DNA of 64,000 nucleotides from an uncultured virus (IMG/VR IMGVR_UViG_3300030044_000012). Its lineage: Duplodnaviria; Heunggongvirae; Uroviricota; Caudoviricetes. The notes beneath the pieces are model-generated. The model saw only the letters and a program-made list of their open reading frames with translations. It ran no database searches and had not been told where the DNA came from. Numbering within the stretch: position 1 is the stretch's first letter; the number at the start of each line of letters is the position of its first letter. Below are positions 1 to 64,000 of the stretch, piece after piece. Location: IMG/VR virus record IMGVR_UViG_3300030044_000012. One strand, given 5' to 3'. The translations under genes were made by a program, and so were the position numbers.

Positions 1-556
1 AGGCGGAGGCAAGTTGCGTCACTGAGTTGCGTGCTGCGTCCTGCTGCCGCCAGATGAAATAGTTTTCGACCTCGATGTAATCGGGGATGGTGAAAGCACG
101 AGCATCGAATACAGCATCGGGAGTTTTACCAAACCACGGGGCTTCCTTCATTGAGTCAGACCATGATGCAGTTTTACTGAAGTGGGCTACGATGCGGTTG
201 AAGCTCATGGTAGCGATAGAAGCAGCTACAGAAACCCACTTCTGGAGGTTACCGTCGAACCATGATTGTGAGCCCTCGTCAGCGAAGTCGGTCGCCAGCA
301 CAGAAATTTCATCGCTCTGGACATAGGCGAAACGAGCCCCGGCGATTTCCTTGCAGAGAGCGATGGCCGCAGCATCCATGCAAGACATGAATTTGGTATC
401 ATAAGGCTTTGTGAGCCCCTTTGTCCATGTATGGAAGGCGCGACCATCTACACGAAGAATAGTGTAGGTGCGACGGGGCAGGAAGAACCGACTGCGGTCT
501 TCATACTGACCCTTCATTCTGTCTCCGAGTTTGTCGTTCTTTGGCTGGTTGCCCAT
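1..556 (-). CDS. tRNA(His) guanylyltransferase Thg1-like protein (3'-5' RNA polymerase), 3' end runs off the window
   Basis: Absent from the ORF track because it has no stop in the window. Manual translation from ATG 556: MGNQPKNDKLGDRMKGQYEDRSRFFLPRRTYTILRVDGRAFHTWTKGLTKPYD...YVQSDEISV...WFDGNLQK...FDARAF...NYFIWRQQDAARNS. RxDGRxFH, QSDEIS, FDAR and WRQxD are Thg1 hallmarks. Confidence 0.95.
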   Translation of the reverse strand, partial: MGNQPKNDKLGDRMKGQYEDRSRFFLPRRTYTILRVDGRAFHTWTKGLTKPYDTKFMSCMDAAAIALCKEIAGARFAYVQSDEISVLATDFADEGSQSWFDGNLQKWVSVAASIATMSFNRIVAHFSKTASWSDSMKEAPWFGKTPDAVFDARAFTIPDYIEVENYFIWRQQDAARNSVTQLASA

Positions 557-558
557 GG

Positions 559-874
559 TCATCTTTCGTTGTAAAGAGCGGAGATAACTTCATTGGAGGG
601 GAGAATCGGTTCGATGGAGTCGGTCACGTAAGGCAGGTCGTGCTCACCTTCACAGCACAGCCAAGAACCGTCCGTAAACACGATGCGAAGCAGCTTGAAT
701 GTCACGTCCCCAAACTCTGCGGTAAACCGACCTTCTACATCTGCAATTTCTCTTCCGCAGAGTTTAGACACTAGTATGCTCTGGAGTCCTGCACTCAGGA
801 TTTCCGGGCACAGACTCCCATTCGATTAAGCCTGCTTGGTCAGCTAACTCCAAAACCCTTTTAAACAGGATCAT
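559..874 (-). pseudogene. Hypothetical phage protein apparently split by a frameshift (36-aa ORF from ATG 874 overlapping the 70-aa ORF 771-559)
   Basis: ATG 874 overlaps the ABC ATPase stop and reads MILFKRVLELADQAGLIEWESVPGNPECRTPEHTSV*. The ORF VSKLCGREIADVEGRF...EGEHDLPY begins in another frame at the same spot (AGTGTCTAAA). Confidence 0.4.
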
Positions 875-1746
875 AGGCTCCTGAACTCCTGCTTAACCTG
901 AGCTACAAACGCCATGAAGTCCGGGCGAAGTACAATGTCAGGTTGCCACGCCAGATTAAGGTCAATCAGGTTGTAGCTCTTGACGATGTAAGAACCATCT
1001 ACCGTGGCTCCAGAAGCGTCGTGGTCGCGTCCAAGCATCCAGATGTGGTCAGCGACCGCACAAGCGGCGGTAACGTCGTGTGTGACAACGATAACCGTGT
1101 TCAGGTCGTCCATGTTGGCTACCTGCTGGATCAGATGAGCCGTCTTTTCGAGGTTGATTGGATCAAGGCCGGAGAAAGGCTCGTCCATCAGGATGTAATG
1201 TGAAGAGCAGAGAATCTGTTGGATGATAGCGATGCGCTGACGCTGACCCCCCGACAAATCTTTCGGGTAAGCTAACAACTTGTCGGCCAGACCGAACTCT
1301 GTGAGGTACGCCATGATTTTGTCCATAGCGACTGATTTTGACTTCTCGACCTGCATCGCGGCCAGCATCAAGTTGCCCTTGATGGTGCGATGATAGAAGA
1401 GAGGGTAGCTCTGTGCGACCACACCAACATCCCCGGCATGGACTTCACATTTATCTTGTGTACAACCCTCGCGGCCACAATGACAGTTGTTGATGTAGAC
1501 GTGTCCGCTGGTGGCTTTTTTAAGACCGGCAATGATGCGGAACAACTGCGTCTTACCGATGCCCGAGGGGCCAAGGAAACCAACGACTTGCCCCTTCACA
1601 ATGCGGTTGCCTTGAGCGTCCGCACGATCAACTACAATGTCCTGAATCTGAGCGTTGACGTTCTTCAGGACTTGACGGTCGTAGCTGAGACAAACGTTGT
1701 CGATGGTAAGCAGTGCTTGCCCGAGATGGTATTCCATGGTTGCCAT
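871..1746 (-). CDS. ABC transporter ATP-binding protein (NitT/TauT/SsuB-like)
   Basis: Walker A GPSGIGKT, signature LSGGQRQR, Walker B/D-loop ILMDEPFSGLD, H-loop VTHD. Start MATMEY at 1746 is coupled to the upstream stop. Confidence 0.95.
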   Translation of the reverse strand: MATMEYHLGQALLTIDNVCLSYDRQVLKNVNAQIQDIVVDRADAQGNRIVKGQVVGFLGPSGIGKTQLFRIIAGLKKATSGHVYINNCHCGREGCTQDKCEVHAGDVGVVAQSYPLFYHRTIKGNLMLAAMQVEKSKSVAMDKIMAYLTEFGLADKLLAYPKDLSGGQRQRIAIIQQILCSSHYILMDEPFSGLDPINLEKTAHLIQQVANMDDLNTVIVVTHDVTAACAVADHIWMLGRDHDASGATVDGSYIVKSYNLIDLNLAWQPDIVLRPDFMAFVAQVKQEFRSL

Positions 1747-1928
1747 TATCGTTTCCCTTTCAGAACGGCCCACGATGAACCGCATGGGGCCGTATCAAAC
1801 CCACAACTTCGGAGTTGACCAGCCACCCACTCAGCTACCTGTTCCCTTGTCTGTGTTTTGAAGTGGTCGCTGTGGCTGTGCATAGTCAACGCCATCTCGA
1901 ACATGATGTCAATCAGCTTCTGTTCCAC
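1746..1928 (-). CDS. Small hypothetical protein
   Basis: 60-aa ORF overlapping both neighbours in the operon. Confidence 0.6.
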   Translation of the reverse strand: MEQKLIDIMFEMALTMHSHSDHFKTQTREQVAEWVAGQLRSCGFDTAPCGSSWAVLKGKR

Positions 1929-2253
1929 GACGACGCCGCTCCACTCTTACATGAACTCGATGATAAATCGGTTCCGACTTCAGGGTTAAAACCCCATCAA
2001 TGCTAATCACAACATCGGGGTGCTTCTTACAGAAGTAGTTCAACACAGTCTCCAGATTTTCAGCGACCTGTTTCGCGACTTCGGCTCGGTATTCAGCGAA
2101 GAACTCCCCCTCGGTTCTCATGGAGGGAGGCCAATCCCCTAACGTGTAGCCGTAAATCTCAGCGGTGTCTCCACCGTAGTTATTGGTTCCCTCATAGGCT
2201 TTGGTCAATTGGTGCCAGAGGTCTAAAGCCTGTTTCACAGACATGGAAAACAT
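1909..2253 (-). CDS. Hypothetical protein
   Basis: ORF track 1909..2436. Start moved to MFSMSVK (2253) to avoid overlap with the permease. Confidence 0.6.
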   Translation of the reverse strand: MFSMSVKQALDLWHQLTKAYEGTNNYGGDTAEIYGYTLGDWPPSMRTEGEFFAEYRAEVAKQVAENLETVLNYFCKKHPDVVISIDGVLTLKSEPIYHRVHVRVERRRRGTEAD

Positions 2254-2260
2254 TAGATGC

Positions 2261-3037
2261 TCATTTCTCTGCGTATGGGCAGAACAGGTTCTTCGTGACG
2301 CCGATAGCATAGTCCTGACCGACGCCAAGGATGAGAATACAGAGTTGAATTGCCATGATGTCGCCGAACCGGGCGTGCTTCTGCATAGTTTGAAGTACGG
2401 TGCCAACACCACCCTCGGAGAACACCACCGATTCAACCATGGTGAGCATCATCCAGCCCATGGCAGCAACCGTGCGGAGCACGTCGAATACTTTGTCAAT
2501 CTGGCCGAGGACGACTACTTCCCACACCACACGCCAGTCGCCCATACGCAAGGTACGAGCTAGGTCGTACTGCTCCTGCGGGATGGACTTGATAACATCC
2601 AGCATCGAAGTGATGAACCACACGCTGATAGAGAAGGTCAACATCGCGACCTTGACGGTGTGCGGGTTGGCAATCGCCACAGCGAAGGCAACTGAGAGCC
2701 CTGCCATTGACAAGAACCGGAGGTAAGTGGACATCATTACAACCGGCTTGAAGATAGGAACTACCGAGAGGTATGACAGTCCGAGAGAGATAACAATCGA
2801 CCAGAGGATGGCCTGAAGGTTCAGCATGTAGCTGATGATAAGTTGGGCACCAAGTCCCGCTGTCCACTGGTCTTGAAAGCAAGACAAGACCTCTGAAGGG
2901 TTAGGCAGCAGCGGTGAGGGGCTAAGCACCCAAGCTAGAGTGAGAGCCGCCACTGTCCCGGTCATGAGCATGAGAAAGGTTCTCTTGCTTGTAACTTTGA
3001 GCGGCGATACAAAACCAAAAACTTCTGTCGCGGTCAT
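2261..3037 (-). CDS. ABC transporter permease (NitT/TauT/SsuC-like)
   Basis: About six hydrophobic helices, EAA-like loop IPQEQYDLARTLRM, and WMMLTMVE...GGVG motif. Confidence 0.9.
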   Translation of the reverse strand: MTATEVFGFVSPLKVTSKRTFLMLMTGTVAALTLAWVLSPSPLLPNPSEVLSCFQDQWTAGLGAQLIISYMLNLQAILWSIVISLGLSYLSVVPIFKPVVMMSTYLRFLSMAGLSVAFAVAIANPHTVKVAMLTFSISVWFITSMLDVIKSIPQEQYDLARTLRMGDWRVVWEVVVLGQIDKVFDVLRTVAAMGWMMLTMVESVVFSEGGVGTVLQTMQKHARFGDIMAIQLCILILGVGQDYAIGVTKNLFCPYAEK

Positions 3038-3336
3038 GAAGCCCTCGCGTGCTTGAACACCTTAGCGAATTCCTCTGGTCGCTCAGCGTACTCCGCCAAG
3101 GTCTTCTCTCCCTTTGGAGTTATCCACCAAACCGCGTCTTTCGCCCCGTTGTTTCCAACGTGTTCGCCGCGAAGTTTAAGAGCACTAAGTGCCCAGCCAA
3201 CTTCGTACTTGATGGTGTGTTCAGTGGCTGTTGGATACATCTTGTGGATTGCGTCCTTGATAGCCTGACGCTTGGCACATCCGCCGAAAACAGCCAGAAC
3301 CTGCAAAATGGTGATACCAAAATCCCAACGTTTCAT
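3034..3336 (-). CDS. Stand-alone Mrr N-terminal-like winged-helix protein
   Basis: ILQVLAVFGG...EVGWALSALKLRG...VWWITPKG pattern typical of Mrr_N; SD GAGGGG before ATG 3336. Confidence 0.65.
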   Translation of the reverse strand: MKRWDFGITILQVLAVFGGCAKRQAIKDAIHKMYPTATEHTIKYEVGWALSALKLRGEHVGNNGAKDAVWWITPKGEKTLAEYAERPEEFAKVFKHARAS

Positions 3337-3448
3337 GGTCCCCTCAAGGATAGGGGAGGGTTTACCCCTCCCCCTGTATGGCTGCAACCAAGCCGGGTCG
3401 CTGCCAATCTAGTAGCTACCAAAAAGAATGACTTTCAAACTCTTTGGT

Positions 3449-4135
3449 ATGGACAACTTTTACGTGTACCAATATCTCAGAGAAGTAGATTCCGCCAACG
3501 GTGCGGCGGGTACCCCCTATTACATTGGCAAAGGCCGTGGCAAAAGAAAAACCTCAACCTCTCGAACAACACCGAAACCAACTAACCCGAAGTGTATCAC
3601 TCTTGTTGCTGAAAACCTCAGTGAGGCGAAAGCATTTGAACTTGAGAAGAAGCTAATCTCCGAGTACGGTCGCATTGATACCGGCACCGGCTGTCTTAGA
3701 AACTTTACCGATGGTGGAGAGGGTAACACAGGGTTCAAACCCTCTCCCGAACTGCGTGCCCTTTGGAGTGCCCAACGTAAAGGTAACCAACGCCTACTCG
3801 GATTCAAGTTCAGTGAAGAATCCAAAAAGAAAATGAGCGATGCCCGTAAAGGAAAAAAACGGTCTGCTCAATTCTGTGAAAACCTCAGTAAGGCACTCAC
3901 CGGAATTAAAAAATCACCAGAGACCTGCAAGAACATCAGTCTTGCCAAGGTTGGTAAACCAACCAAACCTAACAAGGGCAGAACCGGGCAGCACTGGACA
4001 GAGGATGACAAGAAAAAACAAGCCGAGTTCAAGACAACATGGTGGTCAGACAAACAGAACAAAATGAAGCAATCTGAAGGGATGAAAAAGTGGTGGGCTG
4101 AGAGACGTAATGCAACCAGCCCACCCGTCTCTTAA
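3449..4135 (+). mobile_element. Free-standing GIY-YIG homing endonuclease with NUMOD3-type repeats
   Basis: FYVYQY...PYYIGKG, conserved E and N (EKKLISEYG...LRNFTDGGEG), then SEESKKKMSDARKG / SPETCKNISLAK repeats. Antisense to the surrounding operon. Confidence 0.9.
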
Positions 4136-5949
4136 TTTTGCCCTATCTGAATTATCTCCACCCTACGGTTCTTCTCCTTGTTAGCCGCTGAATCGTTGGG
4201 GGCTACAGGGCCTTGAGAACCGTGACCTTCAACTGACTTGAAGCGGGTGCTGGGGAACTCACGACCCGCTGTCTGTTGCAGATACTGCCGAACCGTTTCT
4301 GCACGAGACTTGGACAACGGGATGTTCACCGTGTCAGAGCCTGAGTTGTCGGTGTAACCGTCAATCTGCAAAGCCAGACTCTTGGCGATGCTCAATTTCT
4401 CGGCCAGTTCAGCAAGCTGCTGCTTACCCTCCGGCGTCAACTTAGCAGAGCCAGTGGCGAAGCCAATGTGTACAGCATCCTTGCTGACCTGCGTACCCTG
4501 TGCGACTTCAGTCGAGTAGTCCACCTCTTCAGCCGGTGCCGATTGTGTACCTGCGTTGTTCAGCAAGTCCTGAGCCGACCGAATGAAGGACGTATCCACC
4601 GCATCCTTGTATGCCGGGATGGGGTTCTTCTTAGGGTCGAACAAAGTTGGATACTGCTCCACGTCGATACGAGCGAATGTCTCGTATGTGGCCTTCATGT
4701 TGTTCCCATAACCATCCGCCAAACCAAAATACTGAAGGTCGTCCTGAAGGTTGAATACAGCAGAACCACCGAGAGGCTGACTTGTTGCTTTGTCGCGTAC
4801 GCCCTTGGCATAGTTGAACCAGTAATCGGCTGTCTGGTCGTTGTAGACTTTGGTAGCGATTTCAGATGCCTTGTGCAGAGCCGCATCATACGCCTTGATT
4901 TGGTCAGAGGCTGTAAACGTTGCAGCCAAAAACCCAGTAACTTCATCGCGATTGGCATTGACGAACTTGTCGAGTGCAAGCAACACGTCGGGCATCTGTG
5001 CGGAGTATTCCTTGGACGAGATGATCTTCGCCGTACCAGACACACCATGCACAGCTTGTTCGTCACCCGGCGTCCAAGTCACGACACCATCCGGGCAGAC
5101 CTGTACAGTCTTACCATCGGGTTTGCCGTCGATGACTTCCTTACGTGACTCGCACTTATGCGGAATGTAAACATCGGTGACGGCCTTGATGTAGTCGTCG
5201 TCCGGGGCTGAAATCCAGTTCACCGCAGTAGGGTCATAGGTAGTCAGGTCAGGGTTGTTCTTGAGGTTGTTAAACCCCTCAAAAGCCAAAGCAATGTTCC
5301 AGTCACCGTCACGAATGACGCCAACGATAGTTTTGCCCAGCATAGATTTTGGGCTGTCTTTCCACTCCGCAGGACCGAGAAGGGCATCCTCACCATTGGA
5401 GCGACCGACAGCACCGTAAATCTTCAACTTGACGCCAAGTTTCTCCAACTGTGGGTCGAGGTCGGCAAGCCACTGACCAGCAGAGTCCCCCATGACAAGA
5501 ATGCCAACCACACCTGAGGTGCAAGTCTGGTCACCATCATGCAACTGCTTCGCACAAGCCAGAAGGTCTTTCTTCATCTGGTCGTTCGAGTCCTGCCGCG
5601 TGATGTGCAGGTTAACACCAAACTTCTCCATCAGAGAACCGGAAGTAGTGTCAGCCCCACCATTGGCGAGGAACACAGAGTTCTGCGCGTTCCACTCCCA
5701 CGCCTCGATGGGGAATGCGTTCGCGGAGATATGGACTGCACTGGTAGACGGGTACGGAAGTGGGGCCACACCCTGCACCTTCGCGTCTTCCTGCTTGGGC
5801 AGGTTGACCTTTGACGCGGTAACAGACTTCAAGATGCCCGGTGTGGGGATCAGACCATGTTGCATCGCGGTCCGAAGACCGAAGACAACAACAAGGACGC
5901 CTATGATTACCAAGAATGCCTTGGCTTGTGGTTTGATTCGAGTTGCCAT
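4132..5949 (-). CDS. Membrane-anchored periplasmic substrate-binding protein (PBP type II, NMT1/THI5-like) fused to a C-terminal OmpA-like peptidoglycan-binding domain
   Basis: N-terminal TM helix; central alpha/beta region (RSNGEDALL, WTPGD, QMPDVL); C-terminal OmpA_C motifs FATGSAKL, IDGYTDNSG, LSKSRAETVRQYL, GHG..PVAPN, NRRVEI; clustered with the permease and ATPase. Confidence 0.88.
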   Translation of the reverse strand: MATRIKPQAKAFLVIIGVLVVVFGLRTAMQHGLIPTPGILKSVTASKVNLPKQEDAKVQGVAPLPYPSTSAVHISANAFPIEAWEWNAQNSVFLANGGADTTSGSLMEKFGVNLHITRQDSNDQMKKDLLACAKQLHDGDQTCTSGVVGILVMGDSAGQWLADLDPQLEKLGVKLKIYGAVGRSNGEDALLGPAEWKDSPKSMLGKTIVGVIRDGDWNIALAFEGFNNLKNNPDLTTYDPTAVNWISAPDDDYIKAVTDVYIPHKCESRKEVIDGKPDGKTVQVCPDGVVTWTPGDEQAVHGVSGTAKIISSKEYSAQMPDVLLALDKFVNANRDEVTGFLAATFTASDQIKAYDAALHKASEIATKVYNDQTADYWFNYAKGVRDKATSQPLGGSAVFNLQDDLQYFGLADGYGNNMKATYETFARIDVEQYPTLFDPKKNPIPAYKDAVDTSFIRSAQDLLNNAGTQSAPAEEVDYSTEVAQGTQVSKDAVHIGFATGSAKLTPEGKQQLAELAEKLSIAKSLALQIDGYTDNSGSDTVNIPLSKSRAETVRQYLQQTAGREFPSTRFKSVEGHGSQGPVAPNDSAANKEKNRRVEIIQIGQN

Positions 5950-6003
5950 ACGATGTTCCTCAATCCTTTCGAGATTGTACTGCGGTTGTGGTCTTTCGAC
6001 CCG

Positions 6004-7092
6004 TTACTTGAACGGGTCGAAATCGTCGGTCTTGGTGCTGGCAGCGGCTGACGCAGCCCGTGCCACAGGGACAGAAACTCCCGGAAGCTGGATAAAGTCG
6101 GCTGCTGAAGGCTGAGAGCCAGCGGTGAGAAGCTTCTGGCTGAACTCAGCAAACTGCTGCCGTGCCAGTTCGGCGTTCGCCCCGGATTCGAGACTCTCGT
6201 CGGTCATAAGCTTGTCGGTGAAACGGCTGAACTCACGAATCTGACCCAAGGTCTGAGCGGTATCCTGCTCAAGGAACTCAAGAGCCATATCAACCATCTG
6301 CAACTGTTCAGGCTTGCCGCGAAGCAACTGCTGTCCGACACTCAAGGTGCTCTTAGCATCCAGAATCATGCTGCGTTGTTCTGCAAGGAAGTCCACCTTG
6401 AATGATGTCCGCTGAATCTTTGCGTCAGCAAGCTGCGACCAGTTTTGAAACGTGGTCAACAGATGCTTCGTATCAGCTTCCAACGCCTGAAGCTGCTTGA
6501 CACCCTGCAACAGGAGACCAGCCTTTTCCGCGTTAGTCTCGGATGCAAGTTGTAGCTGCTGCTTCTGCATGGGATCAGTGAGCGCAGCCGCTCGTTGAGC
6601 CGCTTGCTGTGACATGGCGTACGCCTTCTGAGCCTCCGTGTTCTTTGCCGCGATATTACGCTGCAACCGCTCCTCGGAGCCTGAGAACCTCTCAACCGTC
6701 CCATCGAGAGTAGCCTTCTCCTTCTTCATGTCGTCAAGGTTGTTGCGAAGGATACCGATAGGGTCGATGGTAGTGTATGTCTGGGCGACCGCTCGTGAGA
6801 GACTTTGAAAAGCGTTCTTGATTACCACACGAACCATTGTAAACGGGGGTATGCCAAAAGCAACCATGGCGATGAGAACTAAAGCCCCAGCGTAGATGGA
6901 TGCCAGCAAGGTGTCGGCCAGCGTGGTCAGGATAAATGGGATGATCGCTCCCCAAAAGATGAAAAGGGCGACAGCGGCAGCGGCAATGCCGAGACCGAGG
7001 AGGAATCTACCCGCCCCACCTTCCGGTCGTTCCCAAAAGGTCTTTGGTTTGAATCCCTGTGGGATTCCAGAGGTACTTGGTATGATTGACAT
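6004..7092 (-). CDS. Two-TM membrane-anchored PspA/IM30-like coiled-coil protein
   Basis: Two N-terminal hydrophobic segments, then IDPIGILRNNLDDMKKE...EERLQRNI, resembling the PspA 'EDP..L...I.DM' start, then a long heptad coiled coil. Confidence 0.65.
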   Translation of the reverse strand: MSIIPSTSGIPQGFKPKTFWERPEGGAGRFLLGLGIAAAAVALFIFWGAIIPFILTTLADTLLASIYAGALVLIAMVAFGIPPFTMVRVVIKNAFQSLSRAVAQTYTTIDPIGILRNNLDDMKKEKATLDGTVERFSGSEERLQRNIAAKNTEAQKAYAMSQQAAQRAAALTDPMQKQQLQLASETNAEKAGLLLQGVKQLQALEADTKHLLTTFQNWSQLADAKIQRTSFKVDFLAEQRSMILDAKSTLSVGQQLLRGKPEQLQMVDMALEFLEQDTAQTLGQIREFSRFTDKLMTDESLESGANAELARQQFAEFSQKLLTAGSQPSAADFIQLPGVSVPVARAASAAASTKTDDFDPFK

Positions 7093-7128
7093 GTGTTGCC
7101 TGTATCCCTTCTGTTGGATGGTTAGAGG

Positions 7129-7839
7129 TTACTTCAACATCGCAGCGTACTGAAGCTTTTGGGCATCAATTTCTGCCGCACGACGCTGAAGAGCCGAGTT
7201 GAAGCCGGAATGTGTACGAGCAGACTTTGCCTGAGCATCAGACAATTCATTCGCAACCTGCTGCTGCTCTGTTTGAAGAGAAGCAAGCTGGTTTTGAATG
7301 TCAGTGAGACGCTGAGTACGAGCGGTGATTTCTTTGGCTTCAAAAGCAGCGGCCTTCGTCTTGAAAGACTCTTCCGCTTGTGACAGTGAAGCCTTCAGAG
7401 AATCGAAGACGGCGAGGATGGCGTCTTCGCTCACATTGGCCTGAGATTTGGCAGTGGCGACAGCAGCCTTGAACAACATCTGCCGATCAGTGATGAGTCC
7501 TTGTAGGGGGACGACAAATCTCTGAATAGTCACCGCGATTTCAGATGCATCAAAGTTTGTCTTGTCTAGGAGCTTCTGATAGAACTCCTCAGCTTCAGGC
7601 CCAGCCGGTACGGCGGAGTTCACGAACGACGAGAGAGAGACGGGGGCTGCGGTCGCCGGAACAGGGGCAACTGCTGCGGTTGTATTCCCAAAACTAAAGG
7701 TAAATGGAGCCGGTGCGCTGGCAGCAGGGGTGAGTGGGATTGCTGTGGAGGTGGCGTGGGTGACCGGATCAGGGGTTTCGTCTATGTCAACGACCAGCCC
7801 CTTAAGGCCATCCAGAAAACTATGATGCTTATCGCTCAT
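7129..7839 (-). CDS. Soluble coiled-coil protein with Pro/Ala-rich linker; first gene of the envelope module
   Basis: Start MSDKHHSF at 7839 with SD AAGGGA; C-terminal Gln/Ala-rich coiled coil. Confidence 0.8.
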   Translation of the reverse strand: MSDKHHSFLDGLKGLVVDIDETPDPVTHATSTAIPLTPAASAPAPFTFSFGNTTAAVAPVPATAAPVSLSSFVNSAVPAGPEAEEFYQKLLDKTNFDASEIAVTIQRFVVPLQGLITDRQMLFKAAVATAKSQANVSEDAILAVFDSLKASLSQAEESFKTKAAAFEAKEITARTQRLTDIQNQLASLQTEQQQVANELSDAQAKSARTHSGFNSALQRRAAEIDAQKLQYAAMLK

Positions 7840-7942
7840 GAGTATCCCTTCCGAAGCGAAGTAGAATGAAGTGGACTTAGTGTACCACAACGCTACTCGC
7901 CCGTGTGACGCCTTAAAACAACTCAAGGCTCACAGTGCTTGT

Positions 7943-7985
7943 AGTGTACCAGACTCTGGAATATTTTAGCTAGTATTTTTCTTAG
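7943..7985 (-). promoter_or_regulatory. Class A promoter (TAGCTA-N18-TACACT) upstream of the envelope module
   Basis: One of eight copies with the same 18-nt spacer and an A-rich upstream tract. Confidence 0.75.
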
Positions 7986-8419
7986 AAAATGTAGGCGAGG
8001 GTGAGGGTGTCTTCATCGAGCACCTTAAACTCTTGCAATTCTGCGGTTTTCGAGATAACACCGCAACGCTGCAAATATTCAAAAGGTGGGATGAAAGTTT
8101 CCAGCAAAGTGAACACCTTAGCGTAGGGAAGGAGGATACACATTTCTTCAGTGTAGGGTGGTTGAATGCCACAGGTGTGGAGTAAAAGCAGACTGCGTAA
8201 ATGCTGGGGTTCGGAGGTTAAATACGAGAGGCGGACTTTAACATAGCCTAGTTTTGAAGCCGCAAGGTCTGGCTTCCTTGCCGGAGCAATAGGTCGCCCT
8301 TCAAGCGGAGACTCTGACAGTTTGATAATCGGGTTGGTAGCCAAGGAGGTCTCCTTACTGAAGAAGTATGAATCACAAATTTTAAACTCGCGATGGTCCT
8401 CCAACCAGATGGCGACCAC
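7982..8419 (-). CDS. Hypothetical protein (an in-frame ATG at 8488 is separated from it by a TAG at 8435-8437)
   Basis: ORF track plus manual reading of the upstream frame. Confidence 0.6.
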   Translation of the reverse strand: MVAIWLEDHREFKICDSYFFSKETSLATNPIIKLSESPLEGRPIAPARKPDLAASKLGYVKVRLSYLTSEPQHLRSLLLLHTCGIQPPYTEEMCILLPYAKVFTLLETFIPPFEYLQRCGVISKTAELQEFKVLDEDTLTLAYIF

Positions 8420-8496
8420 TCCCTCGTTACGCGACTACCGAGAGGGCTCACTATGCCTAGCGTGAATAGCGTCTGGTTGGAAGGCCATGATCTATA

Positions 8497-9036
8497 TTAC
8501 TCAGTTTTAGTTGGCTTTTTCTTGAACTCAGCCTTGATTTCCGCTACATGGTCATCCAGATTGACCGAGTGTCTTAAGTAAGAGCCAAACTCCTCTGGAA
8601 TCTGCATCCACCCCTGCTTTTTGGGAGTAGTGAAAGCCGCCATAGAGAAGGTAAATTCCTTAGCATACTTTTGAAGAAAGGTAAGGTAACGGGGGTTGTG
8701 GAATCCTACCAGCATTAGGTCAGAACCCGCTGGAATTTCTTTACCCATCATTTTGTGGAGGTACCAAGTAGGCTTATAGTAAACCTTATCCACCCCGGCG
8801 ATTGATGCGATAGGACGCATACGGATAACATTCACATCGAAGCGTTCCAATGCAGCCGTGTATCGCTCTGCTTGCTCATCTTTAGTGGAGCCGTGCAGGA
8901 CTACGGTGTGAAATTCTTCAGTATTATCGTAATAATTCCGCTTGAGATAATTCACTACATCCATCACAAAAAATTGTGTCTGGAACTTGTCACCCGAGCG
9001 AAATAAGTGACTGGCTTCGATTATGAACGTGACCAT
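8497..9036 (-). CDS. Degenerate NYN/LabA (PIN-like fold) protein
   Basis: TFIIEASHLF resembles xFIDGSNL; QAERYTAALERFDVNV; DLMLVGFHNPRYLTFL resembles LVSGDxDFxPL. Catalytic Asp residues are missing. Confidence 0.45.
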   Translation of the reverse strand: MVTFIIEASHLFRSGDKFQTQFFVMDVVNYLKRNYYDNTEEFHTVVLHGSTKDEQAERYTAALERFDVNVIRMRPIASIAGVDKVYYKPTWYLHKMMGKEIPAGSDLMLVGFHNPRYLTFLQKYAKEFTFSMAAFTTPKKQGWMQIPEEFGSYLRHSVNLDDHVAEIKAEFKKKPTKTE

Positions 9037-9100
9037 TTTGGGGCACCTACTGTGGATTTTTCTTCACAGTAAGAACCCTGAAGTTCGTTTGCAGCTTGAC

Positions 9101-9514
9101 TTATTGCCACCAACTCGTATCTTGGTTCATCTTTAACCACATAACGTGGGGATAAGAGGACTCGGTGGGGAGATGGGGACACATAAAGTGTTTCTCGCTG
9201 TGAACCACGACATCCTTACGTTCATAACGCACCGGCCTACGAGTCAGTAACCACTTTGGGGCATACTTTTCTTTGATGAAATCCCATGCGGTAGCCGGGT
9301 ACTCGTACACCGTGACTGTTTCTTTGTCGTCCTTGCGTACATTGGCTAGATAGCTGATAAACGCCATGCTTATGTACCCATCATCCAAGCAAGGATATGT
9401 CTGTACCCGCAGGGTTTGTGCGACCATAGGATAGTCAATGCGGAGTCTTTCAACAACAGCAATTTGGAGTCTGTCGATAAGGACAGACTCCATTTTGGAA
9501 TTCAATATGTCCAT
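9101..9514 (-). CDS. Hypothetical protein
   Basis: Start MDILNSK lies 7 nt after an AGTATTA motif (9522-9528). Confidence 0.65.
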   Translation of the reverse strand: MDILNSKMESVLIDRLQIAVVERLRIDYPMVAQTLRVQTYPCLDDGYISMAFISYLANVRKDDKETVTVYEYPATAWDFIKEKYAPKWLLTRRPVRYERKDVVVHSEKHFMCPHLPTESSYPHVMWLKMNQDTSWWQ

Positions 9515-9528
9515 AGAACAGTAATACT

Positions 9529-10464
9529 CTACCGAGAGCCCAAGCCCAACACAAAATAAAATGCGGTCTTCCACCAAGGCAGAGTCGAGGGCTTGTCAGA
9601 TAGAGGTGCAAAGAATACTGACCTAGCCTTGGCATACTCTTCCTTTGAGGGGGTTACAGGCGGGGTAGCACTTGCTGCGGCCATGACCTTTACTGGCTCT
9701 TCGCTGGTACGAGTGACCTTAATATCAGGCTGGTAATTCCCCTTTTGTGATGTCTTCGGGCTACTACCAATTCGTTGCTCAGGCCAACGGTCCACGTCGG
9801 CGTTGACTGTAGCTGCCTTCATGTAATTGACGTAGATGTCAGGTTGCGGCGTTGGACGGGCTACAGTTGGGGTTGGAGCCGGGGTTTCTCCGGGCTTCCT
9901 GAATCCAACTGTGAATCCACCAATGTCGAGGGGGTTGTCGGTCGCAAGCTGGATGGGGGTTGACTTAACAACGGTGCGGGGAGCGCCCACAGGGGGTGAA
10001 GGAGGCGCTGGTGCGACTGTCGGGCGGGGCTGAAGCGCGATGGGAAGACGATAGAGGGTGGAATGGGGCTTGGAGGCTACAAACGCCTTGGGATTGATGG
10101 CATGGGGTAGCTTGGCACTACGTAGTTCCTGCTCAACGGCCAGAAGTTGACGGTCATTAAGTGTGGTCACCTGAACCCCCCGGACTGAGGTACCCAACCG
10201 CTCCGGGTACCGGCCAGCGGCGATGAACGCAATGGTGGCTGATTTCGAAGTCCGAGTGACTGCCTTGGCTCTCTCGGCATTCTCAGCTTTAACGATGTCG
10301 GTGAAGACTGGCAGTGGTTGTCCGTTCGGCACGGCCATGTAGTCTTGCAGGTCAACGTAGGTCACCTTGTATGGGTAAAACCTAACACGGTCGGGCATGA
10401 CAAAATCCCCCTTCGAGAAGTGGTAAACAGTTTTCTCCGCTACGATGAACGGTATATACATCAT
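9529..10464 (-). CDS. Pro-rich protein with C-terminal hydrophobic tail anchor
   Basis: 311-aa ORF with PAPPSPP linkers, ending WWKTAFYFVLGLGSR. Confidence 0.7.
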   Translation of the reverse strand: MMYIPFIVAEKTVYHFSKGDFVMPDRVRFYPYKVTYVDLQDYMAVPNGQPLPVFTDIVKAENAERAKAVTRTSKSATIAFIAAGRYPERLGTSVRGVQVTTLNDRQLLAVEQELRSAKLPHAINPKAFVASKPHSTLYRLPIALQPRPTVAPAPPSPPVGAPRTVVKSTPIQLATDNPLDIGGFTVGFRKPGETPAPTPTVARPTPQPDIYVNYMKAATVNADVDRWPEQRIGSSPKTSQKGNYQPDIKVTRTSEEPVKVMAAASATPPVTPSKEEYAKARSVFFAPLSDKPSTLPWWKTAFYFVLGLGSR

Positions 10465-10489
10465 ATCCCCTGTATGGTACTCGTGACAA

Positions 10490-10960
10490 CTACTCTTTGA
10501 GAGTTCTCCAAGTAATCCCAGCCTCTTCGAACATGGTTTTGGAGATGGAAATTGAGTTCATCCAGCGTTGTACACGTGGGTCGTTCAAATCAGGTTCAAA
10601 CCCTACAACTTCTTTGATGTGGTTCTGAATCGCAAATTTGGCACACTCGTTGCAAATAGGGGGAAGAGAGAAGGCCGGGTACACGTACAGAGTGGCCCCC
10701 CGAGAGAAGAAGCGACCAGCCTTACTGATAGCGTTAACTTCAGCATGGACAACCATCGAATATTTTAGTTCCCGGTTATTGTACCGCTCCTCGGTGTCCT
10801 CGACGCCCTCAGGGAAGCCATTGTACCCAATGAACTCCTGCCGTAAGTCGTAGTTTACCAGCACAGCCCCTACCTTAGTTGAAGGGTCTTTACTCCACTC
10901 GTTGGCAATATACTTCGCCAACCCGAGGTACTTCCTGTCCCATTTCTCTGTCGGCTGCAT
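10490..10960 (-). CDS. dCMP deaminase
   Basis: SKDPSTKVGAV, GYNGFP, HAEVNAI and PICNEC zinc-deaminase motifs; adjacent to thyX. Confidence 0.93.
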   Translation of the reverse strand: MQPTEKWDRKYLGLAKYIANEWSKDPSTKVGAVLVNYDLRQEFIGYNGFPEGVEDTEERYNNRELKYSMVVHAEVNAISKAGRFFSRGATLYVYPAFSLPPICNECAKFAIQNHIKEVVGFEPDLNDPRVQRWMNSISISKTMFEEAGITWRTLKE

Positions 10961-12001
10961 TTATACCGCCACTGTGAAATCAGGATGATTGGGAACGAAG
11001 TCGGTTACGTATTCGCGGTCGAGGAAGTGCCGGTACGCCTTCCATCCGGTGTACTTGGCATACCGCTTGTCATCGCCAGTTGCTTGACACACATGCTCGA
11101 ATGGGGACGCATGAAGCGGTACATGATAGCGAAGACGGTCATGCAGCTTGATGTCTTCAGAGAAGTCCCGAACACCTTCCTGCGTTAGATAGGACGTACG
11201 AGCACAACGGCCTGTTGAGATTTGAATGACTGCTTTACTCTCGGAATATTCCGAAGCCTCAGCTTTAGTCATAGCCATCTCTCCAGTAACAAGTGGGATG
11301 GTGAGCCACTTCTTAACGTCTTCAGCCTCACCCTCACGAATGTACGGCGTATGCCATTGACCGGGCTTAAGCACCTGAGGCGCGGACTCGAAGTAAAGCT
11401 TTTGAGCCATATATGCCTGAGTTTGAATCTCAGGCTGAGCATCGGGATGGCAACGAAGAGCGAAGTAGTTCGACCATGCATCGGCATCGCCGGTCACACA
11501 AACCGTGATCCAAGCCCAAGTCTCAGTGAGACGATTGGCAATCTGCTTATGAAGGTTGATGCCTTCACCTGTGCCTTGGCATTCATTGCAAGAAACCCAA
11601 AGGGAGGTTAGAGACGCAGCGTCGGCACCTGTAAGGGTGTCCCATCCTTTAGCCCCCTTGCAAACCTGACACTCTTTAGAAGCAAGCTCTCCCGCAATCT
11701 CAACCATCAAATCTCGGGCCTTGAGCCACAATTTTATGGCCTTCTCTTTCTTCCAATCAGCAATCTCTCTGGCGGCTTGCATCCCAGATTGGTTCTCACC
11801 CCAAAACACAGGAATGAATGGGTCTTCCTGTACCCGCTTGACAGTTACCGCGAAAGGGATGGCGCGACTGCTTGAAGCATTGCGAGAGAACGCACAGTGC
11901 GTATTGAACTCGGCATGGATGATGCGAGGGTGCGTTACTTGCATCGTCGTAAGACGCTTGCCGTTACAGATGGAATCGAGGATGACTTTGGCTTCGAACA
12001 A
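10961..12001 (-). CDS. thyX: FAD-dependent thymidylate synthase ThyX/Thy1 (phage type) with zinc-finger insertion
   Basis: HAEFNTHCAFSRNASSSRAIP (ThyX motif variant), HKQIANRL, LRCHPDAQPEI, RCARTSY, HASPFEH. Confidence 0.88.
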   Translation of the reverse strand: MFEAKVILDSICNGKRLTTMQVTHPRIIHAEFNTHCAFSRNASSSRAIPFAVTVKRVQEDPFIPVFWGENQSGMQAAREIADWKKEKAIKLWLKARDLMVEIAGELASKECQVCKGAKGWDTLTGADAASLTSLWVSCNECQGTGEGINLHKQIANRLTETWAWITVCVTGDADAWSNYFALRCHPDAQPEIQTQAYMAQKLYFESAPQVLKPGQWHTPYIREGEAEDVKKWLTIPLVTGEMAMTKAEASEYSESKAVIQISTGRCARTSYLTQEGVRDFSEDIKLHDRLRYHVPLHASPFEHVCQATGDDKRYAKYTGWKAYRHFLDREYVTDFVPNHPDFTVAV

Positions 12002-12012
12002 TTTAACTCTCC

Positions 12013-12056
12013 AAAAATTAAAATCCCCAGTTTAACTTAAGTAGTCAGACTGGGGA
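12013..12056 (-). terminator. Intrinsic terminator after the wHTH gene
   Basis: TCCCCAGT...ACTGGGGA stem followed by TTTTAATTTTT on the minus strand. Confidence 0.7.
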
Positions 12057-12061
12057 CTTGA

Positions 12062-12319
12062 CTAGTTAACCGTGATGGTGCTGGTACGGTTGGAGCCGGT
12101 GCGCGTCTGCCACGAAAGCCAGCCGTTATCCTGAAGGTTACGGAGAGCACGAGCAACAGCGTGACGGCTCAACGTACCGTTGAGACGGTTGCTGATTTCG
12201 GTGGAGGAGGTGTTGAGACGGTTTCCATTGGCATTGGCTTGAACGGTAATCAGGACCGCGAACTCATTCGGGGTTAGCTGACCGTTGATGAAGGCTGTGA
12301 ACGGTGTTGACTGTGGCAT
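12062..12319 (-). CDS. Small winged helix-turn-helix DNA-binding protein
   Basis: LTPNEFAVL...SSTEISNRL...SRHAVARALRNLQDNGWL + wing; SD AAGGAG. Confidence 0.8.
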   Translation of the reverse strand: MPQSTPFTAFINGQLTPNEFAVLITVQANANGNRLNTSSTEISNRLNGTLSRHAVARALRNLQDNGWLSWQTRTGSNRTSTITVN

Positions 12320-12342
12320 AAACTAAGTTCTCCTTAAACTAC

Positions 12343-12359
12343 CATGGTTTAGAACCATG
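12343..12359. promoter_or_regulatory. Palindrome CATGGTT-TAG-AACCATG, candidate operator or leader hairpin of the wHTH gene
   Basis: Perfect 7-bp inverted repeat between the AGTATTA motif (12370-12376) and the SD. Confidence 0.45.
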
Positions 12360-12382
12360 ATTTCTACACTAATACTGTGGTT

Positions 12383-12856
12383 CTACGATACCCGATCCAC
12401 TTTTCTGAATAGGTCGAGTGGGATGTGATACACCCGATCAGGAAGCTCGTCCCGGTCAGTGCGCTTTTGAGCAGAGATGGGAAAAAGACAATCATCGCTG
12501 TCCCAATTTTCAGTTATTTTACTCAAGTTAAGATACCGTGTATCCCCTTTCCAAGAGACCAACAGGAAAGCTTTAACTGCGTCCTGCTCGGCCTGCTGAA
12601 TCAAGGTATCCACCTTCTCTACATCTACGGTATAAGTAGGGTAGAAGTCGTACGAGGTGTTACGGTACTTAGCATCTGACACGGCGTAGTAGGCACCGTT
12701 TCTGAATAACCGGGCATCAATTGGTGCCCGTTCTTCTTCCGCTGTTTCTACAAACTCCAAGTTGAATCGTTCGGTGAATTCTTTTAGAACCGCGTGTTGC
12801 CGTTCGCGGTCGGCCTCTGTTTCATGAATCTTGAATTGATCTGGAAATTCACTCAT
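12383..12856 (-). CDS. PD-(D/E)XK-fold nuclease-like protein
   Basis: E...PIDARL...VSDAKYR spacing typical of the PD-(D/E)xK active site. Confidence 0.6.
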   Translation of the reverse strand: MSEFPDQFKIHETEADRERQHAVLKEFTERFNLEFVETAEEERAPIDARLFRNGAYYAVSDAKYRNTSYDFYPTYTVDVEKVDTLIQQAEQDAVKAFLLVSWKGDTRYLNLSKITENWDSDDCLFPISAQKRTDRDELPDRVYHIPLDLFRKVDRVS

Positions 12857-13860
12857 CGGTCATACTCCTTTTCATTACCAAACCCGGTGCTGCCACCGAG
12901 ACCTTCTTCAGCACGAATCCGGTATCTCATGCTCTTGAGTCGAGCCACCACTTCTTCGTAGGGCTGGTCGAGGCAGAGAACCGCAGCGGTCAATTCACGC
13001 AAGTGAGCAACACTGAATCCCTCTGAATCCTTAACCCACTTTTCCAGTTCCTTTTTCTTGACACCCTTGGCTGTGTGGCTAAGGTAAACCAGACGTGCCT
13101 CAGGACTGGGCATCCCAATCTTGATGCGTTCATCAAAACGGGAGGGGCGATTGACGATCCGGGCTCCCAACCTTTCTGGATAATTGGTGGTAGCCACGTG
13201 GACGATGTTGTCTACTTGGTTCTCCCCATCGAGAAGGGCGAGAAGCTCGTGTTCACCATGACCGGAAATCATCTCATCAATATCTTCCGCGATGCAGACA
13301 ATAGGCCGACTTGGTTCAATTCTGCGAAGAGCGGCAAGACCCTTTGAAGTCAGACCGGGGTTCTCACAAAGAATGACAAGTCCACCTTCATTAAGCAGGT
13401 CGCGGCTTAGCATAGTAACCGTGGCCGTCTTACCCCCACCGGGAGGCCCCCATAGCAATATGCCACGCTTGTAGAGATAGCCATACTCTTGATAACGAGC
13501 ACGACGCTTCCAGAACCTACGCATACCCTCCAACACCCTTTCGTTAGCTGTGTCAGGAAGATTGATAAGGTCGTCGGTGAGTACATTGACCTTATGGAAG
13601 TAGATACCCCATTGGTCTTTGCTGATGGTGTAAACACCTGAGTCCAACTTATCCTGTGTCGGACCGGCTGGGCGGAAGCATTCGTTAGGCTCGACTGTCC
13701 ACTGGCGAAACTCTTCGGTGCGACGGCCTTCGGTGCTATCAGGTGTGACGGCGGTTGTGGCGCACTCATCTTCACTGCAAAGCTCCATTGCGTTTTTGCT
13801 CATATGGCTAGTTCTTTGACCAGCAGCCAATACTGAGTTCAACTCATCATCTTCAGTCAT
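12853..13860 (-). CDS. AAA+ ATPase (classical AAA, BCS1/FtsH-like ATPase domain)
   Basis: KRGILLWGPPGGGKT, IAEDIDE, ATTNYPERL, NRPSRFD (second region of homology). Confidence 0.92.
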   Translation of the reverse strand: MTEDDELNSVLAAGQRTSHMSKNAMELCSEDECATTAVTPDSTEGRRTEEFRQWTVEPNECFRPAGPTQDKLDSGVYTISKDQWGIYFHKVNVLTDDLINLPDTANERVLEGMRRFWKRRARYQEYGYLYKRGILLWGPPGGGKTATVTMLSRDLLNEGGLVILCENPGLTSKGLAALRRIEPSRPIVCIAEDIDEMISGHGEHELLALLDGENQVDNIVHVATTNYPERLGARIVNRPSRFDERIKIGMPSPEARLVYLSHTAKGVKKKELEKWVKDSEGFSVAHLRELTAAVLCLDQPYEEVVARLKSMRYRIRAEEGLGGSTGFGNEKEYDR

Positions 13861-13894
13861 TAAATACCCTCATATCTTCAGTAATACTGAACTT

Positions 13895-14224
13895 TTAACC
13901 GCGTGCTTTGTAGGCATCAAGCAATTCTTGAAGGTGGGCTCCCCGCTCGAAGAACTTGGCAATGTCCTCAATGACTTCCTCCGGGTACTTCTTCTGCTTA
14001 AGAAGGATGTACATAAAACCAAAGTCCCTTATATCCAGCTTGGGGTTGCTATCAAGATAGGCCATGACATGGCTGCGAAATTCTTCCTTGTGGACGGGCC
14101 GCGCATCGACTAACTCCACCGAAGATATGCGTGTTGCCGCCCAAACGTCGATAACAAACTGCAAGGAGATTTTGTATTTTTCGAGGTCGGGGTTACGTTC
14201 AATGAGCAGCTTTTTCTTTGTCAT
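13895..14224 (-). CDS. Hypothetical protein
   Basis: ORF coupled to the Nudix gene (ATGA overlap). Confidence 0.65.
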   Translation of the reverse strand: MTKKKLLIERNPDLEKYKISLQFVIDVWAATRISSVELVDARPVHKEEFRSHVMAYLDSNPKLDIRDFGFMYILLKQKKYPEEVIEDIAKFFERGAHLQELLDAYKARG

Positions 14225-14661
14225 TGGGTAAGGTAGACTTCAGTGACAACAAACGCATGAGCGCACTCTCCCTTGGAGAAGGAACGAGCCATTTGAATGA
14301 GCCAGCGGAGGTTGGGGATAATTTCATCACGCTTGAGTTCCATCACGTAGTCCACATCCCACAACGTGATTTCCTCATCGGTCGTGGTCTCTACCTTGTG
14401 GTAGTCTTCCGCAACAGCATAGAAGAAAGCTACAGTACCCCAAGCCCCATTCAGAGAACAAAAGCGGGTCCACTTCGGGACTTCCTTGCCAGTCTCTTCA
14501 CGAAACTCCCGCACCATGGCATCATGGAAAGTTTCACCTTCCTCAACCTTGCCACCAACGCCGTTGAATCTACCGGCTTGCCATTCGGGGTGCTTCTTCT
14601 CAACGAGAACAAGCTGACCTAAACTTGGACTGAACAAGAACCCTACTACATAATCCTTCAT
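14221..14661 (-). CDS. Nudix hydrolase
   Basis: Nudix box GGKVEEGETFHDAMVREFREETG. Confidence 0.92.
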   Translation of the reverse strand: MKDYVVGFLFSPSLGQLVLVEKKHPEWQAGRFNGVGGKVEEGETFHDAMVREFREETGKEVPKWTRFCSLNGAWGTVAFFYAVAEDYHKVETTTDEEITLWDVDYVMELKRDEIIPNLRWLIQMARSFSKGECAHAFVVTEVYLTQ

Positions 14662-14673
14662 GCCTACCTAATA

Positions 14674-14715
14674 CTTCAGCCAGTCCCTAATTTTCGAGAC
14701 TGGCTGAAGGTTTTT
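14674..14715. terminator. 12-bp hairpin CTTCAGCCAGTC/GACTGGCTGAAG, terminator-like
   Basis: Perfect inverted repeat with a T-tract on the + side; overlaps the AGTATTA motif of the Nudix gene. Confidence 0.55.
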
Positions 14716-14717
14716 AC

Positions 14718-15545
14718 TTAAAGCAACTGCAAAGCTGTACCGCAAACCCCACAGAACTTAAAGGTGGCCTTGTTTACCTTACCACAGGTAGTGCATACCG
14801 GCTTCTGTTGTACAGTAACCGGACGGGCAACGAGCACATTGTTGCCAACCTTACCCACCAACTTAAGTATGATGACGTGAGAGGTGTCTTCGGTAGCGAA
14901 CCACTCGCCCCATCCAAACTTCTGATTGGACTCACTACCAGCAACCGTGATACCCGCCTCGTTCAGGTCGAGGGACTCCTGCTTCATCATCATGTTCATC
15001 TGCTGTGCCTGTACACTACGTGACTGCCCAGAAGGGCCGGATGAGGAGCCCTTAATACGTGCGGAGCGAAGCGTGTTGGCACCGAAGTTGGCTTCGCAAG
15101 TGTTGATGTTTCCTAGAGTCTGCCCCCCTTGAAGACTACCGCAAGTGTTAGTAAAGGTGGTGTAGTATGGATACGAGTTCGTAACCTCGAACTTGTACTC
15201 CACGCGGATAAGACCGTCATCAATACCGATACCACCCTTGTACTCTTCAATCTGGGCCGTGCGTTCAATAAACTTGAGCCGGTTACCCTTGTCGAAATTC
15301 CCGTTGCGGATGAAACGTTCCAGTTCCAATGTTTGGTTGGCACCGATGATGACCCAGCCATCTGCTACATCACTCAAATTCTGTCCGTCAATCGACACAC
15401 GTACAATTGCGCGAACCGAGTTCTGGTTCTTGAGGTAAATGCTGTATTCCGACCCGAACGGGAGGGTTACAACTTCTTTATTTTCACGAAGGATTTTGCT
15501 ACCGACTTTAACGGTAGCGACGAAGTTATGGCTGTATGCCATCAT
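14718..15545 (-). CDS. Beta-rich phage protein with C-terminal zinc ribbon
   Basis: LPFGSEYSIYLKN, VSIDG, GITVAGSESNQ, CTTCG...FCGVCG; SD AAGGAG. Confidence 0.8.
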   Translation of the reverse strand: MMAYSHNFVATVKVGSKILRENKEVVTLPFGSEYSIYLKNQNSVRAIVRVSIDGQNLSDVADGWVIIGANQTLELERFIRNGNFDKGNRLKFIERTAQIEEYKGGIGIDDGLIRVEYKFEVTNSYPYYTTFTNTCGSLQGGQTLGNINTCEANFGANTLRSARIKGSSSGPSGQSRSVQAQQMNMMMKQESLDLNEAGITVAGSESNQKFGWGEWFATEDTSHVIILKLVGKVGNNVLVARPVTVQQKPVCTTCGKVNKATFKFCGVCGTALQLL

Positions 15546-15672
15546 TTATTTCTCCTTGTTATAGGTCACCGACTAAGACCTCAGTTGCTTAAAGTCGGTT
15601 GGATTTGAAGTACAGTATTTGGGTACTGTGCTTCTCTACTTAATACGGAGAAATTGGTGTTTTTGAAATAGC

Positions 15673-15981
15673 TTATTTTTTACGGTTTCTCATCTCTTCG
15701 AGGAATTCTTCCATCTTCCGGGTGGAATCCTCCACTCTCTTGCGTGTGGCATCCACCTCCGACTCCAATGAAGGAGGATTGGGGCCACTCAGGCCATCCA
15801 AAACGAATTCGAAGATGTTGCGACGTGTCGAATCTTGTTGATAGAAAAGGTTAGCCACCCGTTCAGAAGAAACCACACCGATAGGGTTTCCAAGGTTCTT
15901 AAATGTAATCGGTCGGTCGGATTCAAATAGGACGTAGACTACAGCCCCTGCTTGTTTCAGGAATTTGGACGAGAACTTCAT
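15673..15981 (-). CDS. Hypothetical protein
   Basis: ORF track; SD GGGAG. Confidence 0.65.
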   Translation of the reverse strand: MKFSSKFLKQAGAVVYVLFESDRPITFKNLGNPIGVVSSERVANLFYQQDSTRRNIFEFVLDGLSGPNPPSLESEVDATRKRVEDSTRKMEEFLEEMRNRKK

Positions 15982-16022
15982 GTGCTGACTCCCTACAAAG
16001 GTCTTGTAAAGAGGAAATTTTG

Positions 16023-16259
16023 CTAAAGCACATTAACAACAGTGACATCACCCTCATGGGTGACCTCTCCTGAAAGCTCTACCCACGCCCGAGGGTTCTG
16101 CTTTTTACCCGGCTGGAAAACAGTTCTAGCAATCAGCTTGCCTTTATGTCTAATTTCCACGACTTCAGACATATTGCAACTCTTGGAAGTGTGCGCCGAC
16201 CAGACCCGAATGTCTTTCCGCTGCATGTTGATTCGATTAAAATGTACTTTAACTTTCAC
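16023..16259 (-). CDS. Hypothetical protein
   Basis: GTGA overlap with the phosphatase stop. Confidence 0.6.
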   Translation of the reverse strand: MKVKVHFNRINMQRKDIRVWSAHTSKSCNMSEVVEIRHKGKLIARTVFQPGKKQNPRAWVELSGEVTHEGDVTVVNVL

Positions 16260-17014
16260 AAGCGGCCTCGAAGTTCATAACCCATAGGAGTACAAGGGCA
16301 CTTTAGTAAGTGCCGTTCTCGATTATCATCAGCCAAGATTGATTGCCGAACTTCACACTCTGGAGAAGTATGCATCTTAAGTAGGTTGACGTTAACGGTA
16401 TTGTTCAGCTTGTGCTTCGGTGGTGTATAACCATAAGAAGAATCATAAGGCCACACCCTGAGCCACTGTTTGCAGGAGTTTATCACACGTGGGTTGGGGA
16501 GAATAGCGGGACGGCAGAGTTTAACATAGTCCATAATCTTATCCATGTCATCGAGCGGAGGGGTAAACCCCTCGGCACCTATGCCGCTGTAATACAGGAA
16601 GCTGGTAACAATGCTGGGCGACCGACTGAGACCGGCTGCACAATTGACCAAAATTGTCATGTTCTTTTCCCAGCAAAACTTCAAAAACGCCATGCACTCA
16701 GCGAATTTAGCCGGGGGGACTTCATGTCCATCCGGGAAGGGCACACGGAGGTACAGAATGTCAGGGTTTTTGTCGTAGTCATTTTCAGTTGAAACATCCA
16801 GCACTGCTGTGATCCCAAGGGGGTTAGCCTCTGCCAGCTTTACGGTCTGGTAGATGTTGCCAAGGTAAATGGCACCTCGGCCAATTTCACGGAAGTCTAT
16901 AATCTTGCTAATTTCAAGTCGGGCGTACCATTGCATCTCTTCTTCTTCCTCTTCTTGTCCAAGAAAATCATCGTAATCATCGAATTCCTCAGATATACTA
17001 CGAATGTAAACCAT
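16256..17014 (-). CDS. Dual-specificity protein phosphatase
   Basis: IYLGN, GITAVLDV, FPDG general-acid loop, CX5R motif NCAAGLSRS, RPAILPN. Confidence 0.92.
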   Translation of the reverse strand: MVYIRSISEEFDDYDDFLGQEEEEEEMQWYARLEISKIIDFREIGRGAIYLGNIYQTVKLAEANPLGITAVLDVSTENDYDKNPDILYLRVPFPDGHEVPPAKFAECMAFLKFCWEKNMTILVNCAAGLSRSPSIVTSFLYYSGIGAEGFTPPLDDMDKIMDYVKLCRPAILPNPRVINSCKQWLRVWPYDSSYGYTPPKHKLNNTVNVNLLKMHTSPECEVRQSILADDNRERHLLKCPCTPMGYELRGRL

Positions 17015-17037
17015 AGTACCCCCTCTTGTAGTATATA

Positions 17038-17223
17038 CTAGTGAACAGGCAGGTCGGCGAAAGCCATGATGTGAGGTCCATCCTCATCAAGAAAAACCGC
17101 CACGTGCTCCCGGTCGAGAGCGCCGTTAGACTTGATGACCGGACTGATGGATAGAAGCTGGGGCTCCCCCTCTGCACTCAACCGGATAAAAGACTTAGAT
17201 AACAGCGCCAACCCTTCGAGCAT
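17038..17223 (-). CDS. Hypothetical protein
   Basis: TAATG coupling to the upstream gene. Confidence 0.55.
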   Translation of the reverse strand: MLEGLALLSKSFIRLSAEGEPQLLSISPVIKSNGALDREHVAVFLDEDGPHIMAFADLPVH

Positions 17224-17702
17224 TAGAACCCCCGGAACAGACGAAGACGAAGTAAGGTATCAGCGTTAACTGGAGACACCCCATCCAAAAACATATCCTT
17301 AGCTACGTATGCCAGCTTTGGCTTATTCCCTTTGCGAATCTCCTCGGCGGCAAGCTTAAGTACAAGATTCTTAGCTACGGTCGCACCTTTCTCCTTCGAG
17401 AAGTCTCTCCAATTATACAACTTTCTGTTGACTAGAGCTACACGGGCGGCACTGATCAAGTTCTTATCTAAAGTCAACGGAACTTCAAGAGTACCGGCTG
17501 CTCGTTCCCCTGCCTGAAGATCGGAGACGTAAAGTGTAAATTTCCTATTTTGATGCCGTTCCAGAACTATCTGTTCCTGCCGGGAGTTGTCCCAGCGAAC
17601 CTCAAGCGTCTCATCTGGGGAGATGTTGACCATGGAAGGTTCGAGTTCCTGTAAGGAAGGGCACGCCGAAGACAGTTCTTTGTTGACTACAATCTGAACC
17701 AT
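17223..17702 (-). CDS. Hypothetical protein
   Basis: ORF track, operon packing. Confidence 0.65.
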   Translation of the reverse strand: MVQIVVNKELSSACPSLQELEPSMVNISPDETLEVRWDNSRQEQIVLERHQNRKFTLYVSDLQAGERAAGTLEVPLTLDKNLISAARVALVNRKLYNWRDFSKEKGATVAKNLVLKLAAEEIRKGNKPKLAYVAKDMFLDGVSPVNADTLLRLRLFRGF

Positions 17703-17711
17703 TTACTATAC

Positions 17712-17912
17712 CTATGGAATCCATAGTGGTAAAACGGCCACCAGTGGATAGTTAGTGTAAAACAACAGGGCTACAGTGTTGTCGCACTCGGCATGGTCGT
17801 TTACAACATACCCACCAACCTCTTTGTTGTAAAGCCCGACAACGAGGGCTGGAAACACAAGCTGTAGGTTGTCTTTATCACGATGATAGTCTGAAACACA
17901 GATAAACACCAT
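17712..17912 (-). CDS. Hypothetical protein
   Basis: Starts directly after the HD gene stop. Confidence 0.5.
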   Translation of the reverse strand: MVFICVSDYHRDKDNLQLVFPALVVGLYNKEVGGYVVNDHAECDNTVALLFYTNYPLVAVLPLWIP

Positions 17913-18440
17913 TTACCACCTACGTTCCTTCCCTTTATTGTGCCAAAGACGGGCTGAGAAAATATCACAGCAATGACAGAACGCCGCAAGCGTTCCCATC
18001 TTCCGCTCTGTGCTGGAGTAGTCATGCTCCCCCTCAACGTAACATATAGCATTGCTCTGCTCATCGGTGAGCGCAATCTGGCTCTGCTGAATGAAGGTGT
18101 CACGAAACAGACGACGGGCTTCCTTGGTCGGCCAGACGCTAATGCCTTTGAATGGTTTTTCAATGTCGTGTAGAAACATCACCACAAGGGCGTCCTCCAA
18201 ACTAAAAGGGAAGGGTCGAGGGCTGGTTTCATACAACCAACACGCGATGTTCATTGTTTCTACGATATGGTCGAGGTACCCACCCTTCCACGCCTGATGG
18301 TTATGCGATGAACCGGCTGCATCCTTGCATATTTCAGATTCAAGGAACTCTTGCAGCTTACCCGAAACCTCAGGCATTCTATCCAACAGTTCATTCAAGT
18401 TACGGTATAAGGGTGTAGCCGCGTCAGCAATCTTATTCAA
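17913..18440 (-). CDS. HD-domain phosphohydrolase
   Basis: HNHQAWKGGYLDH...FLHDIEK...HCCDIFS; H...HD...D arrangement. Confidence 0.8.
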   Translation of the reverse strand: MNKIADAATPLYRNLNELLDRMPEVSGKLQEFLESEICKDAAGSSHNHQAWKGGYLDHIVETMNIACWLYETSPRPFPFSLEDALVVMFLHDIEKPFKGISVWPTKEARRLFRDTFIQQSQIALTDEQSNAICYVEGEHDYSSTERKMGTLAAFCHCCDIFSARLWHNKGKERRW

Positions 18441-18856
18441 AAGCAGCCTCCCGGATCATTGACACAATGCCGTCCATTAGATAAAGCACGACGCTCAAGC
18501 TCATCGAAGAAAGCAATCAAGGTGAGATATTCTTCGGTTGTCAACGGTTCACCTCGACAGATTTTACTTGTATTCCGAAGTACATCTTTCCAGTGTTCCT
18601 CGTATGACCAATGCTGCACAAAGTCGTATAGTTCAGCCCCAACGAAATCCCAATCGAACCCATCTTTTATCGTATTGGGATGCAAACACCGTGCAAATGT
18701 GGTCATGATGATGGAGAACTCATTCCTCATCTCCATAGTGACTGGGAACAACTTCAGTTGTGGCTCATCCTTCGGCTCGACTACCTCAATGAGAGCATCG
18801 GTAAGGCTACGAATCTTTAAAGCAAGCCCCAACCATGGATACCCGCGACCAAACAT
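18437..18856 (-). CDS. Hypothetical protein
   Basis: Coupled at both ends. Confidence 0.65.
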   Translation of the reverse strand: MFGRGYPWLGLALKIRSLTDALIEVVEPKDEPQLKLFPVTMEMRNEFSIIMTTFARCLHPNTIKDGFDWDFVGAELYDFVQHWSYEEHWKDVLRNTSKICRGEPLTTEEYLTLIAFFDELERRALSNGRHCVNDPGGCF

Positions 18857-20310
18857 TAGAGTTCATCCTCATCCAAGAGCATCAACCTCTTACGTGGATT
18901 TGTCGGGGCCGGGTTTGCAAGCGGGTCAGGATCATTGAGGAAACCCTCAATATCTTCCACAAGCTTGCTAGTCAATACCTTACCTGTGATTGGTTTAAAA
19001 TTTGCAGTCTTCAACTCACCGAGACTTGCCTCTTCCATCAACTTGGTTGCCTCCTGCATTGAGTGAGGAGGGCTATCCTGAACATCTTCAATGATGATTG
19101 ACTTGGTCGGCTTAAGAAGCTGGTCGGCAAAATCACTGAAGCTCCACGTCGTATTAAGCAATGCTGCTGTTTTCTGACGATCAGCTTCAGCTTTGGCCTG
19201 ATGAGCCTCCTCTGCCTCAGCCCTAGTCTCCTCATTCATCTTACGGGCAATCTCCCCAATGGCAGCTAATCCTTCAGCATCAGGCGTTATCTCAACCCAG
19301 TCAACATCAGCCTCAACTATTACCGACTCAGTTGGCTCAGAAGGGATGTCGTAGTCAAGGCCAGCAACATCCAGCTTTGGCATCTTGATAGGACGCGACG
19401 GTTGAACAGCCTCCGGCTGTTCATAGTCGAAAGCAACTTCATCAGGAGGGAGAGACCCACCTACTACAGGTCGTATCTCGCCATCGTCATCAATGAACGT
19501 TACAGGCTGAGGGTCGCCATGTTTAACGAACGTTCCCTTGATTTCTTGAGGCCGTTTAATGCTTGCTCCAAAACGAACCTCTTTACTGTGAAGGCTGACA
19601 AAGCTGGGGATTTCTCCATCGTCCCCTTCTACTGGAGCCTTCAGCAACAAACTGGGCTCATCATCCAACCCAATAGCCCCATTAGACTGCGGTGAGTTCC
19701 ACAGTAACCCTACTTGATCTTTACCCAATGCATACGCCTCAGCAGCCGATACTTTGCTCAACTTGATTTCGGCTTCAAGCAGTTTAAGCTCACAAAGCAT
19801 TGATACAGCGGCATTGTCGAGATTATCCATCACACGAGAGTATTCACCAGCGGCGATAGCTTCAATCCCCTTTGGAGTCATTTTCATGTTGGGGACGTTT
19901 GCTGTATGGATGGCAACAGGAAATCCCAAAGCGAAGTAGGCTACAAACTGAGACTGTTGATTCTTCATCACAGTTACAGCAGCCATCAACCGTGATTTGA
20001 TCTTTATCAGCTTACGAGCTACACGATCATGCGTTGCGTTAATTTCCTCCAACGCATGGAGAAGCTGCCGTTGATACACCGACTCGGTACCGGCAGGGAC
20101 ATCTGTTTGCAACTCAAGAGTGGGGAGGTTCTTCACCTCATCTTGAATGCGGAGCATAGCGGTGTCCCAATCAATAAGCTCTCCATCAGAATCGCGGGAT
20201 AGTTTATCCCTTAACTCAAACACAAACTTTAAAAAAGGAGAACCGCCGAGGATATTCTCTGCGGTGAATAGGTTCAAAATATCATCCCTGCTGTTGTTCT
20301 GGTCCGTCAT
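18856..20310 (-). CDS. Hypothetical protein: helical N-terminal half, acidic low-complexity C-terminal half
   Basis: 484-aa ORF. Confidence 0.8.
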   Translation of the reverse strand: MTDQNNSRDDILNLFTAENILGGSPFLKFVFELRDKLSRDSDGELIDWDTAMLRIQDEVKNLPTLELQTDVPAGTESVYQRQLLHALEEINATHDRVARKLIKIKSRLMAAVTVMKNQQSQFVAYFALGFPVAIHTANVPNMKMTPKGIEAIAAGEYSRVMDNLDNAAVSMLCELKLLEAEIKLSKVSAAEAYALGKDQVGLLWNSPQSNGAIGLDDEPSLLLKAPVEGDDGEIPSFVSLHSKEVRFGASIKRPQEIKGTFVKHGDPQPVTFIDDDGEIRPVVGGSLPPDEVAFDYEQPEAVQPSRPIKMPKLDVAGLDYDIPSEPTESVIVEADVDWVEITPDAEGLAAIGEIARKMNEETRAEAEEAHQAKAEADRQKTAALLNTTWSFSDFADQLLKPTKSIIIEDVQDSPPHSMQEATKLMEEASLGELKTANFKPITGKVLTSKLVEDIEGFLNDPDPLANPAPTNPRKRLMLLDEDEL

Positions 20311-20638
20311 GATTTTTCAAATATCTCCGAGTGCTCTCGATACGAGAGGTTACTTTTGCCAGTGTTTCTGAAAATTCGACGGCGGTAATTTTTCCAGTAG
20401 CATAGCGGCTACCAAATAGAGTACGCCACGCGGCAAAATACATATCCAAGCCATCGGCTACAACGTCGATGAGTTGGTCAAAGGGTAGACCCGGTTCGGA
20501 GTAGCGGCCTTGCATATTCATAAAGCAGGATTCGCCCTTACCATAGTCCTTGTCGCCCATATCCACACTGACGGTTACACCACTGATGATCGGCTTCATA
20601 TCCTTCAATACTCTTTCGGTACCGCAACTCGTTGACAA
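20282..20638 (-). CDS. Hypothetical protein
   Basis: ORF track; start uncertain. Confidence 0.6.
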   Translation of the reverse strand: MSTSCGTERVLKDMKPIISGVTVSVDMGDKDYGKGESCFMNMQGRYSEPGLPFDQLIDVVADGLDMYFAAWRTLFGSRYATGKITAVEFSETLAKVTSRIESTRRYLKNHDGPEQQQG

Positions 20639-20910
20639 TCTTTGCCGCAGGTACGACAGATGTGAAGGACAGTTTCACTCATGTACGTTTGCAAAACCCG
20701 TTGCTCAACGAAAGCGCCACAACAGGATGACACTCCGCCGACAACCGGATCACCAACTAGCTGACGCCACTTAGTCTCCTGCTCCGGGGTGAGGTGCTGA
20801 CAGCACCATTCACAGTGAGGGTCTTTATCCATGCCTTCACACCCGCACGGGATGGAGTCGCTGCACTTGCAGTATTCGTCGCAGTTGCATTCAGTGTCTT
20901 TTAAGGCCAT
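20605..20910 (-). CDS. Cys-rich (probable zinc-binding) protein
   Basis: Start MALKDTECNCDEYCKC at 20910; HCEWCC, SCC, ICRTC. Confidence 0.6.
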   Translation of the reverse strand: MALKDTECNCDEYCKCSDSIPCGCEGMDKDPHCEWCCQHLTPEQETKWRQLVGDPVVGGVSSCCGAFVEQRVLQTYMSETVLHICRTCGKDCQRVAVPKEY

Positions 20911-21095
20911 TACCAACCCCACTTGAACAAAGCGGCACCACAGAAGAACCCCCAAGACATCATCCAGACTTCGCTGAGAGTGACAGAAGTCTTCGCCTTG
21001 AATACCTTGGTAGCAATCAGGTGGTAGGCTAGAAAGCCAAGGTTGATACCAAGGATTTTGAAAATCACGGCTGACCAACTTACATCATGAACCAT
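20910..21095 (-). CDS. Small membrane protein
   Basis: Two hydrophobic stretches; follows the helicase stop. Confidence 0.55.
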   Translation of the reverse strand: MVHDVSWSAVIFKILGINLGFLAYHLIATKVFKAKTSVTLSEVWMMSWGFFCGAALFKWGW

Positions 21096-21096
21096 A

Positions 21097-24000
21097 CTAT
21101 AGCTCCTCAAGAGAGCCCCATTTGGAGGTTGTATCCAAGGGCTCGTCCTTCTTTTTAGTACCCGCTTTCTTTCCTTTTTGAAAGATCATTTGATAGTCTT
21201 TGTTGCCACGGGCCTTCTCAATCTGGCTACCTTCTAGGAAGGTCTTAACTCCAATGGACTTCACATGAGCCTTGAGCAGAGATATGTACTCCTCATCCGA
21301 GTTGCCAGCCTCCATACCAGAGTCAAGGTCAAGAAAAGCGTTGTCATCAAGGATACCAGCACTGTGGCTTTCCCCGAGGATTTTTTCAAAAACACCCTTT
21401 TTACCTTTGAGAGTTTCGATAGCATACTCATCGACCGTACCCTTCGCCACAAGAATGTGTAGAGTACAGGCGGAGTGAGGGGAGGCCATACGAACCATAC
21501 GACCCACAAGCTGAATAAGGTCACCCCACGACCATGGCAAATCAAGGCAGACTAAATGAGCGGCCTGTTGAAGGTTGATGCCTTCGATGCCAGCGGCGTT
21601 AATAACAATTAGGCTATGGTCGGGGCTTCCTTGAAACAGCCGTTTATTGTCATTCCGCTGCTTCTCATTCTCATTGCCGGTGATGCGGAGAAACTTACGG
21701 TTGGTGAAGTGCCCATCTTTGGTTAACTTCTCCAGCCGGTCGATCCACATTTTATACTTTGTGAAAACGATGACCTTTTCACCTGCGAGGTCACCATCCA
21801 GCATGTCCAGCAATGCCTCTTCCTTGGGGCTCAGCTTGGTCGTGTAGAAGTCCTTGAGATTGGCGGGGTCTAGGAGGCCCGGATGGTTCGCGACAAGCTG
21901 CTGTACGCTCAACTGGGTCATCATGTTGGTTACATCACGTTCGCACTCGTGAAGGTCACCAGAAGCATCCTTAATGAGCGCCGGGGGCAGGATAAACACC
22001 CCATTCTTGATGTCCTCAAGAAGATCAATCTGCTGGTCGGTAAGGTCGAGTGGGTGGTATACAGTCGAGAGACGGGGCAGGGGCTCCTTCACCTGACGCT
22101 GGCTACGGCCAAGAAAGAAGGGACGAATACCCGCCTTGAACTTGGGGATGTTCTGATAGCCGACGAGCACCATCTTCTTACGGCCAGCCCCGATGTACTG
22201 AGGACGCATAATGCAAAACTCTTCCACAAACTCAGGCATCAAACCAAAGGGGCAAATGCCAAGAGCCGTTGCGACAGCATAGAATTCGTTGAGGGAATTC
22301 TTCATGACTGTAGCCGTCAACCCCCACACCCTGTCAGCCTGACGAGATATGCTGAAAACAAGATTACGGATGGCGGTTCCTGTGCCTTTGAACTTGTGGC
22401 ACTCATCAAAGACAAGGATCAACCGTTCCTTATTCTTCTTGAATATATTAGTAAAGAATCTTACATCCTGACTTTCAAGTTCCTTCCCATTCTTAACCGG
22501 GTTGCCTTCAGAATCAAACTGCCCCTTAACTTTCTTACGGGTGCCTTTGATGGAATCATACTTAACAATCATCACGTCCTTCTTGTCCCCGCTGAAGAAA
22601 CGTTCCATCTGAGCGTACCGGGCCTCGGATGATCCCAGCCCTTGGTATTTATCCTTCATGACGAACGGGCGTAGATGACTGAAACGTAGGAACTCGTCTC
22701 TCCACTGGTACGTGTTATGTGTGACGATGTGCCCGTCAGTTACGTACAGCCCGCGTTTTGCTGATGTGCTAATGCATTGAACGGTCTTCCTGCCGAGTAG
22801 CTCCACACTCTTTATAGAGCGGCACAGTTTGGGTAGGCTCCACTTGCTGGCCTTACGTGTAAGGTAGAAAGGGTTGAAAGGAGTTTGAATGGTCACAACC
22901 CATTTCGGGTAAGCACTTAAAATGAGTTGGGGTTTGCCTCTAACTTCAGTTTTGCTTACTTTGGGGGTCTGAGGAGTTGGTTGTATAGCTACAATCCCAC
23001 CTAGTGAGCGTGCAAGGGAAACTACATCATCCCTAAGCCCCACTGAAGTGGTATGAAAAGTACATTGCCCTGAATCGCTGCACGACCCATCCGAATCCAT
23101 TAAACCCCTGAGTAGTCCAATTCGATTCTCCACCGAGCTTCTAAGGTAACTTTCAGGTATGCGCTTATTTGGAGATTTATGCCCGAAGACGCCAATCTCT
23201 TTTAGAGAGTCCATGAAACCATTCATCCCCCCACAGTTGGATTGAACGATAGCGTACTGGCCTGAACCTCGCTCGGTTATGTAGTAAGGAGAGGGTAGTT
23301 CATCGGCTACCCGCGTTGGAATTTCCCTGTCTTCTGAGTAGAATATCGCTCCGTGGCGTAATGACCCATCTCCCAAAAGAATACCCAATGTATAGGCCGG
23401 AACGGGGGTATTTCCAATACTTGAAAATTCAACCGGAGAGGTAATCGGTAACCTGTAGCTATAAGCCGGAGCAGCTTTACCATACTTATAGGTGACGCCG
23501 TGCTTCAGTATCTCTTTCAGGCTTATCGTCTTAAATCTACCCGACCTCCTCAGATGGAGGGTCTGAACTTCCCAGAGGTGATCGGCGCAGCATTCCGTGG
23601 ACTCACCATCAGTGGTCGTGACACGGTACACATCTTTCTCGCCTTGAGGATGGACTCCCAAGACATGGGAAATACCTCCATCTGGGTCTACTAGGCGAGA
23701 GCCCACCGCCATGTCTCCCATGGACTTCCATCCTTCAGGGGTCAATATCTTAGCGTCCAAAGGCTGTGCTGTACTCTTGGTCGTAACGATAACTACCTTA
23801 TAGTCGGGCTTACGTTGCTTTAGCCACGCGGCGGCGGCAATACAGTCTAAACTTTTACCAAGTCCAACAGCATCCCCATTGATGAATTTATTCATCCGGG
23901 TTAGATGGTGAATCATTTGTAACTGGTATTGACGTAAATCAAGTGGGACGCCTGAGTCACAGTCGTTGTCGATGTCCCAAATTGTCTTGCGAAGGAGGTC

Positions 24001-24159
24001 AGGCCATTTAAAGGGGATGGGGTTGTGGATCACCCCAGCGTCATCCCGCTGAATGTCCCACTTACGAACTGCAAAAAGCCTCTCCAGTGTCTCCGGGTTA
24101 AGTCCCTTCAAAGTAGTGTAAGTAGTTATAAGGGGACACTGGACGGGCTCTTCGCTCAT
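21097..24159 (-). CDS. SNF2-family (SF2) helicase/ATPase containing an intein
   Basis: LRQYQ, GDAVGLGKS (motif I), FDECH (II), GLTAT (III), KVIVFT, GIEGINLQ (V), QLVGRMVR (VI). Confidence 0.93.
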   Translation of the reverse strand: MSEEPVQCPLITTYTTLKGLNPETLERLFAVRKWDIQRDDAGVIHNPIPFKWPDLLRKTIWDIDNDCDSGVPLDLRQYQLQMIHHLTRMNKFINGDAVGLGKSLDCIAAAAWLKQRKPDYKVVIVTTKSTAQPLDAKILTPEGWKSMGDMAVGSRLVDPDGGISHVLGVHPQGEKDVYRVTTTDGESTECCADHLWEVQTLHLRRSGRFKTISLKEILKHGVTYKYGKAAPAYSYRLPITSPVEFSSIGNTPVPAYTLGILLGDGSLRHGAIFYSEDREIPTRVADELPSPYYITERGSGQYAIVQSNCGGMNGFMDSLKEIGVFGHKSPNKRIPESYLRSSVENRIGLLRGLMDSDGSCSDSGQCTFHTTSVGLRDDVVSLARSLGGIVAIQPTPQTPKVSKTEVRGKPQLILSAYPKWVVTIQTPFNPFYLTRKASKWSLPKLCRSIKSVELLGRKTVQCISTSAKRGLYVTDGHIVTHNTYQWRDEFLRFSHLRPFVMKDKYQGLGSSEARYAQMERFFSGDKKDVMIVKYDSIKGTRKKVKGQFDSEGNPVKNGKELESQDVRFFTNIFKKNKERLILVFDECHKFKGTGTAIRNLVFSISRQADRVWGLTATVMKNSLNEFYAVATALGICPFGLMPEFVEEFCIMRPQYIGAGRKKMVLVGYQNIPKFKAGIRPFFLGRSQRQVKEPLPRLSTVYHPLDLTDQQIDLLEDIKNGVFILPPALIKDASGDLHECERDVTNMMTQLSVQQLVANHPGLLDPANLKDFYTTKLSPKEEALLDMLDGDLAGEKVIVFTKYKMWIDRLEKLTKDGHFTNRKFLRITGNENEKQRNDNKRLFQGSPDHSLIVINAAGIEGINLQQAAHLVCLDLPWSWGDLIQLVGRMVRMASPHSACTLHILVAKGTVDEYAIETLKGKKGVFEKILGESHSAGILDDNAFLDLDSGMEAGNSDEEYISLLKAHVKSIGVKTFLEGSQIEKARGNKDYQMIFQKGKKAGTKKKDEPLDTTSKWGSLEEL
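22714..23769 (-). mobile_element. Class 3 intein (352 aa) with LAGLIDADG homing endonuclease
   Basis: Begins AQPLDAKILTPEGW (Ala1); block B CCADHLW; LAGLIDADG motifs LGILLGDGS and LRGLMDSDGS; block F VQCIS; ends VTHN followed by Thr+1. Removal restores motif Ia VTTKST/TYQWRDE. Confidence 0.93.
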
Positions 24160-24293
24160 TTACTCTAATACTTCATTATCATTAACCTCAATGATGGTGA
24201 TGTCACCCTCGTCAAACATGTTATTCAACATATCGGGCCAACTTTCAGGCTCTTGGTCGATGTCAACAAGTTCACTGTCCAGCGAATGGGTAT

Positions 24294-24713
24294 TCATCTA
24301 GCACCACCAATTCTCTGCACTGTGACAAGCTCTTCGTCCAACCTAGCGATTTCCTCTTCAAAGGCAATCGGCACCAGTCTTTCTATGATTGACTGAAATA
24401 ACTTAGTATTCCCCGTATCCCATTCCTCAGAAAGGTTTTTAATCGCCTCATCTAACTCGGCTAACCCTTCTTTAGTGGCATGTTGAGAAATTTGATAAAC
24501 CACACTGCGTTCACGGAACTCCTTGAGTTCCGCCTCGGTAGGCGGGGCGACAGGTTCAGGCTCAGCACCGGGAGCTACAACCACGATGCTACGCATGTTG
24601 GAGGATGAGTATACGGTAAGAGGGAGTGTAGACTCCTCCGGCTTGTCTGAGAAGTCTAACCCCACTATTGGGTGGTCAAGGTATAGTTGCTTGGCTTTTT
24701 CACTGAGTTCCAT
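24294..24713 (-). CDS. Hypothetical protein
   Basis: SD GGAGG; ORF track. Confidence 0.7.
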   Translation of the reverse strand: MELSEKAKQLYLDHPIVGLDFSDKPEESTLPLTVYSSSNMRSIVVVAPGAEPEPVAPPTEAELKEFRERSVVYQISQHATKEGLAELDEAIKNLSEEWDTGNTKLFQSIIERLVPIAFEEEIARLDEELVTVQRIGGAR

Positions 24714-24714
24714 A

Positions 24715-25299
24715 CTATTCCTCCTCCTCCGGCGTGCGGTTGACCTTATTCATTTCCCTACGGAATTCCTTCTTAATCAGAGACTTTACAGCCTCCCGTT
24801 GAGAATCATTGGAGATAGCAGCTTCGAGTACAGTGAGTACCCGACCTTCTACACTCTTCAAATACTGAAGTGAGCCCTTATCGGCGGCTTGTTTATTCGC
24901 ATCAGCCGTTCGTGCTGTGCGACTTTTTTCCAAATTCTGTAACACCATATCCTCCATCTCTTTGACTGTGGGGTCGAAGAACTCTTCTTCTGGTTCGTCT
25001 TCTTCTGAGGGTTCGAAGGACACTTCCAAGGGTGGTTCTGGTACATACGCACCGTCATCATCAAGAACTATCTCAAGAAGCTGTTCAATGGGGTTTAATG
25101 CTTCGGGCTGAACCATCTCAGTCACAGGTTCAAGAAGTTCAATGAAAACATCGTTTTCTAGTTCTTCCAGAAAAGAGTGTCTATTTTGAATTTGAAGGGG
25201 GACGGAAATGTTTTTAGCAATGACTCTAAAGATGGTGGTGGGCGCTTCTTCTGGAAGCGTAAATACGTCTTCTAAAGACACAAATCCTGTATCACTCAT
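24715..25299 (-). CDS. Acidic hypothetical protein
   Basis: Start MSDTGF with SD GAGGA. Confidence 0.7.
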   Translation of the reverse strand: MSDTGFVSLEDVFTLPEEAPTTIFRVIAKNISVPLQIQNRHSFLEELENDVFIELLEPVTEMVQPEALNPIEQLLEIVLDDDGAYVPEPPLEVSFEPSEEDEPEEEFFDPTVKEMEDMVLQNLEKSRTARTADANKQAADKGSLQYLKSVEGRVLTVLEAAISNDSQREAVKSLIKKEFRREMNKVNRTPEEEE

Positions 25300-25401
25300 A
25301 CTATCCTCTTTTACTAGCACCAAAGGTGCTTTGTTAACTAGGAGCAGTTACGAATGCCCCACTGTAAAGAGTGTATGATATTGGCAAACTTATGGTTTTG
25401 A

Positions 25402-25710
25402 TTATCGCCCGTCTGAAAGTTGCTTTGGAGCATAGCGAATTCGAGTGACAATATCTAGCATCCAGTCGGTAGGTTGCACAAGAAATTCCATGGAAAGATT
25501 AAGGCAGTAGAAGAGAATCGGACCGAGGCCAGCCGGGGTTTGATATGCCCACTCAAAGAATACCGCAGGAGCAATGTCTATTTGGAGGTCGGACATGTAG
25601 AAGACTTGCGGTTCAATATTCGTCCACTTGCAACTGGAAAAAGTGGTGTGGATAAGTTCGCTAGTCCCTACCTGCTCGATGCTGGTGGGAAAAATGAGTC
25701 TATCTTCCAT
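25402..25710 (-). CDS. Hypothetical protein
   Basis: SD GGGAG; ORF track. Confidence 0.6.
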   Translation of the reverse strand: MEDRLIFPTSIEQVGTSELIHTTFSSCKWTNIEPQVFYMSDLQIDIAPAVFFEWAYQTPAGLGPILFYCLNLSMEFLVQPTDWMLDIVTRIRYAPKQLSDGR

Positions 25711-25750
25711 CAGAGGTCTCCCCTATTAAAGAGACCACGTAATCACATTA

Positions 25751-25960
25751 CTATTCGTCCTCGTCTTCAAACGCCTCAGGGTGGCGCTCTTCGTAGTCGA
25801 AGTCTTCCTCGTACTCATCGTCACGGCTGCGTTTGCGGCGACGACGGCCTTCTACGACATGGCCGTTCTCATCAACGTCAAGTTCCCTCAACGTCTCTTC
25901 GTCATCCTCTTCATCTCGGTCGAGGTCGTCATCAAAATCTTCGTCGTCGTATATGCCCAT
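25751..25960 (-). CDS. Very acidic small protein
   Basis: About half Asp/Glu with one Arg run; SD AGGAGG. Confidence 0.65.
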   Translation of the reverse strand: MGIYDDEDFDDDLDRDEEDDEETLRELDVDENGHVVEGRRRRKRSRDDEYEEDFDYEERHPEAFEDEDE

Positions 25961-25992
25961 AGTGGTAACCTCCTAGCTTCTGCTATAAGAAG

Positions 25993-26238
25993 TCATAGTT
26001 GAAAACTAGGAATGCTGCCAATCATTTCGAGTAGCTGGGCTATAGATGAGGGTTTCCATTTCCTACGTCGGTCAGAACGAGACTCCAGTGCGAAGCTGTC
26101 ATCAATAGAAAATCTCCCCAAGATCGGGTCTTCGATGACAATCTCCCAATCACCTGTTGGTGACCCGGAAACCATCTTCCTTCTAACCTTCAAGCTGTCG
26201 ATTTCGATTTCGTTAACTCGCAAGTATAGTGTAGCCAT
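25993..26238 (-). CDS. Hypothetical protein
   Basis: ORF track; SD GAGGG. Confidence 0.6.
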   Translation of the reverse strand: MATLYLRVNEIEIDSLKVRRKMVSGSPTGDWEIVIEDPILGRFSIDDSFALESRSDRRRKWKPSSIAQLLEMIGSIPSFQL

Positions 26239-26262
26239 GTATCATCCCTCTACAAAAGATAC

Positions 26263-26784
26263 TCACAAGCGAACAAATTCAGCGGTTACTTTTAGTTTTT
26301 CTTTAAGCACTGGGAGATGAGAGTTGAACCAGCGACTCGTCTTGCCGGGTACCTTATCAGCCTCTGCCTTGAGGTCGAATAGGGACTTAGGTAGCCAGTC
26401 GGAAGCTGTAGCTTTTTTATGGTCGTTGATGGTTTTCAGGGCCTGTCGCTTCAGCTTACGCCACTCCCGGCGACGGTAGGCTACATCTCCAATAGCGTTG
26501 AAGACCTTCACATCACTCTTAACACCGTCATCGAAGGCACCTAAGAGTGTCCTAGCTGCAACAAGGCGAGTGTGTACTTCCGAGTTCCATTTCTGGAAAA
26601 CAGGGAAGCAACACTCGCCAGACGGAACAGAGCGGCCTTGTGGTGGGCACAAGGTGTAGACGTTGCGGATTTCACGTCCGCATAGGGCGCACTTCGCAAT
26701 GGTAGCCGACCGATAAAACTGGCCTCTAAAAGAGAAGCTTGCAGGGTCGCCGAACCGCTCCGATAACACACGTCTACTAACCAT
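26263..26784 (-). CDS. Zinc-finger-containing hypothetical protein (predicted leaderless)
   Basis: CALCG...GECC; ATG 6 nt after TATACT. Confidence 0.65.
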   Translation of the reverse strand: MVSRRVLSERFGDPASFSFRGQFYRSATIAKCALCGREIRNVYTLCPPQGRSVPSGECCFPVFQKWNSEVHTRLVAARTLLGAFDDGVKSDVKVFNAIGDVAYRRREWRKLKRQALKTINDHKKATASDWLPKSLFDLKAEADKVPGKTSRWFNSHLPVLKEKLKVTAEFVRL

Positions 26785-26790
26785 ACCTGT

Positions 26791-26825
26791 AGTATACAAA
26801 ACAGGAATAGCTTTCGGCTAGTTTA
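26791..26825 (-). promoter_or_regulatory. Class A promoter (TAGCCG-N18-TATACT)
   Basis: 18-nt spacer, ATG 6 nt downstream. Confidence 0.65.
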
Positions 26826-27071
26826 TTTGCTGGTTGAGGGGGTGCTCTTAAACAACGAAGCACAGATGAACAGCAAAGCCCATGTCTGCCAGAAACCAAG
26901 TTTCGCCACCCCGAACAGAGCAATCAGCACTGAAGGGAGGAAAAGCCAGTTGATGAGCGCCATAACAGGCCACGTAATCAGGATCGTAATAAAGGCCACC
27001 ACAAGGATGGCAAGCACTGCGATACCCACAACACCCGGTAAACTACCCGGTTTATAGTCATCTAAACTCAT
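26823..27071 (-). CDS. Small two-TM membrane protein
   Basis: Highly hydrophobic 82 aa; SD GAGGTG. Confidence 0.7.
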   Translation of the reverse strand: MSLDDYKPGSLPGVVGIAVLAILVVAFITILITWPVMALINWLFLPSVLIALFGVAKLGFWQTWALLFICASLFKSTPSTSK

Positions 27072-27113
27072 AAAACACCTCTGCCCCCTTAATACTCGGA
27101 ACAGAGGTGTTTT
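27072..27113 (-). promoter_or_regulatory. 12-bp hairpin that sequesters the SD and holds an AGTATTA motif in its loop
   Basis: AAAACACCTCTG-N18-CAGAGGTGTTTT directly followed by ATG 27071. Confidence 0.6.
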
Positions 27114-27279
27114 TTACATCCTTCCCATCAATAAATCGGACGCGGTCTTGACTGCTTCTCGGAATCCATACACAGTAACGGTGACTTTGCCGAACTTTAC
27201 ATCCCACACGTGGTACGCCCGGTCCCACCCCGGCTTGCGAGCCATGTAGTCTCTTAGTTCAGGCTTGACTATCCGGGGT

Positions 27280-27660
27280 CTACCAGTCTTCCTCATCGTA
27301 GTCATCATCGGCCTCTCCATCTTCCGTTTCATCGAGGGGTTCTGCTCCCATCAACTGCATAGAGCTAATGACAATACCATGGTGCTTAGTGAACTCCATG
27401 ATATTACCAAATACCTTCTCTCTGTCTGTAGCTAACCGAGGGACAGAATCGTCGCGAGAGACCTTACACTGATTAGCCCACATAATGGCTCTACCGGCAC
27501 ACTCCGGGGCGTCTGGCCGTGTCATAGTGATGTGGCAGGGAAAGTGCCCCTCGTGGGCAGCGTTTACAGCGAAGTGCTGCGGTTGGTTGGAACCCAGCCA
27601 ACCCGAAGGAGCGATACGACGGAAGGGGCATTCCTTGCAAGGCTGTGTATGCTGTTTCAT
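27280..27660 (-). CDS. Cys/His metal-binding phage protein (DUF6283-like)
   Basis: PCKECPFR...FPCH...ECAG pattern; acidic tail. Confidence 0.6.
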   Translation of the reverse strand: MKQHTQPCKECPFRRIAPSGWLGSNQPQHFAVNAAHEGHFPCHITMTRPDAPECAGRAIMWANQCKVSRDDSVPRLATDREKVFGNIMEFTKHHGIVISSMQLMGAEPLDETEDGEADDDYDEEDW

Positions 27661-28001
27661 CGACGTTTCCTTTCAAAGTCTCGCTTTTCTTTCAGGTAGT
27701 CTTTGTACCACACCTTCATGGCCGGATTGGTCTTGCTACGTTCCTTCATCCCGGCTGCAACAAAAGCCGACAAATCTATCCGGTCGTTCACTTGTGTCAA
27801 CCATGGAAACTTAGCGGTCACAACCGACCACGGTGCCCGGTAGCTTGGAGAAGCGTCGTAAGGGTTGCCCCTACCGGCCTCCAGTTCCGCTGTACGCCAT
27901 TCCCACATGTCCAACCACCACTTGGCTACCTCTTCAAGAGAGGTACGCTCTAGGATGGGCTCCATGCGAGATTTCCATTCCCTTACTTCCGCGTCATTCA
28001 T
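27657..28001 (-). CDS. Hypothetical protein
   Basis: Start MNDAEV. Confidence 0.55.
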   Translation of the reverse strand: MNDAEVREWKSRMEPILERTSLEEVAKWWLDMWEWRTAELEAGRGNPYDASPSYRAPWSVVTAKFPWLTQVNDRIDLSAFVAAGMKERSKTNPAMKVWYKDYLKEKRDFERKRR

Positions 28002-28191
28002 ACTTGGACATTTCTTTGCACGTGGGGCAGAGGTCGATAAACGTGCCATCCACATCCACCTTCTTGTAGACCCAACCTCGGCTCTTGAACTCAGCCCGTA
28101 GTGACTTCGCGGTATCCAAGTCCCTGTAGCGAAGACCAGAGCCCTCGGTACATTCCTCACACGTAATTTCAATCCACACGATGATTGCCAT
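27994..28191 (-). CDS. Small zinc-finger protein
   Basis: CEEC...DLCPTC. Confidence 0.6.
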   Translation of the reverse strand: MAIIVWIEITCEECTEGSGLRYRDLDTAKSLRAEFKSRGWVYKKVDVDGTFIDLCPTCKEMSKYE

Positions 28192-28192
28192 G

Positions 28193-28579
28193 TTAGTAAC
28201 TCGCCACGGTGCCGGAGAGAAGTTCGAGATACCACGCACCACTGTCGTGGTCTTCATTGGCGATGTCAGTTTCAGCCGCTACATCGAACAACACCTTGAT
28301 TTTCTTGAAGTAATCAGCGATGTGGGCAAGGTGCTGTTCTTGCGTCAGATTGGGGTCGCCGCCGTAATGCCGAAGGTTGAATGAATACTGGTAGGCAAAG
28401 TAGTGAGGCACCGCAAAGTTGCGAATGATGACCTCGGTCTGTTCCGGGGTGAGAGTCTCGATGCCGAGCGGACCCATTCTTCGCTTGTGATAGGTCAGTA
28501 CATCCCTCATCGTCCGCAGGACTGCGTAGAAGGTGCTGCCGAAATCATTGTCCCCAAGGATAATCGCAACAGTTCTCAC
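28193..28579 (-). CDS. Hypothetical protein
   Basis: GTGA coupling. Confidence 0.65.
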   Translation of the reverse strand: MRTVAIILGDNDFGSTFYAVLRTMRDVLTYHKRRMGPLGIETLTPEQTEVIIRNFAVPHYFAYQYSFNLRHYGGDPNLTQEQHLAHIADYFKKIKVLFDVAAETDIANEDHDSGAWYLELLSGTVASY

Positions 28580-28905
28580 TTTGCCTCCACAGTCTTGATG
28601 ATGGCGTCAATGAAGTCTGCCCGTCCGGGAGCCTCGGTCTTCATGGTGAAGGACTTCAACTTGCCGCTATCCACCAACTTTTGCAGCCGTGCCTTGGCCG
28701 ACATCCGCTCGTCATAGGTCATCATCAGAAAAAACTCGGGCTGGTAGCCGTCCGTATCCTTCGGCATATCCAGAAGCAGCCGATGAAACTGCTTAATGTC
28801 CTTGATGTGCTGTGGAGCACGAGCTTCAATATCGTCCACCGTCCAGTTCGGCGGCAGGTTACTCAAGTCCCACTCCTCTTCGTCTTTCTTCTTTTTTCGA
28901 ATCAT
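28576..28905 (-). CDS. Hypothetical protein
   Basis: ATGA coupling. Confidence 0.6.
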   Translation of the reverse strand: MIRKKKKDEEEWDLSNLPPNWTVDDIEARAPQHIKDIKQFHRLLLDMPKDTDGYQPEFFLMMTYDERMSAKARLQKLVDSGKLKSFTMKTEAPGRADFIDAIIKTVEAK

Positions 28906-29105
28906 TGCTCATCTCCTCGACACGTCGGGCACCAGTCTTCCGGGTGCGATAACCATTCCTCGGCCAACTTGCGCGTTGCGTGATGGACGCAACCACCATG
29001 GTCTTCGCAAACTGTCATGTAACGACCATCCAAATGGCTCTTGCCCATATCCTCGATATAGACCTGAGTGCCGGTGGAACGTGCCTTGCGTGAGCCCCGT
29101 ATCAC
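28902..29105 (-). CDS. Small Cys/His zinc-binding protein
   Basis: GTG start at 29105 with SD GGAG; VCEDH...WCPTC. Confidence 0.55.
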   Translation of the reverse strand: MIRGSRKARSTGTQVYIEDMGKSHLDGRYMTVCEDHGGCVHHATRKLAEEWLSHPEDWCPTCRGDEQ

Positions 29106-29106
29106 T

Positions 29107-29433
29107 TTACCCTCTCCACGCCAGAAGGGTGTTGGGCTCCAGCCAGTAAGTTTTGTTGTGAGTGGTAATACCAAACAGGCCACCCTTGGTTTGAATGTCC
29201 ACGTCATACACGGCGATAAATGGGTGGACGCCAAACTCCACAGCATCCAAACTGATGAGATAAGGCTCCCGACCAGCATTGATGTTCTGACTCGCGGCGT
29301 TATCAGTTGAGGGGTGAATTCCCGCCTCATGATACTCCGCCACAGTAGAGTGGTGCTTGAGATTCACACCGGGCTCACTCTGGAGCATCGGCACGTTGGT
29401 GGTGGAAGCGAGTTGCGACTGCAAAGTGTCCAT
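29107..29433 (-). CDS. Hypothetical protein
   Basis: SD AAGGAG. Confidence 0.6.
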   Translation of the reverse strand: MDTLQSQLASTTNVPMLQSEPGVNLKHHSTVAEYHEAGIHPSTDNAASQNINAGREPYLISLDAVEFGVHPFIAVYDVDIQTKGGLFGITTHNKTYWLEPNTLLAWRG

Positions 29434-29443
29434 AAAATTCTCC

Positions 29444-29665
29444 TTAGCGTTGACGGGTTGCCACAGCCATTGCGAGGGTTAGTTGGTTGAAGACATAAAT
29501 GGCATCACTGGCCGCATCCTTACCACACGCGGAGTAAAATTCCACTGTCACCCGGTGGGGCGCGTTGGGCTCACCTTTCGCGACCATGACAAGACCTCGT
29601 GAGGTGCCCTGTACCCAAAGTTCAAAGCTGCCTGACTTATCTTTCAGTCTGAGTTTCTGTGCCAT
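29444..29665 (-). CDS. Hypothetical protein
   Basis: SD AAGGAG. Confidence 0.6.
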   Translation of the reverse strand: MAQKLRLKDKSGSFELWVQGTSRGLVMVAKGEPNAPHRVTVEFYSACGKDAASDAIYVFNQLTLAMAVATRQR

Positions 29666-29674
29666 GATGGCTCC

Positions 29675-30136
29675 TTAGCCGAGTAATGCGTACGCGGTGC
29701 CGCGTACGTGAGGGTGATTGTGATAGTCAGAACCGAGAGAGGTTTCAAGTTCCCAACGGATTTGGTCGTGCTCACAATCGTTCTGCTCGTAGGCCAGAGA
29801 GCCATAGACACAACGCCAGAGCGGCCAGATGGTCACAGCCGGGGCGAGTAGTTGGAAGACCTCTTCGGCCTTAGCCTGTGTGCGTTCCCAGCCCCAGCGA
29901 TACAGATGACCGGCCTCGTCGGCGGCGACCATAAAATAGCGGGTCTCGTAGACTTCACCACGAGGGTTGTCCATGTCGGCGTACTCAGGGTCGCGACGGG
30001 CGACAATCTCCTCCGAGTCAACGTAGAAGGTGTATTTGACGCTAGGTGTGGGGGTGGGGGTGACAGCCATAAGGTCAGCCACTTGGAAGTAGCGTTCGGC
30101 GGCGAGGTAGTTGATGTCACACTGATAATATCCCAT
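29675..30136 (-). CDS. Hypothetical protein (predicted leaderless)
   Basis: ATG 30136 lies 6 nt after TATACT. Confidence 0.65.
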   Translation of the reverse strand: MGYYQCDINYLAAERYFQVADLMAVTPTPTPSVKYTFYVDSEEIVARRDPEYADMDNPRGEVYETRYFMVAADEAGHLYRWGWERTQAKAEEVFQLLAPAVTIWPLWRCVYGSLAYEQNDCEHDQIRWELETSLGSDYHNHPHVRGTAYALLG

Positions 30137-30142
30137 ACCTGT

Positions 30143-30190
30143 AGTATACCTGCCTTCCATCTGTTTTGGATAGTTTTTGAGAAAAAATTT
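30143..30190 (-). promoter_or_regulatory. Class A promoter (TATCCA-N18-TATACT)
   Basis: 18-nt spacer, A-tract upstream. Confidence 0.75.
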
Positions 30191-30212
30191 GGGCTGACCG
30201 AAGCCAGCCCAA
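30182..30212 (-). terminator. Intrinsic terminator
   Basis: TTGGGCTGGC-TTCG-GTCAGCCCAA followed by ATTTTTT. Confidence 0.75.
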
Positions 30213-30217
30213 GGAAA

Positions 30218-30760
30218 TTACCGCAGGGAGAGAGACGAGGAGAACGATTCGACCGAGGTGTTTTCCTTGCGAATCTGCAAGGAGCAAGCCGCCGACACCA
30301 CGTTGATAAACACCAGCACACCCAAGGAAAGGTAAGTCAGTTCCTTGATGTGGACGAAGGTAAGGATGCCCTCCATGAGAAGAGTGAATCCAGCGGCCTT
30401 TACCTTGCTGCCGAAGGCTGCGGTCGCCCAGTTGAACACGGTCGGGGCCGAGTACAGAAGGCCACCAGCCACCAAAAGCCAGAGCATTGGGTAGGTCGCA
30501 ACGCCCAGCGGGTGGTGGATGATGACGTAGGTAGAAATTGGAATTGCACCACCGAGGACGGAGCCGACTACCGCAGCCAGACGAGCACCGGGCATGAAGG
30601 CACGACGAACCTGCTGAATAACCGTCAGCCGCTGAAACTGCTCATAGCTGAGGGTCTTGGCGGGAGCGGACTTGGTCGTCTTGCTGACCGTCTTGCTCTT
30701 GCGGGGGCTGGACTTCGCTACGCTGCGCTCACGGGGGAAGGTTACGGGGCTGGTTGCCAT
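30218..30760 (-). CDS. Multi-pass membrane protein with basic N-terminus
   Basis: About four TM segments; SD GAGGAG. Confidence 0.75.
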   Translation of the reverse strand: MATSPVTFPRERSVAKSSPRKSKTVSKTTKSAPAKTLSYEQFQRLTVIQQVRRAFMPGARLAAVVGSVLGGAIPISTYVIIHHPLGVATYPMLWLLVAGGLLYSAPTVFNWATAAFGSKVKAAGFTLLMEGILTFVHIKELTYLSLGVLVFINVVSAACSLQIRKENTSVESFSSSLSLR

Positions 30761-30782
30761 GTCAGTATATCTCCTCATTCAC

Positions 30783-30830
30783 AGTATACCGAGGAGACCA
30801 CTGTTTTGGATAGTTTTTAAGAAATTTTTT
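30783..30830 (-). promoter_or_regulatory. Class A promoter (TATCCA-N18-TATACT)
   Basis: Upstream part near-identical to the copy at 30143-30190. Confidence 0.75.
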
Positions 30831-31732
30831 TAAGAAAAAACACCTTCGCAAAAATAGGCAACCTTAGGGACAGCTTTAGCCGGTCGAAGTGATGATGCTT
30901 TCTGTTGCTGAATCTGCACCAACTGCTCCGGTTTAGGGTTAACCACGAAGCCAGTGTCAGTACCCTTACCGCGTCCTCTCCCCTTAGCGCGGAGGCCAAT
31001 AACTAGAGGTTTATTCGGGTCGGGTCGTTCACTGTCATCAAGGAACCGCAGGTCATGATTATCACCATCCATAACACTGTACCCATGCCATGTCTCAGGC
31101 AGTGGATCACCCTTCTTAATGCCAAAGACTACTGCCACATTTACGCCATGCTCAAGGGCCTTTAAAGCGTGATGCTCGTTGTTCTCCGAACGACTAAAGG
31201 TGATGTGATAGTTGGGGAGAGTCCGAGTCCATGGTTCCGGCACCTTCGTGTAGTCGTAAAACTGCACGTCTGGGAATTCTTGTGCCATCTGACGGGCAAG
31301 GTGAGGCAGGTCACTGGTGCCGTTGATACGAACCGCCGGTCGCAGATTTTTCTTATCAGCTTGACGAATCAATTTACGAATGTCGGCGCGAAGTTCTTCC
31401 AAAAACCGGGGGCGGTCGGTGAAGTATAGTTTGGTGCGCTCAATACGACGCCTCTGGTGTGTCGGCATCGCACCCATACCTGAGGTGTTCAGACAAAACT
31501 GGCGACACTCCTTGCTGGCGTTGGGGCATACATTACCGCCACCTGAGGAAGTGGACAGGTCCGAAGGAGCTAGATGCATGATACCCGTCAACCAACCCTT
31601 TGCTTCACCCTTCTGAGTTTTATGGTTGTCAGTATTCACTAGAGATGGTGAATACGGTTTTCGAGTTTTAGGGTTGCTGGTGGTCAACAGGTTGTCGGCT
31701 TGAACCAGTAATTTCGCAGTAAACTTGAACAT
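30830..31732 (-). CDS. Phage GP88-family protein
   Basis: CPNASKECRQFCL, VRINGTSD, QFYDYTK, YHITFS, NVAVVF, DGDNHDLRF, GLRAKG. Confidence 0.75.
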   Translation of the reverse strand: MFKFTAKLLVQADNLLTTSNPKTRKPYSPSLVNTDNHKTQKGEAKGWLTGIMHLAPSDLSTSSGGGNVCPNASKECRQFCLNTSGMGAMPTHQRRRIERTKLYFTDRPRFLEELRADIRKLIRQADKKNLRPAVRINGTSDLPHLARQMAQEFPDVQFYDYTKVPEPWTRTLPNYHITFSRSENNEHHALKALEHGVNVAVVFGIKKGDPLPETWHGYSVMDGDNHDLRFLDDSERPDPNKPLVIGLRAKGRGRGKGTDTGFVVNPKPEQLVQIQQQKASSLRPAKAVPKVAYFCEGVFS

Positions 31733-31784
31733 TGGGTGCCCTCTATAAAGCACCCTGTAGTTCAATTGGTTTTATTGAGGGATT

Positions 31785-32381
31785 TTAGACAGAACCTGCC
31801 GCTTTGTGGGCCTTAAGGAACTCCGGGATGGAATCAGTGAACGAAGCGACCTCAACAGCAAGGTTCTCAACCTGCATGTAAGCTGTAAGTAGGTAAGCGA
31901 GACCATACTTGGTGTTCTTAATCCCATGTTGAAGCCAAGGAACGTTGTACGCCTGACCGGCATAACGCACCCATTCGCAACGACCAGATATGGGAGTATA
32001 GTCACTACTATACATAGCGATTCGATTGGACACTAAACTACCAAGACTGATAGCGCCATCAAGTACAGGAGAATCAATGGCGACCACAGAAAACCCCCGC
32101 CAAGGGTAGTCTTCTTGTAACTTGGCAGCAAGTAATCCTCCAAGCCCAACTCCAAAAATAACGGAGTTTGATAAAGCATCCGGGAGGAAGTAGGATTGAA
32201 GCCAACGGTAGGATTCCAACGCAGAGGCATCATCCTTAAACTCGTAAGGGGGTTGAGGCCGCTTGAAGAAATCAGGGCGGGTGCCTACCTTAGTTGCCAT
32301 GATGGAGGCCAACTTCTCCACATCTTCTGGAGTGCCTCGGTCATGTAAAAGATAGTGCCCTTTGAATCGGGTAAAGTCCAT
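31785..32381 (-). CDS. Alpha/beta-hydrolase-like protein lacking the nucleophile Ser
   Basis: VIFGVGLGGLLAAKL in place of GxSxGG, followed by VVAIDSP. Confidence 0.5.
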   Translation of the reverse strand: MDFTRFKGHYLLHDRGTPEDVEKLASIMATKVGTRPDFFKRPQPPYEFKDDASALESYRWLQSYFLPDALSNSVIFGVGLGGLLAAKLQEDYPWRGFSVVAIDSPVLDGAISLGSLVSNRIAMYSSDYTPISGRCEWVRYAGQAYNVPWLQHGIKNTKYGLAYLLTAYMQVENLAVEVASFTDSIPEFLKAHKAAGSV

Positions 32382-32716
32382 TAAGCCTTCTTTGTTCTCA
32401 GTGCCTTTTCGAGTAGAGCAGCCTGACCGTCCTGACTCATAAAGTCACTACCGCCGCTCTGTATGTGAATCATAATTCCTGTGTTTCCACCAACAGCAAC
32501 AATGGCTGTGTCATCAGCATGGTGCTGTTCTACGACTACGCCAGCGGTGCTACTGAAAGTGTAGTCACCCTGCTTACCACTCGCAAAGAAGCTCTTTGGT
32601 CTGAGGCCATCCTGTTCAAGGATAACCCCCACCAACTTCTTGCCGAACTCCGGGTCGTTGCGGATTTCGTGCAGGGCGTCGTTGTATATCACTACCGTTG
32701 TGTTGTAGCCCATCAC
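32381..32716 (-). CDS. Hypothetical protein
   Basis: Coupled ORF. Confidence 0.65.
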   Translation of the reverse strand: MMGYNTTVVIYNDALHEIRNDPEFGKKLVGVILEQDGLRPKSFFASGKQGDYTFSSTAGVVVEQHHADDTAIVAVGGNTGIMIHIQSGGSDFMSQDGQAALLEKALRTKKA

Positions 32717-33006
32717 TGACCTCTCAATATCGCTGCTTCAACCTGAGGAGTGCAGGGAACATAGGTGATGGTGAACCCGTTTTGAGCGAAATCCCCATCA
32801 GTACGTGAGGCCACCACAGCGTAGCAAATGCCGTAACGGTCCTTAACATATGTGATGTGGTTGACCATTTCACGTGCATTGGAACCGCTCATGGTTGAGG
32901 CGTTTTGACCACACCCAACAACAACGAAGAAGGTGTTGACGAGCAAGAGCACCCATACAAGCGGCACCCGTGCCAGTGTTTTCAAATTAGACCAAAGGTT
33001 TTTCAT
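32713..33006 (-). CDS. Putative lipoprotein
   Basis: Hydrophobic stretch ending VVVGC (lipobox-like). Confidence 0.6.
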   Translation of the reverse strand: MKNLWSNLKTLARVPLVWVLLLVNTFFVVVGCGQNASTMSGSNAREMVNHITYVKDRYGICYAVVASRTDGDFAQNGFTITYVPCTPQVEAAILRGQ

Positions 33007-34320
33007 TTACTCACCCTTCCCTTCCACATAGTAACGGTCATCGCGGCCAAACGGACGTACAAGCTTCCACAGTGCCTCGTGCGCTTCAGCCTCACGCTCA
33101 TTGTAAAGCAGAATAGCCACCGAAACAATGTCATGGTTGAAGTCTTGAGTCTTCAACCAATCCTTACGAGCCACATCGTTCTTGAATCCGCCGTACACTT
33201 CGTTAAGGCCAGCGTCCTCCTCAAGACGACGCAGGAGTTCCACCGCCTTAATAGCTTTCACAAGGTTCTCATGAAACGCCTTGGTGAGCCCCCGGTGCCA
33301 CTGCTTGACCCATGCAGCGAACTCAGCAGGTACAGACATCGAGTGAGTCACCTCACCAGTCTTACGGTTGAATTGAGAGTCCATCGCCAACCAAGGATTC
33401 ATTGGAAGGGCGAACTCTTCCCAAATCATTTGAGGCGTGAGCCCCGTCAGAATTTTGTGAAGCCGCTTGTACTCCGACAACTTAATCTTGGCCTTAACCG
33501 GGGGCAGACCATGCCGGTTGACAGAGACAACATACCCTTCCTCTTCCTTCGAAGGGTCAGCCTCAGCAGTTGCAATGTCGATATCGAACTTCTCAACAAG
33601 GCGGCACCACGGCTTACCCGGCTTCAGGTTGCCATCAGCATCCATCGTCTTCGAGTATGAGTTGAGGTTCACCCACAACTCGTGCAACTGCTCGTAAGAC
33701 ATTTCCTCGCCGGTCTCGTTGTTCACCGCCGTCAACAAGCACAAACCCTCCCACTCATACGGCACCACGATGCGAAGATGCTTCGCGATGATTTCGAAAA
33801 TGAGAGTCCAGCCATTAGGCACAAAATCCTTGGCCGCACCGTACTTGACAAACTTCTGCCATTTCTCGGTCGCGAACTTCGCCCCATCCGATTCGAACGA
33901 ACCACGAGTTGAGATACCCCACTGGTCACCGTAGTTCCAAAGCACACCCATCTGGCCGTCCATCTTGCGAGTGATGGTCAGGGGACGCCGGAACACGTCC
34001 ATGTAGTTCTTGACGAACGCCTCATCCACCATTACGTTCTCTTCCACCACCGGGCGTCCCGAGGCGACACCTGCGATAATGGTGGAAGCCTGACCAAGGT
34101 TAAAAAATTTATACTGACTACGGGATACAACCTCATCCTTGTCATCGAGAATCAAGCCCCGGCACTGGCAAACCTCGTGGGGCCAGAATTGCTCAAATTG
34201 AGCACTTGCAGTGTAGTTGAATATACGGAGAGGGAGCGTTGGGTGTTTTCGCACGGAAATATAACCCGCGTCGATGTATTCTTTCAATTTGTCAAAGTCG
34301 AGCAAATTGTTAACCAGCAC
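33007..34320 (-). CDS. RNA ligase, T4 Rnl1-like
   Basis: FNYT, CRGLIL, KFFN, motif I KMDG, STRGSF, FEII, EEGYVV, KIK. Confidence 0.92.
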   Translation of the reverse strand: MLVNNLLDFDKLKEYIDAGYISVRKHPTLPLRIFNYTASAQFEQFWPHEVCQCRGLILDDKDEVVSRSQYKFFNLGQASTIIAGVASGRPVVEENVMVDEAFVKNYMDVFRRPLTITRKMDGQMGVLWNYGDQWGISTRGSFESDGAKFATEKWQKFVKYGAAKDFVPNGWTLIFEIIAKHLRIVVPYEWEGLCLLTAVNNETGEEMSYEQLHELWVNLNSYSKTMDADGNLKPGKPWCRLVEKFDIDIATAEADPSKEEEGYVVSVNRHGLPPVKAKIKLSEYKRLHKILTGLTPQMIWEEFALPMNPWLAMDSQFNRKTGEVTHSMSVPAEFAAWVKQWHRGLTKAFHENLVKAIKAVELLRRLEEDAGLNEVYGGFKNDVARKDWLKTQDFNHDIVSVAILLYNEREAEAHEALWKLVRPFGRDDRYYVEGKGE

Positions 34321-34961
34321 TGTGAACCTCTTCGATTTTCGATTCGTTCGTACCAGTCGGATAACCAGCGTCGAATCTCATCTAGGGTCAAATCATTCTT
34401 GACCACATTCGCCTTGTAGGTACAGAGAACTACATTTTCCCTCGTGTACCCTAACTCAGGTGAAATCTTATCAACCGACAACGACTGCTTACTGTGCCCC
34501 CTACCTCTGACCATTTGAAATGGTTCATCGGTGTAAAAACAGAGACCGTTCTGAAAATTGTACAGTGCTACCAAATACTCCCACGAGAGGTCGAACGGTA
34601 ACCCTTTCTTCTTAGCGGCGGATTTCAAAGTGGAAGCTTTGTGTTTCATGTAGGCTTCCAGTGAACTGTTTAACCGCTCTTCCGTGCGACGATACTCGCA
34701 AAATTTACACTGAGGCTCTCTGACTAATCCTCGCCCTCGGCGGGGCCGTTCAATGAAATCCTCTTCGTTTCGCTCATGTCCACAATTCGAACAAAGCGCC
34801 TTACCATTTACAACCTGCAAATTAAATAGGTGGCGACCGACCGCTTTGATACCATTCCTGCGACGGATACCACCTACTGTGCTTTTTGGAATACCCAACT
34901 CACGAACAATATCCCGGTCGTTCTTTCCCGCTGCAAGTAACTCTAAAACTTTGTCAACCAT
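34284..34961 (-). mobile_element. Free-standing HNH-like homing endonuclease with N-terminal HTH and zinc finger
   Basis: HTH (DIVRELGIPKSTVGGI), CSNC...CKFC, QNGLCFYT...SVDKISPELGYTRENVVLCTYKAN; sits between pnk and the ligase. Confidence 0.8.
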
Positions 34962-35013
34962 ATCGAACCTCTAACTAAGGATTCGATATTGGCTAAAAAC
35001 TTGTACTATGACC

Positions 35014-36087
35014 CTAAAAATCCTCTAGTGCCTGACAATCGGGGCACCGTCTATACCCCTCGCGGTCGGCGTAGGAGCAGCCATCCCGATGCACTGTGGT
35101 GAACTCCTCAGGTGTGAGGAACTCGCCGCCATAGACCGGGCGAACCGGAACTCCTGCTTCCATCCAGCAACCCTGCACAACCCGAGGCCGGTCGTCCACA
35201 ACAAAGACAATCTGTTCCTTCGGGAAGTACGCGAGAAGTTCCCGCAGTATTTCCTGCTTCACAGGAACGTCCGACGAATTGTCGAAGCTGTGACGCATGA
35301 ACAGCCCGTCACGCGGAACCTCGTACTTGTCCAGCCATGCATTCGTGGCATCACCACAAGTGCTCTTGCGACCGGAGACAGCGAACATCAACACGTTCGG
35401 CTGCGTGTACAAGTTCTGAAGTTCGTGGATGATGTTCAAATACGGCCTGTCCACTTCCACATTCAGACCGTACGGGGAGCGCAAAGAACGCCCCTGTTCG
35501 TCCATGTGGCTGGCAACCGTGCCGTCGATGTCGAAGAGGTAGACCGAGGTCTCTGGGTTCAGCTTGTTGAACGCCGGATGACGACCACTCATCAGGAACT
35601 GACGCTCAATCACACCCCGGCCTACATGAGCCAAACCTGTCCGCAACGCATCACGCCGGACGCACTCGTCCATCTGAGTATCCATGCGATAGATGCGGAA
35701 TGCCGCCTTGTGGTTCGCGAAGTGCTCCCACTTGTCAACCGTGTTCGGGTTCAGGTGGGTATTGTCAACCACCACATTCACATCCTGAGAAAGAGCATGA
35801 GCCGCACGAGCGCGTTCGACCTTGGAGACGAAATCCTCAAAGTCCCGACCAGAAACACCACCCTTGAAATTGCGGGGGATAAACACCCCGGCTTCCTTGA
35901 TTGCAACCTCTTCCTGCAATGCGGCACGGAATGCGGCATCCTTCACAGCCGGAGCAAGTTCGATACGAAGGTCATCGCGATTGACGCGAACATACCCCTT
36001 CGCAACGTAGTCCTTAGCCACTGTGCTCTTGCCGCTACCCGATTCTCCGATGAGGAGAAGTAGTTCCCTTGTGTGTCCCTTAGCCAT
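35014..36087 (-). CDS. Polynucleotide 5'-kinase/3'-phosphatase (T4 PseT-like)
   Basis: P-loop GESGSGKST, RDDLR, VVDNT; HAD domain FDIDGT, VSGR, K, VDDR. Confidence 0.93.
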   Translation of the reverse strand: MAKGHTRELLLLIGESGSGKSTVAKDYVAKGYVRVNRDDLRIELAPAVKDAAFRAALQEEVAIKEAGVFIPRNFKGGVSGRDFEDFVSKVERARAAHALSQDVNVVVDNTHLNPNTVDKWEHFANHKAAFRIYRMDTQMDECVRRDALRTGLAHVGRGVIERQFLMSGRHPAFNKLNPETSVYLFDIDGTVASHMDEQGRSLRSPYGLNVEVDRPYLNIIHELQNLYTQPNVLMFAVSGRKSTCGDATNAWLDKYEVPRDGLFMRHSFDNSSDVPVKQEILRELLAYFPKEQIVFVVDDRPRVVQGCWMEAGVPVRPVYGGEFLTPEEFTTVHRDGCSYADREGYRRCPDCQALEDF

Positions 36088-36104
36088 GAATCCCTCTTGT
36101 CCTT

Positions 36105-36142
36105 AGTATACCGAAGGTTACCAACATTTAGCTACTTTTTTT
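36105..36142 (-). promoter_or_regulatory. Class A promoter (TAGCTA-N18-TATACT) for pnk and the ligase
   Basis: 18-nt spacer. Confidence 0.75.
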
Positions 36143-36160
36143 GGGGTAATTTTTGGGGGC

Positions 36161-36700
36161 TCATAGTCCTAGTTTACGCCTCTGCTTCTCCCATGCCCGT
36201 TCCACGGCCTTATTGACCTGTTTGGAAACTCGTTGCCGGGAGAAAAACATAACACCATCAAGATGGTCTGCCTCGTGTTGGGCCACACGGGCATCCATAC
36301 CATGCAGTTCAATCTCTCGTTCTTCACCGAGGATAGTAAAGTACCGCATCACCACAGTTTCGGGGCGGGAGACCTGCTCAAAAACATCAGGAAGGGATAG
36401 GCAACCCTCCTGTTCATGCAGAAGAGCCCCGCTCAAGGTCAGGGTGGGGTTGCACACCACAAGGGGTGGGGCAGTCAACTTTCCGCCTTTAGCCGACTCA
36501 GGGAAATGCATAATAAAAACGCGACTGGTTATTCCAACTTGGGGGGCGGCAAGGCCAACCCCCTTGTGGGTATTCATAGTAGCCAGCAGTTCACTGGCGA
36601 ACTCTCTCAGTTTGGAACCGAACTCGGTGCTTCGCACAGGCTCACAGACCGTGGTCAACATCAAGTCGTTCCAGTATCGCATCTGTAGTACATTGCCCAT
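36161..36700 (-). CDS. def: Peptide deformylase
   Basis: Motifs GVGLAAPQVG, EGCLS, QHEADHLDG. Confidence 0.96.
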   Translation of the reverse strand: MGNVLQMRYWNDLMLTTVCEPVRSTEFGSKLREFASELLATMNTHKGVGLAAPQVGITSRVFIMHFPESAKGGKLTAPPLVVCNPTLTLSGALLHEQEGCLSLPDVFEQVSRPETVVMRYFTILGEEREIELHGMDARVAQHEADHLDGVMFFSRQRVSKQVNKAVERAWEKQRRKLGL

Positions 36701-36706
36701 GGAAAT

Positions 36707-36745
36707 AGTATACCTAACTCACCACAGTTTTAGCTGGATATTTGT
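36707..36745 (-). promoter_or_regulatory. Class A promoter (CAGCTA-N18-TATACT); def predicted leaderless
   Basis: ATG 6 nt after TATACT, no SD. Confidence 0.72.
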
Positions 36746-36749
36746 AAAA

Positions 36750-37463
36750 TTATTTTGAAGCACCACTAACCTGAGCCCAGCGCAAAGCCCCACTGTGCCG
36801 GTTTCCACCGACCGCATCAACAAGCTCTTCGGCTTTGTTCTTAAGAAGCTGCATAAGAGTGGGTACCCGTGCCACATCAACCCGGAGATGGGTCAGTCGA
36901 GATATACCATCCATCAAATCTACAAAAGCCGTAGCCGGGATTGTTGGGGCTACCCCACTCATGTAGAGAGCCAGCCGCCAGATGAATGCAAACACACCAT
37001 CAACTGGCTTATCCGAAAGAAGTCTTTGGTCATACGTGCAAGCCTCAACAAGGTGCTCACGAGTGATGTGTGTTTCGAGAGCAAGAAGAATTTGGAATGC
37101 TTGGTCCTCGGTTGGCTCCGGAGCGTAGCAATAAGCGAACACCCCACGAGACACACCGTCAGGAACAGCAAACTTATATCCGGCTGGAACCTCAGGCAAT
37201 GTCCGACGCGACTCTTTCAACTTCTTCTCAATATCACTGTAGAGAATTTGGCCGGAGTACGGTTGTCTGGTGCTTGGATCGTAGATGAGGAATAGCTGGC
37301 CTTGTGGGTTGTTGTAGATTAAATCGTGCGAAGCGCGTAGTTCAGCCTGTCGTGAAGAGGGCCTCCGGTTGAATACGTCGATGTCTTCAACCGGATGTGG
37401 GAAGTACCCCGCCCAGTTCATTCGTACTTCGTGATCTACTTTGACCTTCGCCTTAACTGCCAT
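36750..37463 (-). CDS. Hypothetical protein
   Basis: 237-aa ORF. Confidence 0.75.
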   Translation of the reverse strand: MAVKAKVKVDHEVRMNWAGYFPHPVEDIDVFNRRPSSRQAELRASHDLIYNNPQGQLFLIYDPSTRQPYSGQILYSDIEKKLKESRRTLPEVPAGYKFAVPDGVSRGVFAYCYAPEPTEDQAFQILLALETHITREHLVEACTYDQRLLSDKPVDGVFAFIWRLALYMSGVAPTIPATAFVDLMDGISRLTHLRVDVARVPTLMQLLKNKAEELVDAVGGNRHSGALRWAQVSGASK

Positions 37464-37521
37464 ATAGTTTTAAATCAGTACCGCGTACTTCTGAATCAAG
37501 CTGAAGGTCATTTGAAGATCG

Positions 37522-37938
37522 TTAGGAGCTTTTTTGATGAACACTAATCACCTCGGTTTCAAGTTTCGCTTTGACTTCTTCCGGCACCCATCCGATACCC
37601 TGTATCGAATCGTAAACTGTCCCACTAGACTTCACTGCCCCATCACGAACTAATAAACGTAAGCTACCATCCTTCACTCGAAGTACAGTACCTGCCGGGA
37701 CATCCTCTGTTGGGTTGTTGGCCTTCCTCCAACCATTGCAGTGACATTTGTATTGCAAAAAAATGGGGAGAGGGCATAGCTGTCCCGGATGCAATCGGGC
37801 ATGGTCTCCGCAGCACCTACGGGGGTTACAAGGCGGGGTACACCCACCAACCCACACAGAGCCCTCTTTCACCATGCGGGTCGCCTCTGAGCCGCTACGT
37901 GCCATTTTGAGAGCCGTCAATGCCTTGACTATTTTCAT
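37522..37938 (-). CDS. Stand-alone S4-like RNA-binding domain with Cys-rich insert
   Basis: IVKALTALKMARSGSEATRMVKEGSVWVGG...NPTEDVPAGTVLRV matches the S4 pattern (SxSEARRLIxxGxVxVNG...GxVLRV). Confidence 0.6.
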   Translation of the reverse strand: MKIVKALTALKMARSGSEATRMVKEGSVWVGGCTPPCNPRRCCGDHARLHPGQLCPLPIFLQYKCHCNGWRKANNPTEDVPAGTVLRVKDGSLRLLVRDGAVKSSGTVYDSIQGIGWVPEEVKAKLETEVISVHQKSS

Positions 37939-38464
37939 CTTGATTTTTCAGCAGCCCGTCGCTTTGCCGCTGCCTCACCCGGTTCCACTGCTGTCCACAC
38001 AACGAGATTAAGTTTGGCTGCTAGTGCTTTCACCATCTCGAACACCTTTGCAGCTTCAACCTTATTCATTATCATGCCCATGACGTTCTAACCAAAGCGT
38101 CTTACATGCTAATCTCAGGCGTTCACGATATTCATGATTGTCGGAGTATAGGTAATCTACAATTGCGTCGATTAACCCCACTTTTGTCTTAGCACGTAAT
38201 ATCATCTCTGTTGTCTCGACTCTCGGGCTTCTTCTTTCTCAATCTCACGTTCAAGAACACAGTCGGGGCAGATACGTTCTCTGCCGACCGGCTCAAACGG
38301 CTCAGTACAGTCCTTGCACTTACGAAATCTGACAGTGCTCATCGAGCCAGCCCTCTGGAGTTCTAAGTTTCATGCTTTCACCCTAAGAACCCAGCAGCCA
38401 ATCAAGGCCGACAACGTCAGACCAGCCGCTACTCCCGTTAAAAACCAGATAACATTTTCAGCCG

Positions 38465-38902
38465 TCATGCTGCCCTCGGCATAATGATGTGGACTGGCTT
38501 CTCTTGCTTCTTCGCATAGCGAACGGTTGTCCATGTTCCAGAACGAGTTTGTTCCTCACCGGCTGGTGTTGCAATCATGGTCTCAACCGCGTTGACAATG
38601 TCGTGGTCGCGCTTGATGAAAGGCTTCACTTCATGCATCACATCGTTGAAGGGTGTGAACGCTCTATACATCGTGTTGGTCTTATCCCTCGGGTGGCCGG
38701 GGTGACATACCATAATGAAACCAAACTGCTTTGCAATCGCAGCCGCCTGAGCGTCAGCGCCAATACAATCGCCATGATGGAAGTGAGTATACCCATTATC
38801 CTTCAAGTAGCGGAGGTATTCGGCAAATTCCAGTTTCTGGTTGGGTTGCATCCCAATTTTCGTCCCGGTGAAACCGACGTGCTTTCTCACGTTCTCGCTC
38901 AC
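38465..38902 (-). CDS. SLOG superfamily (DprA/YspA-like) protein
   Basis: VGFTGT, HHGDCIGADA, RDHDIV, RSGTWTTVRYA. Confidence 0.8.
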   Translation of the reverse strand: MSENVRKHVGFTGTKIGMQPNQKLEFAEYLRYLKDNGYTHFHHGDCIGADAQAAAIAKQFGFIMVCHPGHPRDKTNTMYRAFTPFNDVMHEVKPFIKRDHDIVNAVETMIATPAGEEQTRSGTWTTVRYAKKQEKPVHIIMPRAA

Positions 38903-39139
38903 GTTTAAGCTCCATTCTCCTAAGCAAGGCTTTCGGGTTCTTCGACAGAGTGTAGATTATCTGTCCCCAGTTCTTGGGGTTATCCCGCCACTTTTTCTGA
39001 ATACGTTTTTTCTTGGATCGAGGGAACCTTAGTTGGACATTCGGTGGGCGAGAGATAGGATGGAGGTAGGAGGCTAGTGCCTCCCAAACCCACCATGGAG
39101 GGAGTATCTCTCCCTCCGGGATTATCATGTCGTCGGCCA

Positions 39140-39598
39140 TTATGTCTCCAAGGGGAACTCATCAAGAGGCGGTCGCAAATACCTGTTGACCAATCTCACG
39201 AAGAAGGGGATGACGTGGAAACTTTGCCGCTCCGGTGCCAGTACAGGTATCTCCGGTTCAAGTATGACCGAAGGGTCAGGAGGGACATCATCGAGGGCAA
39301 CAGCCGTATCAGAAACAACCGGGATTGCTGAGTCACCGCTCAATAAAGCGGCTTCAGTTAGGCCGACAGGCTTCTGCCGACTGTCTGGGTACACTGTTTT
39401 GTCCAAGGTACCCGACGCGGCTCTCTCACATAGAATCATCAGATGGCCGGTGCCACAGGCTGCTCGTTCCTCGGGTTTGAGAGCAGCCGATGCTTTCAAA
39501 GGTGTGGTGGAGAACCCGCCATCTTTCTTTCGAAAAATCATCCACCATCCATTTGCTGGTGGTTGTCTGAATGCAGCACAAATCTCACATTGAACCAT
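39140..39598 (-). CDS. Hypothetical protein with N-terminal zinc finger
   Basis: CEIC...ACGTGH. Confidence 0.6.
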   Translation of the reverse strand: MVQCEICAAFRQPPANGWWMIFRKKDGGFSTTPLKASAALKPEERAACGTGHLMILCERAASGTLDKTVYPDSRQKPVGLTEAALLSGDSAIPVVSDTAVALDDVPPDPSVILEPEIPVLAPERQSFHVIPFFVRLVNRYLRPPLDEFPLET

Positions 39599-39620
39599 AG
39601 TAGTTATCGTACCATACCTT

Positions 39621-39977
39621 TCATTGTCGTGGTCGTTTGGCGTTCGGTGGGGTTAGTTGCATAGCAGCTACAGCCAACTTGTCTTTCCAAGTATCTGGCG
39701 GTGGTGCCGAATCAATGCTTAAAGGTTGCTGACTGGGTTTTCGTTTTAGGCGCTTTTCACGCCTCTCTCCGGGTGTACCTCGATCAGGTGGGTGAACCCC
39801 TAAAAGCGTCTTCAAGACCGCCAGCGCATTGTCATACGCAAGTGGACACTCAGGGGTGCTGGAGGTTGTGAACGTAAACCCACTGGGGAAGCGGTATACC
39901 TTGTGTTTTCTTTGTCGTACCAGCACGCCACCATGCTCTTCTATCAACCGTTCCAATACGGTTTTCGGGTCGGCCAT
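39621..39977 (-). CDS. HicA-like (dsRBD-fold) protein
   Basis: LIEEHGGVLVRQRKHKVYRFPSGFTFTTSSTP; SD AAGGAG. Confidence 0.5.
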   Translation of the reverse strand: MADPKTVLERLIEEHGGVLVRQRKHKVYRFPSGFTFTTSSTPECPLAYDNALAVLKTLLGVHPPDRGTPGERREKRLKRKPSQQPLSIDSAPPPDTWKDKLAVAAMQLTPPNAKRPRQ

Positions 39978-40017
39978 GGGACACTCCTTTCCTTCCGAGT
40001 AGTATACCATGCCAAAT

Positions 40018-40048
40018 GAAAACGACCTGAGAATTTTTCTCAGGTCGT
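40018..40048 (-). terminator. Intrinsic terminator
   Basis: ACGACCTGAGAA/TTCTCAGGTCGT 12-bp stem followed by TTTCATTT. Confidence 0.7.
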
Positions 40049-40071
40049 CCTTGGATTAACCCGTTAACACC

Positions 40072-40335
40072 TTACTTTTTCTTCCTTGAATCTGCTGTCG
40101 GAACTGACTTTTGATGTTCAGTCTCGCGGTATACCTTCGGTTCGCCACATGCAACCATGATGGCGGTCCGATAGGCACGACGGCATGTTGTAAGAGGAAG
40201 CTCCTCTACCAGCGTGGTTTCAAAGACCGGGGTGCGGTCGTGACCAAGCTTCTGCTTAATCACTGGCAGGATGGCATTGTACTCATCGTAGGGCTTTTCG
40301 GTGAGCGACAGGATAGATTGTGTTTCAGGTTTCAT
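40072..40335 (-). CDS. Hypothetical protein
   Basis: ORF track. Confidence 0.55.
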   Translation of the reverse strand: MKPETQSILSLTEKPYDEYNAILPVIKQKLGHDRTPVFETTLVEELPLTTCRRAYRTAIMVACGEPKVYRETEHQKSVPTADSRKKK

Positions 40336-40372
40336 GGTATGCCTTCCGAGTAAAGTTCACAGCTATGAACCT

Positions 40373-40963
40373 CTAATACTCGAAATGACGACTGAAATGA
40401 TGCTCGACATATCGGCTCACACGCAATTGGAATCTTTTTCTTTCATGTGCCGTGGCCGTGGTGAATCCAAATTTTTTGGCAAGAAAATGAGGGTTTTTGA
40501 CCTTACCCTTCGCTGTAGATTTAAAAAGGCTAGTCACACACTCATCAATCAGCATCCACTTCGTAGGGTCTATAACCACAGGGGCTGCGGTGCCCAAGGA
40601 GCAGGTGTCTCTTTCCATGGCATCTAAATGTCGTTGAGTACGGTAAGTCTGAAGGAATCGGTTGACGATGATTATCATGAATGCCTTGAAATGAAGGCAG
40701 CAACTCATACTGGATGGGCATTGTGATTCATCGTACATCTGAATTCGATCAACACAATGACTATGCTTGCCCGGTGGTACCCGCAGGAGCCACAAGTATG
40801 TCTCTTGGACATACTCCTCAAAATCGGCCTCGAATACGGTGTACTTATCACTGGTTCGATGGTTATTATACCGAAGGAAATTTTTCACTAGATTGGGCAC
40901 CAACCTCGGGCACCGTTCTATCAACTCCTGAAAGTCCCTTGGTGGATTCTTAAATGGAGGCAT
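40373..40963 (-). CDS. Sigma-70 region-2-like protein (divergent)
   Basis: FQELIERCPRLVPNLVKNF...DFEEYVQETYLWLL...YDES...FKAFMIIIVNRFLQTYR resembles sigma regions 2.1-2.4. Confidence 0.5.
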   Translation of the reverse strand: MPPFKNPPRDFQELIERCPRLVPNLVKNFLRYNNHRTSDKYTVFEADFEEYVQETYLWLLRVPPGKHSHCVDRIQMYDESQCPSSMSCCLHFKAFMIIIVNRFLQTYRTQRHLDAMERDTCSLGTAAPVVIDPTKWMLIDECVTSLFKSTAKGKVKNPHFLAKKFGFTTATAHERKRFQLRVSRYVEHHFSRHFEY

Positions 40964-41091
40964 ACCTTAACTTACCACACAATGTTATCTCCTCACATTG
41001 CCGAACACGTCGCAAGTAGGACAACTGTAGGGTGGGGTGTTAACGTCTGGATTGCCACAGCAGGTCGGGCAGGGAATTTTGCCAAACCATT

Positions 41092-41283
41092 TCATACTGC
41101 CTTCTTTCGTGGTTTCATGGAATTCGCCACAAGCGCTTGTTTGACGGCTGCGGCGTGTCGCACGTCAAAAGGTAACTCTCGATCAACAGCAATCTCGTCG
41201 TACGCAGTGAACAGGGCGGACTTCTCGTCTTCCGCCAGCGTTCGCCCCTGCGCCCACAATACGCTCAGTTTCAGGGTGTTCAT
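41092..41283 (-). CDS. Small hypothetical protein
   Basis: SD GAGGCGG. Confidence 0.5.
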   Translation of the reverse strand: MNTLKLSVLWAQGRTLAEDEKSALFTAYDEIAVDRELPFDVRHAAAVKQALVANSMKPRKKAV

Positions 41284-41601
41284 ACCGCCTCACTTCCGCA
41301 TCATTTCTTTATAGTAGGCCGGGGGCCACACTGCGTACTGTTCCCGCTGGTACGGGTACTGACTGATCCCCTCGGGAAACATGCAGGTATGTGTCACCGA
41401 GGCGAAAACCGGGATTTGATAAAACACAATGCTCAAGACGCTCTCTTTTCGAAAAAGTTACGTTGGAGCCAGCTATCAGCATCGTACAAGCCAAAGTGAA
41501 CTGCAAGTGTCCGCAGTTCAATCATCTGTTCTTGAAGGGGGCCTTGATGTTGTGCCGGTCGCGGTAAGCGGCTGAGAGTTATGTCAAGGTCAAACTTTTC
41601 C

Positions 41602-41886
41602 CTACTGGGCATTTTGAACCTCTCGGTAGAGTTTACTGCAATCTGAGCAGCAATGAGTCAAGTGATGGTCAGTAATCTCCACCTTCAAATCCCATGCCAC
41701 CTTACGGCCACACAGAGAGAGGGTATCCGCACCCCCGTTGATTTTCCGGCCAGCAGGACCGAGAAGACGGATGTGCCATGGGGTATACGCCCCCGAAAAA
41801 ATTGTTTCACAAAAGGCGTAGGTTGGTGTCGGGTCGGCTTCAACCGCCTTTCTCGTTAACCATTTCCACAGACCGAAAAACCGCAT
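41602..41886 (-). CDS. Hypothetical Cys-containing protein
   Basis: WHI...SLCG...CSDC. Confidence 0.55.
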   Translation of the reverse strand: MRFFGLWKWLTRKAVEADPTPTYAFCETIFSGAYTPWHIRLLGPAGRKINGGADTLSLCGRKVAWDLKVEITDHHLTHCCSDCSKLYREVQNAQ

Positions 41887-42222
41887 TCAATCCTCCAAGG
41901 TGAGCCGCGAGGTTCCTCGCAGATGTGAACCCAAATCCTCCGCCTTTGCGGCCCGAAAAGCCTTTCTGGCTGCGGCAATGAGTTCAGGGTATTTCACTTC
42001 CGACAGAAACTGCTTCTCCCGAACACCCTTATCCAAAGCATTAACAGCAAGAGGCTTAAAGTAAAGTATCGGGTGGATAATCATCTCGTACGCTTGGTCA
42101 TCCACCACCTTCGGGTCGGCACCGAGGTTGAGCAGGTCAGATGTAATTTGGGCTAAGAGCGTCAAATTCCTCCGCACGCGGCGGTCGTTGGTCTTATAGT
42201 CACGGTTCGTTCCAAGTCCCAT
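41887..42222 (-). CDS. Hypothetical protein (predicted leaderless)
   Basis: ATG 6 nt after TATACT. Confidence 0.65.
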   Translation of the reverse strand: MGLGTNRDYKTNDRRVRRNLTLLAQITSDLLNLGADPKVVDDQAYEMIIHPILYFKPLAVNALDKGVREKQFLSEVKYPELIAAARKAFRAAKAEDLGSHLRGTSRLTLED

Positions 42223-42228
42223 CCACGT

Positions 42229-42280
42229 AGTATACCGATACTGAGCTATTTCTAGCTACATATTTTTGAAATTTTTTCTT
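42229..42280 (-). promoter_or_regulatory. Class A promoter (TAGCTA-N18-TATACT)
   Basis: 18-nt spacer, A-rich upstream. Confidence 0.75.
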
Positions 42281-42394
42281 AACTTTCCAAAACTTAAGTA
42301 GAGTCCAAGCCCCCAACCACAAGGGCGACTCAGTGAACAGCACCACCGATGCCTTGGGCACCGCTCAGTCGCTGTCCGCTTAACGAGGGAGAAG

Positions 42395-42658
42395 ATGGCA
42401 AACCAATCTGGTTTTCAAACTAATACCACGATTCATGCTGCCTTCTGGTGGTATAAACCAGACCCCTCGATAGACCCCGTTGGTCGAGAAATCATGATTG
42501 AAATCAATGGGATACAAAAAGTTGAATCCAACCAACAACACACCAAAGTCTGGCTTTACTACGCAGCAAATAATGTATCGACATCGCAAGAGCCCTACAC
42601 CTTGGAGGGAGCCGTAGCCGCCGCCTTCATGACAGATATGGAGGCCCTCTTCTCATGA
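42395..42658 (+). CDS. Hypothetical protein, first gene of the virion module
   Basis: SD GAGGGAG. Confidence 0.7.
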   Translation: MANQSGFQTNTTIHAAFWWYKPDPSIDPVGREIMIEINGIQKVESNQQHTKVWLYYAANNVSTSQEPYTLEGAVAAAFMTDMEALFS

Positions 42659-42972
42659 GCACTGCTTGGAGTGTCCTTCTAAATAGAATCGACGGGCTTT
42701 CACATGTCTGGAAAGAGTGGCGTGTCAGTGTTGTAACCCAGTCCGAAGGATCAGCCTCTGCCGGTGCAATTCCTATGTTGAACTCAGGGGGGGTGCTGGA
42801 TCAATCGCTACTTCCTTCCTCTTCAGCCAATGGATATTTGATGCAGCAAAACGGTGTGGCTCTGCCTCAAAGAGACTACTTGAATTTTCAACTGTCGTTC
42901 ACTTTAGTAGACGACCCAACCAACAATAGCACCGATGTAACTCTGACAGCTTTAGATATGGGTACATTTTAG
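42655..42972 (+). CDS. Putative virion/fibre-associated protein
   Basis: IPMLNSGGVLDQSLLP motif common in fibre proteins; ATGA coupling. Confidence 0.55.
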   Translation: MSTAWSVLLNRIDGLSHVWKEWRVSVVTQSEGSASAGAIPMLNSGGVLDQSLLPSSSANGYLMQQNGVALPQRDYLNFQLSFTLVDDPTNNSTDVTLTALDMGTF

Positions 42973-42983
42973 AAAAGGAATCA

Positions 42984-43757
42984 ATGGCTCTTCAGCTTCC
43001 AATACAAATCTACAGAGGGTTGCTTAAAAACCTCGCCGATGCCGTTGCAACGACACCGGGGGTTCCTCTTTGGACTACAGATAGTCAAGAGTTGTATGTC
43101 TCAGATGGGGGTTCCTTTGCTCGTGCGGCCTCGGATACTAAAGTTTGGACGGTAGCTACTGTATCTGCTCTTCGCACGACTATACCAGCCGCCGGAGGTC
43201 ACGCCCTGCTTGGTGACATCGTCGTCAACACAGGTAACAACAGCACGTACCTTTTAACTGGATATGCTAACTCAATATGGCAAGCAGCAACGGAATATGT
43301 CCTTGGGGACAGTCTCATTGATGCCAACGGAAACCTCCAGACTGTTACGACGGCAGGAACTTCGAGTGGGACCGAGCCCTCGTGGAACACATCAGGAACG
43401 ACGGCGGACAACGGCGTGACTTGGACTGAAAGCGAAGGGTTTGTAGTAATCGCCTCGGCCAGTGGGGGTGGAGGCGGTACTTACAGCCTACAGGTAGAAG
43501 TCAACTTTGGGCCGATAACAGGCGAGAATAGCAACACCAGTGTTACAGTAACGGGACAATCATGGGTAGCCACTGATAGCGTCATTATTGCAAACCCATT
43601 TGCGGGTGCGACCGATGACCACAGTGCTGATGAAGTTGTGGCTGAAGGTCTCACAGCGTACATCGAAAATGTTGTCGCAGGGGTTGGATTCGATGTTGTA
43701 GCTTATGCCCCCAATGGTACATGGGGCGACTACTTCATCAACGTAATTGGGATGTAA
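42984..43757 (+). CDS. Putative virion protein with carbohydrate-binding (CBM5/12-like) module
   Basis: WQAATEYVLGD...NGNLQTVTTAGTSSGTEPSW; N-terminal PLWTTDSQELYVSDG fibre-attachment-like motif. Confidence 0.6.
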   Translation: MALQLPIQIYRGLLKNLADAVATTPGVPLWTTDSQELYVSDGGSFARAASDTKVWTVATVSALRTTIPAAGGHALLGDIVVNTGNNSTYLLTGYANSIWQAATEYVLGDSLIDANGNLQTVTTAGTSSGTEPSWNTSGTTADNGVTWTESEGFVVIASASGGGGGTYSLQVEVNFGPITGENSNTSVTVTGQSWVATDSVIIANPFAGATDDHSADEVVAEGLTAYIENVVAGVGFDVVAYAPNGTWGDYFINVIGM

Positions 43758-43774
43758 CTGAGAAAGGTAAAAAC

Positions 43775-46700
43775 ATGAGTATCGTTATTAAAAGTGGGGG
43801 CAGTGGAAATCTGGCTGTTGTAGATTCACAAGGGAGTCTGCAAGTAGCGTCTACTCCTGCGTCCATTTCATTCAACTCTACATCCTCACCTTGGACAAGT
43901 GCGACAGGCGTTAACGCCACTCAATCCCTATTAAGCAACGGGGGATATGCTGCTGTTCTCGTTCAATTCAACCAAAGCAGTGGTATCACAGGTGGGATAG
44001 CCACCATCGAAGTCAGCTACGATGGAGTAGATTGGTTCACACTTCCGGCTCAATTCCTGCTCGATCCTCTGACTTACGGTGAAACATCAGGAAACCCCTA
44101 TACCTTTACTTCCAGCACCAATCAAGCTTTCTTACTCATCAACGCTGGATTCCAACAAATACGAGTGAGATTGTCCACAGCTATCACCGGCAGTGGTCAG
44201 GTTGTGCTCTACTGGAATCTACTATCCACCAGCCCAACAATCAACTCCAGCACTGTGTTGGTAAGCAGCATTGCCGGGGCTCTTCCCGCAGGGTCTAATG
44301 TCATCGGCTCTGTGATTACCTCAGGAACCGGGGCTACAGGAAGTTCTGTGCCCTCTACCGCGACCTATGTCGGTTTTGATTCCAGTGGCAACCTCGTTGG
44401 AGTATCCTCTTCGAACCCGTTACCTATCACAGGTTCTATCTCTGCTTCGAACCCCAGCGTAGGGACGAACAGTGCAACCGCACCAGCTTCGTCAACTCAA
44501 GTTGGGTTTGTTTCTAGTGGTAACCTCGTCCCTGTAAGTAGCAGTGCTCCTCTCCCGATAACCGGCACTGTAAGTGTTTCTGGTACTGTTCCCGTTAGTG
44601 GTACATTCTGGCAAACTACTCAACCAGTATCTGGCACTGTAGCCGTATCTAACTTCCCGTCAACTCAGGCTGTGTCATGGTCAGGACAATCGGTCGGAAT
44701 TACCGGGACTGTTCCCGTTAGTGGTACATTCTGGCAAGCAACTCAGCCGATGTCGAGCACCCAACTCCCTGCGGCTCTCGACGGTTCTGGAAACCTCAAA
44801 GTTGCTGTAGAAAACTCTTCCCTTGCAGTCACAGGCACCTTCTGGCAAACAACTCAACCAGTATCTGGCACTGTCACAGCTAACCTCTCTGGAAGTATCA
44901 GCAACACAGCCTTTGGAGCAAATCAAGGTACGGCTGCTTCTGCCTCAGGTGCATGGCCGACGTACCTTACTGTCTCTGGATCAGCCGTTGATCCACGTCA
45001 AATTCGTGCATTAACCAGTTCTGACCAAGTTACCCTTGCTAACTCAAGCATTGCAGTAACTGGAACCTTCTGGCAAGCAACACAACCTGTGTCATGGTCA
45101 GGCCAATCAGTAGGTATCACCGGCACCGTTCCAGTCTCAGGCACGTTCTGGCAGGCAACCCAACCTGTATCTATCGCGGCTACAGTGAACACCAGTGACG
45201 CCGCAGATGGGGCTACGGGTTCCGTTGTGCCATCTCACACCACACAGATAGGCGGCTCTGATGGAACCGACCTGCGTACCCTTGCGACTGATTCCTCGGG
45301 TCAACTCAAAGTTCTGGTTGAGAACAGTCCAACAGTGGCTATATCTGGAACAGTGCCAGTTAGCGGCACGTTCTGGCAGGCAACCCAACCTGTATCAGGC
45401 ACGGTAACAGCCAACATCAGTGGTTCAATTTCAAATACAGCCTTCGGTGCTAATCAAGGTACCGCAGCCGCAGCTTCCGGTGCGTGGCCGATGTACACAA
45501 CCGTCTCTGGTACGGCTGTAGACCCTCGCCAAATTCGTGCGTTGACAAGTTCTGACCAAGTTACCATCGCCAACTCAAGCATCGCGGTTACGGGCACATT
45601 TTGGCAAGCCACACAACCTGTAAGCGGCACCGTTACCTCCAATCAAGGCACAGCCTCGGCTGGAGCTAAGTGGTCAGTACAGGTCGATAACTCATCCGCC
45701 ATTGCCGTCACCGACTCCGCTGCTGAAACATCATTGAGCACGCTGGCGGGGGCTGTTACATCGGCTCAGATGCAAGTCAATGTAACAAATACATCTATCC
45801 CTGTGACCGGCACGTTCTATCCGGCCACTCAACCTGTGTCAGGATCAGTTGCTCTTAATGCGGGGGCAAACACTATCGGCAGTGTTGTGCTAACTTCAGT
45901 GGGAGGTACACAATCCGGGGTCAACGCCACTGGACGACTTAATGTATCCACTGAATCAAGTCAGTTGTTTGTAGACACTTTTGACAGTACATTGGATACT
46001 GTAAACAACTGGATGACACCAACAGCATCTGGCGGCGGCGTAGTCTCTTCTGTAAGTTCAGGGTCGCTTGTGATAGGTACGGGTACCACATCAGCCGGGT
46101 ACTCTTATCTTCAGAGCAACCCAAACTTTCCACCTTCAGTTCCTTCCTATCTTACGGCTCAGTTCGTCATTAAACTAGAGTACCCGGTTACAACACAGAC
46201 TTACAGATTTTGGGGGTTTGGTACAACACCGGCCAGTCCCACAACAACTGCTCCTCTAACCAATGCGGTCGGATTTGAACTCTACACAGACGGCAAGCTG
46301 TATGCTGTCGTCTATGCTGGAGGCACTCGTACGGTTATTCAGGATTTCTCCGTAGCAACAGGAAACGGGTTACAACCCGCCGACTCCAATTTTCACCGTT
46401 ACTCAATGGCGTGGCGCTCTGACAAACAATTTTTCATGATTGATTCGAGTGATGCATCTGCGACAGGTAATTTTGTCTTCCCGCAGGTACAAACACTGCC
46501 ATTAAAGCTGCAAGCTATTGCGGGAACATCTCCCTATGCTTCTGGAACCATCACCCTGACAAGTGTTGGTGTTGGGGATTCTGGGGCTAATAACATCACA
46601 ATATCTGATGCCACCTACGGTTTCCGTGGGGCGACAGTGGATGCCAGTGGTAACCTTCATGTTAAATCCTCCTCACTAGATGGAACGATTCTCGACACTC

Positions 46701-47893
46701 AGTCATCTATAACCTCAACGGGGGCAGGAACTACATATAACACAACCGGGTATGGTTTCCTCTCCTTTCAGTTTGGTGGAATTTGGGCTGGAGCCATTCG
46801 AGTTGATGCCAGCAACGATGGAGTTAACTGGATACAGCAATATGTACAGAATCTAGGCAGCGGAGACATTACAGACATTGTTACGGTTCCTACTATTGTC
46901 TTGGTAGAAGCCGCCACCGTCTACATGCGGTACTACGTTGTAGGACTGGAAACCGGCACCATCACGGTCATAGTCACGGGTAATACAGGCACCATACCCA
47001 CAACAAGCTTGTTGGGCTTGTCGTTTGATACAACAACGGGGGTTCAGCAAAACGTTAATGTAGCAAACTTGAAAACAGACGTTATTGGTGGACTATTAAC
47101 TAGTGATGCTCCTTCCCCACTTACTATAAGTGGTGGTGTGGGACAAAACATCCTAGTCGATACACAGGGGTATGAGTCACTTAACATAACGACTGAGGCC
47201 CTCACTGCCAACGTTTTTGCGTCGAATGATAAAGTCACTTGGAGTGCCTTATCCGGTGCCCCCCTGACCCTCGGTGCCTTGGTCATTGCCGTAGCGGCCA
47301 ACACAGGTTACTCGTTTCCATGTATAGCCCGGTTCATTCGTTTTACAGTCACAGCAGCCGGTACAGCTACGGTGTATCTACGTAGTCAACCGTGGACAGG
47401 GACTTATACCACCACAGTCCCAACAGCCACAGCGTCAAACAACTTGGCTCAAATCGGGGCTACCACCGTTGTAACTGGTGGTGTTGCTGGTACCCTCGCT
47501 GTTGGAGGTAACATTGCGGTTGGTGTGGCTCAAACTAACAACCCAATTGTGATTGGCGGGGTAGATACTGGGAGTTTGACTCGTCGTCTTCAGACTGATA
47601 CATCCGGTCGCCCTAACGTAAACATTCTGTCTCTTGACCAAACGGCTACAGTCAGGAATATCGGCTCTGTATCCCCCTCCAATAACATACAAAACCTAGC
47701 TGCTTTGGCGGTCACGGAACTATCTCAATATGAAGGTCAATCCTTTGTCGATTTACTAGCTCAAATCCTCATCGAACTTAGAATTTTGAACTACTACAAC
47801 TACACTTTATTGACTACAGGAACCACTAATAGCACGGGTGACGAGCCAGCAGCCCTTCGCAACGACCCGAATATTACAACAATTTTTGGCTAA
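43775..47893 (+). CDS. Large Ser/Thr/Gly-rich tail fibre or virion surface protein with internal repeats
   Basis: Start MSIVIK (43775) with SD AAAGG; beta-rich, low charge; eight (S/T)GTF(W/Y)xxTQP(V/M)S repeats. Confidence 0.8.
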   Translation: MSIVIKSGGSGNLAVVDSQGSLQVASTPASISFNSTSSPWTSATGVNATQSLLSNGGYAAVLVQFNQSSGITGGIATIEVSYDGVDWFTLPAQFLLDPLTYGETSGNPYTFTSSTNQAFLLINAGFQQIRVRLSTAITGSGQVVLYWNLLSTSPTINSSTVLVSSIAGALPAGSNVIGSVITSGTGATGSSVPSTATYVGFDSSGNLVGVSSSNPLPITGSISASNPSVGTNSATAPASSTQVGFVSSGNLVPVSSSAPLPITGTVSVSGTVPVSGTFWQTTQPVSGTVAVSNFPSTQAVSWSGQSVGITGTVPVSGTFWQATQPMSSTQLPAALDGSGNLKVAVENSSLAVTGTFWQTTQPVSGTVTANLSGSISNTAFGANQGTAASASGAWPTYLTVSGSAVDPRQIRALTSSDQVTLANSSIAVTGTFWQATQPVSWSGQSVGITGTVPVSGTFWQATQPVSIAATVNTSDAADGATGSVVPSHTTQIGGSDGTDLRTLATDSSGQLKVLVENSPTVAISGTVPVSGTFWQATQPVSGTVTANISGSISNTAFGANQGTAAAASGAWPMYTTVSGTAVDPRQIRALTSSDQVTIANSSIAVTGTFWQATQPVSGTVTSNQGTASAGAKWSVQVDNSSAIAVTDSAAETSLSTLAGAVTSAQMQVNVTNTSIPVTGTFYPATQPVSGSVALNAGANTIGSVVLTSVGGTQSGVNATGRLNVSTESSQLFVDTFDSTLDTVNNWMTPTASGGGVVSSVSSGSLVIGTGTTSAGYSYLQSNPNFPPSVPSYLTAQFVIKLEYPVTTQTYRFWGFGTTPASPTTTAPLTNAVGFELYTDGKLYAVVYAGGTRTVIQDFSVATGNGLQPADSNFHRYSMAWRSDKQFFMIDSSDASATGNFVFPQVQTLPLKLQAIAGTSPYASGTITLTSVGVGDSGANNITISDATYGFRGATVDASGNLHVKSSSLDGTILDTQSSITSTGAGTTYNTTGYGFLSFQFGGIWAGAIRVDASNDGVNWIQQYVQNLGSGDITDIVTVPTIVLVEAATVYMRYYVVGLETGTITVIVTGNTGTIPTTSLLGLSFDTTTGVQQNVNVANLKTDVIGGLLTSDAPSPLTISGGVGQNILVDTQGYESLNITTEALTANVFASNDKVTWSALSGAPLTLGALVIAVAANTGYSFPCIARFIRFTVTAAGTATVYLRSQPWTGTYTTTVPTATASNNLAQIGATTVVTGGVAGTLAVGGNIAVGVAQTNNPIVIGGVDTGSLTRRLQTDTSGRPNVNILSLDQTATVRNIGSVSPSNNIQNLAALAVTELSQYEGQSFVDLLAQILIELRILNYYNYTLLTTGTTNSTGDEPAALRNDPNITTIFG
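44590..45845 (+). repeat. In-frame repeats encoding GTFWQ(A/T)TQPVS and a duplicated ~75-aa block
   Basis: Eight copies; the block GTVTAN.SGSISNTAFGANQG...DPRQIRALTSSDQVT.ANSSIAV occurs twice. Confidence 0.9.
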
Positions 47894-47911
47894 TACGTAA
47901 GGAGAACTCTC

Positions 47912-48595
47912 ATGCAAGTACAAACTCAGGTCGGTCCTATCGCGACTACTGCTTCCATTGCCCCCGGTACTGTTGTTGCTATGCGTTCCGGCAACCTCGG
48001 TGATACCATCGTTACGGAACTCCATGGTCGTTTCTATGAGCAGACTTACCGTGGCAACGTGTACACTGGCGGCATCACCGCTCTAACCGCCCTGTCAGCC
48101 AACACCATTACATTGACAGCCACCACGACACCCATTCTTGGGCTTTGGAATAACTTGTCCAACACGGTCAACTTGGTGGTTCTACAGGCGTCATTACAGA
48201 TTGTCCCTAACAACCTTACCTCAGGCGCTGCTCCGGGTGCCCTCATTTGGGCAACATCCACAAGCAACGGTGCCATTTCCACCGGCTCCACTCCATTCAA
48301 CGCCAAGACTTTGACTCAGTCCGGTTCCGTGGCTAAGTTCTTCACCCCCGCTGTAGCCCTCACTGGCCTCACCAACAACCTTGTGGCTCTTACAGCGTCG
48401 GATATTCCAAGCCCTTCCGGCCTAACTTACACCACTCTCGGTTCCACCGCTATCATCCCTCCGATTGGTGGTGTCGAGAACTTTGACGGTGGGCTCATCA
48501 TCCCGCCCGGTGGTGTATTGGCATTGTTGAACACAGTGTCATCGACCACATTCTCTGTATATGGTCGTATCACGTGGGAAGAAGTGCCTGTCTAA
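47912..48595 (+). CDS. Putative virion structural protein
   Basis: SD AAGGAG; Thr/Gly-rich beta composition; ends ITWEEVPV. Confidence 0.7.
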   Translation: MQVQTQVGPIATTASIAPGTVVAMRSGNLGDTIVTELHGRFYEQTYRGNVYTGGITALTALSANTITLTATTTPILGLWNNLSNTVNLVVLQASLQIVPNNLTSGAAPGALIWATSTSNGAISTGSTPFNAKTLTQSGSVAKFFTPAVALTGLTNNLVALTASDIPSPSGLTYTTLGSTAIIPPIGGVENFDGGLIIPPGGVLALLNTVSSTTFSVYGRITWEEVPV

Positions 48596-49045
48596 TCAAC
48601 TGGCAATGACTTATTGAGAGAGCCGGGATTAACCTCCCGGCTTTTTCTTTTATCTTCCAATTCGAGCAAACGAGTTCGTATATCAGCCATCATTTGGGTA
48701 TCCTTGGCTTGTATCCACGACGGGGCTTTCTCAGCGTAGCTGGGGTGGCTCCTGACCTTCTCAAGGTGCTCCAGCGACTGCTGTAGCCTACTGTAGCCTA
48801 CTGTAGTCCTTATGCCCCCTGCCGCTGGTCACGTGTAATCCTTCACAGTACGGGCACTCGTAAATCTGACCCGTTGCCAGTGGTCTTTCCTGCATCATCG
48901 ACCGAACATGTAGTATGGCAGAAAAATAATCGGTATGCCTCAGCTTGATGGCACACCGATAGTATTCCTTCTCGTCGTAATAACGGTCTTCCATTTTTCG
49001 ATTCGGATTACGTTTCAAAATCGTCCTCGAAGACTGGACCGCCAT
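48592..49045 (-). pseudogene. Zinc-finger protein (YECPYCEGLH) truncated by a 10-bp tandem duplication
   Basis: CTGTAGCCTA x2 at 48781-48800 creates a TAG; removing one unit reopens the frame to TAG 48592-48594. Confidence 0.65.
48620..48651 (+). terminator. Intrinsic terminator of the virion module
   Basis: AGCCGGGA...TCCCGGCT followed by TTTTCTTTT. Confidence 0.8.
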
Positions 49046-49283
49046 TCAAAGTGACTCCGGGTATTTGACGGGGCAGGTCGATGTCATCGATGTCATCAAA
49101 CTCCTCAGCAGCGAGTTCAGCCAAGAAGGAAGACTGCCATTCGGCCAATTCCTCAGTCTCCTCGTTGTCATAGTCTTCCCGCCAAGCACCGGGGTAGTCC
49201 CCGAGTTCTAGCCGGTCATGGTTGTCTTCAGCACCAATGCACATAATCGCATGGAACAGAGCGCGGTCTAGTTCAGAGTCCAT
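49008..49283 (-). CDS. Acidic hypothetical protein
   Basis: TAATG coupling, SD GGAGG. Confidence 0.65.
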   Translation of the reverse strand: MDSELDRALFHAIMCIGAEDNHDRLELGDYPGAWREDYDNEETEELAEWQSSFLAELAAEEFDDIDDIDLPRQIPGVTLNGGPVFEDDFET

Positions 49284-50617
49284 TATCCCTCCACAGGAAT
49301 GTTAAGGTTGGTGGCGAAACGACGGTACCAGAAATTGAAAGCTTCCTTCTCTGTCATAATACCGTCCATCGTGTACTTTTCAATGCTTTCAGCTTTGACA
49401 GCGTTGACCTTGGTCGTAATCTCAGTGTCCCGGCCAGCAGCTACAGTGAGGAGGGAGGGCAGTGGCGAGAGCGGCTCTTCTCCGAAGCCCTCCGACACGG
49501 AAAGCGTCCAGTCGTTAGTGAACTCTTCATTCCGCTCACGAGTGATAGAATCGTCCCCACCAACAAGAGCCGCCGTCTTGTCCGCCACCTTGGTGGACGT
49601 GAGGTTAAGGTTCACAATACGACGCTTCTTAAGGGCTTCAACAGCGTCGTCTAATGTCCAGTTGTTCTGTGAACGTGCCAAAGCAGCAGCGGCGAACTGG
49701 TTAACCGGGAGAGGTTCTGCCGCAACCTTGGGAGCGACGTTTACCGGATTGGCTGGGTTCTTCGCCCAAAGGTCAGCCGCCATCTTGGCGATTTCCGCAT
49801 CCTCGTTGACCGCCGCGACGATGGCCTTGGGAGTGGACGGCTTCGGCTTGGGCACTATCCGCTGCCTGACATTTGCGATAGATTCACCCGTGGATGTTGG
49901 GGCATAGTGGGCCATGGCCGCTGCGGAGCCCGTGTAGGAGCCCGAACCAAATGCCTTGACCGGAGTCTGTGCGACAGGAGTGGAGCCGGTCACGGAGAAG
50001 AGGGCAGCGACCGGAAACATGTCAACGTAGAACTGTTGGATGCCAGCCTCTCCACCGACCATCTCAAAGCAGGTAGGTCCGAACCCACGTTGAATGCTGG
50101 CGTCATCAGTCAGCTTACGGTTACAACGGCTGCAACGACCTTCATGCCAGATTTCGAATCCAGAGATAAGCTGGTTGCGGAGAAGTGCCTCGAACACCAT
50201 GTTGAAACCCTTGATGTGAGGAGCCTGTTCCGCCATCGGCAGGGGGAAGCCAGCGAGACTACGCTTCGCGCTCTTGACGTTCTTGGTGACCTTGAACATG
50301 GGGGACTTTCCACCAAGGCCAAACTGAATCATGCCCAAAGGTAGGTAGTCGTTCTCGTTGTCCCTGCCGGAGAGGTACTTGACCCAGTAAGGGGGTTGTG
50401 TGTAGCCACGAGCTACATCTTCTTGACGAAGGTCACCTCTGCTGATGCGGTAGGTGTAACGCTTCTCTTTGCCCCGGATAGTGATGGTCGCGTCCCCCGC
50501 AAACATGAAAGCTAGAATGATTTTTGGGTCGGTCATGAGAGCCGCAGTCAATTCGCCTTCAACATCACCCTCTGCGTTGGCCTGTTCCAGTGCCATCACT
50601 TCCTGTTCGCTGTTCAT
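49283..50617 (-). CDS. DUF6011-like zinc-finger domain protein
   Basis: HEGRCSRCNRKLTDDASIQRGFGPTC; start MNSEQ at 50617. Confidence 0.75.
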   Translation of the reverse strand: MNSEQEVMALEQANAEGDVEGELTAALMTDPKIILAFMFAGDATITIRGKEKRYTYRISRGDLRQEDVARGYTQPPYWVKYLSGRDNENDYLPLGMIQFGLGGKSPMFKVTKNVKSAKRSLAGFPLPMAEQAPHIKGFNMVFEALLRNQLISGFEIWHEGRCSRCNRKLTDDASIQRGFGPTCFEMVGGEAGIQQFYVDMFPVAALFSVTGSTPVAQTPVKAFGSGSYTGSAAAMAHYAPTSTGESIANVRQRIVPKPKPSTPKAIVAAVNEDAEIAKMAADLWAKNPANPVNVAPKVAAEPLPVNQFAAAALARSQNNWTLDDAVEALKKRRIVNLNLTSTKVADKTAALVGGDDSITRERNEEFTNDWTLSVSEGFGEEPLSPLPSLLTVAAGRDTEITTKVNAVKAESIEKYTMDGIMTEKEAFNFWYRRFATNLNIPVEG

Positions 50618-50639
50618 GTCGTTTTTATCCCCCACCACT

Positions 50640-50690
50640 AGTATACCGAGATGGCACATGTTTTAGCTAGTTTTTGTAGAAAAATTTTTT
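50640..50690 (-). promoter_or_regulatory. Class A promoter (TAGCTA-N18-TATACT)
   Basis: 18-nt spacer, A-tracts upstream. Confidence 0.78.
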
Positions 50691-50734
50691 GCTACCAAAC
50701 CCAGTATTAGGGGTAAATAAGGAGGGTTTTTACC

Positions 50735-50944
50735 TTGTACAAACTCGACATCGGTAACCTACAATACAAGTACCTTGCAAGTCCCCATGTGATTGCAATT
50801 ATTACACCTAAGCGCAAGAAACGTGTGTACAAATTGGAAGAGGTGCAATCCAACCCCAAGTTTAGAATACAGAATGGAACATCGGATAGTATAATTGCAC
50901 CAGAAGAAGTGGCAGCATTTATCCTCCGACGCCGACTTAAGTAA
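50735..50944 (+). CDS. Hypothetical protein
   Basis: AGTATTA motif at 50703-50709 and SD TAAGGAGG before TTG. Confidence 0.65.
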   Translation: MYKLDIGNLQYKYLASPHVIAIITPKRKKRVYKLEEVQSNPKFRIQNGTSDSIIAPEEVAAFILRRRLK

Positions 50945-50994
50945 TGCTGGGTCTGGTTTAGATGCTGTATCTCCCGGAGCCCGGAGTTGAACCT

Positions 50995-51705
50995 ATGTTA
51001 AAACAAAGTTTTGTTGTTATTCTGACGAGTTTTTTAAGTTTACCCACTGTAGCCTCTATCCCAAAGCACCATGCTCCATATCACTTGAAACTACACCATA
51101 GACATCCAAGTTCATGGACCCCCATGTTTCCTCCCACACACGAAAGTCTCTTAGCTCAGAACGTTGAAGTTGACCGACTAGGACTAACCCGTATCAAAAA
51201 CGACCGGGAGTTGAAAGAACTCATCGAGGCCGGAGAGTTGGTTCCTCTGCCTGTCGGGGATCACTTGGTGGTAGACAACCACCTCCCGATGAATCGTCGG
51301 TACTGCCGACCATGGACGGCTCAATTCCTAGTTGACCTGAGTGATGCCTTCTACTTAAGGTTTCATGAGCCAATCATGGTGGATTCAGCCGTTCGAACAG
51401 TCGAGGTTCAACGCAAATTACGTCGCTGGAATGGCAATGCTGCACCGGCTGAAGGTGAAACAGCATCTTCACATTTGGCTGGATTGACGGTTGACCTCGC
51501 CAGAAGACGAATGACAAAAGAGCAAGCTCTCTTTGTCGAACATTGGCTTCTACCCCTCTATGCAATGAAACTGGTTGAGGTTGAAGAAGAGTATCGCCAG
51601 TTCTGCTTTCACATTATGGTCTCAGGGGAATACGGTAAGACTCTCGATACCCTTCCTTTAGAACCAGTCAACGCTACCACAGAACTCCTGTCATTGAAAA
51701 AGTAA
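50995..51705 (+). CDS. Secreted zinc peptidase of the DD-peptidase/M15 fold (DUF5715-like); candidate cell-wall hydrolase
   Basis: Signal peptide; SAVRT..Q, SSHLAGLTVD (SxHxxGxxxD), E....CFHI. Confidence 0.7.
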   Translation: MLKQSFVVILTSFLSLPTVASIPKHHAPYHLKLHHRHPSSWTPMFPPTHESLLAQNVEVDRLGLTRIKNDRELKELIEAGELVPLPVGDHLVVDNHLPMNRRYCRPWTAQFLVDLSDAFYLRFHEPIMVDSAVRTVEVQRKLRRWNGNAAPAEGETASSHLAGLTVDLARRRMTKEQALFVEHWLLPLYAMKLVEVEEEYRQFCFHIMVSGEYGKTLDTLPLEPVNATTELLSLKK

Positions 51706-51758
51706 CTTTCATTCTCCAGTGTAGTAGGTGAAACACATCCTAGTACACTGGAGAATCC

Positions 51759-51974
51759 ATGGCTCTTCGTGTGGTTCACATCATTAACGGCGAATGCGAC
51801 ATCTTCCTTCAGAAGAGTCGTGACATCATAAAGATTCACATTAGTGAAAACCCAAACTCTCCCGACCCTACAAACTTCGAACTTGAGGGTAGCGTCCCTG
51901 CGTTGCGTGAACTCATCTCAACGTTAAACACTGTTATGTCTCATGCGGAGGCAATCAGCGAGGAGATTAACTAA
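51759..51974 (+). CDS. Hypothetical protein
   Basis: SD GGAG. Confidence 0.55.
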   Translation: MALRVVHIINGECDIFLQKSRDIIKIHISENPNSPDPTNFELEGSVPALRELISTLNTVMSHAEAISEEIN

Positions 51975-51977
51975 CGG

Positions 51978-52874
51978 ATGGTTCATATCCGCCATTGCTT
52001 TTATTGCGGTAAGGCCCTCAGCCGTCGTCGAGCAACCAAAGACCATGTTATTCCACGGTCTAAGGGTGGCAGCAATTTGCAACAAAATATAGTGGATGCG
52101 TGTCGGAAGTGTAACTCTGAGAAAGGTAATCTACTCTTAGAGGAGTACCGGCAAGTTGTAGCCTATCGAGCCGGAATCGACCCCTTGGAATTTAAATTTG
52201 CAGGGGAAGTAATTATGCTTGAATCTAAGTATCAACGACAACTAGAACGACAGAAAAACAAAAGAGCCGAACGCAAAGCTGCTGGAATGTGTATGCGATG
52301 CGGAAAGCTTCCCGCTCAAGATAAACGAGTGGACTGTGCTGCTTGCTCTAAAATGGCGAATCAGCACCGAACTACAAAACGAAAAAGAGGTATCTGTTCT
52401 TATTGTTCCGAACAAAACCCTGTAATCTCTGGAACTGGGTGGTGCGGGAAGTGCTGCGAAAAAGCATCACGAGAGGGGAAGAAGGCAAGAAGTAAAAGAA
52501 AACAACTGGGAGTATGTATGAGTTGTGGAACTGCTCCAGTGATAGAAGGACAAGTGAACTGCGAAGGTTGTGCTACAGGTTATCGAGAGTACCATCGCCA
52601 GAACAAAAAAACCTGTTTTAACCATTATGGACACATCTGCACCTGTTGTGAAATCGAATTTGACGAACGATTTCTCACGTTAGATCACGTAAACAATGAT
52701 GGAGCGGCTCACCGCGAGGAGATAGGTCGTAGTTCATTATACAGATGGGCAATTAAGAACTACTTTCCAAATACACTTCAAACCCATTGCTGGGGTTGTA
52801 ACCAAGCTAAGGAAATCAATGGGGGTGTTTGCCCACATAAAGAGATGAAATCAAAAAACTGGAAGTTTGATTAA
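51978..52874 (+). CDS. HNH endonuclease with two HNH domains separated by CxxC repeats
   Basis: N-terminal CFYCG...DHVIPRSKGG.N...ACRKCN; three CxxC...CxxC units; C-terminal LTLDHVNNDG...HCWGCN. Confidence 0.85.
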   Translation: MVHIRHCFYCGKALSRRRATKDHVIPRSKGGSNLQQNIVDACRKCNSEKGNLLLEEYRQVVAYRAGIDPLEFKFAGEVIMLESKYQRQLERQKNKRAERKAAGMCMRCGKLPAQDKRVDCAACSKMANQHRTTKRKRGICSYCSEQNPVISGTGWCGKCCEKASREGKKARSKRKQLGVCMSCGTAPVIEGQVNCEGCATGYREYHRQNKKTCFNHYGHICTCCEIEFDERFLTLDHVNNDGAAHREEIGRSSLYRWAIKNYFPNTLQTHCWGCNQAKEINGGVCPHKEMKSKNWKFD

Positions 52875-52892
52875 GCAGCCCAAACACTATAA

Positions 52893-53456
52893 TTACTGGA
52901 AGTGTCTAGCATCATCCCGCTCTAAATCAGCAAGGTCAGATAGAACATCTTCTACAGACGCTGAAAGACCCTCATCCTCTTCAGCCTCCATACCCATCTC
53001 TATCGCTGTCTTATCTTGAGCCGCTACAACACCACTCCGATTAAGAACTTTAACCTTGGTTGGGTCTTCAGGCCGAGCCCGTTGTCTGACTTCAGGCTTA
53101 ACCGTAGCCACACTCTGCACTGTAGCTCCTGAAAGTAATGTGCTTTGAATATCAACCGCTCCGGGAGTAGCATATTGACGAAGGGCCACAGCCGGTTCTT
53201 TTTGTGCAGCCTCAACCGCTTCATCAAGACGTTCGCTGATAATGAACTCAAGCATAGACAGAGAAGCGTCTGTAGCGTGTTTAGGGCACGCCTTAAACAC
53301 TTTATCAACCTCTGGAGCCTCTTCCCCCTCAGCGAGCGCAGGAGCCCCCATAGGTTTCTTACACTGGGCATCCTCGAACTCAGCGTACATCCTACAACCG
53401 CAGGACATATCGACGCTAAGCCGATGGATTGCCGTTTTGTTAACCTTCATTGCCAT
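52893..53456 (-). CDS. Hypothetical protein
   Basis: SCGC...CPKH possible metal site. Confidence 0.7.
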   Translation of the reverse strand: MAMKVNKTAIHRLSVDMSCGCRMYAEFEDAQCKKPMGAPALAEGEEAPEVDKVFKACPKHATDASLSMLEFIISERLDEAVEAAQKEPAVALRQYATPGAVDIQSTLLSGATVQSVATVKPEVRQRARPEDPTKVKVLNRSGVVAAQDKTAIEMGMEAEEDEGLSASVEDVLSDLADLERDDARHFQ

Positions 53457-53459
53457 GGT

Positions 53460-53681
53460 TTAAGCCTCAGGAACTACTACCACTGGCTTGGGAGGAACCA
53501 AAAGAGTCACAGGGAAAGTTACAAGAGGATGAACCAGTTCCTTCCCCTCCTCATTTGTCCCGGCAGGAAGGACAAGGGCGGTAAGACCGGGCTCTACCTG
53601 TCGAAGTTGAATCTCCTCAGGAGTGGCAACAAGCACGGTCTGGTCATCGAGTACAAAGATAATCTTCATATACCCCTTCAA
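53460..53681 (-). CDS. Hypothetical protein
   Basis: ORF track; true start probably MKIIF. Confidence 0.6.
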   Translation of the reverse strand: MKGYMKIIFVLDDQTVLVATPEEIQLRQVEPGLTALVLPAGTNEEGKELVHPLVTFPVTLLVPPKPVVVVPEA

Positions 53682-53917
53682 GAAATACCAAGTATGCTTT
53701 TAACTCCGCTTTCAATCATAGCCACGGAGACAAAGAATGGTTTTGACAGCACAGTGATTGTGACAACAAGTCCATCCACCACATAGGAAAGGGAGACGCC
53801 GTGCTCTGTCGGCAGCGTTCCACTTGTAAGGCTCAGGCCGTTCGCCGTGAACTTGGCGACGGCCTGAGTATATTCATCTTGAGTTAGAGTGAGTTTAAAC
53901 GTTGTGGCTGTGCTCAT
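53678..53917 (-). CDS. Small hypothetical protein
   Basis: ATGA coupling. Confidence 0.6.
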   Translation of the reverse strand: MSTATTFKLTLTQDEYTQAVAKFTANGLSLTSGTLPTEHGVSLSYVVDGLVVTITVLSKPFFVSVAMIESGVKSILGIS

Positions 53918-54552
53918 ACAAACTTCACAACCCCACGCTTGGTAAGTTCGTTGATGACTTGATCCGAGGTCACGTTGCTTGTTAGAAGCTGTTGTCCCTT
54001 TGCCTCATTCATAGCTTGAGCCATCACTTCATTGTTGAAGGTGAAACCACGAGGCACCGTGATCGAAGCCGTCTGGCCGGTGGTGGCAAGGTATGTGGTC
54101 AAGATGGTAAGCGCGGTAGTAATTGTAACCAACGCTGTCTTGGCGATGGCTTGCGAATGAGCATCTTTAATATTCAATATCGCCAGCAAAGCAGATGAAG
54201 CTGCCGTATTTGCGCCATTGACGGTTGCCGCAATCTGAGCCAATGTTCCAGCCGAAGGGTTAGCTAGGTACGTCGCACACAAAGTTTGCACCGGGGCCAC
54301 ATACTTCTGAATCTGTGTCACGAGGGCCTGAATCTGAACAGCATCAGCAGGAGCGAACGCCTCGCTTTCATTTAGCAGAGTTGTGGCATCCGCAGCTACA
54401 ATAGGTGCCCAATTCTGAATATCCAGAACAGCCGCGTTAATCTTGGCCTGAGTCGTGGTTGCTGTGCTGCTGCAACCTGTAGTCGTCGCCACAGGAATGA
54501 GGATAAGCAGGGCGATGAGGGGAACAATGAGAAGTCGGTTTAACAAATTCAT
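53914..54552 (-). CDS. Putative lipoprotein, helical
   Basis: Signal peptide ending TTGC; Ala/Thr-rich helices. Confidence 0.65.
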   Translation of the reverse strand: MNLLNRLLIVPLIALLILIPVATTTGCSSTATTTQAKINAAVLDIQNWAPIVAADATTLLNESEAFAPADAVQIQALVTQIQKYVAPVQTLCATYLANPSAGTLAQIAATVNGANTAASSALLAILNIKDAHSQAIAKTALVTITTALTILTTYLATTGQTASITVPRGFTFNNEVMAQAMNEAKGQQLLTSNVTSDQVINELTKRGVVKFV

Positions 54553-54580
54553 AAGGCTCCTAGTATGCCAGTGTTGGGGG

Positions 54581-54910
54581 TTAGGGCTTGACTGCTGTTG
54601 TTGCTTGTGCAGTCAGAGAGGATACCGTACCGTGAACACCAGCCGCTGACAAAATGACTGTCAAAAGAGCAAGAGCAGTATTTGTGGTGTAAAGCTGGTC
54701 GGAGGGGACAGTTATAAGCAGACCCAAGGCGGACAATACAACGTTCAAACCAACTGCCCACCACCCTTGAATGTACGGAGTGAGAGTCGGGATTTTCTTC
54801 AACCCCTGAATCAGGGGGTAAACGATGGCAACGATAGCCAACACCTTTGCAGCCGGGGGGACTGTAAGGGTAAGCGTCGTGAACAGGGCAAACATGAGAA
54901 ATAGATGCAT
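54581..54910 (-). CDS. Holin-like small multi-TM protein
   Basis: 109 aa, 3-4 hydrophobic segments, LIQGLKK...AAGVHG pattern; SD AAGGAG. Confidence 0.55.
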   Translation of the reverse strand: MHLFLMFALFTTLTLTVPPAAKVLAIVAIVYPLIQGLKKIPTLTPYIQGWWAVGLNVVLSALGLLITVPSDQLYTTNTALALLTVILSAAGVHGTVSSLTAQATTAVKP

Positions 54911-54922
54911 TAAGATGCTCCT

Positions 54923-56146
54923 TTATTTACGTTCAGATTGCTTCTCTTTACGGCGAGAGGCGTGCCATTTCTTCAAACCTTCAATCATCTTCTCCTTGTT
55001 TTTTTCGGAGAGGACTCTTTTCTTCTTCACCTTAACCTTGGATTCCGGTAGACGGTTTTTATTCTTCCGGGGACGACCACGGCGTTTGGGAGCCACTTGA
55101 CCTTTCTTAGGTTCAGGTATCTCCTCTTCACTACTTAATACTGGAATTTTCAGATTTGGATCAATTTCTGATATTTGTTGAGCGGAAAATTTGTACGTCT
55201 TTCCGTACTTGTTAATGACCTCTCGGTAGTTTGATATATTAGGGTCTATCTGGCGGAAGTAATCCCGCATCAAGTGGTCTTTCACGATGCAGTAAATGAT
55301 GAAATAATTCTTGGGGACTTTGATGTCTCCAGTCTTTAGTGCCTCAACCACCTTACGGCAAATCTCCATTGGATCATGCTGGTTCTCAATCAAAATGAGG
55401 CGTTTAACCAAAGCAGTCACTGTCTTCTGTCGCGAATGCCGCTTAGGTTCCGGAGAGTGCTCTTCTTGAATATGTGAGGGAGAGGAGACATCTTCAAGCT
55501 TCAAGTCTTCTTCGATCAACTTTAACCCTATGGCCCCTTGGTCAATAATCAACCCTTCTACCAATGGACAGAAGTAGTACACCCGCTCGTTGGCAGGTAC
55601 ATGGGAAATGTTAAGAAGATTGCGGAGAGGTGTTTCGAGAAGTATACTCTTGGTTTTGAGGTTGATTCGAACAATAGCTTTGCCATCTCCGATGGCTTCT
55701 ACGACACCACAATAATCGCGAGTGTCACCGTTCAAAACCCGCACAAAGGAATCCACTTCAATCCCCACACCGCGATTGAGGAACTCCTCTTCTGCTTGAA
55801 CAATAAGACTTTGAACATAAGCGTCGTCAACCGGGATAGCCTTTGAGGGTCGGTTAGAGTCTCCCTCAGTTACGAGGGATACAACTCCGGTTATGGTCTT
55901 CAATCGAAGGAGACTGGAGAAACTGGTACTGCGAACAAACACATAGCAGCCAGTCTTCATCTCAAAAACGTCTAAGTCACGTTTGAACACCGGAATGAAT
56001 ATTTCAATGGGATCATTACGGAAAATGTTGGGAATAGCTTTCCCAATTCTACGCATCGTGGGTTCAATGGTTTTCTCGCTTCTGAGTTCAACCATGAACC
56101 AAGGCTCACTTTGTAATTTCGAAACATCGCCATATTCAAGTATCAT
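54923..56146 (-). CDS. NusG-family transcription factor (NGN+KOW) with long C-terminal extension and AT-hook
   Basis: WFMV...IEIFIP...GCYVFV...ITGVVSLV...IPVDD (NGN); VRVLNGDTRDYCGVVEAI...AIVRI (KOW); PKRRGRPRK. Confidence 0.82.
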   Translation of the reverse strand: MILEYGDVSKLQSEPWFMVELRSEKTIEPTMRRIGKAIPNIFRNDPIEIFIPVFKRDLDVFEMKTGCYVFVRSTSFSSLLRLKTITGVVSLVTEGDSNRPSKAIPVDDAYVQSLIVQAEEEFLNRGVGIEVDSFVRVLNGDTRDYCGVVEAIGDGKAIVRINLKTKSILLETPLRNLLNISHVPANERVYYFCPLVEGLIIDQGAIGLKLIEEDLKLEDVSSPSHIQEEHSPEPKRHSRQKTVTALVKRLILIENQHDPMEICRKVVEALKTGDIKVPKNYFIIYCIVKDHLMRDYFRQIDPNISNYREVINKYGKTYKFSAQQISEIDPNLKIPVLSSEEEIPEPKKGQVAPKRRGRPRKNKNRLPESKVKVKKKRVLSEKNKEKMIEGLKKWHASRRKEKQSERK

Positions 56147-56199
56147 TTATATAATCCAAGTCAGAAACACACAAGCCCATCAGCTTAATACTGCATTTT

Positions 56200-57327
56200 T
56201 CAGTTGTTGAGAAACTTATCGAAATCATGCTGTTCTATCAATGAGCTACCGTCCTTCTTGACAGGCCGAGAAGAGGCACTAGTTGAAGTCTCTGAAGTGT
56301 TGAGAAGTTCATAAACAACCAAAGGTAGAGCATCGGCGGGTAGATTGGTATTGGACAACCACTTAACAAAGATGGAGTCTATAGCAGCCACATTGGGAAG
56401 CCGAAGGGCAATGTTATAGTAGGGAGTACCCGGCTCTGCCCACGGCGTACGGGCGTAAATAGAGAACAATACTTCGATTACCCTACTTGTACTATAGTTC
56501 CGTCCTGCCTCATCTATATACTTCACCGCCTCGACCTGATTATCCTCGATGATGGACTCATAGCACTTCAAACACAGGTCTTCGAGGTTATCATGCAAAG
56601 CATCTTTGACGATGCCGACTGTAATTGCCCCCATGGACGCCACTATACCCAGCCATTTTACGGCGTCTCTTACAATACCTTTGGATTTTTGGGCGATGTG
56701 CCGCAGAGCGTCATGCTCGTACTGAAGATCATTCTGATTTGCCAGATTAACTAACAGGCCAAAGATAAGATCAACATGAACCCGTTCAAAATAGAGAGGA
56801 GTGAGACGGCTGACGATGTTAGGTGGAACGCTCTCAGGTTGGTTGGAAACGAAGATGAAGATGCTGGAGGTATCCTTGGCTTCAGTCGGCTTCAGGTATA
56901 CATCCCATGCTTCTTTGGATAGCTGATGAGCCTCGTCTATGATGATGACCCTCCGCTTAGACATAGCGGAGGGTGGAGAATTCATCACATCCATCAAATT
57001 ACGAGCGTTCTCTACACCGGAGGTTGAGGCCGCATCCACCTCTGAGAAATCGGCTGACAGATTTAAACCCCGTTCGATGTCTTCAGCCTTATCAATGAAC
57101 GTGCAAGAAGGGCACTTTCCACAGCCTAGAGGATCACTGCCCGTACACATAAGGGCACGAGCTAGTAGGTAGGCACATGTGGTCTTCCCGACCCCTACAG
57201 AGCCTTGAAAGAGGTAACCACGAGGCATGAACCTTTCGGTCTTAAGGATGCAGCCAAGGAGCTTTACCGCCCGTTCCTGCCCCACCACTTCTACCCAATA
57301 GTTTGGCCGATTGGCGATTAGATTCAT
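56200..57327 (-). CDS. dnaX: DNA polymerase III gamma/tau-like clamp-loader ATPase
   Basis: RP..W.EVVGQ, GSVGVGKTT, C...CGKCPSC, EVDAAS..GVE, IIDEAHQLS, IVSR, G.VRDA. Confidence 0.88.
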   Translation of the reverse strand: MNLIANRPNYWVEVVGQERAVKLLGCILKTERFMPRGYLFQGSVGVGKTTCAYLLARALMCTGSDPLGCGKCPSCTFIDKAEDIERGLNLSADFSEVDAASTSGVENARNLMDVMNSPPSAMSKRRVIIIDEAHQLSKEAWDVYLKPTEAKDTSSIFIFVSNQPESVPPNIVSRLTPLYFERVHVDLIFGLLVNLANQNDLQYEHDALRHIAQKSKGIVRDAVKWLGIVASMGAITVGIVKDALHDNLEDLCLKCYESIIEDNQVEAVKYIDEAGRNYSTSRVIEVLFSIYARTPWAEPGTPYYNIALRLPNVAAIDSIFVKWLSNTNLPADALPLVVYELLNTSETSTSASSRPVKKDGSSLIEQHDFDKFLNN

Positions 57328-57457
57328 GTCACCTGATTCTCTTCATTGTAATACCGCGTCCCAGCCCCATGTGAAAGAAATGGGGCGCAAGAAACCCAAG
57401 CCGGATGCCCGAGTCCATCACCAGCCACATACAAAACTTACCCCACAGATTGAACAC

Positions 57458-57880
57458 CTACTTACCGCCTGTGTTGGCGGCTGATTGCCGGAGCAGCTTA
57501 CTGAACTTGTAGAAGGCATCCACGGTCAATCCATCCATTTGATCCTGTAGGTCACCGAGTTGACGCACATCGTACCACTCAGCTTCTTCCCAGTCACCAT
57601 CCGGCTTCAGTTCGCCGCTGATGTACGTCGAGTAGACGTAGATGACCACGCGGTGGTCGTTCAACTTTTTGTTAAGAACTTCAGATACGAAGATGACATT
57701 CTCAGGGTTGGTGGCTACACCGGCAAGAGTCAATACACCACGGACAGCCGCAGCTTTCAGTTCCTCAAATGGTTCGATACCCCCACTCGGGATTTCCCAA
57801 AGGCCGTTCTTTGAGCGACCGATAAGAACACGGCCTTCCTTCATAATCAGAGATGCGACTTCAGTCGTTGGTTGACTCAT
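57458..57880 (-). CDS. Nudix-fold protein with degenerate Nudix box
   Basis: WEIPSGGIEPFEELKAAAVRGVLTLAGV lacks the RExxEE glutamates. Confidence 0.7.
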   Translation of the reverse strand: MSQPTTEVASLIMKEGRVLIGRSKNGLWEIPSGGIEPFEELKAAAVRGVLTLAGVATNPENVIFVSEVLNKKLNDHRVVIYVYSTYISGELKPDGDWEEAEWYDVRQLGDLQDQMDGLTVDAFYKFSKLLRQSAANTGGK

Positions 57881-58136
57881 ATAAAATCCTTTTCTGTGGG
57901 AGCTTCAGCATGTCACTGAGGCACTGTAATGCAGTTGGGCCTTCAAACTCACCGAGAGTTACATCTCCACGGACAAGCCCCTGATATTGAGCAGCTTTAA
58001 GGATGCCTTCGAGTAGACTGTAGATGTTCCCGTTTCTAACATGGCATCCCTCACATTCAATTGTTGAATCATAATCCCGAGGCGAGGGGGCGTCGGGATT
58101 ATAGCGTTCGTTGAGGCCACATGTTGGGCATTTCAT
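57861..58136 (-). CDS. Small zinc-finger protein
   Basis: CPTC...CEGC. Confidence 0.6.
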   Translation of the reverse strand: MKCPTCGLNERYNPDAPSPRDYDSTIECEGCHVRNGNIYSLLEGILKAAQYQGLVRGDVTLGEFEGPTALQCLSDMLKLPQKRILYESTND

Positions 58137-58327
58137 ATACGCATATCCACGAACTCGATTTTAAACTGAGGGTACTTAGCCCTAAAGTCTTCAACCGCCT
58201 GTTCGGGGGTCATTCCCGGTTTGCTCTTACCCTTCATGAAAGTGTTTCGACCTTCGATGAACATGGTCATTAGATGACGAGTTGGATCATCGGGACAAGT
58301 CTCTGCAACGAATTGTACCTTTTTCAT
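58133..58327 (-). CDS. Hypothetical protein
   Basis: Coupled ORF. Confidence 0.6.
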   Translation of the reverse strand: MKKVQFVAETCPDDPTRHLMTMFIEGRNTFMKGKSKPGMTPEQAVEDFRAKYPQFKIEFVDMRI

Positions 58328-58566
58328 TAAACCTCTCCGTGTATGTGTTTTTGTCCAATGAAAAGACAGTTAGGGCGACCGCAGTCCTCAGGAGTGTCCT
58401 TCCACTCCTCCTCCCAATCTTTTTGATGGGCCACCTTCTGACAGGCAAAGCATTGGTGTTTACCGAACCTTATTTCGTCCTCAGAGCCATCACACGGCCA
58501 GTGCATATCCCACTGTTTGCCGCAGTCTTTGCAGGTAACACGGAAAGTGTTGGATGGGTGCCTCAT
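58327..58566 (-). CDS. Small zinc-finger protein
   Basis: CKDC...CFAC...CGRPNC...HIH. Confidence 0.6.
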   Translation of the reverse strand: MRHPSNTFRVTCKDCGKQWDMHWPCDGSEDEIRFGKHQCFACQKVAHQKDWEEEWKDTPEDCGRPNCLFIGQKHIHGEV

Positions 58567-59873
58567 ACCTCTTCCTCATCTGGCACCCCAACTTCATTGT
58601 TGGTATGAGCCGGTACAATGAGCCCGTACTTCTTGTCAATCTCTAAAGTGCCCACCACGTTGTCGATGAATTCAAGAATGGACAGGTGGAGTCCATCCAG
58701 CCACATGTACCAAAAGTCCTTGATGGTGAGCCGCCCCTTTGCCTTGATGGCCGTCTTTACTTCACGCTTGAACTGAGGCAGGTCGAAGCCACGAAGCAGA
58801 GCGGAACCGGCGTCTTGAAGATTGACATTGTCATTGATGTCAATAGTGAACACATCCCTGCGAAAAGTCTTTTCCCCATCTTTAGTGTTTCTGATGGCAA
58901 GTTCCTGAAACACTACAGCAGCGGATGCAACCTCTGCATCATTAGACATATTGAGCAGAGAGAAGGCCACCGAAGGTGAGGCCACGGTTACAGGATCAAT
59001 TGGCTTGTGAATACGGATACGAGCCGGTGTGCTGAGACCTGCCCACAATTCCGTTTCCAACGGAGCAAGAGCAAAGAAGGTAGAAACAATCTTCTCCACT
59101 TGCTTGTCATCCAACTTCTCAATCTCATCTTCGCGGAACCGGGCGAGTTCATCCGCACGTTTCTTCATATCAGCGGTGAAATGTGTATTATCCACGATAC
59201 GACTGAGGAATTCAGTCGGCCAAGTGGGATACTTAAAATCCCACACCAATGGAAAGGTCTTTGCCCCCAACTTTGTCAATAGATCGGCGACAGAGATAAC
59301 ATCATCCTTGTTGGATGAAGCCACATAGACCCGCCCATTCTGGAAGTCCACGAGAACGGGAAACTGACTACGGTTGAGCACAGCCTCTGCTGCCACTTGG
59401 TCTTCAATCGTCTTCTTCTCTTCCTTGACGAGAAACTTGAAGGGGCGCTCACGGTCAGTGTAAGCAATCTGCTCTTTCTTCGAGTTAGGGTCGGTCGGGT
59501 CTTCCGGGTAATTTAGAACTACCCAAAACCCATACTTGTTGTTACTGAGCGACATAGTCTCCTCAGTGCCTACAAACCCCAAGCTATTCTGAATTAGTTG
59601 CAAGTCTTCTGTATTTGGCAGGGAATCGCCGTCCATTCGCACCAAAATATCACTAAGGTTAGAGATAGCTTCAACGTCGGCCACTGTCTCATCCAAACGA
59701 GGGCTACCGAACGGGTTTATGCCGAGGGCTTCTTGATTTTGAAACTTGGAAGTGATTGATGCTGCAAGTTGCGAAACCTTGAATGCCGTAAGGGGGTCAG
59801 CCAATGCTTTTTGAAACCCCACGATACTCGCCGACTCTACTCCAAAGACTGCCCAGTTACCTCGTCCAAACAT
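58563..59873 (-). CDS. RdgC-like protein (tentative)
   Basis: KEEKKTIEDQV...SQFPVLVDFQNGRVYVASSNKDDVISVADLLTKLGAKTFPL resembles the RdgC core (EK..LKDEV...SQ...ID..NG.I.V..AS......LL...LG.....PL). Confidence 0.5.
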   Translation of the reverse strand: MFGRGNWAVFGVESASIVGFQKALADPLTAFKVSQLAASITSKFQNQEALGINPFGSPRLDETVADVEAISNLSDILVRMDGDSLPNTEDLQLIQNSLGFVGTEETMSLSNNKYGFWVVLNYPEDPTDPNSKKEQIAYTDRERPFKFLVKEEKKTIEDQVAAEAVLNRSQFPVLVDFQNGRVYVASSNKDDVISVADLLTKLGAKTFPLVWDFKYPTWPTEFLSRIVDNTHFTADMKKRADELARFREDEIEKLDDKQVEKIVSTFFALAPLETELWAGLSTPARIRIHKPIDPVTVASPSVAFSLLNMSNDAEVASAAVVFQELAIRNTKDGEKTFRRDVFTIDINDNVNLQDAGSALLRGFDLPQFKREVKTAIKAKGRLTIKDFWYMWLDGLHLSILEFIDNVVGTLEIDKKYGLIVPAHTNNEVGVPDEEEV

Positions 59874-60028
59874 GTGTTCTCCTCATACCTTCTCAAATAC
59901 TTGATTAAACCTAAAATTCGATTTTCATCCTCGCCCAACATACCTAACCCAACATTACAGGTGTTGCATAACAACCCTCTAGCCTTGCCAGTTTTGTGGT
60001 CATGGTCTACATGCCACGTGTCAGGCAT
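59837..60028 (-). pseudogene. C-terminal remnant of an Endonuclease VII-type homing nuclease
   Basis: HVDHDHKTGKARGLLCNTCNVGLG present; first CxxC and N-terminus absent. Confidence 0.75.
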
Positions 60029-60275
60029 TCTCCGCCTCGATTACAAAGTTGCACTGTTCAGGCGGACCACATGGTTCAGGATCGCTCATGGCGATGTAGA
60101 CCTGCTCACCGTTTTCAACTTGATTATCGCCGGGAGTATCCCACAGCTTGAACAAGTCACCCTTACGGAGAAGGTCGAATGTAACAACCTCCCACCCTTC
60201 GACACCTTTGCGTTCTACCCTGCGTAACACCGCCGGTTTGGGTAGAGTTACTTCACCAATCAATTCGTCCATCAA
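60021..60275 (-). CDS. Hypothetical protein
   Basis: ORF track. Confidence 0.6.
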   Translation of the reverse strand: MMDELIGEVTLPKPAVLRRVERKGVEGWEVVTFDLLRKGDLFKLWDTPGDNQVENGEQVYIAMSDPEPCGPPEQCNFVIEAENA

Positions 60276-60470
60276 AATTCAACCTCAAATTCTTCATCGT
60301 TATCAGCGGTGAGGTAGTCTTCACCCCTTTGTTGAGTCCCCCATCCACTTCTCTTCAATGGGATGGCCTATGGCATCACCAATCGCTTCGCCGAGAACGG
60401 CACCAAACACCTTGGACTTCGTGTCGGGCGTGTCGGTGTAGATTGGGGTGGTTCTAATGTTCTTTCCCAT
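60273..60470 (-). pseudogene. ADP-ribosylglycohydrolase remnant (large internal deletion)
   Basis: SKVFGAVLGEAIGDAIGHPIE is the ARH N-terminal motif, followed by a stop after 49 aa; an acidic tail GEDYLTADNDEEFEVEF* follows out of frame. Confidence 0.7.
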
Positions 60471-60530
60471 GTTAGGTTCCGGACACCCGGTCGGGGTACT
60501 TGGTTGGGATAATCCCCTCAACTTTTACCT

Positions 60531-60704
60531 TCAAAATGCGGTGGGGCGGGTAGTGCTCGAACTCTCCCTTGCCATCATTGTGACGATACCCGCCGAGTAT
60601 GATAGCCGAGGCGTGTTCACGAGCTTTATGGGCTCAACCAGTTGAGCCCTTTCAGGGTCTATCTGGCGGAAGCAATCTACCTCTGGTACTTTATTGCTTT
60701 CCAT
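60531..60704 (-). CDS. Small hypothetical protein
   Basis: Start MESNKV. Confidence 0.45.
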   Translation of the reverse strand: MESNKVPEVDCFRQIDPERAQLVEPIKLVNTPRLSYSAGIVTMMARESSSTTRPTAF

Positions 60705-60864
60705 ACCTACCCCCTTTTTTGTAGTGTTCAAACAGGTCATGTGCTGCTTGGCCGGTTAGGGTACGCGAGGAGATATGAAGTAGGATTAAGGGAAACTCAC
60801 TCTCTATAATCCAACCATCATCTGTAAGCTTCTGTTCCAAACTTCGCTTTGATTCTGTGTCCAT
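60691..60864 (-). CDS. Small hypothetical protein
   Basis: Start MDTESK 8 nt after AGTATTA. Confidence 0.55.
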   Translation of the reverse strand: MDTESKRSLEQKLTDDGWIIESEFPLILLHISSRTLTGQAAHDLFEHYKKGGRYGKQ

Positions 60865-60871
60865 AATCCCC

Positions 60872-61705
60872 TTAATACTCAAATTCCATGGTAAGCATGT
60901 GCTGTAATTCACGGGCGAGTACAGGAATTTTGAGGCACTCTGAGGGATCGGATTTGGGGCAACTGAGCACTTTTACATTCATCGTCTTGATAGTCGCAGC
61001 TTGCTGGGCGGCTGACATGTTCCCTGCTCCGGCTTCTTCTCCCTCTTTAGCTACCTCATTGTCATACAGCAGAAACAGGTCGGTGACGCCCAGCATTCTA
61101 AGGTATGCTTGGTGTTGCCGACCCACTACCTTGGTTAGGGGGGAAATTATAGGGTAGTCTGGGCACATGAGTCTAGCCGCGAGAAGGTCGAAGCCCCCCT
61201 CTACAACAACCACCTTACGCATGTCTATGATTTTCTTCAGAGTAGCATAATCATTCCCAAGCCAACGAGGGCCGATTTGATTCTGTTTATCGCCGATGTA
61301 CCTATACTTCATGCCGGGAATAGCGAGTAGACTGGTTTCCAGTGGCTTAGTTTGAGCACTGACAAGCTTACCATCTACATCTCGAATTGGAAAAATGAAA
61401 GCGGGTCCGGGTATGATGCGGTTGGGTACATAGAAGAACCCAAGCTGCTTGAGGACAGTCTCAAAATGCTTGTCATACAATTTGAGACTGGGAGCCCAGC
61501 CACGGGCTTCGATAATCTTCTTTTTGGTGAAGGGTACCTTGGCCTTATCCGGGCATATTTCTGCGACCCGATTGTAGAAAACATCCGTCTCCTCAATTAC
61601 TCGATTAACATCCGTCTCCCACCACTTCTTCGTATCCTGTGCAGTCACACTCGCCTCCCTCTCCCCTGCAACCAGTAGGAGTCGCCGGATAAACGTCAAG
61701 ATCAT
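60872..61705 (-). CDS. DNA primase-like TOPRIM protein
   Basis: FIFPIRDVDGK, KYRY, VVVEGGFDLLA, LLYDNE, KSDPSE. Confidence 0.82.
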   Translation of the reverse strand: MILTFIRRLLLVAGEREASVTAQDTKKWWETDVNRVIEETDVFYNRVAEICPDKAKVPFTKKKIIEARGWAPSLKLYDKHFETVLKQLGFFYVPNRIIPGPAFIFPIRDVDGKLVSAQTKPLETSLLAIPGMKYRYIGDKQNQIGPRWLGNDYATLKKIIDMRKVVVVEGGFDLLAARLMCPDYPIISPLTKVVGRQHQAYLRMLGVTDLFLLYDNEVAKEGEEAGAGNMSAAQQAATIKTMNVKVLSCPKSDPSECLKIPVLARELQHMLTMEFEY

Positions 61706-61761
61706 CAAAGCCACTCCCCCAGCATCGAAATAGATGCACAAAAAAAGAGTGGTTACACTTA

Positions 61762-62178
61762 TTACAGTTCGGTGTGTTCGGTGCTGTTATCAGGCTCATG
61801 ATTTTCCACTTGTTGAATGATATGCTCCGAGATTATCTCATCTTCAGAATCGAACTGCCCTGTCACCCATAGAAATACCACCAAATCCCGGTAGTCTCTC
61901 AGTAGAATTTTAGGGTCTCGAAGAGCTTTCCTGAATTGCTCCGACAATTCATCCTTGGAATATAGAGGGACAAACTGTTCATGTCGTTTGCAGAACTCCG
62001 GGTTTCGAGAGCCACAGGTGTCACAACCGAGAACCGTCCGTCCAGCAACATCGGCGAAGCTGCAATTGTTAGGACATGGGCGCAGAAACCGCTTTAGAAA
62101 ACGGCGGCGATGACGATGCACCAACTCTTTGAAACGAGCAAGTACCTCATCAAGAGATTTCAGCTTTATCGGTTTCAT
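61762..62178 (-). CDS. Cys-rich hypothetical protein
   Basis: PCPNNC...CDTC...FC; AGTATTA motif at 62197-62203. Confidence 0.65.
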   Translation of the reverse strand: MKPIKLKSLDEVLARFKELVHRHRRRFLKRFLRPCPNNCSFADVAGRTVLGCDTCGSRNPEFCKRHEQFVPLYSKDELSEQFRKALRDPKILLRDYRDLVVFLWVTGQFDSEDEIISEHIIQQVENHEPDNSTEHTEL

Positions 62179-62833
62179 CAGGCTCCCCTACTTCACTAAT
62201 ACTGACCTGTTCACGTAGGGTCGGTGGGCTTGTTGGAACAACCTCATAAACATGCCTCGCAGCCTCAGTTAACTCAGCCACCTGAGTCACAGCAAGAATG
62301 GTGAATCCATGATCTTCAGACAATGTTTTGAGCATTGCTGAGACGTTGGTGACAAAATTGATGTAGTCCACTGAAACGTTGGCGAAAACCTCATCAAGGG
62401 CAACCAGCTTTGCCAATTTAAATCGCTTGATGAAAATAATGCGGAGAAGAAACGCTACAACATTCTGCACGCCGCCGCCGAATGAATCCATGGGGTTACC
62501 CACGGTATCTCCATGTTTGATTAACAGCCGGTATGAGTAACCTCTCGCTGTTTCTTTCTTTTCTACGACAAGGGCGAGGGTTTTATCATTAAACACCCGG
62601 TGCAACCCGGCAGATACAACCGATTCAATTTTACCTATGCCGTTAGCTGAGACAATCTCGATGCATTTGTCAATAAGCCCGACCGCTTTAACAAGCTGAG
62701 CCGACTCTTCTTTAAGTCGGTCAATCCTGTTCGTGAGACGAGTGATGGTCGTCCTCTCATTTTCAAGCTGTTGCTCGATACGAGTGCGACCGTTGCGGAA
62801 AACCGCAATGCGATTAGAGAGGCTTTGTTCCAT
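62150..62833 (-). CDS. SbcC/Rad50-like ATPase, C-terminal half (coiled coil, signature, Walker B)
   Basis: Coiled coil, then SFGGG signature, VALDEVFANV, ILAVTQ; no Walker A. Confidence 0.75.
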   Translation of the reverse strand: MEQSLSNRIAVFRNGRTRIEQQLENERTTITRLTNRIDRLKEESAQLVKAVGLIDKCIEIVSANGIGKIESVVSAGLHRVFNDKTLALVVEKKETARGYSYRLLIKHGDTVGNPMDSFGGGVQNVVAFLLRIIFIKRFKLAKLVALDEVFANVSVDYINFVTNVSAMLKTLSEDHGFTILAVTQVAELTEAARHVYEVVPTSPPTLREQVSISEVGEPDETDKAEIS

Positions 62834-63015
62834 TAGGTAACAACCCGATCTTCATTAAAACGCAGAACCTCAAACATGTTCTTATCGGATAACTGACCTT
62901 CTAGGGGTCCGCCAAGCCGCAACAACGCTAACCCCAAAAGGTATTTCAATTCGGTCTCGGAGCTTACAACATCGAGCCCATTTTTAATCTGTGTCACTAT
63001 CTCAGGAAGTTCCAA
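62833..63015 (-). CDS. Small hypothetical protein
   Basis: SD GGAGGAG, TTG start. Confidence 0.55.
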   Translation of the reverse strand: MELPEIVTQIKNGLDVVSSETELKYLLGLALLRLGGPLEGQLSDKNMFEVLRFNEDRVVT

Positions 63016-63016
63016 A

Positions 63017-63292
63017 TTACTCCTCCACTAGTTTGTCGATGTAGTAAACGATTTCGTAAGTCCCACCGACACCTTGGGATTGGTTGACAGCGAAAATCTG
63101 GTGATCCAACGCCGAGAGTTCATTCAGCTTATCGGCCACGTAGCGGTTTTGAACGTTGACCTGAGACCAGAAGCGAGTTTTCCGCCGGAAGGTCTTGGTC
63201 TTGGCCTTCTCCTCATCCCTTTTGAGTGATGCCTTTACGAGTTCTGTTAACTCAGAATCGGAGAGTTGAACCTTCTTGTTTACTTTGACCAT
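63017..63292 (-). CDS. Hypothetical protein
   Basis: SD AAGGAG. Confidence 0.65.
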   Translation of the reverse strand: MVKVNKKVQLSDSELTELVKASLKRDEEKAKTKTFRRKTRFWSQVNVQNRYVADKLNELSALDHQIFAVNQSQGVGGTYEIVYYIDKLVEE

Positions 63293-63387
63293 GATGATGC
63301 TCCTTTTACCACCTATCTTATTTACTGCGATTTTCTGAACCGGGTAACAATTGATACTTAGAATGATGGTACTTCTGACGAATCTTT

Positions 63388-64000
63388 CTAAATAAGCCCA
63401 AAGTTTACTTCAAAAGGCCCACGAACTATACGATAGGTGGGGTTGCGTAGTGGAACTGAATAGAGAACAGCTTCATCCTCAGTTGTCTGGCTCAAAGCGT
63501 CCACAATAAACTTGGCAGTTCTACCAAAAATGGTGGACCGAGGCCATGTAGTTGAAGACGCTCCGTGGGGGAAAATTTGGACGTTACTATACTTGTCCCG
63601 GCATACTATGCCGTCCTTGGGGTTCAACTCTACCCTATCCGTATCCCCGGTCAAGTAAGCCACATTGGATAATGAAGAAAGAAGGCGAGAAGCCCGGAAA
63701 CGAGTTAACTCTGTACCCGGCTGTTCATAGACCTTGAGCATCTCAGTTGGGGTTTGATGAGAAGTCATAGCACACACCAATCCCTCTTTTTCCACAACCC
63801 AATACCCTTGGTTGCTAACGAGAAACTCAGCAACTCCTCCGCCAGCGATAAACCTTAGAAAGGACTCACGTGGCTGGAGGACGACTGGCACAGCCTTAAG
63901 CCCCTCCGATGTCCAGATGACTGCCCCACTGATTGTGCTAACCAACAGGCGTCCTTTCTCTAAAAGAGGGGGACTAGAGAGGGTCTTAAACAAGCGAATA
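63388..64000 (-). CDS. Hypothetical protein, 5' end outside the window (possibly sliding-clamp-like)
   Basis: Frame open to the window edge; alternating beta/alpha pattern; replication-gene context only. Confidence 0.5.
   Translation of the reverse strand, partial: IRLFKTLSSPPLLEKGRLLVSTISGAVIWTSEGLKAVPVVLQPRESFLRFIAGGGVAEFLVSNQGYWVVEKEGLVCAMTSHQTPTEMLKVYEQPGTELTRFRASRLLSSLSNVAYLTGDTDRVELNPKDGIVCRDKYSNVQIFPHGASSTTWPRSTIFGRTAKFIVDALSQTTEDEAVLYSVPLRNPTYRIVRGPFEVNFGLI

Follow-up and report, generated by a model that had tools for sequence, protein, structure and literature searches.

The closest described relatives of the locus analysed here come from comparative genomics. In the part of their paper drawn on here, Ravi et al. 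2024 (mSystems 9:e00847-23, PMC11237479) predicted bacterial operons in which PspA or TM-anchored 'Snf7' proteins are encoded together with an ABC ATPase, a permease and a PBPB+OmpA protein, and suggested that membrane remodelling and the transport of solutes are linked. According to the same part, a double AAA+ ATPase and a soluble canonical PspA 'may' occur, so these are not strictly defining, and in the example from Candidatus Handelsmanbacteria (OGG56892.1) the gene order is PspA, PBPB+OmpA, permease, ABC ATPase, TM-Snf7 and a double AAA+ ATPase. For huge phages, the portion of Yuan & Chen 2026 (bioRxiv 10.64898/2026.10.24.761521) considered here reports 'complete ABC transporter systems adjacent to 15 PspA genes'. 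A sequence-only reading of the present DNA had pointed to similar bacterial gene sets without an established function, and such sets are found in the cited part of Ravi et al. 2024. Its view of the locus as the best candidate for an undescribed system was too strong, since the bacterial operon type appears in PMC11237479 and the association of ABC genes with PspA in huge phages in 10.64898/2026.10.24.761521, as far as the cited parts of these texts go.

The window, that is, the whole stretch of 64,000 nucleotides that we analysed, derives from a large phage from peat soil that carries an intact copy of the conserved five-gene set. It encodes dCMP deaminase, thymidylate synthase, helicase-primase and RNA ligase as well as polynucleotide kinase, endonuclease VII, a clamp loader and HNH endonucleases, and because of this phage-like gene content it looks like phage DNA. 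The neighbours of the cassette are nucleotide-metabolism and replication genes, and a protein identical to its 362-aa product was found on a contig of 310,335 bases. In coding order, the genes encode a coiled-coil partner (7129-7839), a 2-TM PspA-like protein (6004-7092), a substrate-binding protein (SBP) fused to an OmpA-like domain (4132-5949), a permease (2261-3037) and an ATPase (871-1746). The five ORFs are present at the coordinates given in the sequence-only reading, all on the minus strand, and they are intact and full length relative to their homologues. That reading had described five co-oriented genes behind one promoter. The co-orientation stands, but the cassette is not contiguous, being split into three blocks by four inserted ORFs (a GIY-YIG homing endonuclease gene on the opposite strand and three small ORFs), and a sigma-70 scan came up empty at the proposed promoter site. 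The explanation that we favour, with a rough probability of 0.5, is that this phage-borne, intact and conserved set of five genes is an envelope cassette in which envelope maintenance would be coupled to solute uptake.

The second gene (6004-7092, minus strand) encodes a membrane-anchored protein of 362 aa predicted to consist of an N-terminal TM hairpin, a long helical hairpin, two more helices and a disordered tail that ends in a conserved D-x-D-x-F-K motif. The AF2 model (pLDDT 77.7) has helices at residues 26-79, 85-109, 111-170, 174-254, 262-298 and 305-326; the TM hairpin, located by hydropathy at about residues 25-92, is modelled as the single long helix 26-79. Three K/R residues precede the TM hairpin, none lies in the short inter-TM loop and three follow it, a distribution which suggests that the helical domain is cytoplasmic.

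The best Foldseek matches of this protein are Vipp1 and PspA (best E 1.2e-3). The window protein gives no PF04012 match at E<=1 and matches no Pfam family, while across the 2-TM family (912 clusters at 50% identity) PF04012 is the commonest sub-threshold Pfam match, found in 13 of 91 members at E<=0.01 with a best value of 6e-5. When whole genomes were searched with PF04012, homologues scored 18-22 bits, below the Pfam gathering threshold of 33.9, and in four of five Acidobacteriota genomes the homologue was the next-best match after the canonical PspA genes. Comparison of the 2-TM family with 34 canonical PspA sequences by hhalign gave 68% (E 4.7e-5), with the most conserved motif of the family, DPIGIL, paired with EDPEKML of PspA, against 15% with five PspA sequences and 7% in a control in which the coiled-coil partner was compared with PspA. 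In global mode the value was 61%, with a collinear alignment over PspA 1-220. The earlier description of 6004-7092 as PspA-like is in line with the Foldseek ranking and the 68% hhalign match, but the protein stays below the Pfam threshold; that its cytoplasmic part is a remote PspA/IM30 relative is moderately supported by these profile and model comparisons. PspA/IM30 itself is a polymer of the ESCRT-III type that stabilises membranes.

The first gene (7129-7839, minus strand), assigned from its ORF and its position in homologous loci, encodes a predicted soluble coiled-coil protein of 236 aa counted from an ATG, a start supported by homologues that open at the same MSD..KHH. Its N-terminus carries a short hydrophobic/acidic motif (SFLDGLKGLVVDIDE), followed by a Pro/Ala/Thr-rich linker and, from the alignment, a C-terminal helical domain of about 130 aa. 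The protein matches no family in Pfam, PHROG, NCBIfam or PADLOC, and its comparison with PspA gave no signal (hhalign 2-7%). In 49 of 50 bacterial loci the gene is directly followed by the 2-TM gene, and an HMM detects the partner in 25 of 38 viral loci. The non-coding region upstream of it (7840-7985, minus strand) was read directly and its motifs counted: it contains two copies of TGGTACACT, at 7951-7943 and 7887-7879, and a looser motif, TGGTAHACT, occurs four times in the window against 1.09 expected. The class A promoter that had been proposed at 7943-7972 was not confirmed: a sigma-70 consensus scan found no site in 7840-7985, the proposed 7972-7943 included, and the 30-mer at 7943-7972 is unique in the window.

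The third gene (4132-5949, minus strand) was characterised with Pfam, AF2 and Foldseek. Its product of 605 aa consists of a predicted signal-anchor helix (residues ~7-30), a TauA/NrtA-class binding domain (~75-465), a linker and an OmpA-like domain (~485-603). The last of these scores well above the Pfam cut-off for OmpA (PF00691, residues 497-595, 65.4 bits against 27.2), matches OmpA-like domains in a PDB profile search (E 3e-20) and finds TagL, OprF and Pal domains in Foldseek, with TM 0.8-0.9 by target. A YTDxxG...LSxxRA motif is conserved in it, with T533, D534, S546, R549 and A550 invariant in a 7-row alignment and conserved at 90% or more in a 31-row alignment. D534 and R549 are presumably the conserved Asp and Arg of the peptidoglycan-binding site, so the domain appears to keep both residues of this predicted site. 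In the AF2 model (pLDDT 86.2) the binding domain has the two-lobe fold expected of a cognate SBP, and its fold matches are TauA 6ssy (TM 0.72 by target), NrtA 2g29, CmpA 2i48, the thiamin-binding SBP 4nmy and Thi5, the first four with Foldseek E values of 3e-9 to 7e-8. In Pfam, NCBIfam and PDB profile searches it matched no characterised SBP family by sequence.

The closeness of these folds to TauA, NrtA, CmpA, the thiamin-binding SBP and Thi5 would fit a plain auxiliary metabolic gene set, in which uptake of a solute of the sulfonate, nitrate, bicarbonate or thiamine-precursor type feeds replication and the helical proteins merely help to insert or protect the transporter. The helical pair is missing from two viral loci that have the ABC part, which points the same way, as does the position of the cassette among nucleotide-metabolism and replication genes. 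Against this stand the failure of the binding domain to match characterised SBP families by sequence and the conservation, across sequences down to 33% identity, of both the OmpA fusion and its link to the helical pair. Further, a sample of 350 other genomes from two phyla did not contain the cassette family at all, and of 150 others from a single taxonomic family 2 carried it, a distribution that does not resemble that of a common nutrient system. We regard simple nutrient supply as possible but unlikely.

The permease (2261-3037, minus strand; 258 aa) is of the BPD_transp_1 type, passes the PF00528 cut-off marginally (26.7 bits against 26.4) and shows weak NCBIfam matches to the SaoP and NrtB permeases; its family is conserved at all compared loci. 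Identity to the copy in the huge phage LR756500 is 31%, and to those of L003 and the Acidobacteriota 53-62%. The ATPase (871-1746, minus strand; 291 aa), assigned from its translation, Pfam ABC_tran and PHROG, has an intact Walker A (GPSGIGKT), signature (LSGGQRQR), Walker B (ILMDEP) and H-loop (THD), plus a conserved C-terminal extension, L-x-L-A-W-Q-P. It matches PF00005 with 88.8 bits (6.4e-25) and the PHROG 'ABC transporter' at 1.1e-43; its best NCBIfam matches are importer ATPases, none at the equivalog cut-off, and it is 40% identical to the LR756500 copy, LAWQP motif included. Both proteins carry ordinary importer motifs and can be assigned, by sequence, to the type I ABC importer family. 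The domain assignments made earlier were right: the SBP, which has a TauA/NrtA fold (NitT/TauT class), is joined to an OmpA-like domain, the permease is that of a type I importer and the ATPase is of the ABC type.

The ABC part could also serve to sense the state of the envelope rather than to import a nutrient, the wall-pinned SBP reporting a periplasmic or peptidoglycan-derived cue, or the distance between wall and membrane, and ATP turnover controlling assembly of the PspA-like polymer, as in signal-transducing ABC modules. The tight genetic coupling of the helical pair to the ABC part speaks for such a role, as does the double tethering of the SBP by its N-terminal anchor and OmpA domain, which would be odd in a freely diffusing nutrient receptor. 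The C-terminal LAWQP extension of the ATPase could dock a partner, and both helical proteins bear short conserved terminal motifs on disordered linkers. However, the permease belongs to an ordinary type I importer family and the ATPase matches importer ATPases best, whereas the ABC-type sensors known to us use other permease families, and we hold sensing to be a doubtful alternative.

Of 50 Acidobacteriota/Myxococcota loci, 42 contain all five genes in this order; among the remaining eight, seven end at a sequence edge and one lacks only a coiled-coil match. Four or five of the genes are present in 34 of 38 viral loci, a set that includes two identical pairs. All 38 have SBP-OmpA and the permease, 37 have the ATPase, 34 a member of the 2-TM family and 25 the coiled-coil partner. 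From these counts the co-occurrence of the cassette genes is real, and the earlier expectation that both coiled-coil genes accompany the ABC genes elsewhere is confirmed. The IMG/VR loci, 36 in number, lie on contigs of up to 529 kb, two of the records being rated 100% complete, and the AT-rich 462-kb huge phage LR756500 has the same five-ORF layout, with ABC parts 31-40% identical. Closely related phage copies, 84-87% identical, also exist. Contigs from two peat metatranscriptome libraries, at least 99% identical, fall on the ATPase, permease, SBP-OmpA and both coiled-coil genes, and from these RNA fragments expression of the cassette is possible.

In bacteria the cassette is flanked by variable, ordinary genes with no phage genes beside it, and consequently the five genes are the unit. 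The same bacterial setting argues against a device for superinfection exclusion or lysis timing, in which an altered envelope would block injection by later phages or delay holin and endolysin. A search with PADLOC found no system-specific defence model and returned generic MotB-domain (ZorB) and ABC-ATPase matches only. What favours such a device is circumstantial, namely that the module is phage-carried and located in the envelope, and that PspA originally came to light in the response of cells to a phage secretin; we judge it very unlikely. The roles put forward in the sequence-only reading, among them stabilising the envelope, excluding superinfection, delaying lysis and importing a signal, are guesses.

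In the tree, the Acidobacteriota copies form a shallow clade inside the more diverse viral sequences, with the window copy as sister to this clade. A bolder proposal would make the cassette a machine of large phages, with its centre of diversity in huge phages and the few bacterial copies as recent offshoots, in which the wall-pinned ABC module, instead of feeding the cell, would sense or energise the interface of wall and membrane and drive an ESCRT-III-like polymer anchored in the membrane. With such a machine the phage could itself reshape or reseal the inner membrane of the host it infects, but we consider this rather improbable.

The inserted ORFs bear on whether the cassette is still of use to the phage. 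The homing endonuclease gene (3428-4135, plus strand; Pfam NUMOD3 1.9e-7, PHROG homing endonuclease 2.9e-14) runs towards the SBP-OmpA gene, with a 4-base overlap at the stop of the latter; as it is not in the contiguous cassettes of L003 or of the bacterial loci, it is not a cassette component. Together with an ORF of 117 aa (3034-3387, minus strand), whose stop overlaps the permease start, it separates the SBP-OmpA gene from the permease. The 117-aa ORF has a weak, sub-threshold similarity to an Mrr_N-like winged helix (PF14338, E 0.0011) and no tblastn match at any compared locus. Between permease and ATPase lie an ORF of ~114 aa (1909-2253, minus strand), with no Pfam, PHROG or PADLOC family and no match at other compared loci, and one of 60 aa (1746-1928, minus strand), which abuts the ATPase start and matches no Pfam, PHROG or PADLOC family above threshold. 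These four foreign ORFs, one antisense, and the sister position of the window copy to the Acidobacteriota clade might suggest a decaying passenger, picked up from an Acidobacteriota host, broken up by mobile elements and of no role for the phage. Yet none of the five ORFs is truncated against its homologues, the ATPase keeps its motifs, comparable insertions occur between intact genes in 20 of 37 viral loci, and the cassette persists in viral sequences diverged to 33% identity, all of which makes decay scarcely credible.

As an envelope cassette, our preferred reading, the five genes could act as follows. During infection the phage would install the importer in the host inner membrane, with its binding protein held at the wall-membrane interface, while from its cytoplasmic side the same membrane would be stabilised or reshaped by the PspA-like protein anchored in it and by the coiled-coil partner. 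The cassette might in this way keep the envelope tight and energised, and adjust the content of solutes, throughout the long cycle of infection that goes with a large phage genome. The homing endonuclease gene and the three small ORFs have invaded the cassette with none of the five genes damaged.

With PspA, IM30 (Vipp1) and LiaH (PF04012, bacterial ESCRT-III superfamily) the 362-aa protein appears, from its model, to share the long helical hairpin and further helices, and it also has the conserved 'DP' motif that opens helix 1 of PspA/IM30, in a collinear profile alignment. PspA and Vipp1 have an N-terminal amphipathic membrane-binding helix; the 362-aa protein has the TM hairpin in its place, and carrier genomes contain separate canonical PspA genes besides the 2-TM homologue. 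The binding domain has its fold in common with TauA, NrtA and CmpA of the NitT/TauT importers (TauABC, NrtABCD, CmpABCD, SsuABC), but differs from these in its length of ~390 aa with insertions, in matching none of these families by sequence and in its fusion to an OmpA-like domain, and no NCBIfam equivalog cut-off is reached. The latter shares PF00691 and the YTDxxG...LSxxRA motif with other OmpA-like anchors (Pal, the OmpA C-domain, MotB, YiaD, YfiB, TagL/TssL); here it forms the C-terminal end of an ABC binding protein and not of a porin, stator or lipoprotein. With the operon in the cited part of Ravi et al. 2024 the cassette shares PBPB+OmpA, permease, ABC ATPase and a TM-anchored PspA/Snf7-like protein. 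It differs from what is described there in having no AAA+ gene within 871-7985, in a soluble partner without PspA similarity in place of a canonical PspA, in the gene order (partner, TM PspA-like, SBP-OmpA, permease, ATPase) compared with the example, and in being phage-borne instead of bacterial. The portion of Yuan & Chen 2026 considered here says nothing of Acidobacteriota, of a fusion to OmpA, of a PspA with a TM anchor or of a coiled-coil partner. Judging from these parts of the two texts, the operon type has already been noted by comparative genomics, and the present phage copy is a further member. New here are the rarity of the family in sampled genomes, the shallow Acidobacteriota clade within viral diversity and the RNA fragments from peat.

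All five genes named in the sequence-only reading were found by ORF listing on the minus strand of the window. The coiled-coil partner comes first (236 aa from an ATG, 7129-7839); its frame extends open to a TTG at 7926, and its homologues start at MSD..KHH. It is followed by the 2-TM protein (362 aa, 6004-7092), the binding protein SBP-OmpA (605 aa, 4132-5949; Pfam OmpA at residues 497-595, 65.4 bits), the permease (258 aa, 2261-3037; Pfam BPD_transp_1, 26.7 bits against a cut-off of 26.4) and the ATPase (291 aa, 871-1746; Pfam ABC_tran, 88.8 bits), whose homologues align by tblastn from residue 1 of the 291-aa form. Pfam gave no match in the coiled-coil partner or the 2-TM protein, and PHROGs and NCBIfam agree with the Pfam assignments of the cassette proteins. 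The domain assignments first made by eye were right, as judged by Pfam, AF2, Foldseek and hhalign. The genes are not contiguous, contrary to that reading, as an endonuclease gene and three small ORFs are interposed. The GIY-YIG/NUMOD3 homing endonuclease gene (3428-4135, plus strand; Pfam and PHROG) lies between the genes for SBP-OmpA and the permease, converging on the former and overlapping its stop by 4 bases. A 117-aa ORF (3034-3387) abuts the permease start, and the permease and ATPase genes have two small ORFs (1909-2253 and 1746-1928) between them. By tblastn, none of these four inserted ORFs has a match in any related locus.

Nor could we confirm the class A promoter proposed at 7943-7972: a sigma-70 consensus scan finds no site, and its 30-mer occurs only once in the window. 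A shared promoter class was also considered and is unsupported by the consensus scan and by motif counts. Two copies of TGGTACACT, offset by 64 bases, precede the first cassette gene (7879-7951, minus strand), and the looser TGGTAHACT has four occurrences in the window where 1.09 would be expected.

The remainder of the window encodes replication and nucleotide-metabolism functions of phage type. A 310,335-base contig carries the exact 362-aa protein, and the window DNA is present in many peat metagenome runs. Neither a nucleotide search with 800-8000 nor a tblastn search with the 362-aa protein gave a match in the phage collection used for both. Also present are two HNH endonuclease genes (34284-34961 and 51978-52874), a Thg1-like tRNA-His guanylyltransferase gene that runs off the start of the window (2-562, minus strand; Pfam 2.7e-27, PHROG 3.5e-61) and a 1390-aa ORF on the minority strand (43721-47893, plus) with no PHROG match at 1e-5. 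ARAGORN found no tRNA gene in the 64 kb. A 1020-aa protein (21097-24159, minus strand), with PHROG matches to a primase/helicase-loader-like protein and to a helicase, is probably a fused primase-helicase.

The five genes occur together more than chance would allow, in three groups of loci: the phage record LR756500, IMG/VR contigs and bacterial genomes. LR756500, a 462-kb uncultured huge phage, was reached by tblastn against phage records through its SBP-OmpA match (36% identity over 89%), and has five consecutive ORFs with the sizes and order of those in the window. Its permease and ATPase are 31% and 40% identical to the window's, its 2-TM protein shows a weak N-terminal similarity, and its first ORF, alike in position and length, has no detectable similarity to the coiled-coil partner. 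In the 139-kb IMG/VR contig L003 the five genes are contiguous, with 51-69% identity to the window. The bacterial loci came from a scan that used the 2-TM protein alignment and narrow peptide patterns and covered a single genome for each prokaryotic species; it gave 50 loci, all from Acidobacteriota MAGs (Terracidiphilus, other Acidobacteriaceae, Bryobacteraceae/Bryobacterales and Solibacteraceae) save one Anaeromyxobacteraceae MAG. The coiled-coil genes do recur with the ABC genes: by tblastn of the window's proteins, 42 of these loci have all five with the gene order unchanged. Seven of the other eight are truncated by the end of the available DNA, and L017 lacks only a first-gene match by tblastn. 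In L052, an Acidobacteriaceae MAG contig, partial tblastn matches (residues 209-359 of the 2-TM protein and 3-240 of SBP-OmpA) suggest a disrupted copy of the cassette.

Clustering of the flanking ORFs revealed no further family common to most loci, with the exception of a 133-aa protein with four predicted TM helices, divergent upstream of the cassette (for example L010:6659-7060, minus strand). It was found in 28 loci by clustering and in 30 by tblastn, the latter count including L062, a second fetch of the L028 region. Its carriers are all bacterial, mostly Terracidiphilus; it matches no Pfam family and was found neither in the window nor in any viral locus. The bacterial flanks that we sampled are ordinary chromosomal genes (SLT transglycosylase, ECF sigma factor, GH130, MFS, TonB-type receptor, CHAT).

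Scanned with the SBP-OmpA alignment, IMG/VR yielded 36 loci, on contigs of up to 529 kb, and the collection rates two of the carrier records as 100% complete. An HMM search of the ORFs from 38 viral loci, two pairs of which are identical, matched SBP-OmpA and the permease in all 38, the ATPase in 37, the 2-TM family in 34 and the coiled-coil partner in 25. Two of the four loci without a 2-TM gene end without upstream DNA; the remaining two, L072 and L091, carry other genes at that position. Among the 37 viral loci with all three ABC genes, 20 show gaps of more than 350 bases with extra ORFs between cassette genes, mostly in the SBP-OmpA/permease or permease/ATPase intervals, whereas the bacterial copies are tightly packed according to tblastn coordinates. 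The homing endonuclease of the window is one case of a common insertion pattern in phage copies. A Pfam scan of 21 inserted ORFs, 19 from viral loci (L064-L098) and two from the window, identified a DUF1003 protein (L086:9913-10320), a methyltransferase (L095:2614-3387) and a sub-threshold phosphatase match in L091; the other scanned inserts had no Pfam match.

Two peat metatranscriptome libraries from different studies contain contigs at least 99% identical to the locus. The first library has contigs over part of each of the five cassette genes and of the endonuclease gene; in the second they lie on the first gene, on the endonuclease gene and on the start of the ATPase together with its small upstream ORFs. 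These contigs, which do not show strand or level and could include DNA carry-over, give a weak hint that the cassette may be transcribed in peat, and the stretches without RNA contigs (e.g. 5390-6340) do not speak for silence.

The 2-TM protein belongs to a family of 912 clusters at 50% identity (E<=0.001), or 596 at 1e-10. In its AF2 model, built from 91 sequences (pLDDT 77.7), the N-terminus forms a hydrophobic hairpin; helix 85-109 then precedes a long hairpin of helices 111-170 and 174-254, which is followed by two further helices (262-298 and 305-326) and a disordered tail. Three K/R residues precede the TM hairpin, none lies in the short inter-TM loop and three follow, a charge distribution which suggests that both ends would be cytoplasmic. 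The label PspA-like, given to 6004-7092 at first reading, has moderate support. Matches to PF04012 stay below threshold, and this family is the commonest of the sub-threshold ones, with hits at E<=1 in 8 of 14 members (best 1.8e-4) and at E<=0.01 in 13 of 91. In each of five carrier genomes there are canonical PspA genes scoring 115-135 bits, and in four of these genomes the cassette protein is the next-best PF04012 match (E 1.6e-4 to 4e-3, HMM positions 22-145). The top Foldseek matches of the model are Vipp1 and PspA, with a best E of only 1.2e-3, and hhalign of the family gave 15% against five canonical PspA sequences and 68% (E 4.7e-5) against 34, pairing DPIGILRN, the most conserved motif of the family, with PspA EDPEKML. 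In global mode the value was 61%, collinear with the whole of PspA, and the control with the coiled-coil partner gave 7%. Sequence profiles of the family found only generic coiled coils among PDB chains. Taken together, these lines of evidence for kinship to PspA/IM30 agree with one another but are modest.

The coiled-coil partner, in an alignment of 29 sequences (A6), begins with a short motif that is first hydrophobic and then acidic, continues through a linker rich in Pro and Ala, and ends in a helical domain of about 130 aa. Searches with Pfam, ESM Atlas and hhalign found no family for it, ESM Atlas returning only unnamed clusters (Acidobacteriota, Bacteroidota, Uroviricota) and structural rows of low TM. 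It evolves fastest of the five, with 57-66% identity among Acidobacteriota against 78-86% for the other four. We also considered whether it might be the soluble PspA of the related operon predicted in bacteria, but hhalign gave 2-10% against PspA and against the 2-TM family, and the idea was dropped. A complex prediction for residues 85-362 of the 2-TM protein with the partner scored 0.00 (mark 0.32) and, lacking controls, is uninformative either way.

The AF2 model of SBP-OmpA (pLDDT 86.2), searched with Foldseek, comprises a two-lobe domain of the TauA/NrtA/CmpA/thiamin-SBP class, a linker and an OmpA-like domain with structural matches to TagL, OprF, Pal and OmpA C-domains (TM 0.8-0.9 by target). 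The motif YTD..G...LS..RA is invariant in an alignment of seven rows and nearly so in one of 31; the conserved Asp and Arg of the OmpA-like domain (D534 and R549) would bind the peptidoglycan stem peptide. Invariant residues of the binding domain include W84, E85, W86, D155, D214-W217, N231-D234 and W292. The N-terminal helix (7-30) is a putative anchor or export signal, and the binding domain is known by sequence only in the fused form of about 600 aa (1482 matches). The permease and ATPase are of ordinary importer types with intact motifs, and the C-terminal extension of the ATPase is conserved. A Cys-rich insert of the ATPase between Walker A and the Q-loop, with four Cys in 13 residues (near positions 88-108 in the numbering of the 291-aa form and 101-121 in that of the 304-aa ORF), has no counterpart in the LR756500 homologue and might be a small metal-binding loop. 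The most likely role of the cassette is envelope maintenance coupled to solute uptake, which would take place at the wall-tethered transporter; we give this mechanism about even odds. Its main rivals are a sensor and a plain importer.

The profile of the 2-TM family was run at E<=1e-10 against sampled genomes, the centre genome of each sample being a known carrier with one match. Matches were found in 1 of 201 genomes from the phylum of a Solibacteraceae carrier (0 of 200 besides the centre), 3 of 151 from the family of a Terracidiphilus carrier (2 of 150) and 1 of 151 from the phylum of the Anaeromyxobacteraceae carrier (0 of 150). The family was thus seen in 2 of 500 other bacterial genomes over the three samples, which include incomplete MAGs, so that for the remaining genomes the result is a failure to find it and does not show absence. 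Ten diverse representatives of the family are all metagenomic, with longest contigs of 200-250 kb, and a further search with profile A2 returned the same Acidobacteriota-type proteins, with no added taxa.

A FastTree phylogeny of SBP-OmpA (52 rows: all 38 viral, the window and 13 of 45 bacterial; midpoint root only) groups 12 Acidobacteriota rows with two IMG/VR contigs in a shallow clade whose end branches measure 0.02-0.14. Its sister group is the window plus L003 (support 100), the two groups are nested in far more diverse viral sequences, and the Anaeromyxobacteraceae row falls among viral rows. Across Acidobacteriota orders four of the five proteins retain 78-86% identity, far above the genome-wide level between such orders, which points to recent horizontal spread. 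The pattern is compatible with exchange between Acidobacteriota of peat and the large phages that infect them, and hints that phages hold most of the diversity; how far a direction of transfer can be read from it is limited by the narrow-pattern bacterial scan, the sampling of two phyla, the arbitrary root and possible IMG/VR misclassification.

PspA/ESCRT-III-type proteins are the chief known bacterial membrane-repair polymers, and the cassette may bear on their targeting and regulation beyond the classical Psp, Lia and Vipp1 systems: it fixes a PspA-like protein in the membrane and couples it, at the level of the genes, to a wall-tethered ABC transporter. Despite deep sequence divergence it is retained by large phages of peat and other habitats. 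If it serves host envelope upkeep during long infections, this would be a widespread phage strategy, and the cassette would offer a compact model for the coupling of transport, cell wall and membrane remodelling. The value of the window is mostly confirmatory, as another intact, possibly transcribed, phage copy; what it adds is the finding of the family in only 2 of 500 other sampled bacterial genomes and the tolerance of phage copies to insertions between cassette genes.

PADLOC gave only generic domain matches for the cassette, and full-text literature searches found no experiment on the operon type. The first impression of an undescribed system has to be withdrawn: Ravi et al. 2024 (PMC11237479) already note the operon type computationally in bacteria (PspA or TM-Snf7 with ABC ATPase, permease and PBPB+OmpA) and suggest that membrane remodelling and solute transport may be connected. 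Yuan & Chen 2026 (bioRxiv) report complete ABC systems adjoining 15 of 189 huge-phage PspA genes. Compared with the example of Ravi et al., the cassette of the window differs in gene order, has no AAA+ ATPase and has a partner without PspA similarity. It is a further phage-borne copy of an operon type known from computation alone.

Follow-up and report, generated by a model that had tools for sequence, protein, structure and literature searches.

A divergent NusG-like protein of an uncultured phage, with a family-specific helical domain and a C-terminal end that varies among relatives

What use would a phage have for a NusG of its own, and for one that ends in a DNA-binding motif? The question is raised by an open reading frame on the minus strand (54923..56146) of the 64,000-nucleotide stretch of uncultured Caudoviricetes DNA analysed here (IMG/VR IMGVR_UViG_3300030044_000012), referred to below as the window. 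To our knowledge no transcription factor other than NusG is conserved throughout cellular life, and specialised NusG paralogues are the main known means by which mobile DNA escapes termination-based silencing. A preliminary description of the locus proposed a phage NusG paralogue with NGN and KOW domains and a long C-terminal extension, which would drive read-through of phage gene arrays by the host RNA polymerase (RNAP). The reading frame has exactly the position, strand and length given there, 407 aa plus the stop (protein P0001), and its start can be placed at M1, the ATG at 56146, because the family conserves residues 1-17, with G6 and W16 nearly invariant in the family alignment (alignment A1). 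The database call of 390 aa from M18 (P0002) is too short, as it leaves out these family-conserved 17 N-terminal residues. Contigs of a peat RNA library span 54920-55117 and 55830-56101 without differences, with DNA carry-over possible, and leave 55187-55771 and 56123-57400 uncovered, which is uninformative either way.

All features of the protein are encoded on the minus strand. The NGN-like domain (residues 1-125; 55772..56146) is recognised by its structural match to the NusG NGN and begins with a short extra strand and helix (residues 1-12). The KOW beta-barrel (residues 128-182; 55601..55765), which includes FVRVLNGDTRDYCGVVE, matches the KOW of NusG and has five strands in the model. It is followed by a post-KOW motif, VPxxxRVYY(F/Y) (residues 183-193), in which V189 and Y191 are invariant in the family alignment and right behind which the short members of the family terminate, and then by a helical hairpin at residues 194-216 (motif and hairpin together 55493..55600, from conservation and model), with helices at 194-203 and 205-216 in the AlphaFold2 model. 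A linker that is acidic in composition and disordered in the model (residues 219-236; 55439..55492; pLDDT below 50) leads to a family-specific helical C-terminal domain (CTD; residues 237-337; 55136..55438) that is modelled at a pLDDT of about 98 when folded alone. Behind it come a second acidic disordered linker (residues 338-352, SSEEEIPEPKKGQVA; 55091..55135; pLDDT below 50) that includes SSEEEIPE, the AT-hook PKRRGRPRK (residues 353-361; 55064..55090), identified by its sequence and its conservation in a clade, and a basic tail (residues 362-407; 54926..55063) for which composition and model predict an amphipathic basic helix at 381-406 (KRVLSEKNKEKMIEGLKKWHASRRKEK). The mean pLDDT of the AlphaFold2 model is 80.0, and residues 1-218 mostly reach 81-94 per 10-residue block.

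That this is a phage protein of the NusG fold with both NGN and KOW, as had been claimed, is borne out by fold search, profile comparison and superposition of the single domains. Foldseek of the model against the PDB gave 29 matches at E<=0.001, and all of the 28 listed are NusG, RfaH or Spt5 chains, the top one being 9a56_B (E 2.4e-8). The model is confident over residues 1-218 and matches NusG domain by domain. The NGN (model 13-120) superposes on that of E. coli NusG (6c6u_N) with Z 10.2 and an rmsd of 2.2 A (96/98 aligned), and it reaches Z 8.4 with the RfaH NGN (6c6t_D) and 8.4-9.2 with the NGN of T. thermophilus, of M. tuberculosis and of archaeal Spt5; full RfaH superposes at Z 8.8. For the KOW (model 124-180) the superposition on the E. 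coli NusG KOW (2jvv) gave Z 8.2 and 1.6 A (57/59 aligned); its motif, which hhalign aligns to GPFADFNG of NusG, contains the invariant G147 and the nearly invariant G140 (at least 90% in alignment A1). Moreover, a profile of 38 family sequences was aligned by hhalign to E. coli NusG in the same register over 101 columns (probability 91.7%, E 7.8e-7), residues 67-171 falling on NusG 67-172, which means that the NGN is covered only from residue 67. The same profile gave no significant alignment to E. coli RfaH (probability 0.26%, E 0.23). In a profile search of the PDB 12 of the 13 weak matches were NusG (best hmmsearch E 0.11), Pfam matches at E<=0.01 among 150 family members were NusG in six, KOW in five and KOW5_SPT5 in 11, and BFVD contains phage proteins of this fold that are named NusG or RfaH. 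With the 407-aa protein itself as query, no Pfam family was matched at E<=10 (NusG, KOW, AT_hook and CarD_TRCF_RID included) and the PHROGs models gave no usable match. Judged by predicted fold and family profile, the protein is a very divergent phage-encoded member of the NusG/Spt5 family.

Clustered at 50% identity, the family falls into at least 160 clusters, so far on viral or metagenomic contigs only, and many of its members are found on contigs of 300-460 kb. About half of its diversity carries the helical domain of about 100 aa, and the other half consists of NGN+KOW proteins of about 190 aa, which according to a cluster look-up sit on contigs of 1-48 kb; single-protein scans of IMG/VR and metagenome contigs for the context of these short members found nothing. 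The family alignment had no relative in 185,579 reference prokaryote genomes, a comparison that used two peptide patterns only and is of limited sensitivity, and megablast of window positions 50-60 kb against phage records gave no match. The only cultured relative is gp25 of Tunturiibacter phage Tunturi 5 (XOB77468.1), a homologue whose identity is 46.7% across residues 1-345 (E 1e-97). It has the same layout of NGN, KOW and CTD and the same clamp-loader neighbour, but it is 344 aa long and has a short acidic end, with neither AT-hook nor basic helix. In GenBank this protein already bears the label 'transcription antiterminator'; the label derives from the structure-based pipeline Phold (Tunturi 5 paper, Table S3), and the main text of that paper contains 'antiterminat' or 'NusG' 0 times. 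A literature search found no study of such a NusG-like protein.

The extra helical domain that the preliminary description placed in the extension exists, and it is conserved. An HMM of the CTD matches 195 of the 270 proteins fetched, 11 of which have two tandem copies, and the domain is present in 48 of the 100 cluster representatives with a complete NGN+KOW. Foldseek of the CTD alone against the PDB gave no fold match (best E 2.7), a VIA-wide fold search with the same domain gave no assigned fold (best Z 6.0), and an ESM Atlas search with residues 186-345 gave no usable match. The VIA rows include scattered winged-helix-like ones (cullin WHB 5.2 and 4.9, RecX 4.4, MecI 3.9, Orc1/Cdc6 3.9); the domain gets no fold assignment because all rows fall below the noise level for helical models. 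Since the CTD is absent in half of the family and the tail in many members, the core activity cannot depend on either of them.

An AT-hook of the SMART/Pfam AT_hook type is defined by an R-G-R-P core with basic flanking residues, a definition that PKRRGRPRK fits, and a motif as short as this usually escapes the Pfam AT_hook model. It lies in a disordered stretch, with pLDDT below 50 at residues 338-351 and 353-379. The pattern [KR][KR]RGRP[RP] is kept in 35 of the 195 CTD-bearing relatives; because core and basic flanks are kept while the neighbouring residues vary, the RGRP is more than a chance motif. The tail behind it (residues 362-407) holds 19 K+R against 6 D+E, and its helix (pLDDT 75-81) accompanies the AT-hook in 27 of these 35 relatives. 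A search with residues 345-407 only returned 19 matches, all of them family members, and so among proteins of 223-713 aa this module was seen nowhere else. The canonical AT-hook, acidic linker and basic tail that had been described are present, and the AT-hook is under selection in its clade. As to the conservation of the extension in homologs, the CTD is conserved whereas the AT-hook is restricted to its clade, most relatives being Cys/His-rich at this end, carrying an HTH or having no tail. The Cys/His-rich type, with at least four Cys, accounts for 66 of the 195 CTD-bearing relatives, and in a phmmer search of the PDB with one of them (P0037) the tail reached LIM domains at E 0.9-1.8 only. 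Another relative (P0143) carries two HTH motifs there, HTH_38 scoring 30.2 bits where the cut-off is 27, and a third (P0189) has an HTH_17-like stretch of 19.1 bits, under the cut-off. AT-hook plus basic helix is a feature of one clade and not of the family. The possibility that the AT-hook is an in-situ replacement of the widespread DGRSREAR motif was rejected, as P0023 and P0029 carry both motifs at different positions.

With E. coli NusG (6c6u, 2jvv) the phage protein shares the two-domain core, its order and its register, but the identity in structural alignments is only about 15-21%, and there are 12 extra residues at the N-terminus and about 225 at the C-terminus (hairpin, CTD, AT-hook and basic helix). 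Moreover, the phage gene adjoins a clamp loader whereas bacterial NusG is encoded in the secE-nusG-rplK operon. Spt5 of eukaryotes and archaea, whose chains are among the Foldseek matches, also combines NGN and KOW with added C-terminal modules; in Spt5 these are more KOW domains plus a repeat region, whereas those of the phage protein are a helical bundle and an AT-hook. RfaH, LoaP, UpxY, TaA and ActX are likewise second, element-encoded NusG-fold factors that are expected to favour read-through of long mobile operons. To E. coli RfaH there is no significant sequence link, and the protein is thus no close relative of the best-studied antiterminating paralogue; the phage KOW, in the single state predicted by AlphaFold2, is a five-strand beta-barrel and not an alpha-hairpin. 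The available part of a 2021 review (PMC7819879) mentions no C-terminal helical domain or DNA-binding tail for the specialised NusG paralogues, and reports that NusG of Thermotoga maritima gained an extra domain, DII, which is thought to aid recruitment or stability. Unlike the C-terminal CTD, DII is inserted within the NGN, and 2xhc aligns with the phage protein through NGN and KOW only.

The preliminary description supposed that the factor acts on the polymerase of the host, and this is likely. Of five phage records from relatives, four reach 99-100% completeness in CheckV and one is the Tunturi 5 genome, deposited as complete. They contain no match to RNAP beta (PF00562) or beta' (PF00623) and one sub-threshold match to a T7-type RNAP (PF00940, E 0.02), these three Pfam models being of a kind that very divergent phage RNAPs could escape. 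Sigma-70 region 2 was found in two of the five records, and Table S3 of the Tunturi 5 paper lists two sigma factors and no RNAP. With no RNAP match in the relatives and sigma factors in two of them, the host RNAP is therefore the likely target. Weak support comes from a predicted complex of residues 1-190 with residues 200-360 of E. coli beta', used as a stand-in for the host, which gave ipSAE 0.34 (0.32-0.41 among runs, which share at least 93% of contacts, with partner pLDDT at least 77) against 0.00 for the best of three controls. When the method was calibrated, 116 of 157 solved complexes passed the mark, as did 2 of 215 mismatched pairs, and only 18 of the 157 solved complexes passed at <=0.60, the band in which both passing mismatches scored. 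This score may reflect mere likeness to NusG-RNAP complexes that have already been solved.

The best reading of the locus is that it encodes an elongation or antitermination factor for host RNAP with an interchangeable nucleic-acid tether, a function that we infer and regard as an evenly balanced proposition. What the analysis establishes is the fold, the family, the domain layout, the conservation and that no phage RNAP was detected in relatives; RNAP binding, antitermination and DNA binding by the tail are deduced from these. The NGN would bind the host RNAP during elongation, at its beta' clamp helices, and displace or exclude the host NusG, and the polymerase so bound would pause and terminate less, reading through intrinsic terminators, and probably also Rho-dependent ones, in the long phage gene arrays. 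Hairpins with U-runs resembling intrinsic terminators do occur at the three minus-strand places that had been named for such assays, about 12013-12050 (z -4.45), 30182-30212 (z -2.92) and 40018-40050 (z -4.31). The KOW barrel is kept and probably does not recruit Rho. In the hhalign alignment K164 occupies the position of NusG F165, which we take to have a role in contacts with Rho and S10, and because Lys or Arg stands at this position Rho recruitment by the KOW is improbable. The CTD may be a new module for contacts with protein or nucleic acid, and the flexible C-terminal end may be an exchangeable nucleic-acid tether, in keeping with the Cys/His-rich tails and HTH motifs that other relatives have at this position. 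AT-hook and basic helix would be the version of this clade, which holds the factor on AT-rich duplex DNA beside the polymerase. Such binding would be of low sequence specificity; a single AT-hook gives little of it because W-runs of at least 8 are common, 66 of them in the 64-kb window.

More tentative is the wider proposal of a phage-specific NusG lineage in which a new, duplicable CTD and swappable nucleic-acid-binding tails (AT-hook with basic helix, Cys/His-rich tail of a zinc type, or HTH motifs) would physically tether the elongating host RNAP to the phage template. If true, this would be DNA-tethered processive antitermination in huge soil phages that have sigma factors but no polymerase, and in function it would parallel the 'DNA clamp' role of domains of eukaryotic Spt5. 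The family would be a large phage-only branch of NusG, marked by swappable DNA-binding ends and by a conserved domain that is new, and this combination suggests that huge phages dependent on the host polymerase re-tool elongation and not only the choice of promoters. Tunturi 5 grows on Tunturiibacter psychrotolerans, and this cultured pair makes the idea directly testable.

The neighbourhood of the gene suggests another role. Directly upstream lies a clamp-loader gene on the same strand (56200..57327, minus; PHROG 5846, E 5.1e-42; Pfam DNA_pol3_delta2, 1.9e-22), a neighbour kept in 25 of 29 related loci, and the NusG-like gene closes a conserved replication module of ATPase, primase, exonuclease-like gene, Nudix and clamp loader. 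Such a position is as compatible with a role tied to replication as with one in transcription. The late transcription of T4 is clamp-activated, and the phage protein could couple transcription to the phage replisome or its sliding clamp, or handle conflicts between replication and transcription, and be no general antiterminator. However, gene order within phage modules is weak functional evidence, no clamp-binding motif was recognised by eye in the protein, Pfam found no clamp gene within the window and four of the 29 loci have no clamp loader beside the gene, and we consider such a role improbable.

Equally improbable is that the protein activates initiation together with a phage sigma factor, by binding A/T-rich DNA near the promoters in the manner of CarD. 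Myxococcus CarD consists of an RNAP-binding domain, an acidic stretch and AT-hooks, and is HMGA-like. The analogy with CarD of Myxococcus xanthus is one of logic and not of homology, since CarD has a different RNAP-binding domain and several hooks and acts at initiation, whereas the phage protein has an NGN and a single hook. The phage protein shares with HMGA-type tails the order of acidic linker and AT-hook, its relatives have sigma factors, and there is indeed a compact motif that resembles a promoter and has its A-tract fixed. The window contains 13 copies of AGTATTA where 3.96 would be expected, a count reached in none of 100 shuffles, and the extended consensus from 55 sites, AAAA-N4-AGTATTA, holds the A-tract at a fixed spacing. 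One copy found by this enrichment, AAAAATGC-AGTATTA (56186..56200, minus), lies 39 nt upstream of the ATG, in the 53-nt gap after the clamp-loader gene, and the same motif class is present upstream of the homologous gene in relatives. A scan of 46-64 kb for the sigma-70 consensus (26 sites against 20.0 +/- 4.9 expected) was uninformative. The preliminary description had linked the AT-hook to A-tracts upstream of the promoters, and this link is not supported: the motif with its A-tract is equally present in relatives with Cys-rich tails and no AT-hook (L007, L009, L010 and L014), but is missing within 60 nt upstream of the NusG-like gene in two relatives that have the hook (L004 and L005). Because the A-tract is a fixed part of the motif and is shared with hook-less relatives, it is no evidence for targeting by the AT-hook. 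Moreover, Pfam detected no CarD_TRCF_RID domain in the protein, and NGN domains bind elongation complexes once sigma has left.

The protein could also be a tool for host shut-off that competes with the host NusG on every elongation complex, so that on host genes transcription would no longer be coupled to translation and Rho, while read-through of phage operons would gain nothing specific. The NGN has the fold of NusG and hence would use the same binding site, and K164 at the F165 position points in the same direction. Computationally this cannot be told from elongation or antitermination on phage genes, but a DNA tether and terminators inside the phage arrays fit a positive role better, and we judge host shut-off quite unlikely. 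Least probable of all is that the NGN/KOW scaffold has been reused away from RNAP, for ribosome, RNA or DNA-packaging contacts, with the basic tail as a nucleoid-type binder of DNA or RNA: ribosomal proteins and NdhS have KOW-like barrels whose scores equal that of the NusG KOW (Z 8-10), Pfam is blind to the NGN and the CTD has no known fold, but NGN and KOW together, in the order and register of NusG, are the signature of this family, and the complex prediction, as a weak indication, prefers the beta' contact over the controls.

The open reading frame at 54923-56146 on the minus strand comprises 407 open codons. As residues 1-17 are conserved in the family alignment, with G6 and W16 nearly invariant, the start was assigned to the ATG at 56146, which makes the database call P0002 (390 aa, from M18) too short. 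The product was matched by no Pfam family at E<=10 and by two chance-level rows only in PHROGs. The complete NGN and KOW domains claimed in the preliminary description were borne out, by structural and profile-profile methods only. The AlphaFold2 model (33 relatives as input; mean pLDDT 80.0, pTM 0.49) is confident at residues 1-218, 237-337 and 381-406. Foldseek gave 29 PDB matches at E<=0.001, and the 28 listed at that cutoff are all NusG, RfaH or Spt5; among the matches listed the best was 9a56_B (2.4e-8), with RfaH 8phk_P at 2.0e-5. VIA-align superposed residues 13-120 on the NGN of Escherichia coli NusG (6c6u_N; Z 10.2, rmsd 2.2 A, 96/98 aligned) and residues 124-180 on its KOW (2jvv; Z 8.2, rmsd 1.6 A, 57/59 aligned). 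With hhalign, a 38-sequence family profile matched E. coli NusG (91.7% probability, E 7.8e-7, residues 67-171 on 67-172) and did not significantly match E. coli RfaH (0.26%, E 0.23). A PDB profile search at E<=10 was weak and consistent, NusG accounting for 12 of 13 matches, and at E<=0.01 the Pfam models NusG, KOW and KOW5_SPT5 touched 6, 5 and 11 of 150 family members, respectively. In the hhalign register K164 lies opposite F165 of E. coli NusG, a residue central in Rho and S10 contacts, so the KOW surface probably differs from that of E. coli NusG.

All parts of the C-terminal extension proposed earlier were located in the sequence and the AlphaFold2 model. The post-KOW motif VPxxxRVYY, with V189 and Y191 invariant, is the end point of short family members and is followed by a helical hairpin (194-216), a disordered acidic linker (219-236), the helical domain (237-337), a second acidic linker (SSEEEIPE), the AT-hook PKRRGRPRK (353-361) and a basic tail (19 K+R against 6 D+E) with a predicted helix at 381-406. 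Residues 186-345 modelled alone (64 sequences) reached a pLDDT of 90.1, and about 98 within the helical domain. Foldseek against the PDB gave no convincing fold match for this domain (best E 2.7), the best VIA-wide Z of 6.0 is under the tool's noise level for helical models, and the ESM Atlas held no usable match; we treat it as a family-specific domain without a convincing relative among solved structures. Eleven family members of 462-590 aa carry it in tandem (P0126, P0135, P0137, P0139, P0140, P0148, P0154, P0156, P0158, P0163 and P0168), which argues for an independent, duplicable unit. In the 755-aa metagenome homologue P0122 the domain is split into two HMM halves (235-286 and 658-708) by about 370 inserted residues that give a weak intein-splicing match.

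A word-indexed search recovered 220 relatives. The JGI name 'transcription antitermination factor NusG' stands on 11 of the 120 relatives listed, many of which sit on contigs of 300-463 kb, the query's own contig being 310 kb. When 50%-identity representatives were searched exhaustively, 160 clusters passed E<=0.001; of these, 120 also passed E<=1e-10 and 75 passed E<=1e-30. A complete NGN and KOW was present in 100 of the 149 representatives listed (query aside), and among these the extension is kept only in part: 48 carry the helical domain, 50 do not and two are intermediate. Those without it are mostly of 169-282 aa, and four have an N-terminal extension instead. These four (P0260, P0263, P0266 and P0269; 411-457 aa) place NGN and KOW C-terminally, after 220-265 aa without a Pfam match. 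The helical-domain HMM matched 195 of 270 fetched proteins, a sample over-weighted toward close relatives of the query, and 11 of these hold two tandem copies. Two patterns found no relative in 185,579 reference prokaryote genomes, and the other phage proteins with a NusG fold in BFVD are all short. No nucleotide-level relative of the 50-60 kb part of the window was found among phage records, and the only one with a homologue is Tunturi 5, a 309-kb jumbo phage of Tunturiibacter (Acidobacteriota). Its gp25, 46.7% identical over residues 1-345 (E 1e-97), bears the label 'transcription antiterminator' and, like the window gene, follows the clamp loader.

The tail varies among the 195 domain-bearing proteins. 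The AT-hook motif [KR][KR]RGRP[RP] follows the helical domain in 35 of them, with variable flanks, and 27 of these 35 also have an NKxKMIxGLK helix. A DGR[ST]-type arginine-rich motif (consensus EVCKDGRSREAR) occurs in 111, and 66 have at least four cysteines in the tail (CGECxHxRxxH...C...PCxCKRFKEK). P0143 carries two HTH motifs there (HTH_38, 30.2 bits, cut-off 27), P0189 an HTH_17-like stretch under the cut-off, and the last 13 residues of Tunturi 5 gp25 form an acidic tail. All 19 matches obtained with residues 345-407 alone as query were family members. The AT-hook of the preliminary description is thus real and selected, though clade-specific, many relatives having other tails. The tail is a swappable module, and a putative nucleic-acid-binding end on a flexible linker is its recurring theme.

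RNA polymerase genes were sought in the deposited complete genome of Tunturi 5 and in four related phage genomes from IMG/VR (CheckV completeness 100% for three and 99% for one), five records in all. None matched RNAP beta domain 6 or beta' domain 2, the T7-type model gave one sub-threshold match (E 0.02), and sigma-70 region 2 was present in two. For Tunturi 5, Table S3 of the Tunturi paper has, in the portion available, entries for two sigma factors and none for an RNAP. The client of the NusG-like protein is therefore likely to be the host RNAP; very divergent phage polymerases could escape the models used. Residues 1-190 predicted with E. coli beta' 200-360, as a stand-in host, gave an ipSAE of 0.34 (three runs 0.32-0.41; best of three controls 0.00), a range to be read against a calibration in which the passes numbered 116 among 157 solved complexes and 2 among 215 mismatched pairs, only 18 of the 157 passed at 0.60 or below, and both passing mismatches fell in that band. 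At least 93% of contacts were common to the runs and the partner pLDDT was at least 77. Because NusG-RNAP complexes are already solved and the host is a stand-in, this prediction would indicate likeness at most and lends weak support. We give an even chance to the reading that the phage encodes a NusG-type factor acting on host RNAP in elongation or antitermination; the helical domain and the tail would then supply additional contacts, with DNA binding falling to the tail. CarD, the Spt5 DNA clamp and clamp-activated T4 late transcription are systems for comparison.

The three terminators proposed for read-through assays are present as strong minus-strand hairpins with U-runs, resembling intrinsic terminators, at about 12013-12050, 30182-30212 and 40018-40050 (z -4.45, -2.92 and -4.31). 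The second lies within a 322-aa plus-strand ORF (29852-30820) without a family match, which may not be a gene. Directly after the NusG-like gene no terminator-like hairpin was found (z -0.01).

Among 29 related loci, several of them near-duplicates, 25 have the clamp loader directly upstream of the gene and on its strand (all but L012, L019, L020 and L031), and the conserved replication block ends with the NusG-like gene. This synteny speaks for a replication-linked role, which we nevertheless regard as unlikely.

The window contains 13 copies of the heptamer AGTATTA where 3.96 are expected (0/100 shuffles reach 13), with 7-8 copies in intergenic DNA, which makes up 9% of the window; sites include 13882-13888 (-), 27090-27096 (-) and 50703-50709 (+). 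In the window and 22 related loci (403 kb) the gene strand carries 55 copies and the opposite strand 10. Among the 55 sites A stands at positions -8 to -5 in 27, 32, 34 and 38, C stands at -1 in 32, and a G-rich, Shine-Dalgarno-like stretch lies 9-11 nt downstream. These flanking preferences define a compact promoter-like element, AAAA-W-Y-C-C-AGTATTA, with an A-tract at fixed spacing inside, which is probably the promoter class of this phage group. One copy (56186-56200, minus strand) is placed 39 nt before the NusG-like gene, and the motif recurs at loci L007, L009, L010, L013, L014, L024 and L031. An action of the protein at initiation from this new promoter class seems improbable. The proposed pairing of the AT-hook with promoter A-tracts is unsupported, since the element precedes Cys-tailed, hook-less homologues in L007, L009, L010 and L014, the AT-hook relatives in L004 and L005 have no element in the 60 nt before the homologous gene, and W-runs of at least 8 are frequent (66 in 64 kb, 15 intergenic). 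A single AT-hook more plausibly confers low-specificity DNA affinity. Pure host shut-off, by competition with host NusG, is less probable still, and reuse of the NGN/KOW scaffold away from RNAP is the least probable reading.

In L007, L009, L010 and L014, AGTATT[AG] ends 6-7 nt before the NusG-like ATG; were it a -10 element, the mRNA would be leaderless or nearly so. A second copy of the promoter-like element (TGAAAATTCC-AGTATTA, 55136-55153, minus strand) lies within the window gene, over the KIPVLS codons and about 225 nt ahead of the following gene. It is kept at the same codon position in L005, L013 and L014 and absent in L007, L009-L012, L016 and L028, and may be a promoter for downstream genes or a coding coincidence. 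The 54923-56146 stretch is present in many peat metagenome runs (X1-X24) and the phage seems widespread in peat. In one peat RNA library contigs cover 54920-55117 and 55830-56101 without differences, only a hint of transcription as DNA may have been present.

As automatic labels already name homologues NusG or antiterminator, the NusG identity is not new; according to the available part of Table S3 the gp25 label derives from Phold, and the available main text of the Tunturi paper mentions neither NusG nor antitermination. In the portions of the literature accessible to us, no study of a phage-encoded or jumbo-phage NusG, or of NusG with an AT-hook, was found. A 2021 review of NusG (PMC7819879) covers, in its accessible part, paralogues carried by plasmids and the additional domain in T. 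maritima NusG and mentions no phage-encoded paralogue. The novelty lies in the architecture across the family, in the new helical domain and in the exchangeable tails.

The window is phage DNA, with genes for a clamp loader, primase, intein-containing SNF2 helicase, thymidylate synthase, dCMP deaminase, RNA ligase and polynucleotide kinase. The 1020-aa SNF2/helicase protein (21097-24159, minus strand) is interrupted by an intein-type homing endonuclease, with LAGLIDADG_3 and Hom_end matches at about 334-401 and the SNF2 domain divided across residues 90-760. At 33007-36087 (minus strand) a T4 Rnl1-type RNA ligase (PF09511) and a polynucleotide kinase/phosphatase (HAD_PNKP and AAA_33), separated by a single ORF (34284-34961), form an RNA repair pair of the kind with which phages restore cleaved tRNAs. 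At the window start (871-5949, minus strand) there are genes for an ABC-transporter ATPase, a binding-protein-dependent permease component and a 605-aa OmpA-domain protein, which is unusual phage cargo.
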